Shown in pieces: positions 1 to 24,316 of a stretch of DNA of 24,316 bases. Both the position numbers and the translations under genes were made by a program. How positions within the stretch are numbered: position 1 is the first letter of the stretch; every line of letters begins with the position of its first letter. The stretch is from a virus (taxonomy: Duplodnaviria; Caudoviricetes), in the IMG/VR virus record IMGVR_UViG_3300042363_000095, positions 1 to 24,316 of that record; one strand, given 5' to 3'. Below the pieces are notes generated by a model. That model had not been told where the DNA came from, searched no databases, and saw only the letters and a list, made by a program, of their open reading frames with translations.

Positions 1-311
1 ATGTCCGATAATATGCCGATTTTCTTAATATGATCCGGCAAACGTGCTGATGTGTATTCCTTACCTATTGATTGCTCAATTCCAAAATCATCCAATTCAT
101 TCAAATCAAATGATTCTATTTTCCCATTTGGTGTATTTTCTGAAATGTGTTTGTTGCGTTCACGCATCAAAATATTGTATGTCCGCATAGTTTTACGCAA
201 TTGCGATGCACTTGCATACCCATATGTTTCGAAATACTTTTCAGAAAATGATTTGATATTTAATGGTGATGAAAAAAAATGATCTTTAATCTGATCGTGT
301 TTTTGGCCCAT
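1..311 (-). CDS. Partial ORF (runs off the left edge), probable calcineurin-like metallophosphoesterase
   Basis: Not in the ORF track. Hand translation from ATG at 311 gives MGQKHDQIKDHFFSS...RLPDHIKKIGILSD, open for 103 codons. KIGILSD matches the start of metallophosphoesterase motif I (D-x-H); the His would fall outside the window. Confidence 0.7.
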   Translation of the reverse strand, partial: MGQKHDQIKDHFFSSPLNIKSFSEKYFETYGYASASQLRKTMRTYNILMRERNKHISENTPNGKIESFDLNELDDFGIEQSIGKEYTSARLPDHIKKIGILSD

Positions 312-325
312 TTGTAGTTTTTTTT

Positions 326-359
326 CAAAATTAGCCATTTAACTAATTAGTAAAACCGA
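326..359 (-). promoter_or_regulatory. Bacteroidota-type -7 box (TAATTTTG, 326-333) within a conserved ~34-bp motif, copy 1
   Basis: Matches TAnnTTTG; 29/34 aligned columns identical to 16691-16723; contains palindrome CTAATTAG. Confidence 0.7.
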
Positions 360-360
360 C

Positions 361-400
361 AAATAAAACAAAAATGGCCGTAGATAATTCCACGACCATT
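361..400 (-). terminator. Intrinsic terminator ending the tail operon
   Basis: Minus strand AATGGTCGTGG-AATTAT-CTACGGCCATT, an 11-bp stem with two G-U pairs that form only on the minus strand, followed by TTTGTTTTATTT. Confidence 0.8.
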
Positions 401-477
401 CTGCATTCAACCTAATCAACATCCGATTCACCCATAAGATGAACGGATGTGCAACCCTAAACCTATGAAAAACAAAA
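361..477 (-). ncRNA. Candidate structured 3'-UTR small RNA (single strand - hairpin - single strand - terminator)
   Basis: Hairpin ACATCCG-TTCA-TCT/GGG-TGAA-T-CGGATGT (419-450) plus the terminator hairpin; G/U-rich linkers are complementary to phage gene leaders. Confidence 0.4.
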
Positions 478-2403
478 TTATTCCTGATATGAAACCCTGT
501 ATGTGCTTGCAACATCCGTATAATTATTCGGAATGTGAAATTGGCACGTGTACACGTTTGATTTTAACTGAACCCGAATTGAATCCACAATGGCTGAATC
601 TGTTTCCGTTAATGTTGGAAATTTGATCCATAATTTATTGGCCATAGTCATCACAGAAAAATCATCCATATTGTACAAATCGCCTTCGTATTGCATTGAA
701 TATTGCCTGAAATCATTCAATCTTTGTTGTGTGACTATCTGTTCTAAAAACAAACCATTGGCATCCTGCGCACGTTTAAATGCGTTGTTGTCCGTAAATG
801 CGCCTAAAAATACAACAGAATCCAAATCAGCCTGAACAACTCCTGTATGCTCTAAAACATCAGATGTCACAAATGTGCCGGATTGCTCCCGAATAAACCA
901 CGCTTCTTTATATACGTTTTGATCCCTGTCAATATTTCTGATGGCGCAATTGTCCAAATACATCCCTGTGTAATTTCCCGGGGAATTGATATATGGATAC
1001 GAAAATCCCAATTCCATTGTTCCGGGTTCAGGTGCTGCACCTGTTGTGAATTTAAACGTTTCAAATCTACCTTCGCCAACAACTGCCGTTTCATTCCAAA
1101 TTATTGATCCGGATGTTCCCCACGTTTTGTTCACATTGCTCCAATACTGATATGTGCCGGGCGCATATTCAATCCGTAAAAACCACGGCAATCTGTTATC
1201 GCTTCCGCCCCTGTCAATATTAACTGATATTAATACCTGATATTGGTTGCCTTTAATGGCTGATGCTGCCCCTGTACTTGCTAATCTTGTTGTGTAAACA
1301 CCCAATGCGCTTGTTCCTACATATTTAAGCGATTTGCGGCCGGCAAATGGCACAGGTACAAATTCTGTTGTGACCAATGTAGTGATCCAATTTTCGTAAT
1401 CAAATTCAAATGATGCATTGAAATTCAAATCATCCTGTTGCTGTGAAATATCAACAATTTCCTGATATTTTTTGACCGGCCTACGGGGTGTTCTGAACAA
1501 ATTTTGGCCAATCGGCTGCATATTTGTTGGCACAACTTTCAGCATATTGGTTGTCACCGTTGATTGCTCAACACCTGATGCATTATAAATCCAATATTTG
1601 ATTTCCTCTGATCCTGCATTCAAAAACCCTTGTTTGGCTGTTAAAATGCCCGATCCGGTGTATGTTCCGGCCTGTATTCCTGCAATGATTCGTTGATCAC
1701 CATAAGATGAACAATTGACAATATACCAACGGCCAAATGATTGAAAAATACGGCAATTGAATCCAAGTAATATTGAACGCAATGTCATTTTTGCATCATT
1801 GATGATGTATGAATTGTTGTAAAACCCTGATTTTTTGATTGTAATTTGATCAAATACGTTTTTCCACGCTGAATCCGTTGCAATCCTTAAATCATTACTA
1901 ATGTAGATGTCATACCCCAATTGTAAATTGGCCAATCCGTTCCACATAAATTTCCACAGGGTTTGATTATCAACCGTGACTGCCGGCATCCACGTATCAT
2001 ACCCATCTAATTGCCCCAAATTGTCTGTGGCTGTAATTGACAATGAATATGGTGTGGAAACCAATGCCTGTGAATATAGATCGTTTACAACCCATCCTGA
2101 CCAATATGTCTGCCACGATCCGGCCGATGCCTCAAAATATACCACCACTTTGTATTCACGTTCATCATACAGGTAAAAATCGTCATACGTAACGTCATCC
2201 GTTACCATCAAATTCAACGTGCATAATGATCCAATTAATGGCTCATATAAATCCTCCTCTGCCTTCCACTCTATTTCAACCGGCTCACCTGTTCCAATCA
2301 TTGGTAAAACCTCACCGGTGTAACCATTTTTGAAAATCTCAACCTTTCGTTTGTTGCCCTTTATGTCGGCAAATTCCAAACGATATTTCACACCGTATGC
2401 CAT
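478..2403 (-). CDS. Putative tail tip / baseplate hub protein (641 aa)
   Basis: Directly follows the tape measure gene; aromatic and beta-rich; internal segment (NFNASFE...YLDNCAIR) resembles a carbohydrate-binding-type beta-sandwich. Confidence 0.6.
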   Translation of the reverse strand: MAYGVKYRLEFADIKGNKRKVEIFKNGYTGEVLPMIGTGEPVEIEWKAEEDLYEPLIGSLCTLNLMVTDDVTYDDFYLYDEREYKVVVYFEASAGSWQTYWSGWVVNDLYSQALVSTPYSLSITATDNLGQLDGYDTWMPAVTVDNQTLWKFMWNGLANLQLGYDIYISNDLRIATDSAWKNVFDQITIKKSGFYNNSYIINDAKMTLRSILLGFNCRIFQSFGRWYIVNCSSYGDQRIIAGIQAGTYTGSGILTAKQGFLNAGSEEIKYWIYNASGVEQSTVTTNMLKVVPTNMQPIGQNLFRTPRRPVKKYQEIVDISQQQDDLNFNASFEFDYENWITTLVTTEFVPVPFAGRKSLKYVGTSALGVYTTRLASTGAASAIKGNQYQVLISVNIDRGGSDNRLPWFLRIEYAPGTYQYWSNVNKTWGTSGSIIWNETAVVGEGRFETFKFTTGAAPEPGTMELGFSYPYINSPGNYTGMYLDNCAIRNIDRDQNVYKEAWFIREQSGTFVTSDVLEHTGVVQADLDSVVFLGAFTDNNAFKRAQDANGLFLEQIVTQQRLNDFRQYSMQYEGDLYNMDDFSVMTMANKLWIKFPTLTETDSAIVDSIRVQLKSNVYTCQFHIPNNYTDVASTYRVSYQE

Positions 2404-2405
2404 AA

Positions 2406-4700
2406 TTATCCAATTCTGTTTCTTTGCTTTTCTGCTCTTGCTAATGCCACCACTAAATCCTGACCACGCAACACAAATTCACCTGTCATTGCTGTGCTGC
2501 CTCCGTTGCCTTGATCTAACATTCCCTGTAATTTGGACAATGGTGCGATAACCTCCGGATTCGATTTTGCGCCCGGATATTCACCCATTAAACCCATTGT
2601 TGGGCCGGATACGATACCACCTGCCGCAAATTTTGGAATTGCTGCAAATGCTGACAATACCCCACCAACTGCCGTTGCAATAAATGCCGGCTGTGCAAAT
2701 ACGGCCAATGGCCCTGTTGCTGCTGCTGATTGTGATGCTGATGCAATTGATGATGCCATTGCAGATGCTTGATTCATAATGATTTGTTTTAAAATCATTG
2801 TTCCCAATTCAACCATTGTGCGCAACATTACCTGTGCAAATCCCTCCAAACCACTTGATGCCAATCCCATTGAATCAACAATAGATTGTCCTAATGCGCT
2901 GAATGCATTTCCTGCCGTATCCGCAACCATTTGGCCAATGGCCATAATCTTTTCCATTTGGGCCGCAACCGTTGCTGCTGCTGTTGCTGCATCAGTATTG
3001 GCAAATGTGTTTATAGTTTCGGCAACTGCACCAAATTTTTCCTCTAATGCTAATAAATCCTCTTGATCATATTTTGCATTTAATGCTGCCTGATCCTGTC
3101 TGTATTTTTCATCAATTACAGATGTATCCTGATGTAATCTGTTGCGTTCATTTATTTGTTGATCGTAAACAGATGCTAAATTTTCAACCTCTTTTTGCCT
3201 TTCAGTCAAATATTTGGATGACTGTGCATCTGCAATTGCTTGATCCTCTTTTGCAACCTTTTCTTTTAATGCTGTTAATTTGTCAAATTCGCCTGCAAAA
3301 TATTTGTTGCTTTCATCAAATGCTTTTTTCCTCGCTTCTTCGGCCGGATCTTTTGCTTTTGCTTTGCTTTTTGGTGCTTTCAATCCACCAACCGGCATTC
3401 CTAATTTTAAATCGGCTTTTGCTGTTTGGGCTTCTAATTTTGCCTTTTTTTCAATCCCTGCAATTAACGCATTGTTTTGTGCTATCAATTGCAATTGGCC
3501 TTTTATTTGTTGATCAATTGCCTGTGTTGAAATACCTTGTGCCGTATTCATACCGGTAATTGGCCCACTTGCCATCCCTTTTTGCTTTTTTAGCAATTCA
3601 ATGGATGCTAAAATTTGCTTGTTTTTCTCCCGGATTGCGTTGGCATCTTTTGTTTCCTGTTCTGTTAGCTTATTATCAGGATTTAATGCTTTGGAATAAT
3701 CATATGCCGATACCGCTGCCAATCCTAACAATGTTGCTAAACCTGCAATTCCACCGGCTGTTTTTAATGTTAAATTAAATCTAACTGCTGCCGCACTCAT
3801 TAGATTGAAACCCTCAATTACTTTCGGAACAATTGTGCCAACCAAAAACAATAATGGCCCAACACCTGCCGTGATCCCTGCTAATGCAACAATAAATGTT
3901 TTTGTGCCTTCACTTGAATTTGAGAATCCTGCAATCAATGAATTTAATGATGTCACGATACTTGTGACTGCCGGCAACATAACCTGACCAAATTGCGCAC
4001 TCAATTGTTTCACACCTTCACCAAACATTCTCATTTGGTTTGCTGCAGCATCATTTGTTCGTGCGAAATCGCCTTGTGCATTGGCCGTGTTTGCCATTAC
4101 GTAATTATAACGCAACAACACCTTTTCGGCCTGTGTCATCGTATCATATTGCTTTGTCATCCCTTGCGATAATGCAAAGGTTTTCAAATTGGTTTCGGTC
4201 ATAATAACCCCCAACCTTTTCAATGATTCCGTTTCACCGGTAAAAATTCCGTTTAATGCCGTTGTGGCTTCCTTTATATTAATGTTTTTAAAGGATGATA
4301 AATCACCGGCCAATCCGACTAATGATGTGGACAATTTGGATGCCTCACCAACACCCATTCCCATTGATGTGGCCATATCGCCAAACAATGATGCCATATC
4401 CAATGCAGTACCTTCCGCAATACCAAATGATGTCAATGATGTTTTGGCAAAATCTTTCACCACATCTGATGATGATTTGAATGCCACATCAACTTTGTTC
4501 ATTGACTCATTGAAATCAGATGCCATCATCACAGATGCAGCCCCTGCGGCCAATAATGGCGCAGTCACAAATGTGGACATTGTTTTGCCTAATTCTGCCG
4601 CTTGTTTTGAAAACGACACCAATGATTTTTGTGCATCGGATAATGCTGCATTTAGATCGGCTGCATCACCGGTTATTCGGACTTTTAATTCTTCTGCCAT
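2406..4700 (-). CDS. Tail tape measure protein (764 aa)
   Basis: N-terminal LKVRITGDAADL, Ala-rich helical composition, GETESLKRLG motif, hydrophobic stretches, C-terminal FAAGGIVSGPT..GE..PEVIAPL motif; follows the chaperone pair. Confidence 0.93.
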   Translation of the reverse strand: MAEELKVRITGDAADLNAALSDAQKSLVSFSKQAAELGKTMSTFVTAPLLAAGAASVMMASDFNESMNKVDVAFKSSSDVVKDFAKTSLTSFGIAEGTALDMASLFGDMATSMGMGVGEASKLSTSLVGLAGDLSSFKNINIKEATTALNGIFTGETESLKRLGVIMTETNLKTFALSQGMTKQYDTMTQAEKVLLRYNYVMANTANAQGDFARTNDAAANQMRMFGEGVKQLSAQFGQVMLPAVTSIVTSLNSLIAGFSNSSEGTKTFIVALAGITAGVGPLLFLVGTIVPKVIEGFNLMSAAAVRFNLTLKTAGGIAGLATLLGLAAVSAYDYSKALNPDNKLTEQETKDANAIREKNKQILASIELLKKQKGMASGPITGMNTAQGISTQAIDQQIKGQLQLIAQNNALIAGIEKKAKLEAQTAKADLKLGMPVGGLKAPKSKAKAKDPAEEARKKAFDESNKYFAGEFDKLTALKEKVAKEDQAIADAQSSKYLTERQKEVENLASVYDQQINERNRLHQDTSVIDEKYRQDQAALNAKYDQEDLLALEEKFGAVAETINTFANTDAATAAATVAAQMEKIMAIGQMVADTAGNAFSALGQSIVDSMGLASSGLEGFAQVMLRTMVELGTMILKQIIMNQASAMASSIASASQSAAATGPLAVFAQPAFIATAVGGVLSAFAAIPKFAAGGIVSGPTMGLMGEYPGAKSNPEVIAPLSKLQGMLDQGNGGSTAMTGEFVLRGQDLVVALARAEKQRNRIG

Positions 4701-4711
4701 AATGTAAAGTT

Positions 4712-4749
4712 AAAAAAAAAGCCAAACCATTATTTGGATTGACTTTTTT
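4712..4749 (-). terminator. Intrinsic terminator between chaperone pair and tape measure
   Basis: Minus strand AGTCAATCCA-AATAA-TGGTTTGGCT followed by a T run; overlaps the stop at 4730. Confidence 0.55.
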
Positions 4750-5068
4750 CAATTTGATCTAAAAATGCCTTGAATTGTTCCGGTGTTGATTTTGGTTTTC
4801 CTTTCTCCAAATACACATCCTGTGGCAATGAAAATAATTTGTCCGGTGTAACTAACTGTGAACGTTTTGTGGCTTGCGAATTTACAATCATCGTGCTTGT
4901 AAATCTGTGCATTTCCCAATGTAGGTTCACGTTTACGCTCCAAGACTCCCCTAACAACGCATTTTCTTTCCACGTATTGCGCCAAAAATTGTCCGGTGGT
5001 ATTCCTGCTTGACCAATGTAAAAATCAAGCAATCGATCCCACGTTAGGGGTTTGTCGGCTTTGGGTTT
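4730..5068 (-). CDS. Tail assembly chaperone, -1 frameshift extension (gpGT-like)
   Basis: The frame of ORF 4730-5032 stays open upstream (KPKADKPLTWDRLLDFY) to the slippery heptamer at 5065-5071; its track start is only a TTG. Confidence 0.75.
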   Translation of the reverse strand, partial: KPKADKPLTWDRLLDFYIGQAGIPPDNFWRNTWKENALLGESWSVNVNLHWEMHRFTSTMIVNSQATKRSQLVTPDKLFSLPQDVYLEKGKPKSTPEQFKAFLDQIEKSQSK

Positions 5069-5436
5069 TTTGTGGATTTCTCAACGTTTCTACGCACACC
5101 TGCATTCAAGTCATTGCCTAAAATACGGGATTGCATCAATGTATTGACAATCAATGTCAATTGATTTTGATCAACATCCTCCATCCAATCACCAACCGTG
5201 TAAATCGTGTAATCAATTTCATTTCCGTTTTCTTGATCATATGCCAATAAACCGGAATAAACCAATGCACGCATTGATGACAATGATAAACCACTACTAA
5301 AAACTTTGTCTATTTCTGAAATGCTGAATCCTGATGCCTGTTCAAATGCGGCCCAAAAATTCATTGAGAAATGCAGGGTGCGAATTTTACCGCCAACATT
5401 CAATTGACAATACCCCCTTTTTTGATTGACTTCCAT
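5044..5436 (-). CDS. Tail assembly chaperone (gpG-like, 130 aa)
   Basis: Between tail tube and tape measure genes; ends with a slippery site. Confidence 0.8.
   Translation of the reverse strand: MEVNQKRGYCQLNVGGKIRTLHFSMNFWAAFEQASGFSISEIDKVFSSGLSLSSMRALVYSGLLAYDQENGNEIDYTIYTVGDWMEDVDQNQLTLIVNTLMQSRILGNDLNAGVRRNVEKSTKNPKPTNP
5065..5071 (-). other. -1 programmed frameshift site A AAA AAC
   Basis: In-frame X XXY YYZ heptamer (ACA AAA AAC); the -1 frame is that of the downstream ORF with no stop in between. Confidence 0.75.
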
Positions 5437-5454
5437 ATTTGTTTGATTAGGTGA

Positions 5455-5494
5455 TAAACTCTAAACCCCTGCACCATATTACCGATGCAGGGGA
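5455..5494 (-). terminator. Stem-loop after tail tube gene (weak terminator or mRNA stabiliser)
   Basis: CCCCTGCATCG-GTAATA-TGGTGCAGGGG on the minus strand, followed by a poor U tract (TTTAGAGTTT). Confidence 0.6.
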
Positions 5495-5513
5495 TGTATT
5501 TTAATTCAACAAA

Positions 5514-5924
5514 TTATGCGTTTGTTGATTTTACGATTGCGCCTGTCAATGTGATTGATCCTGAGAATGTCACCGCTGCTTCCATTTCTGCTGATTGCTC
5601 AATTGATGCGATATATCCTTCCGCTGTATAGATCACATCGCCTGTTGCTGATGTACCGAATACACACGTGATGATTGTACGGTTCAAAACGAAATCAACT
5701 AATTCTTCCGCGTTTGCAGCCGATGCGTAGTTCACTAAACCATCAAACGAAATTTCGCCTGAACGTAAACCGCTGATTCCCTCAGACCATCCGCCTGAAT
5801 TTTTTGTTGTTGCATCTGCAATGTCTTGTGAAATAGACAATGAACATGATGTTGTGTGTGCAATGGCCGTTCCTTCAACTTTGATCAATAGGTTCGTGCC
5901 GTTAAATACTCCCGATGTTGCCAT
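5514..5924 (-). CDS. Major tail tube protein (TP901-1-like, 136 aa)
   Basis: FNGTNLLIKV...IAHTTSCSLSI..D.TTK.SGGW.E.ISGLRSGEISFDG pattern; has its own -7 box and a downstream stem-loop. Confidence 0.85.
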   Translation of the reverse strand: MATSGVFNGTNLLIKVEGTAIAHTTSCSLSISQDIADATTKNSGGWSEGISGLRSGEISFDGLVNYASAANAEELVDFVLNRTIITCVFGTSATGDVIYTAEGYIASIEQSAEMEAAVTFSGSITLTGAIVKSTNA

Positions 5925-5953
5925 ATTTTTGTTTAATTTTTATGCTCTTATTT

Positions 5954-5965
5954 TATGCAAATATA
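5954..5965 (-). promoter_or_regulatory. -7 box TATATTTG(CATA) upstream of major tail tube gene
   Basis: TAnnTTTG match at 5958-5965; 12 bp identical to 7195-7206. Confidence 0.65.
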
Positions 5966-5976
5966 TTCAAAATGCA

Positions 5977-6426
5977 TTATAGATTTTGCCATTGAATATT
6001 TAAGTTTTCCCAATTGGTAAACACCAAATTCCAAATCAATCGTTGATCTGTATAAATCCGGCCCGAAATTGTAAAATCAACCGAATACGTTGAAACGTTT
6101 TCCATTTGGCTGACCTGTTCCACATTGTTAATGTATCCCAATCCGTAATAAAACATCCCGGCCGACTGAAACACCCATTGCACCTCTTTTCGTGTGATAA
6201 TCCGTTCTGCAAAGTCCGTAAAATTAACCTGATCAGAATAATCCACCAACCCTTCCGCTGAAAAGGATGCCGATCGTTTACCGGCCAAAACTTCCTTCCA
6301 TCCCTGCGAATCTTTATTGGTAAATTCGGCCATATCCATTTGCAAAGACATCGTGGCTGATTTGGAATGTCCTAATGCCACATCGCCTTCATACAAAACA
6401 ACATTGGTGCCGTTTACTAATGCCAT
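5977..6426 (-). CDS. Second tail tube paralogue with Trp-rich C-terminal extension (149 aa)
   Basis: Aligns by eye with 5514-5924 (VNGTNVVL, HSKSATMSL, TNKDSQGWKEVLAGKRS, EGLVDY); extra tail DQRLIWNLVFTNWENLNIQWQNL. Confidence 0.8.
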   Translation of the reverse strand: MALVNGTNVVLYEGDVALGHSKSATMSLQMDMAEFTNKDSQGWKEVLAGKRSASFSAEGLVDYSDQVNFTDFAERIITRKEVQWVFQSAGMFYYGLGYINNVEQVSQMENVSTYSVDFTISGRIYTDQRLIWNLVFTNWENLNIQWQNL

Positions 6427-6774
6427 TTAAACCGCAGGTGATTCAATTGATGGCTCAATAGGTGCTTCCGGTGTCGGTGTTAATTCCGGTGGCACAGGTG
6501 GCACGTATTCGCCTGTAATTGTCAAATTCAATTGCTGTGCAACCCAATCCCATGCATAAGCATCTGCCTGCCATTTCTTATAATCATCTCCTCTCATTGT
6601 CAAATTTCCTTGTGCTAAATTTGATCCAATGAATCCATCAATTGTTTCCTCATAAATGCCAAACCAAAAATTGGCATATTCTCCTAATATTACATTGCTT
6701 GCAAATGTATTTATAATTTTTGCCTGCTTAATTAATCCATTATCCCAAATGGAAACCGGTTCGATTGTTTTCAT
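6427..6774 (-). CDS. Hypothetical fibre-associated protein (115 aa), Pro/Glu-rich tail
   Basis: Tightly packed in the fibre module; function inferred from position only. Confidence 0.7.
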   Translation of the reverse strand: MKTIEPVSIWDNGLIKQAKIINTFASNVILGEYANFWFGIYEETIDGFIGSNLAQGNLTMRGDDYKKWQADAYAWDWVAQQLNLTITGEYVPPVPPELTPTPEAPIEPSIESPAV

Positions 6775-6775
6775 A

Positions 6776-7171
6776 TTAAATTTCTATTTCTTCTTCTAAA
6801 TTTGTGAACTCAACACCCTCAACCCATCCATTTAAGAATCCAAATTCTTCTAATCCATCCGGACTGACAATCTGAATGGCAATAAAATCAACCTCTGTCA
6901 AATTCAATGCCTTTGATTTTTCAGTCAATTTTTTCAATCCATCTTTTGTGTATGAATAACCGCCATTTTCTTTTAAAATTAGGTTCCCATCCTTATCAAC
7001 TGATGCATTGTCTAATCGATATTCCTCTGCCTGTTCCTCATATTTATCTAAATATGGCTTTAATTTCTCATTGATTTTGGCCAATTTCTTTTGTGCCTTA
7101 GTCTTTTGATCACCGGCAAAATGGTTTAAAATGCGTGACAAAACAATGATTTCTGCGTACTTTCTTTTCAT
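6776..7171 (-). CDS. Hypothetical helical protein (131 aa), possible fibre chaperone
   Basis: Start moved to MKRKYAE at 7171 because the track start (7201) overlaps a -7 box and 7171 carries the ACCAAATCAA-N6-ATG leader. Confidence 0.7.
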   Translation of the reverse strand: MKRKYAEIIVLSRILNHFAGDQKTKAQKKLAKINEKLKPYLDKYEEQAEEYRLDNASVDKDGNLILKENGGYSYTKDGLKKLTEKSKALNLTEVDFIAIQIVSPDGLEEFGFLNGWVEGVEFTNLEEEIEI

Positions 7172-7194
7172 TTTATGTTGATTTGGTTGTTTAA

Positions 7195-7206
7195 TATGCA
7201 AATATA
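7195..7206 (-). promoter_or_regulatory. -7 box TATATTTG(CATA)
   Basis: TAnnTTTG match at 7199-7206 in the intergenic gap; identical to 5954-5965. Confidence 0.65.
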
Positions 7207-7210
7207 CTGA

Positions 7211-7654
7211 TTATGGACAATACGTTGAACCTGTTACAATTTGAATTGATCCATTGTATCCGGATGGTATCATTACCTGTGGCCCCTGCGATATTCCGTT
7301 GTAATAAAAAAAGCGATTAGTAAATCCGGGCAAAATATATCTTTGTCCAATTCCTAATGTTGGAAAAATTCGTGTCCATGCTCCTGCACCTCCATCACAC
7401 GGTGTCAATTGATAATATATGTATTGAATTGCCTGCAATTGGCTTTTTACAACCAATTCGTTATTTGGCACACCAATCAATGGCACCGGGCTAATTTCAA
7501 TATATGATTGAATTAATTCTTTTCGCACGCAACGGCTTGCAGATTCACCTGATGGTGGCATCGGTAACAATTGAAGAAAATACCCATTATTACAAGCATC
7601 AATTAAGCTATCCCACGAACACGTTTGGTTTGATGCCACGTTTATCCATTGCAT
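7211..7654 (-). CDS. Hypothetical Cys-containing protein (147 aa), possible fibre-tip adhesin
   Basis: Starts 1 nt after the fibre stop; five Cys, ends in YCP. Confidence 0.65.
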   Translation of the reverse strand: MQWINVASNQTCSWDSLIDACNNGYFLQLLPMPPSGESASRCVRKELIQSYIEISPVPLIGVPNNELVVKSQLQAIQYIYYQLTPCDGGAGAWTRIFPTLGIGQRYILPGFTNRFFYYNGISQGPQVMIPSGYNGSIQIVTGSTYCP

Positions 7655-7655
7655 A

Positions 7656-10600
7656 TTATGCTGCGTTTAATTGTTTTTCTAATTCGGCAACTCTTTGTTC
7701 CAACCTTGCAATTTTTGCCGTGTGAACTTCACGATATGATAATGAAAGGAATCCATCCATGTTTTTTTCAACTGCGTATGGCATAAATTCCTGCGCATCC
7801 TGTGCAAAATATCCAAATTCCATTTTGCCATTTTTTTCGTACAATTTGGCTTGTAAATTTTCAATTCCTGCAATTTGCGCTGATCCATCAATTAATTTTT
7901 TCAATCTACTATCTGATGATTCAAAAAATGCTGTTGCTGTCACATAACTATAAAATGTTGCATTACCTGCTGAATGTATTCTTAATCTTTCTGACCAATC
8001 AGATGTTTGATTTCCATTATCATTTGTAAAAAATCCAATTGCAGCCCTAAAATAATTATTTTCTGCAATCTGCATAATACCGGCCGATCTTCTTGTATAT
8101 CCTGCATAATATGCCTTCCATAAAATACCGGTTCCTAATGCATTTCCACCGCCTCCTCCCGGCCCATTATATACACCGAATCGTATTACATCTGTTGGTG
8201 TTTCTGCATTATAAGGGCATAAATCTACTCTATATTCAGGTGTTGTATTTCCTGATAAACCTACTAAATTACCTGTTGTTAATGTCATTGCAATACCTCC
8301 CTGATTGCTATAAAATTGCAATCCATTTGATGCAGTTTGCGCATTTACTCCTAAATACCAAAATGATGATCCACCATTTGCAATACCAATTGCATACGGA
8401 TTATTAGGATAAAATAATCCTCTTGAATCAGAACTACCATTCCCTACCTGAAATTTAAAAACAGGATCAACAGATGTTGTTGAATTAACTAAAAAATTTC
8501 CTGCACTTGTAAATCGTGATCTTTCTGATCCATTAGTATAAAATGTTAATGCATTTGCTCCACCTGCAATTAATGCTAACGTTGATGTAGAATATAATTC
8601 AGATCCACTTGTTGTTCCATATAAATATGTTGTTAATGAATTTCCAACACCTAAATTTATTATCGATTGACTTGTTCCATTAACTGTTAAAACTGTTCTA
8701 TTAGTGTAAATTTGTAATGGTGTTGTTGTTCCTATTCCAACATTCCCATTACTCATTGCATAAATAACAGGTATTGATCCTTTACCTGATCCACCTGTTC
8801 CTGCCATTGCTTTAAAAATATACTTTGAATCATTTGATGTTGAATCAATTGCAATTCCGTATCCACCTCCATGTGCATTATAAACTGAAACATTTTCTGT
8901 TCCATTTGAATTATCAGATACAGATGCCCATGCAGATTGATTATCTACAACATGAAATCTAAATGTAGGTGGTGTATTTAATCCTAAATATCCATTGCTT
9001 GTCAAAGTCATTTTAGATGAATTATTAGTCCAAAATGTTAATGGAATTGCTGCAACTGATCCAATAATTCCTGTGTCATCAGTTTTATTATAATCAAAAC
9101 GCATTTTTAAACTGCCGGCATTATATAAAAATAATGATGTTGTTGCTGATCCACTTGCTAATGCATTGTCAATTGAAATTCCTGCATTTCCTGTTTTATT
9201 TGCATATACAACTAATGAATTTGCACCATACGAATAAAGTGGATTTCCTATTAATACACTACCTGATGGCATTAATATATTTCCACCATTACCACCAATT
9301 TGAACATTTAAACCTGCATCTGTTGCATAATCATAAGCATCTAATTTTATATTAGAACCATTATTATAAATATAAATAGCTTTATTATTATAAACTGAAC
9401 CAAATCCCGATTGTATTGTATCTGTTGTAATTAATTTCATCCATGATGGAATGCTATTAATTGTACCTGTTCCTAAAACTATTGCATTTCCATTATCATA
9501 AGCAATACTATTTCCAATTCCACTTGCTGATGTCCATTTTGATAAATAATTTGTTGTTCCTGTTCCACCAACCGGATTTGCAACACCTGTTGTCACTGAT
9601 CCATCAGCCATTAAAAATTGACTTGCTGTTCCGCCTGATTTGATAAAGGATGCCGATGTCAATGTGCCGGTATTTATCGCATTCCCTGATGGTGTTATTT
9701 GAAATTTTGTTGCACCGGCTGTTTGATCATAAATGTAAAAATAGCCTGAATCAACAAAAATTGTATAATCAGGATTTTGATCTGTATCTACAAAATACAA
9801 TCGTGGTGTTGCACCACTAATTGTTAAATCACCTGTAAATACAGGATTTGCCGCATCCGCTTTTAATGCCAACTTTGCCAATACTGCATTGCTGTTTGGA
9901 TATTCTGTTGATGATGCCAATAAATTTGACACCATTTTGTCTAAACGTTGGTATGTACTTGCTGCAACCGTTGTTGTCAAATATGTATTTGTGTCCAATG
10001 CCCATGTGTCGGCCGCCGTTTTAATTAAAAATCCGGATGTGCCGGCCAATCCTGCAATGGCTGTCAAATCTGCATCCAATGGCTGTTTTGTTGCTAATCC
10101 TGCAATTACTGCATTTACCGATGGATATTTGGTTGCCGATGCAGTTAAATCGGTAGATAAATTGGTCAATAATTGGTATGTACTTGCTGCATCCGCTGTG
10201 GTCAAATACGTGCTATTATCATACGAAATTGTCGTGCCTGATGCCTTTACAAACCCTGTTCCATCCAACTGCGCCTGTGGTGTGTAACCCAATACCGTTG
10301 CGATGCTCTTATTTTTCCACAAGCCTGTGGATGATTCATAAAATAATCCCTGATTATTGGCTTTTGATTGGATCAATACATCGTGCAATTCTTCAATTTC
10401 AAAACCGTTTTGTACGTTTACAAAGATTTCACCATTGTTTTGTTGTACACGTGTCACAACCCCAATATAAACCATATTTGCAGGTGCAACAGGTTTGTTG
10501 GCAACACCAAACAATAATGCACCATTAACACCTAACCAAACCGGATCACCGGCCTGTGCTGTTGATGTATCCAATCCGGCTAATAATCCAAATGTCACGC

Positions 10601-11381
10601 ATTTGACCAAATCATTAGTCACACCACCTGTTTCAAGTAAACCAAACGTTTTTGATGACAATGATTCACTTGCATTTGATGCTGCTGAAACAATCATATT
10701 TGTTCCATTGGCTGATGACACGTAAACCGCTGCACCTTTGGCCAATGTCTGCCCCAATTTAACCTCATTTTTGGTTTGTGTGGCAAAATTATCTATCCAT
10801 TGGGCATTGTAATCTGTTGCATCTATTTTAGACAAAATTTGACCTGCTGTTCCACCTATTGGCAACCCTCCCGGTAATGTTGGGAATGTAGCCAATGTGC
10901 CATCGCCTCGAATATATTGTGAAATCGTACCTGCCGGAACATTAAATTTTGCATTCAATGCGGCTTGCAAATCCGTTTGATTGGACAATGTGCCTGTGAT
11001 ATTTCCCCACACGGCTGCTGTTCCCTCAACTGTCCACGATCTGTCTGCGCTTAAATTATACCCAACACCATTGATTGTCAATGTGCGTTGATTTGTTACC
11101 GGTGTGTAACCTAATGCCGTAATGACCTGCGCACCTGTGATGGATGTCAAATATGTATTTGCATCCAATGATCCATCAGCCTTCAAAAATTGTGTGGCTA
11201 ATCCGTTTGTGACTTTGTATTTGTTGGCTCTTAAAAACCCATTTGAATCAATGAAAACATTTGATCCACCCCCCAATCCATCTGTGATTTGTTTTTCGCT
11301 TGCTGTTAGGATGTCATTGTCAATTGTTTTTAACAATGCTTTGTAGGTTTCCGCAACCAAATTCCCGGTTAATGATGCCAT
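7656..11381 (-). CDS. Long tail fibre with C-terminal intramolecular chaperone (Peptidase S74-like), 1241 aa
   Basis: Gly/Ser/Thr/Asn-rich with GNVGIG-type repeats; SDSRLK autocleavage motif (Ser1156, 7914-7916), GYFAQD motif and terminal coiled coil. Confidence 0.9.
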   Translation of the reverse strand: MASLTGNLVAETYKALLKTIDNDILTASEKQITDGLGGGSNVFIDSNGFLRANKYKVTNGLATQFLKADGSLDANTYLTSITGAQVITALGYTPVTNQRTLTINGVGYNLSADRSWTVEGTAAVWGNITGTLSNQTDLQAALNAKFNVPAGTISQYIRGDGTLATFPTLPGGLPIGGTAGQILSKIDATDYNAQWIDNFATQTKNEVKLGQTLAKGAAVYVSSANGTNMIVSAASNASESLSSKTFGLLETGGVTNDLVKCVTFGLLAGLDTSTAQAGDPVWLGVNGALLFGVANKPVAPANMVYIGVVTRVQQNNGEIFVNVQNGFEIEELHDVLIQSKANNQGLFYESSTGLWKNKSIATVLGYTPQAQLDGTGFVKASGTTISYDNSTYLTTADAASTYQLLTNLSTDLTASATKYPSVNAVIAGLATKQPLDADLTAIAGLAGTSGFLIKTAADTWALDTNTYLTTTVAASTYQRLDKMVSNLLASSTEYPNSNAVLAKLALKADAANPVFTGDLTISGATPRLYFVDTDQNPDYTIFVDSGYFYIYDQTAGATKFQITPSGNAINTGTLTSASFIKSGGTASQFLMADGSVTTGVANPVGGTGTTNYLSKWTSASGIGNSIAYDNGNAIVLGTGTINSIPSWMKLITTDTIQSGFGSVYNNKAIYIYNNGSNIKLDAYDYATDAGLNVQIGGNGGNILMPSGSVLIGNPLYSYGANSLVVYANKTGNAGISIDNALASGSATTSLFLYNAGSLKMRFDYNKTDDTGIIGSVAAIPLTFWTNNSSKMTLTSNGYLGLNTPPTFRFHVVDNQSAWASVSDNSNGTENVSVYNAHGGGYGIAIDSTSNDSKYIFKAMAGTGGSGKGSIPVIYAMSNGNVGIGTTTPLQIYTNRTVLTVNGTSQSIINLGVGNSLTTYLYGTTSGSELYSTSTLALIAGGANALTFYTNGSERSRFTSAGNFLVNSTTSVDPVFKFQVGNGSSDSRGLFYPNNPYAIGIANGGSSFWYLGVNAQTASNGLQFYSNQGGIAMTLTTGNLVGLSGNTTPEYRVDLCPYNAETPTDVIRFGVYNGPGGGGGNALGTGILWKAYYAGYTRRSAGIMQIAENNYFRAAIGFFTNDNGNQTSDWSERLRIHSAGNATFYSYVTATAFFESSDSRLKKLIDGSAQIAGIENLQAKLYEKNGKMEFGYFAQDAQEFMPYAVEKNMDGFLSLSYREVHTAKIARLEQRVAELEKQLNAA
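9597..11192. repeat. Dispersed short direct repeats within the fibre gene
   Basis: 9597-9620 vs 11169-11192 (22/24); 9948-9966 vs 10173-10191 (19/19); 9975-10000 vs 11145-11170 (24/26). Confidence 0.85.
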
Positions 11382-11407
11382 TTTTTACCTGCTTAATTTA
11401 ATGCAAG

Positions 11408-11857
11408 TTAAAAAATAAATAGCCTCAATTTATAAAACACGTATCCGATAATGATGACCGATTCAAAAAAGATGGTAATAATGGCCCACGCAGGAACAAC
11501 ATTTTTGATCACCTCTTTGTTGGAAATTCTAACATTGTCCGATTTTGACAATTGGTATTTGGATTTGTACACAGATTCGATTGAATCAATGTCAATTTTG
11601 GCTTCAATTCTGCCCTGTGTTGAACGCAATGTGATTGTGCCTTGTGGTATTACAAATTTGGAATAAAAGGTCGTTAAAATGCCGGCAGAATCGCACGGAT
11701 TTTCAATAATAATTGAATCACGGATTGCCTTTGTTTTATAGATCACATCCGTTGTGTGGATTGTGTCATATTTTACAACCGTTGATTCCTTAATAATAGT
11801 TTTTGCAGGTTTGCAACTTGCAAACAAAACGATGGCGATGATTAGGTAATTTTTCAT
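11408..11857 (-). CDS. Lipoprotein, putative unimolecular spanin (149 aa)
   Basis: MKNYLIIAIVLFASC signal peptide with lipobox Cys, beta-rich middle, C-terminal TM helix (WAIITIFFESVIIIGYVFY); follows the endolysin. Confidence 0.7.
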   Translation of the reverse strand: MKNYLIIAIVLFASCKPAKTIIKESTVVKYDTIHTTDVIYKTKAIRDSIIIENPCDSAGILTTFYSKFVIPQGTITLRSTQGRIEAKIDIDSIESVYKSKYQLSKSDNVRISNKEVIKNVVPAWAIITIFFESVIIIGYVFYKLRLFIF

Positions 11858-11933
11858 TTTTGTATTATTTAACATTTAATGTTGGTTATATTTTACATTA
11901 TGCCCACTTTTTGTCAATAATGTTGAATATATC

Positions 11934-12422
11934 CTACAAAATCACATACCCCTGTGCATCGACTTTTTTAGCATTATACAACGCAAACAATTGCGATGGT
12001 GTTTTGCCAAATGTCTTTTGAAAATGTGGGAAATCCGGAAATCTTTTCCAATCGCCACCCCATTCCCATCCGTACTTTTTGAACACGGCAGCAACCTCCA
12101 ACCAATCTGCTTTGCCATCCCCATCAAAATCCTTTTTAATATCCCATGAAATTGATTTGCCATCAATCAAAACAATATCAATTGCCAATCCGTAATTGTG
12201 GCAACTTAATCCCGGTTTTGCTTTTGAAACAATTGGGCCCGGCTTTGTTCTGCCCTGTGCATATATTGCCTCCTGCTCTTTGAATGTGCGCAACGTGTGC
12301 GTGAATCTACAAAATGCTTTGCCTCTCAATGCATTCACAATTTCATCATAAATTGTAACAACTTCCGCACGCAATTTTGGGTGCATCAATTGAATACGAT
12401 CCAATGTGATTTGATCTTTCAT
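11934..12422 (-). CDS. Endolysin, M15 family L-Ala-D-Glu peptidase (162 aa)
   Basis: R..KEQ..IYAQGRTKPG, S.HNYGLAID, WGGDW and D.PHFQ zinc-peptidase motifs. Confidence 0.92.
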   Translation of the reverse strand: MKDQITLDRIQLMHPKLRAEVVTIYDEIVNALRGKAFCRFTHTLRTFKEQEAIYAQGRTKPGPIVSKAKPGLSCHNYGLAIDIVLIDGKSISWDIKKDFDGDGKADWLEVAAVFKKYGWEWGGDWKRFPDFPHFQKTFGKTPSQLFALYNAKKVDAQGYVIL

Positions 12423-12709
12423 TATTCGTTTTCCTCTTTCTTTTTTACAGGTTTCCCGTGCTTTAATTTGTGATTTTCTTCACGCAGGTTTTCAATTTCA
12501 ACGGTCAATTCATCAACTTTTTTGCTTAATTGATCCACTTTCGCTTCCAACTTTTCATTCATTTGGGTAACCATATCAATCACACGTTGGGAATTTTCTA
12601 ATTGTATTGTACTGATGTCCGCATTTTCTTTGCGTTTCCCTAATATCCACGATATGAATGCCGTGACTGATGATGATGCTAGGCCAATAATGGCATCCCT
12701 TAATTCCAT
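12422..12709 (-). CDS. Putative holin (N-terminal TM plus coiled coil, 95 aa)
   Basis: Hydrophobic AIIGLASSSVTAFISWILG then a charged heptad region; stop overlaps the endolysin start. Confidence 0.55.
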   Translation of the reverse strand: MELRDAIIGLASSSVTAFISWILGKRKENADISTIQLENSQRVIDMVTQMNEKLEAKVDQLSKKVDELTVEIENLREENHKLKHGKPVKKKEENE

Positions 12710-12710
12710 T

Positions 12711-13151
12711 TTAAATTGTTTGTTGGATTTTGTTGCTTATTTCTACAATACCACGAAAATACGTGTGATCCAATTCATCATCCACAATGTACGTTGATGA
12801 CTCCTTTACACACGTAAATACATTGAATCCATCCGCAGACAAATCAAAATATCCGTTTGATCGTGTTCTAATTAATTCTAAAATTCTATTGATTGCGCTG
12901 TTGGCTGTGATTTCACCACCTGAATCAGATTGAAAACGTGTCACCACTTCAATCCGTGTGATTGTTTCTGTAATATACGATGACTGATTGAAATCGGTTT
13001 CATCAGATGACACAGAATACACCAAAATGTATGGAAACGATGCTGTTGATGGCACACGGTTATAAACACCAAATGTCACACCACCAATCACCACATTATT
13101 TGTCAAACGTGTGATGATCGCCTTGCGGATGAATTGAATCGGTTCTAACAT
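12711..13151 (-). CDS. Tail terminator/completion protein (DUF3168-like)
   Basis: VYNRVP...FPYILV pattern; fourth gene of the neck cluster. Confidence 0.8.
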   Translation of the reverse strand: MLEPIQFIRKAIITRLTNNVVIGGVTFGVYNRVPSTASFPYILVYSVSSDETDFNQSSYITETITRIEVVTRFQSDSGGEITANSAINRILELIRTRSNGYFDLSADGFNVFTCVKESSTYIVDDELDHTYFRGIVEISNKIQQTI

Positions 13152-13597
13152 TATTTTGTCAATTGTTTAATTTTGGTTTCTAACCTGTTTGTTAAATCGC
13201 CCAATTCTTTACGCAAATTTGTAAAGAAAAAAGGCCGTGCCGGCAAATTTACCTTCTTGATCCCTTTGCCCTTGAATTGCATTGCATAAGATGCCGGGAA
13301 TCCTAATTTTGTTAAATGCTGTAAATCTACCAATCTACCTGTGCCAAATTCCACATAGGGCGCATATGGCGCACGTGAAAAAATAACAACTGTGTTTTCA
13401 TTCTGCCTTTCAAATCCGGTTTGATTTCTCAAATTACCGGTGTCGTGTCGGGCATCAGTTTTCATTCCTGCAACTGCAAACATTGCAGTCTTTACCAATT
13501 CATTAGACAATTCCTGTTTGGATAATTTGCCCAATTGTTCAATCTTATTTTGCAAATCGGCTAATTGCTTAGAATCAACACCGCTTTTCTTTGCCAT
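13151..13597 (-). CDS. HK97 gp10-like tail component
   Basis: DTGNLR, YAPYVEFGTG and PARPFF motifs. Confidence 0.88.
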   Translation of the reverse strand: MAKKSGVDSKQLADLQNKIEQLGKLSKQELSNELVKTAMFAVAGMKTDARHDTGNLRNQTGFERQNENTVVIFSRAPYAPYVEFGTGRLVDLQHLTKLGFPASYAMQFKGKGIKKVNLPARPFFFTNLRKELGDLTNRLETKIKQLTK

Positions 13598-13941
13598 TAT
13601 CCCTCAATTTTGGTGGCTGTCATTTTAACCCAAAAATTCTCAAACGTTTGGAATCCGGAATTGATCCTATAATTAGCCGCAAACCCTTCAACCTGCAATA
13701 CATCCTCATTGGCAATCAAATCGGCCGTTTCCTTTCGGATCGTGATTTCAATTTCCGTTGATTTCAACCTGATTCCCATTCTTTCATCAATAGGCCCTTT
13801 GGTTTCCTGCACCCTGCACCATACGGTGTCAATGGTCACATAACCACCCGGTGTTGTGCCACCAAATCCATCTGATGTACGTGCTAAACGTTTGATCAGA
13901 ATCCGTTGTTTTAAAATTGATGCGTTGTTGCTTGTTGCCAT
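13597..13941 (-). CDS. Head closure / head-tail adaptor (SPP1 gp16-like)
   Basis: LKQRILI...DGFGG...TVWCRV...ITIR pattern and position. Confidence 0.85.
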   Translation of the reverse strand: MATSNNASILKQRILIKRLARTSDGFGGTTPGGYVTIDTVWCRVQETKGPIDERMGIRLKSTEIEITIRKETADLIANEDVLQVEGFAANYRINSGFQTFENFWVKMTATKIEG

Positions 13942-14450
13942 TAGATAAATACGGATTTTATGCCATCCAATAATTTAGCGGATGCGCTCGGAACTTCATT
14001 TACGGTCATTCCTGTCACGAAATCTGTACGATTATCGTAATATGTGGACACCATCATCAACAATGCTTGTTTCAATAATCCATCATTCATTCCCTCCGTT
14101 GTGAAATCAATTTTGATGTTTGATGCTAATGGGGAAATTTCCACCATTGGATCACCTAATCCGTAAACGGAAAATGAAACGGCAATTTCTTTCACGGTCA
14201 CATCATCAACGGATGCCACCGGCCCAAATGGAACATCAATAAAACCTGAATCAGAATAATCCAAATAATATGTTCGTTCCTTTGCGATAATATCCCGGCT
14301 CATATAATTTTCAGCCGCTGTGTGTGCTGCCTCAATCATCATATCAATCAACGTATCATCTGCCGTTGTATCAATACGGATGTAATTCTTTGCATCTGTG
14401 CGTGAAATAATTGGTGTTCCAATTACATCATTAATCTTTATTTGCCGCAT
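13941..14450 (-). CDS. Head-tail connector (gp6/gp15-like)
   Basis: AKNYIRID...DDTLI...AAENY and LKQALLMMVSTYYDNR motifs. Confidence 0.88.
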   Translation of the reverse strand: MRQIKINDVIGTPIISRTDAKNYIRIDTTADDTLIDMMIEAAHTAAENYMSRDIIAKERTYYLDYSDSGFIDVPFGPVASVDDVTVKEIAVSFSVYGLGDPMVEISPLASNIKIDFTTEGMNDGLLKQALLMMVSTYYDNRTDFVTGMTVNEVPSASAKLLDGIKSVFI

Positions 14451-14709
14451 TCTTTTTTGCTTTATGTCCTACGTGACCGTAAATCATTTTTTGTTCCTTT
14501 GTTTCAACCTCTACGGCCTCCACTTTTGTTTCAACCTCAATGGCCTCCACCTTTGGTGCAATAACTTCCGGTTGATCTTCAACCTTTGTGCCGAAATTAT
14601 TTGCCAAATAATGTCTTTCAACATCTGCCGATAATGTTACAATTTCACCGGCTTTGTGGTATCCTGATTTGTTATCAAATACCGTTTTTTTCATTAAAAC
14701 TTTGCCCAT
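14431..14709 (-). CDS. Small hypothetical protein after capsid gene (92 aa)
   Basis: Start moved to MGKVLMKK at 14709 because the track start lies in the terminator; contains a KVEAxEVET repeat. Confidence 0.7.
   Translation of the reverse strand: MGKVLMKKTVFDNKSGYHKAGEIVTLSADVERHYLANNFGTKVEDQPEVIAPKVEAIEVETKVEAVEVETKEQKMIYGHVGHKAKKNAANKD
14500..14553. repeat. Tandem 2 x 27 bp in-frame repeat
   Basis: 14500-14526 vs 14527-14553, 24/27 identical; encodes KVEAIEVET/KVEAVEVET. Confidence 0.9.
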
Positions 14710-14728
14710 AATTGTGCTATTTTTTGAA

Positions 14729-14736
14729 CAAATATA
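14729..14736 (-). promoter_or_regulatory. -7 box TATATTTG abutting the capsid terminator
   Basis: TAnnTTTG match 19 nt upstream of the ATG at 14709. Confidence 0.6.
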
Positions 14737-14770
14737 AAAAGAAAAGCCACCCAATATTTAGGTGGCCTCT
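14736..14770 (-). terminator. Intrinsic terminator after major capsid gene
   Basis: Minus strand AGAGGCCACCTAA-ATA-TTGGGTGGCTTTT followed by CTTTTT. Confidence 0.85.
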
Positions 14771-14793
14771 CTTAATTTGGAATTGTATTAAAA

Positions 14794-15990
14794 CTAAACT
14801 CCGATTGCAGCGATATCCGTTGCAAATACACCCTTAACGATTGCTAATGGTGCGTAGTTAGTTAATGCAATACGCTCAACCAAACGAACGGTCACGAAAC
14901 CATCACGAACGTTTGTTCCATCCTCACGGAAAAACTCTAATGAAAGGTTTTCACGTACCCATAATTGTGTGGCCATTGCGAAATTACCTACCATATACGT
15001 TCCTGCTGTGATCGCTGTGTTTTGAACAACCGGAATCCCTTGGAATTGTGGTTGTAAACCTGCGTAAACCTGATCTTTCAAATACTCATTTGTTGTTGAT
15101 TTCAACAATAAGATTTTTGCAAAATCTGTTGGGTTCAACATAATGTAATCAGGACGGTAGTTTACCAATGCTAATTGGTTGATTGCTACTGTTAAAACAT
15201 CAAATTGATTTGCTGCTGTGATTGCATCTGCAAATGCACCTGCTGCAAACGCTGTTGCACCTGATGTTGAAATACCGCTGATGTTTGGTGCTGTACCGTT
15301 ACCATAAAGTAATTGTGCATCTTCAACAGTCAATAATTTCTCCGGCGCACGTGCTGCCAAATATGATGTTAATTGTGGGGTGTCTGCCAACATTTCCTCA
15401 GAAATACGGAAATAAGTACCGATTTTCTGAACGTTTGCATCAAATGCTGTCAAATCGAAATCTGATTCAGTAAATGTTGCGCCCTGTGCTGTTGCTGCTG
15501 CACCATTGTCGTATGCTGTTTCACGTACATAACGAACAACATCAGAATTTGTTGAACCCTGTGCCAATAATTGACGAACGTGTACAGGACGGGTTGGATC
15601 GTACTTGATACCCGGAACGTATTGTGCAGGGATTACCTCACCTGTGAAATTGTTCGCCACAGTCATATCGCCTGCCTTGATCTCAAATTTAGCTGAACGG
15701 CTGTTGCCATTTACCAAACCATCTAATGCACCCTTTGTGATACCATCAATCAAAGATTGTTTGAATGATTGTGCGTTTGCTCCTGATGCTGTTTTTTTTG
15801 CTGCAACTTCTGCTGCATCAATACGGCTGTGGATTTCTGTGAATTTAGTTTCTAAATTCTTGATTTCGGACTTTAATAATTCATCCGCTTTGCCTGTTGC
15901 TGATGCAACTGCCTGACCTTCCGCCTTTGCGATGCGGCTATCAATTGCCGAATTTAATTCGTCTAATTGATTTTTGATTTCTTCTGTCAT
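14794..15990 (-). CDS. Major capsid protein, HK97 fold (398 aa)
   Basis: N-terminal coiled-coil delta domain; KIGTYFRISEEMLAD, EDAQLLYGNG, MLNPTDF motifs. Confidence 0.95.
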   Translation of the reverse strand: MTEEIKNQLDELNSAIDSRIAKAEGQAVASATGKADELLKSEIKNLETKFTEIHSRIDAAEVAAKKTASGANAQSFKQSLIDGITKGALDGLVNGNSRSAKFEIKAGDMTVANNFTGEVIPAQYVPGIKYDPTRPVHVRQLLAQGSTNSDVVRYVRETAYDNGAAATAQGATFTESDFDLTAFDANVQKIGTYFRISEEMLADTPQLTSYLAARAPEKLLTVEDAQLLYGNGTAPNISGISTSGATAFAAGAFADAITAANQFDVLTVAINQLALVNYRPDYIMLNPTDFAKILLLKSTTNEYLKDQVYAGLQPQFQGIPVVQNTAITAGTYMVGNFAMATQLWVRENLSLEFFREDGTNVRDGFVTVRLVERIALTNYAPLAIVKGVFATDIAAIGV

Positions 15991-15991
15991 C

Positions 15992-16675
15992 TTATTTTGA
16001 CTTAATTTGTTTGTTTAAATATGAAAATATTTCGGAAATCTCCATCTGTTTAACTTCCGGCACGGTGACAATTTCTGCCGGCCGTGTGGTAACATCAATA
16101 AACAATGATTTCAATTTCATCAACTCACTCTCAATTGCGTATCCTAATTCATCAGATACGTTTTCTTTTTTTATCATCTTTGCCAACACATCGAAACGTT
16201 TTGCCAATAATTCCTGATCTATTTCACCCTTTGCATCTGTAATCAATGCCATTGGGTTTGCGGCTAATGTAACACACGAAATTTCGTATAACTTCACCTC
16301 TTTCAATTCACGCACACCATCCTGTCTGTAATTCTTTACAATTGGCATAATACCAACGGAATTTTCCGTGATCACACCGTTTTTCATCAACAACAAAATA
16401 TCTTCACCCATTCTTGTTTTCGGAACTTCCGCAACAAAATACAATCCTTTTGCATCTTCACGTAATTCATTGAATTTACCTAATGGCTGATCAATTCTGT
16501 GTTGGTTGCAATACCGTACACGTGATCCGTTTTCAGATAATGTTTTGGTATATGCACCCGGCAAAATGATGTCATTGTCTGAATCAATGTTGCCAAATAT
16601 TGAACCGTAACCGGACACGATGCCGTTTACATCATCTATGTCATCAATCCCAATGGATGTTTGTTTGTAAATCAT
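15992..16675 (-). CDS. Prohead protease, HK97 family
   Basis: GYGSIFGNIDSDNDII.PGAY, catalytic-type H (CNQH) and S (ENSVG), LYEISCVT..ANP; start moved to MIYKQ because the track TTG is part of the -7 box. Confidence 0.93.
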   Translation of the reverse strand: MIYKQTSIGIDDIDDVNGIVSGYGSIFGNIDSDNDIILPGAYTKTLSENGSRVRYCNQHRIDQPLGKFNELREDAKGLYFVAEVPKTRMGEDILLLMKNGVITENSVGIMPIVKNYRQDGVRELKEVKLYEISCVTLAANPMALITDAKGEIDQELLAKRFDVLAKMIKKENVSDELGYAIESELMKLKSLFIDVTTRPAEIVTVPEVKQMEISEIFSYLNKQIKSK

Positions 16676-16690
16676 AACCTTTCTTTTGCT

Positions 16691-16723
16691 CAAAATTAGT
16701 CAAATAGCTAATTAGAAAACCGA
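16691..16723 (-). promoter_or_regulatory. -7 box (TAATTTTG, 16691-16698) within the conserved ~34-bp motif, copy 2
   Basis: 29/34 aligned columns identical to 326-359; upstream of the protease-capsid genes. Confidence 0.7.
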
Positions 16724-16738
16724 ACGTAAAAATTAATT

Positions 16739-17791
16739 TTATCCGTCAATGTTTTCGCCTGCCACAATTGCACCTGTTGTTCCGGTGATTACATCTGCAC
16801 CAATAATTGCATCAATCACGGTTGCCTGTGCAATACCAAATCCAATGTCTGTGATTGGCGCACCAATTGTGTTTGCACCTTCTTTTGGCAATACAATCAT
16901 TGAACAACGGCAATTTATTACGTTGCTTGCTGATCCATTAGGATCGCCCGGCCTTTGTAATGACTCACCACCAACCGAAAATTTGCTATTAAATGGCACA
17001 ACCTGCCCATTTGCTGACCTGTGTGCATCACGAACACGTGCATCAAATCCTGATCTCCACGTTTTTGTTAAATCCTGACCTGCAAACAAATTGACCGCTG
17101 CCTGTTCTGTTGCGTAATTGGCTGCGTTTGTTGCCTCCGTTCTAACAATCCTGCGTGCCTGATAATCTGCTAAACCATCAAATTTTTGGCGCAACATCTT
17201 TGATTGCACCTTTTCACCGGCTGATTGGAAAACAGGATCGGCCATAAATTGGCGAATTGTATTTGTCAATGTAGCCTGTGCCGTGGATGAAACCATTGTC
17301 ACCCTTTGTCCTGCCACCTGCCGGCCCATAAACGCAAATGCATTGCGCCAAATAGATTGCATATTGGCCGGATCGGCTTTTGGCATATATTTCTGCACGT
17401 TTTTCGAATACCAATTGGCAAATTGCAAACCAATTTTGGAATACATCCCCTCATACATATCAATGTATTTGGCATCCTGAAAAAATCCCTGTGCTGTGGC
17501 CTGTGTCATCTGCCCAACCTTTAAATAAAGATCAATGGCATCATTGTATTCGGCCTTGTAAAACTCCGTAAAATCACGAACAGATGTGCGTTCTGCTTTC
17601 TCTAATTGGTTTTCAAAATCATTCTCCCAATCTTTCTGCGCCTTTGTTTCTTTCTGTGGATCAAACAAAGTGCTACAAACCGCAACACGCTGTTCAATGG
17701 TATCAAAATCATTGATAATATTAGGATCAATGACACAACGGCCCATAAAATCATTCCGGCTTTCACCTTCCTGTGGATTTGGCAACGGCAT
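16739..17791 (-). CDS. Minor head / head morphogenesis protein (Mu gpF / SPP1 gp7-like)
   Basis: ARRIVRTE, KTW...D.RVRDAH, PGDP...INCRC motifs; extra N-terminal two-Cys domain. Confidence 0.9.
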   Translation of the reverse strand: MPLPNPQEGESRNDFMGRCVIDPNIINDFDTIEQRVAVCSTLFDPQKETKAQKDWENDFENQLEKAERTSVRDFTEFYKAEYNDAIDLYLKVGQMTQATAQGFFQDAKYIDMYEGMYSKIGLQFANWYSKNVQKYMPKADPANMQSIWRNAFAFMGRQVAGQRVTMVSSTAQATLTNTIRQFMADPVFQSAGEKVQSKMLRQKFDGLADYQARRIVRTEATNAANYATEQAAVNLFAGQDLTKTWRSGFDARVRDAHRSANGQVVPFNSKFSVGGESLQRPGDPNGSASNVINCRCSMIVLPKEGANTIGAPITDIGFGIAQATVIDAIIGADVITGTTGAIVAGENIDG

Positions 17792-17794
17792 AAA

Positions 17795-19162
17795 CTAAAC
17801 GTTTAATGGCTTGGGGTTTTCCAATGCCGGCATTGTTGGATTCTGTTGCATTAAATTAGCCGGGATGAAATAGTCATCCATAAACGGATTTTCTGTGTCC
17901 ATAGCATAATTCATTGCATCACGTTTTTCGTTTGGTGTAACCCACCACGCTGATGCTAATTGTGACACCAATTTGTCCACTTCTTCCTGCATTTCACTTA
18001 TTACCGTGAAATCAAAATCAATGAAATATTCTTTGCCAAATTTCGGTGCTAACCAACGATTCAATTCATCACGAATTTTGATTAATTCAGGGATTACCGC
18101 ATTTTGATACAATGCCTTTTTAGCCTCCTTCATATTGTTGTATGTGGATGCATCTGTATTGTTTAGCAACTGCACAGGGATGTTGTATAAATTACACAAA
18201 TCCTTCACCGTTCCATTGTATTGCTCAATCAATGACAAATCAGATGCTGACAAACCAAAATTCACCCAACTCAAATCCTTTGGTGTGATGATCACATCAC
18301 CTGCGTTTGTTGCACCCTGATAATTTTTTCTAAATTTATCTTTTAATGCCTGCGCCTGAACCTCAGTCAAATTGCCATCCTTTGAAATCAACATACCACG
18401 TGATGTTTGATTCTGTAAATATTTTAATCCGGTGGTTACGGCTTCATTGTTGGCCGATAAAACACGCAGGCCGGCACGCAAAGGTGACTGACCATATAGG
18501 TTTGAACCGCTGCTGTCGTAATCCGGATTAAAATCTTTGATGTGGCAAATGTATTCGGGTGCAACCTCAATCATTGAATTATATTGGATTTTGTACCCTG
18601 CCACCGGTTGCATCACACCATTTGAAACGATTTCAACCAATTGTGATGGTAAATTGTACAACTCTGTGAATTTACCTTGATTTGGCCCTGAATCCGGCCC
18701 GATGCCGTAGATGTAACGGTTTCCTGTTAGTTTACCGAATGCAACTATTTCACCCAACCACGCTGAAAATGATTGTGCCGGGTTTGGTCTGCTCAATAAT
18801 GCCTCCAAATCCGAATCCTTTATTTCTTCAAATGCTCTTTTGCGTAATATGTTGGCCTTGTATATTGCAGGGCCATCCATCACACCTGATGTCATTGCCT
18901 TGTATTGCTTTGCTGTGCCTTCATTTGTGACACGGTAAACAGAAACAGGAATTGTGGTGGCTGCCTTAACAATCAGGTTAATGATTGAATAAATGGTGGC
19001 ATTGCGTTGATACCCATCACGAATGTATGTGGTATCGTTGTCCTCATTCATTATGATATTCGTGCCAAGCCACGTATAAATCAATTTATTGTATGCCTCG
19101 TTTGTGCCGCTTGATAATGCCTTGGCAATGGATTGTTTGAATGTATCAATGATTGATGCCAT
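17795..19162 (-). CDS. Portal protein, HK97 family (455 aa)
   Basis: LLSRPNP, LTGNRY, YGQSPL, YNIPVQLL and TPNEKR motifs. Confidence 0.93.
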   Translation of the reverse strand: MASIIDTFKQSIAKALSSGTNEAYNKLIYTWLGTNIIMNEDNDTTYIRDGYQRNATIYSIINLIVKAATTIPVSVYRVTNEGTAKQYKAMTSGVMDGPAIYKANILRKRAFEEIKDSDLEALLSRPNPAQSFSAWLGEIVAFGKLTGNRYIYGIGPDSGPNQGKFTELYNLPSQLVEIVSNGVMQPVAGYKIQYNSMIEVAPEYICHIKDFNPDYDSSGSNLYGQSPLRAGLRVLSANNEAVTTGLKYLQNQTSRGMLISKDGNLTEVQAQALKDKFRKNYQGATNAGDVIITPKDLSWVNFGLSASDLSLIEQYNGTVKDLCNLYNIPVQLLNNTDASTYNNMKEAKKALYQNAVIPELIKIRDELNRWLAPKFGKEYFIDFDFTVISEMQEEVDKLVSQLASAWWVTPNEKRDAMNYAMDTENPFMDDYFIPANLMQQNPTMPALENPKPLNV

Positions 19163-19181
19163 TTGTATTGCTTTTTTTTCT

Positions 19182-19189
19182 CAAAAATA
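19182..19189 (-). promoter_or_regulatory. -7 box TATTTTTG upstream of portal gene
   Basis: TAnnTTTG in the 32-bp gap, followed by an A-rich leader ending TACAA-ATG, like 312-333. Confidence 0.55.
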
Positions 19190-19194
19190 CATAA

Positions 19195-20379
19195 TTAAAC
19201 CACAAAAAAATCAGAACGATTTTTGTATTTGGTATAAACCCCATACCGGATTGCATCCATCAGGTGATTGTGTTTGTCTATTGGCTTATTTATAATCGTT
19301 CCATCCTTTAATTGCTCCCAAAAATAAAACTGAAATTCATTGTTTAAATTATGCGATTCGGATGAACAGATGACCTCGTGTTCCTTTAATAAACTAATCC
19401 CGGCCTTGATTGATCCCTCCCCTTTTATCGCAGGAACGGCCAAAATATCCATCTGCCTTAATTCCTCAATTGATTTCGGTTCGGCTGATTCACAATAAAT
19501 TATGTGTTCATTTAGTTTTTTTTCTTTTAGGAAATCGGCAATGTCCCGGTTTGTCATTCCCTTTTTGTACATAATTTCGTGAATGTACAATTTGTCACCA
19601 ACCTTCGCCAATTCCACAATGGCCGTTGGATCGTGACTGAATCCAAAATCAAGGCCATAAAACACATCATCAAATTCAGGAAAATCAACCTTTGGAATAA
19701 ATTGCCAATTAGGAAATATTTGGCGATCACTAAACACCGCACGTTTTCCCTCACCGTAAACCCTCCAATAATCCGGATCTTTGGCTTTTAACCGTTCAAT
19801 TTCTTTCACCAACTCAGCCGGCAGGAACTTATTATCTTTATACGTTGTGATCCACATATCACAATCATCACGTGTGATCACCTCATCATAAATCCAATGC
19901 ACCGGATCAGATGGATTGAAATCACAAATCATTTCATCCGTTGTTCGCATCAGCAACTGCCGGAAATCTTCGTGATCTAATTCGTTTACCTCATTGCAAT
20001 AGCAAATATTTCGTTTCCTACCCCTGATTTTCTGTGGTTCATCAACAGAAAGAAATTCCACCACGTGATTGCCAAACGTGTACGTGTTTTCGGATTTGTT
20101 GTGTTGGCCCACATAAAGGATGCCCAATATGTCCAAGATTTCAAGAAAATCACGCATCACCGATCCTTTCAGGGCCGGCAACGTTTTACGGACAATCGAA
20201 ATCACCAACGGTTTCTGTGATGATGTCAATTTGTAGATTAGATATTGGCACAGGGCATACGTTTTCCCGGAACGTGTACCGCCTTGATGAACCTTGATTC
20301 TTTTGGTGCTGTTTAACGTTTGGAAAAACTGAATGTTGCATTTCTGCTCTATTCGTTTTCTTTTTGGGCCGGTGTCCAT
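19195..20379 (-). CDS. terL: Terminase large subunit, PBSX/SPP1-like
   Basis: Walker A GGTRSGKT, Walker B CYCNE, DFNP coupling motif, nuclease GLDFG..DP and NHLMDAIRY. Confidence 0.95.
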   Translation of the reverse strand: MDTGPKRKRIEQKCNIQFFQTLNSTKRIKVHQGGTRSGKTYALCQYLIYKLTSSQKPLVISIVRKTLPALKGSVMRDFLEILDILGILYVGQHNKSENTYTFGNHVVEFLSVDEPQKIRGRKRNICYCNEVNELDHEDFRQLLMRTTDEMICDFNPSDPVHWIYDEVITRDDCDMWITTYKDNKFLPAELVKEIERLKAKDPDYWRVYGEGKRAVFSDRQIFPNWQFIPKVDFPEFDDVFYGLDFGFSHDPTAIVELAKVGDKLYIHEIMYKKGMTNRDIADFLKEKKLNEHIIYCESAEPKSIEELRQMDILAVPAIKGEGSIKAGISLLKEHEVICSSESHNLNNEFQFYFWEQLKDGTIINKPIDKHNHLMDAIRYGVYTKYKNRSDFFVV

Positions 20380-20714
20380 TGTATTACGGCTGATTCAATG
20401 CCTGTTTCGTGTACAACCTCCGTGCGTTCAACATATCCCCGTTGTTTGCCTTTGGTCTTTAAATAAAAAATGGTGGCTGTTGTGTTGCCATCTTTAATCT
20501 GCTTATGCAATTGCGATTCTGCAAAATCCAATGTCATATCGGATAATTCATCAACGGCCTTTTTGTATTCCGGATCATCACGCATCCAATCGTAATGCAT
20601 TGAACGGTTGATGTTTGCAATCTTTGCAGCGGATGTGACAATCCCCAAAGACTTTTCAAGGGCCTCCAACATACGTTTTTTGTTCAGTTTTGTCACACTT
20701 TTAGGTACTGCCAT
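20349..20714 (-). CDS. terS: Terminase small subunit
   Basis: HTH-like GIVTSAAKIANINRSMHYDW, TATIFYLKTKGKQRGYVER; overlaps terL start by 31 nt. Confidence 0.85.
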   Translation of the reverse strand: MAVPKSVTKLNKKRMLEALEKSLGIVTSAAKIANINRSMHYDWMRDDPEYKKAVDELSDMTLDFAESQLHKQIKDGNTTATIFYLKTKGKQRGYVERTEVVHETGIESAVIQWTPAQKENE

Positions 20715-20717
20715 ATT

Positions 20718-21863
20718 CTATTTATCTGATTCGTAAATCTCGCCATTTTTCTTAATCACTAAACTCGGATCAAGTTTTTTCATTCTGTCAATTATTACCT
20801 GACAATATTTTGGATCTAATTCCATCAACCTTGCCTTTCTTTTTAACTGATGACAACCAACCATTGTTGAACCACTTCCTCCAAATAAATCTAAAATAAT
20901 CTCAGCCTTTTTATGATTATTTAAAGCTCTTTCAGAAAGGGCAATTGGCTTTTGTGTTGGATGCACATAATTGTGGTCTTTTTTAATTTCCCACAAATCA
21001 GATTCATTATTAATACCTTCATCCAATTTGCCTTCAAAAAAACAAAATTCGTGTTGATGGCGATAACCTCTACCTAAACCAAATACATTTTTTGCCCAAA
21101 CAATACAGGCATTTAATGTAAAATGTTGCTGCAATGTTCCGTAAAACTTCCAATTGCACCAAATATATTTTATTGGTATTTGTAATGCGTGAACTGTTTG
21201 TGCAAATTCTTCAATAAATTTATCAAATGTATCTGTGTCTAAATTATCATTTTCAATTACATCAAATTTCCCACTCCTTCCATTAAATGAAACATTATAA
21301 GGTGGATCAGTAAATAATAAATCTGCTTTTTGATTATTTAATAATTTATCAACGTGTGACAAATTTGTACTGTCACCACACAGCAAACGATGTGGCCCAA
21401 TTTCAAATAAATCACCCAAAACAATATCAGTTTCCAATCCACCTTCCGGCGCATCATAATCATCCTCATCCGCTGTGCCTGCATCAATGATGTCCATCAC
21501 AGGCAAATCCAAACCCCAATCAATCAATTCCTCTTGATCCCATTCATTGGCTAATATATCCCAATCCCATTCACCAAATCCTACATTGTCGGAAATAATA
21601 AACCGTTTCTGTTGCTCAGGTGTCAATGTGGATGCCTTAATAATCGGCACACGCTTCAATCCTGCCTCAATACAGGCCCGCAATCTCATATTACCACCCA
21701 ACACCACACAATTATCATCAACAATGATTGGGCGCAATTGTAGCATTTCCGGAAACTCCTTTATGGACTTGACCAATTTTTTAAATTTGTCATCCTTAAT
21801 CAATCTCGGATTATTCGGATGCGGAATTACTAATTTGATGTTTATTTCCTCAATCATTGTCAT
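20718..21863 (-). CDS. ParB/Srx-domain fused N6A/N4C DNA methyltransferase (beta class)
   Basis: NNPR..I, RPIIVD, LGGNMRLRA (ParB-like); HRLLCGDST, TDPPY, HPTQKP, DLFGGSGST, MELDPKY. Start at 21863 or 21857. Confidence 0.92.
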   Translation of the reverse strand: MTMIEEINIKLVIPHPNNPRLIKDDKFKKLVKSIKEFPEMLQLRPIIVDDNCVVLGGNMRLRACIEAGLKRVPIIKASTLTPEQQKRFIISDNVGFGEWDWDILANEWDQEELIDWGLDLPVMDIIDAGTADEDDYDAPEGGLETDIVLGDLFEIGPHRLLCGDSTNLSHVDKLLNNQKADLLFTDPPYNVSFNGRSGKFDVIENDNLDTDTFDKFIEEFAQTVHALQIPIKYIWCNWKFYGTLQQHFTLNACIVWAKNVFGLGRGYRHQHEFCFFEGKLDEGINNESDLWEIKKDHNYVHPTQKPIALSERALNNHKKAEIILDLFGGSGSTMVGCHQLKRKARLMELDPKYCQVIIDRMKKLDPSLVIKKNGEIYESDK

Positions 21864-21913
21864 TAATATTTTGCCAATTTTGATAAACAAAACTGATTGT
21901 TGTTAATGTATTG

Positions 21914-22000
21914 CAGTCAGGACAGGATTCGAACCTGTAAAAATTAAATGCTTTATAGACTTATTACATTTGATGCGTTTACCCATTCCGCTACCTGACT
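21914..22000 (-). ncRNA. tRNA-like element / pseudo-tRNA (87 nt), no assignable anticodon
   Basis: Acceptor AGTCAGG/CCTGACT 7/7, T8A9, D arm GCG-GAATGGGTAAA-CGC, T arm ACAGG-TTCGAAT-CCTGT 5/5; anticodon arm non-canonical; 3' end G-CAA. Confidence 0.85.
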
Positions 22001-22003
22001 ATT

Positions 22004-22105
22004 TTATTTTTCGGTTTTATTCCAAATGATGTATGCCATCACACAAATGTATGCAATTTCAATTGCACCAACCCACCACGCTAATGTGACTAAATCATCA
22101 ATCAT
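22004..22105 (-). CDS. Small membrane peptide (33 aa)
   Basis: MIDDLVTLAWWVGAIEIAYICVMAYIIWNKTEK; fills the gap ahead of the tRNA-like element. Confidence 0.5.
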   Translation of the reverse strand: MIDDLVTLAWWVGAIEIAYICVMAYIIWNKTEK

Positions 22106-22116
22106 AATATTATTGT

Positions 22117-22236
22117 TTAATCCATCCATTTGCCGTGATTAATTAAATGCCACGTTCTGTGCTTTAAAACTTCAATAATTAATTGAAATAATGTGTCCGC
22201 TTCATAGCTGCCAACACCTTTTATGATTAGTTTCAT
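22117..22236 (-). CDS. Small hypothetical protein (39 aa)
   Basis: MKLIIKGVGSYEADTLFQLIIEVLKHRTWHLINHGKWMD; ATGA overlap with the upstream stop. Confidence 0.55.
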   Translation of the reverse strand: MKLIIKGVGSYEADTLFQLIIEVLKHRTWHLINHGKWMD

Positions 22237-22451
22237 CCCTGAAATTTGTCTAATTCTCGTTTGATATACCACAGGGATTTTTCCAAATCCTGTTTCTTAT
22301 TGCCTTTTTTGTCGGCCCTCAAAATATATTTGATTGCGTTCCCCAAATTAAAATTTAGGCTGAACCCTTCGATTACATCAATTGCCTCGATGCCTCCATC
22401 AGATTGATAATGTTGCGGATGATCCACCATTTCACGGCTGTCATTTGTCAT
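22233..22451 (-). CDS. DUF3310-family protein
   Basis: VDHPQHY, IEAIDVI, FNLGNAIKYILRA..K, QDLEKSLWY motifs. Confidence 0.88.
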   Translation of the reverse strand: MTNDSREMVDHPQHYQSDGGIEAIDVIEGFSLNFNLGNAIKYILRADKKGNKKQDLEKSLWYIKRELDKFQG

Positions 22452-22524
22452 TTTGTATTGATTAGGTAAATATGTGCTTTTGTTTCCGGCAGTTATTCAT
22501 CACCCAACTGCTCCACAAATTTAT

Positions 22525-22911
22525 TTAATTTTTCCATAGGTTTGACATTGGTTTTTCCCAACAATCAATCCCATAAGATTTTAGCAAAATATTAATCTGT
22601 GTATTCAATGAATCTTTCTTTGTTTGATCCATCTGATCCATTTCCATTCCAAGCATAAAAAATGCCTCCATTGCTGTGCAAGCATTTTGGAATGTATCCA
22701 ACGCATCAGGCAATTCCGGATCATCGTTGCGATCCTGTGGAAACAATACGGCCATTGTCTTTTCCAACTCCCGGATCATTTGTTTGGTGACCATTTTCAC
22801 GGCCTGTTTGTTTGCCGGATGACCGTGCCACGATCCATCAATGAAATCCAACATATTTTGGCACAGGGCAAAGAATGTCAATAGTCTAATTTTGTCTTTT
22901 GTAGTTTTCAT
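22525..22911 (-). CDS. Hypothetical protein (128 aa)
   Basis: Co-oriented ORF with ATG AAA start; no recognised motif. Confidence 0.7.
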   Translation of the reverse strand: MKTTKDKIRLLTFFALCQNMLDFIDGSWHGHPANKQAVKMVTKQMIRELEKTMAVLFPQDRNDDPELPDALDTFQNACTAMEAFFMLGMEMDQMDQTKKDSLNTQINILLKSYGIDCWEKPMSNLWKN

Positions 22912-22959
22912 CGGTTTGTATTTTTAGCATTTACGGCCGTTTATTGCCTTGTATTTTTG

Positions 22960-23148
22960 TCATTTACCAATATTTAGCAAATCGGTTGGGAATTTATAGG
23001 GATCAATGCACAAATCAAGTTTAATGATTTTGTGGAATATCATTAATTCCTGTATTTCCTCAATGATTTCAATTGCCTCCTCACGTGTTATGCCATCAGA
23101 ACATTTGATGTCACCGTGAACAAATATGTCATCATCTTGAAATACCAT
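22960..23148 (-). CDS. Hypothetical acidic protein (62 aa)
   Basis: Likely start MVFQDDDIF at 23148, leaving a short overlap with the upstream gene. Confidence 0.6.
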   Translation of the reverse strand: MVFQDDDIFVHGDIKCSDGITREEAIEIIEEIQELMIFHKIIKLDLCIDPYKFPTDLLNIGK

Positions 23149-23359
23149 TGTAGTAAATTTTAAAATTGCGCACACGATTGTAAACCACACGTTTTTCCAT
23201 TTCTGATCCGTGCATCAGCCGGGCCACACAGGTTTCAAGAAATAATTTTGGATTGTGGATTGTTTCCCACGCATTCACCTTAATTGGCTGTTCTGTGAAA
23301 TCAGGATCAGCAATTTTTTCATTGGCCCAATCAATGGCCTTTTGTCTGTTAATATTCAT
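23132..23359 (-). CDS. Hypothetical protein (75 aa), possibly DUF6965-like
   Basis: PIKVNAWETIHNPKLFLET resembles a small Bacteroidota family (recalled, not searched). Confidence 0.6.
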   Translation of the reverse strand: MNINRQKAIDWANEKIADPDFTEQPIKVNAWETIHNPKLFLETCVARLMHGSEMEKRVVYNRVRNFKIYYNGISR

Positions 23360-23363
23360 ATGT

Positions 23364-23591
23364 TTACAAATTAAATTGATCTGCTTTTGCTTCGCTTATA
23401 ATAAAGGGATCAGATGTTGCGTAAATTTCAAAACGAACATCCTGCCAATATGCTGAATCTTGTTCAGAATCTGTTAGGTCATCAATAATTTCAAACACGG
23501 CCATTGCTGCGCATTGTTTTGCTGTGTCAAAATCATTGGTAATGCTTTTGTATTTGGCGATTAATGTTTTCGCCTTTTCGTATGGTGTCAT
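23364..23591 (-). CDS. Hypothetical phage protein (75 aa)
   Basis: MTP.EKA...AKQCA..AV.EII...YWQDV pattern; ATGA overlap with VRR-NUC stop. Confidence 0.75.
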   Translation of the reverse strand: MTPYEKAKTLIAKYKSITNDFDTAKQCAAMAVFEIIDDLTDSEQDSAYWQDVRFEIYATSDPFIISEAKADQFNL

Positions 23592-24013
23592 CGTATTGTT
23601 GTTTGATTTTCTAATTTTCCATCAATGTATCCTGATCGGTATGCATTCATAATTTTGTCCTGTACGACAAATCGTTGCGCCTCATAATATTTTAGCTTTT
23701 CAATCAATTCATCCAATGATCGCACAATTATGTATTCATAACCGCAATCCCTTGCTTTCTGCTCGAAATCCTTTTGGTTTGGCTGTTGATAATTGCCTGC
23801 AATCTTAACCTCAACAAATAGGCCGTGAAACGTTTGGTTTGGCAAAAGGATCAACAGATCAGCCACACCGGCTTTCACACCTTCCGCCTTTAATTTGGCC
23901 GCAACTGCTTTGTTTCTCCATCCACCGTTTGGAATGGCAAAAAACGTGTAATTGTTCAAATCTAAATATTTGGCCAAAACCGTTTGCAATCTGTGTTCGT
24001 GTTCGTTTCTCAT
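23588..24013 (-). CDS. VRR-NUC domain nuclease (PD-(D/E)xK)
   Basis: EHRLQ, AIPNGG.R, GVKAGVADL, LFVEVK, Q..F...GY.Y.IVRS motifs. Confidence 0.9.
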   Translation of the reverse strand: MRNEHEHRLQTVLAKYLDLNNYTFFAIPNGGWRNKAVAAKLKAEGVKAGVADLLILLPNQTFHGLFVEVKIAGNYQQPNQKDFEQKARDCGYEYIIVRSLDELIEKLKYYEAQRFVVQDKIMNAYRSGYIDGKLENQTTIR

Positions 24014-24147
24014 TTTGCCGTGTGTTTAATATAGACAATCATTTGTTTTTTGCCACCATTCCTTTGCTTTCTGACCTGATTAATTGCAATACATACAATT
24101 GATCCAATCGTGATTAAAACTGCGCTTAAAATCAAATTCTTTTTCAT
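24010..24147 (-). CDS. Small membrane-anchored protein (45 aa)
   Basis: MKKNLILSAVLITIGSIVCIAINQVRKQR...; stop overlaps the VRR-NUC start (ATGA). Confidence 0.55.
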   Translation of the reverse strand: MKKNLILSAVLITIGSIVCIAINQVRKQRNGGKKQMIVYIKHTAK

Positions 24148-24169
24148 ATGTCGGTTATTGGTTTAGTTA

Positions 24170-24316
24170 CTAATCTGTGCAAAATCCTGCTTGACATCCT
24201 GAACCTGTTCCAAAATGGAAATCCATTTGTAGCCCGATGTCTTTAAATTGAAAATATGTTCCCTCTTTTTTCCACTTCTTTGTTTTTGATTCCTGTTCGG
24301 CAAACCATTGCATTTT
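24170..24316 (-). CDS. C-terminal end of a gene entering from the right, possibly PAPS-reductase-like
   Basis: Open frame KMQWFAEQE...GTGSGCQAGFCTD*; the terminal C-x-x-G-x-C resembles phage PAPS-reductase-family C-termini. Confidence 0.45.
   Translation of the reverse strand, partial: KMQWFAEQESKTKKWKKEGTYFQFKDIGLQMDFHFGTGSGCQAGFCTD

Follow-up and report, generated by a model that had tools for sequence, protein, structure and literature searches.

A structured element behind the tail genes of uncultured phages carries conserved linkers complementary to translation starts of the phages' own genes

Immediately behind the final tail gene in an uncultured phage we find a previously uncatalogued structured element, which occupies positions 361-480 on the minus strand of the window, the 24.3-kb virus record that was analysed at its full length. 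In the direction of the minus strand it consists of a first linker, a hairpin, a second linker and a terminator. The linkers are complementary to translation-start regions of the phage's own genes and co-vary with them, which constitutes strong comparative evidence for RNA-RNA pairing. Judging from these comparisons, the element probably acts as a 3'-end antisense RNA that represses the translation of the phage's own genes in trans.

An earlier, sequence-only reading of the window had proposed an RNA that occludes the start regions of several phage, host or competitor genes. Its core stands, in that the minus strand bears a structured, terminator-ended element with covarying stems and with conserved linkers antisense to starts. 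Its set of targets had to be redrawn: the starts for which co-evolution with the element is seen are those of the phage's own genes, namely a tail-chaperone start and lineage-specific early and middle starts, and the best target of linker 1 lies outside the window. Host genes and distant competitors find no support as targets; non-cognate lineages pair much worse.

The element and its genomic setting

All main genes of the window, including those for terminase, capsid, tail tube and tape measure, are on the minus strand (Table 1). Close relatives have a size of 30-34 kb, so an early block is absent from the window. The host likely belongs to the Bacteroidota, as indicated by the matches of the tail protein, by the leaders in the window, which are A-rich and lack Shine-Dalgarno motifs, and by the occurrence upstream of several genes of TAnnTTTG, which we take to be the Bacteroidota promoter element. 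In tblastn searches, the tail protein matched only Flavobacterium, Cellulophaga and Salinibacter phages (15 records, <30% identity); the matched proteins are structural, and the cultured relatives are thus distant (<30% identity). A search of GTDB genomes for a tail relative, a host or a prophage found none.

Table 1. Positions in the window of the element, of neighbouring genes and of predicted target sites
Feature	Position	Strand	Remarks
Promoter-like box of the next gene (phosphoesterase)	319..367	-	TAATTTTG at 326-333
Predicted intrinsic terminator	361..402	-	stem 371-402 and U tract
Linker 2, core UUGAUUAGGUU	405..419	-	antisense to leaders at about -22 to -7
Hairpin 1, 14-15 bp stem, 3-nt loop	419..450	-	directly 5' of linker 2
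Linker 1, U/G-rich	452..480	-	antisense to the AACCU-AUG-AAA-AAC-GAA early start beyond the window; also to AAACCU-AUG starts of other middle genes
Last tail gene, 641 aa	478..2403	-	its stop codon starts the element; tblastn matches to phage structural proteins
Tape measure gene	2406..4700	-	phrog_1535, E 8e-44; forms the upstream portion of the predicted transcript with the element at its end
Hairpin and U tract	4714..4750	-	flanked by chaperone unit and tape measure gene; shared by the window and 9/9 relatives
Tail-assembly-chaperone-like gene (G of a G/GT pair), 130 aa	5044..5436	-	between tail tube and tape measure genes; assigned by synteny and slippery site
Slippery site A AAA AAC	5065-5071	-	opens the -1 frame into the ORF 4730-5032; G/GT frameshift candidate
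Conserved target, leader of the chaperone-like gene	5443..5452	-	10/10 match to linker 2
14/15 match, leader of a 131-aa gene (6776-7171)	7175..7189	-	the hairpin base must open
Linker-2 match, leader of the DUF3310 gene (22233-22451)	22458..22467	-	CCTAATCAA kept in 13/15 close genomes in which the gene was located
Best linker-1 helix in the window, 14 bp	22530..22543	-	at the start codon (ATG) of a conserved ORF of 14 codons that immediately precedes the DUF3310 gene

The sequence-only reading had placed linker 1 on the reverse complement of 452-477, the hairpin at 419-450 and linker 2 at 401-418, and its coordinates and sequences are correct. The 171-nt region has a folding z-score of −3.5, with none of 200 shuffles equally stable, and the linkers are partly unpaired in the predictions (0.35-0.75 for linker 2). 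The sense strand outfolds the antisense strand in all ten elements listed, and G-U pairs occur on the sense strand only. Rfam 15 covariance models, scanned over positions 200-700 of the window, returned at best 18.7 bits against a gathering threshold of 50 and hence no family, c4 included; seven distant loci had no hits either.

Small proteins encoded in the region were considered and rejected. One on the plus strand would start at 465, with an ORF that measures between 6 and 53 aa and changes frame among relatives; one on the sense strand would start at the hairpin ATG, with an ORF of 10-61 aa or, in 6 of 38 cases, one that reads into the next gene. A promoter of the element's own at the tail stop codon is not conserved: TAnnTTTG overlies this codon in the window as well as in 3 of 11 relatives, is found at +14 in one and is absent there in seven. 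A scan for sigma-70 promoters gave matches at chance levels only. Sequencing runs matching positions 1-3000 of the window did so with small shares only; the assembled contigs of RNA runs X4, X10 and X20 cover the tail and tape measure genes in part, leave the element outside and are uninformative, and those of run X9, which is probably DNA, span the element.

The 49-nt box that precedes the phosphoesterase gene has a second copy at 16684-16732, before the gene 15992-16693. The two copies are 73% identical and carry CTAATTAG and TAATTTTG; they are possibly the signature of a late promoter. About 4-5 nt before the tape measure ATG we observed a TAACTTT(A/G)/TAATTTTG motif (4701-4715 in the window, with equivalents in G018, G021 and G024), which directly follows the terminator-like hairpin, and a nearly leaderless tape measure transcript is possible. 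Two tail tube paralogues (PF06199) lie side by side at 5514-5924 and 5977-6426, with the motif TATATTTG between them at 5965. In some relatives, the ORFs for terminase, portal or head morphogenesis are much longer than in the window (692, 574 and 571 aa; G004 rotated 10958-13036, G017 11927-13651 and G004 14448-16163), which suggests insertions. An 87-bp inverted duplication in G009 (rotated 8928-9014 / 9576-9662) is located at a contig break and is probably an assembly artefact.

Conservation among related phages

A search with the C-terminus of the tail protein yielded 40 loci, two of which stop short of the tail stop codon; the 38 that reach past it all have the element. Across these 38 loci, 10 of 12 columns of the linker-1 core and 9 of 11 columns of linker 2 are invariant, compared to 11 of 60 third codon positions of the tail gene and 5 of 17 columns of the upper hairpin. 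In an alignment of 27 sequences, 99.7% of the 702 cells over hairpin and terminator are paired, three hairpin pairs have changes on both sides, and the covariation score was reached by none of 500 shuffles. Covarying stems and conserved linkers, which the sequence-only reading had proposed to look for in relatives, are therefore both present. The linkers did not prove free to vary, and the decayed plus-strand gene start that it had named as an alternative reduces to a start without a conserved ORF.

The architecture extends to lineages with tail proteins of about 50-60% identity, where the linker-hairpin-linker arrangement is kept in 16 of 17 distinct elements, as is the terminator wherever the sequence covers it; the exception, L263, has a single linker and a terminator. 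In all 14 elements chosen, a hairpin of 14-15 pairs with a 3-nt loop adjoins a UUAGGUU-type core, which is common to all mid-distance lineages. The sequence of the hairpin varies among these elements and nearly every position of it shows several pair types. In a far group (∼35% identity), one conserved C/U-rich linker precedes the terminator. Beside distant homologues of the phosphoesterase (L199-L201, L204-L210), which have different upstream genes, the element is absent, indicating that it travels with the tail gene.

Predicted pairing with translation starts

For the analysis of pairing we used 30 records, all but two of them rated 95-100% complete, with start sites defined by a simple ORF-based rule. 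Searches of the long linkers against all ATGs with RNAduplex were dominated by bulged chance hits; we therefore replaced them by searches for ungapped helices, allowing G-U pairs, with shuffles as controls. Genomes of one lineage are not independent of each other.

When the first 95 nt past the tail stop were used as query in seven lineages, pairing was on average considerably stronger with own starts than with the starts of others (−20.1 versus −14.6 kcal/mol, permutation p=0.0002, of 5040). The same test on a set of sister genomes, which is not independent and reuses G025, gave p=0.0012, and outside start regions there was no cognate effect (p=0.16 and 0.11). Compared with the 95-nt stretches that follow all other stop codons, the element came out ahead in four of five genomes; in the fifth, 2 of 54 equalled it. 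Each genome contains between 1,485 and 6,245 long-range helices; in 7 of 18 genomes the longest of these connects the element with a start, which is true of the second-longest in four more genomes and of neither in the other seven. Changes on the target side within helices are G-U compatible. Targets are thus enriched at start regions, an outcome on which the sequence-only reading had staked its proposal. No own-start enrichment was found for linker 1 in mid-distance lineages or for the single linker of G025, and no strong target was seen in G025 or G020.

Within the window, ACCTAATCAA occurs three times, once in the element (410-419, plus strand) and twice on the minus strand in the leaders of the chaperone-like and DUF3310 genes, both times at −16 to −7 from the ATG. 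The shuffle expectation for this is 0.04, a value that applies to a pre-chosen word, with about 108 10-mers open to choice and eight such matches in existence. Also present, as described before, are a 14/15 match at 7175-7189 and two partial matches, one at 22911 and one at 24147. The segment 408-422, from which the 14/15 match derives, takes in 4 nt of the hairpin base; the leader at 7175-7189 is conserved in the close clade and has no cognate preference across lineages. For linker 1, the start of the 14-codon ORF (MEKLNK/MERLIK, ∼22490-22537) provides a match of 14-18 bp in the window and its close relatives, where this ORF recurs, overlapping the end of a 128-aa gene. By themselves the matches in the window are modest evidence; the strong evidence comes from the relatives.

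The tail-assembly-chaperone-like gene

The chaperone-like gene of the window has a slippery site that opens into the next ORF, which we take to be the G/GT arrangement of tail assembly chaperones. Tail assembly chaperone genes are reported to undergo frameshifting (PMC10885494). The gene was located in 17 of the 18 genomes examined, and in 13 of these 17 the last linker ranks its start first among the starts in the last 68% of the genome. Overall, the chaperone start ranks between 1st and 7th of 42-64 starts, and 0-6 of 200 shuffles did as well; in G025, the gene is absent from the top five partners. Covariation between chaperone leader and linker 2 in six representatives had the lowest p-value of 32 families, though at p=0.011 uncorrected it is not significant after correction.

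In the far group, the C/U-rich linker, which is unrelated in sequence, pairs just within the start of the same chaperone gene, with ungapped helices of 9-14 bp at 50 of 51 loci (one of the 51 with a mis-called stop) and with energies of −15.7 to −17.1 kcal/mol in three genomes. The first 30 nt past the tail stop of L272-L351 form a strongly conserved C/U-rich tract that is followed by a terminator; besides the chaperone start, this tract pairs with that of an 84-aa gene preceding the tube genes. Since the terminator-like hairpin at 4714-4750 would put target and element on different transcripts, pairing with the chaperone message would likely take place in trans.

Lineage-specific targets

In the clade of the window, linker 1 pairs over 14-20 bp (14 bp in G001) with the start of a 154-aa gene that follows the ssDNA-annealing gene; this applies to all 16 genomes listed, and all positions of the helix that are not Watson-Crick pairs are G-U. 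No Pfam or PHROG family is assigned to this gene, which is located beyond the window. As the early block is absent from the window, the strongest target of the window's own element is deduced from its relatives. Weaker partners of linker 1 are other AAACCU-AUG starts of middle genes, including that of a Cro/CI-like HTH gene.

Linker 2 has different partners in different lineages. It matches the leader of the ERF gene over 20 of 20 positions and a second leader over 15 of 15 in G018/G027. In G019/G021/L259 there are 18-21 bp with one leader and 15 bp with the gene that follows the annealing gene, and in G024/G026 the match measures 14 bp. In G022/G023, linker 2 and the 5' arm of the terminator pair with the beginning of a coding region over about 30 nt (−39.5 kcal/mol), and one position of the helix differs between the two genomes on both sides, in a compensatory manner. 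The matched codons form an N-terminal extension, which is different or absent in other lineages.

Within the close clade, a U/G allele of linker 2 agrees with the MV(T/N)FQQY leader in 15 of the 16 genomes listed, G011 with its deletion allele being left out of the count. The allele split is followed by 70 of 3,892 informative columns, 32 of 167 of them in the MV(T/N)FQQY module 4 kb from the element, 16 of 171 near kb 11 and 2 of 242 beside the element. The body of the MV(T/N)FQQY gene follows the allele slightly better than its leader does (16/16 versus 15/16), so the unit linked to linker 2 could be the protein.

This last observation belongs to the most serious alternative, that the action is reversed and that early or chaperone mRNAs act on the element, through invasion of the terminator base leading to read-through, through cleavage or through sponging, or that the linked MV(T/N)FQQY protein binds linker 2. 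We consider it unlikely. In G022, G023 and L517, the duplex does enter the 5' arm of the terminator by about 10 nt, and for a protein partner there is the 16/16 agreement of the gene body with the linker-2 allele; in most lineages, however, the helix is confined to a linker, the partners are specifically start regions, which are relevant to translation rather than to antitermination, and the next gene has a promoter-like motif of its own.

Proposed mechanism and remaining alternatives

As an antisense RNA, the element would be transcribed late, as the intact 3' UTR of the tape-measure/tail transcript or, alternatively, in the form of a processed hairpin-linker-terminator RNA of about 85-115 nt, and would pair in trans with messages of the phage's own genes, lowering their translation. 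The predicted helices cover −23 to +30 and pairing across this region would block access of the 30S subunit, in a host that initiates without Shine-Dalgarno pairing. Initiation in F. johnsoniae reportedly depends on low structure, along with adenines at positions −3, −6, −12 and −13 (PMC6847099); from these start requirements, the extent of the helices and the precedent of GibS and FopS we infer repression by occlusion. The deeply conserved role would be to trim the output of the tail chaperone (G/GT), and the stronger, lineage-specific pairings would damp early and middle genes of the ssDNA-annealing/replication block once the virion genes are on. With late genes among the targets, this would not be a clean early shut-off.

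A broader reading makes the element a family-wide regulator, in which an ancient antisense brake on the tail-assembly chaperone has been redirected in each lineage towards different early genes by copying of sequence between RNA and target. The copying would, in one lineage, have written an extension of about ten codons into the N-terminus of the target gene. We offer this reading tentatively, as a possibility with somewhat less for it than against it.

If the element acts as proposed, finished tail transcription would feed back on tail stoichiometry and on early-gene shut-off without a protein regulator, a 3' end thus exerting late-to-early and late-to-late translational feedback, and the co-evolution of seeds and targets would be visible across a phage family. 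To our knowledge, early-gene shut-off and the dosing of tail-assembly factors in small phages are poorly known outside a few models. The RNA-target pairs named above, with their natural compensatory mutations, are open to direct reporter testing in Flavobacterium johnsoniae, and the hairpin-seed-terminator arrangement would offer a compact natural scaffold with which to repress genes by antisense in a phylum without Shine-Dalgarno pairing.

The element could also be what remains of a gene leader with its start, or an inverted copy of one, kept leader-like by copying at the DNA level, with the terminator alone being functional. Its plus strand reads CTAATCA-hairpin-AACCT-ATG-AAA-AAC, which is the anatomy of apparently real leaders in the other phages L063, L070, L122 and L091, found with a pattern derived from the element; furthermore, perfect matches exist (20/20) and these phages encode ssDNA-annealing proteins. 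An inverted leader may explain how the element originated, but not how it is maintained: the plus-strand ORF has 6-53 aa in shifting frames, G-U pairs in the stem occur on the minus strand only, the linkers are more conserved than neighbouring synonymous sites, target-side changes inside the helices are G-U compatible, and the far group reaches the same chaperone gene through a different sequence. We therefore regard a mere relic as very unlikely. The four leaders, of the form CTAATCA-hairpin-ATG AAA AC, represent a class of hairpin leaders.

Still less probable, in our view, is that host genes or competing phages are the main targets and that the matches to own genes reflect a common style of Bacteroidota leaders. 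The UUAGGUU core shared by all mid-distance lineages would fit such a role, the starts of sister phages pair as well as own starts, and the CTAATCA-hairpin-ATG leaders of unrelated phages would suit both linkers, yet the pairing is lineage-specific, the leader motif is taxonomically diffuse (Bacteroidota account for about 16 of 80 listed hits, by record titles) and the GTDB search gave no host. Equally improbable is a DNA- or protein-binding site common to leaders and element in opposite orientations, as might be suggested by a short motif that recurs in several leaders, at a constant position and in some cases close to TAnnTTTG, given that the matches are 18-30 nt long, reach into coding sequence, are lineage-specific and tolerate G-U pairs, and that the motif is placed exactly between two RNA stems.

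Comparison with known antisense RNAs

By analogy, the element would work like GibS/FopS and c4/sar; it falls outside c4, having no model match and different targets, and the comparison with GibS/FopS is one of descriptions. Both GibS and FopS are reported to pair with start regions in their Bacteroides host, and FopS-10 to block translation in vitro, with rescue by compensatory changes (PMC7366714, PMC11697453). These RNAs of Bacteroides thetaiotaomicron resemble the element in their long single-stranded seeds (two in GibS) directed at start-codon regions, in a phylum without Shine-Dalgarno pairing, as well as in their hairpins, intrinsic terminator and several targets (PMC7366714, PMC11697453). 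They are described as host RNAs, mostly with promoters of their own, a seed at the 5' end and metabolic targets, whereas the element is located at a predicted phage 3' end, has its seed between two stems, shows no conserved promoter of its own and has own-gene targets and lineage-specific seeds. Extended seed pairing near start codons of the GibS/FopS type is also predicted for the element, with helices of 10-21 bp and partial accessibility.

The c4 RNA of P1/P7 and sar of P22 are phage RNAs that, as reported, target the ribosome-binding region of a phage mRNA by pairing in trans and present their seeds through structure, the specificity of c4 differing between related phages (PMC12197685). 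As far as sequence can tell, the element likewise pairs with ribosome-binding regions of phage mRNAs encoded elsewhere. According to the same source, c4 and sar serve the immunity of temperate enterobacterial phages, target an antirepressor mRNA and reportedly carry their seeds in loops (PMC12197685). The element, in contrast, lies at the predicted end of the tail transcript, has no Rfam match and is directed at the tail chaperone and at early and middle genes; its top targets are chaperone, ERF and neighbouring early genes and include no antirepressor mRNA.

In icaR of Staphylococcus aureus, a motif in the 3' UTR is reported to pair with the translation-initiation region and to block initiation (PMC3868564). 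Its partner is the Shine-Dalgarno region of its own mRNA (PMC3868564), whereas the predicted partners of the element are other genes; a conserved terminator-like hairpin separates the chaperone gene from the element in 10 of 10 genomes, and the tape measure start, which would allow pairing within the same mRNA, is not a leading target. The gene prtV belongs to Vibrio cholerae. Its 3' UTR is the source of CisR, a 3'-derived RNA reported to repress a phage mRNA, that of CTX-phi (PMC13250501), whereas the element would derive from a phage structural transcript.

A literature search found no sRNA from a Bacteroidota phage. No such element was found in titles and abstract openings, and in the searched text of a review of phage sRNAs (PMC12197685) the strings 'Bacteroid' and 'Flavobacter' do not occur. 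In Flavobacterium phage 11b, the region after the last late gene showed no clear pairing with the starts of its tail region. After gene 49 of this phage (L392:15113-15225), we noted TATATTTG, two small hairpins and a terminator within 110 nt, which resembles a small stand-alone transcript in a cultured phage.
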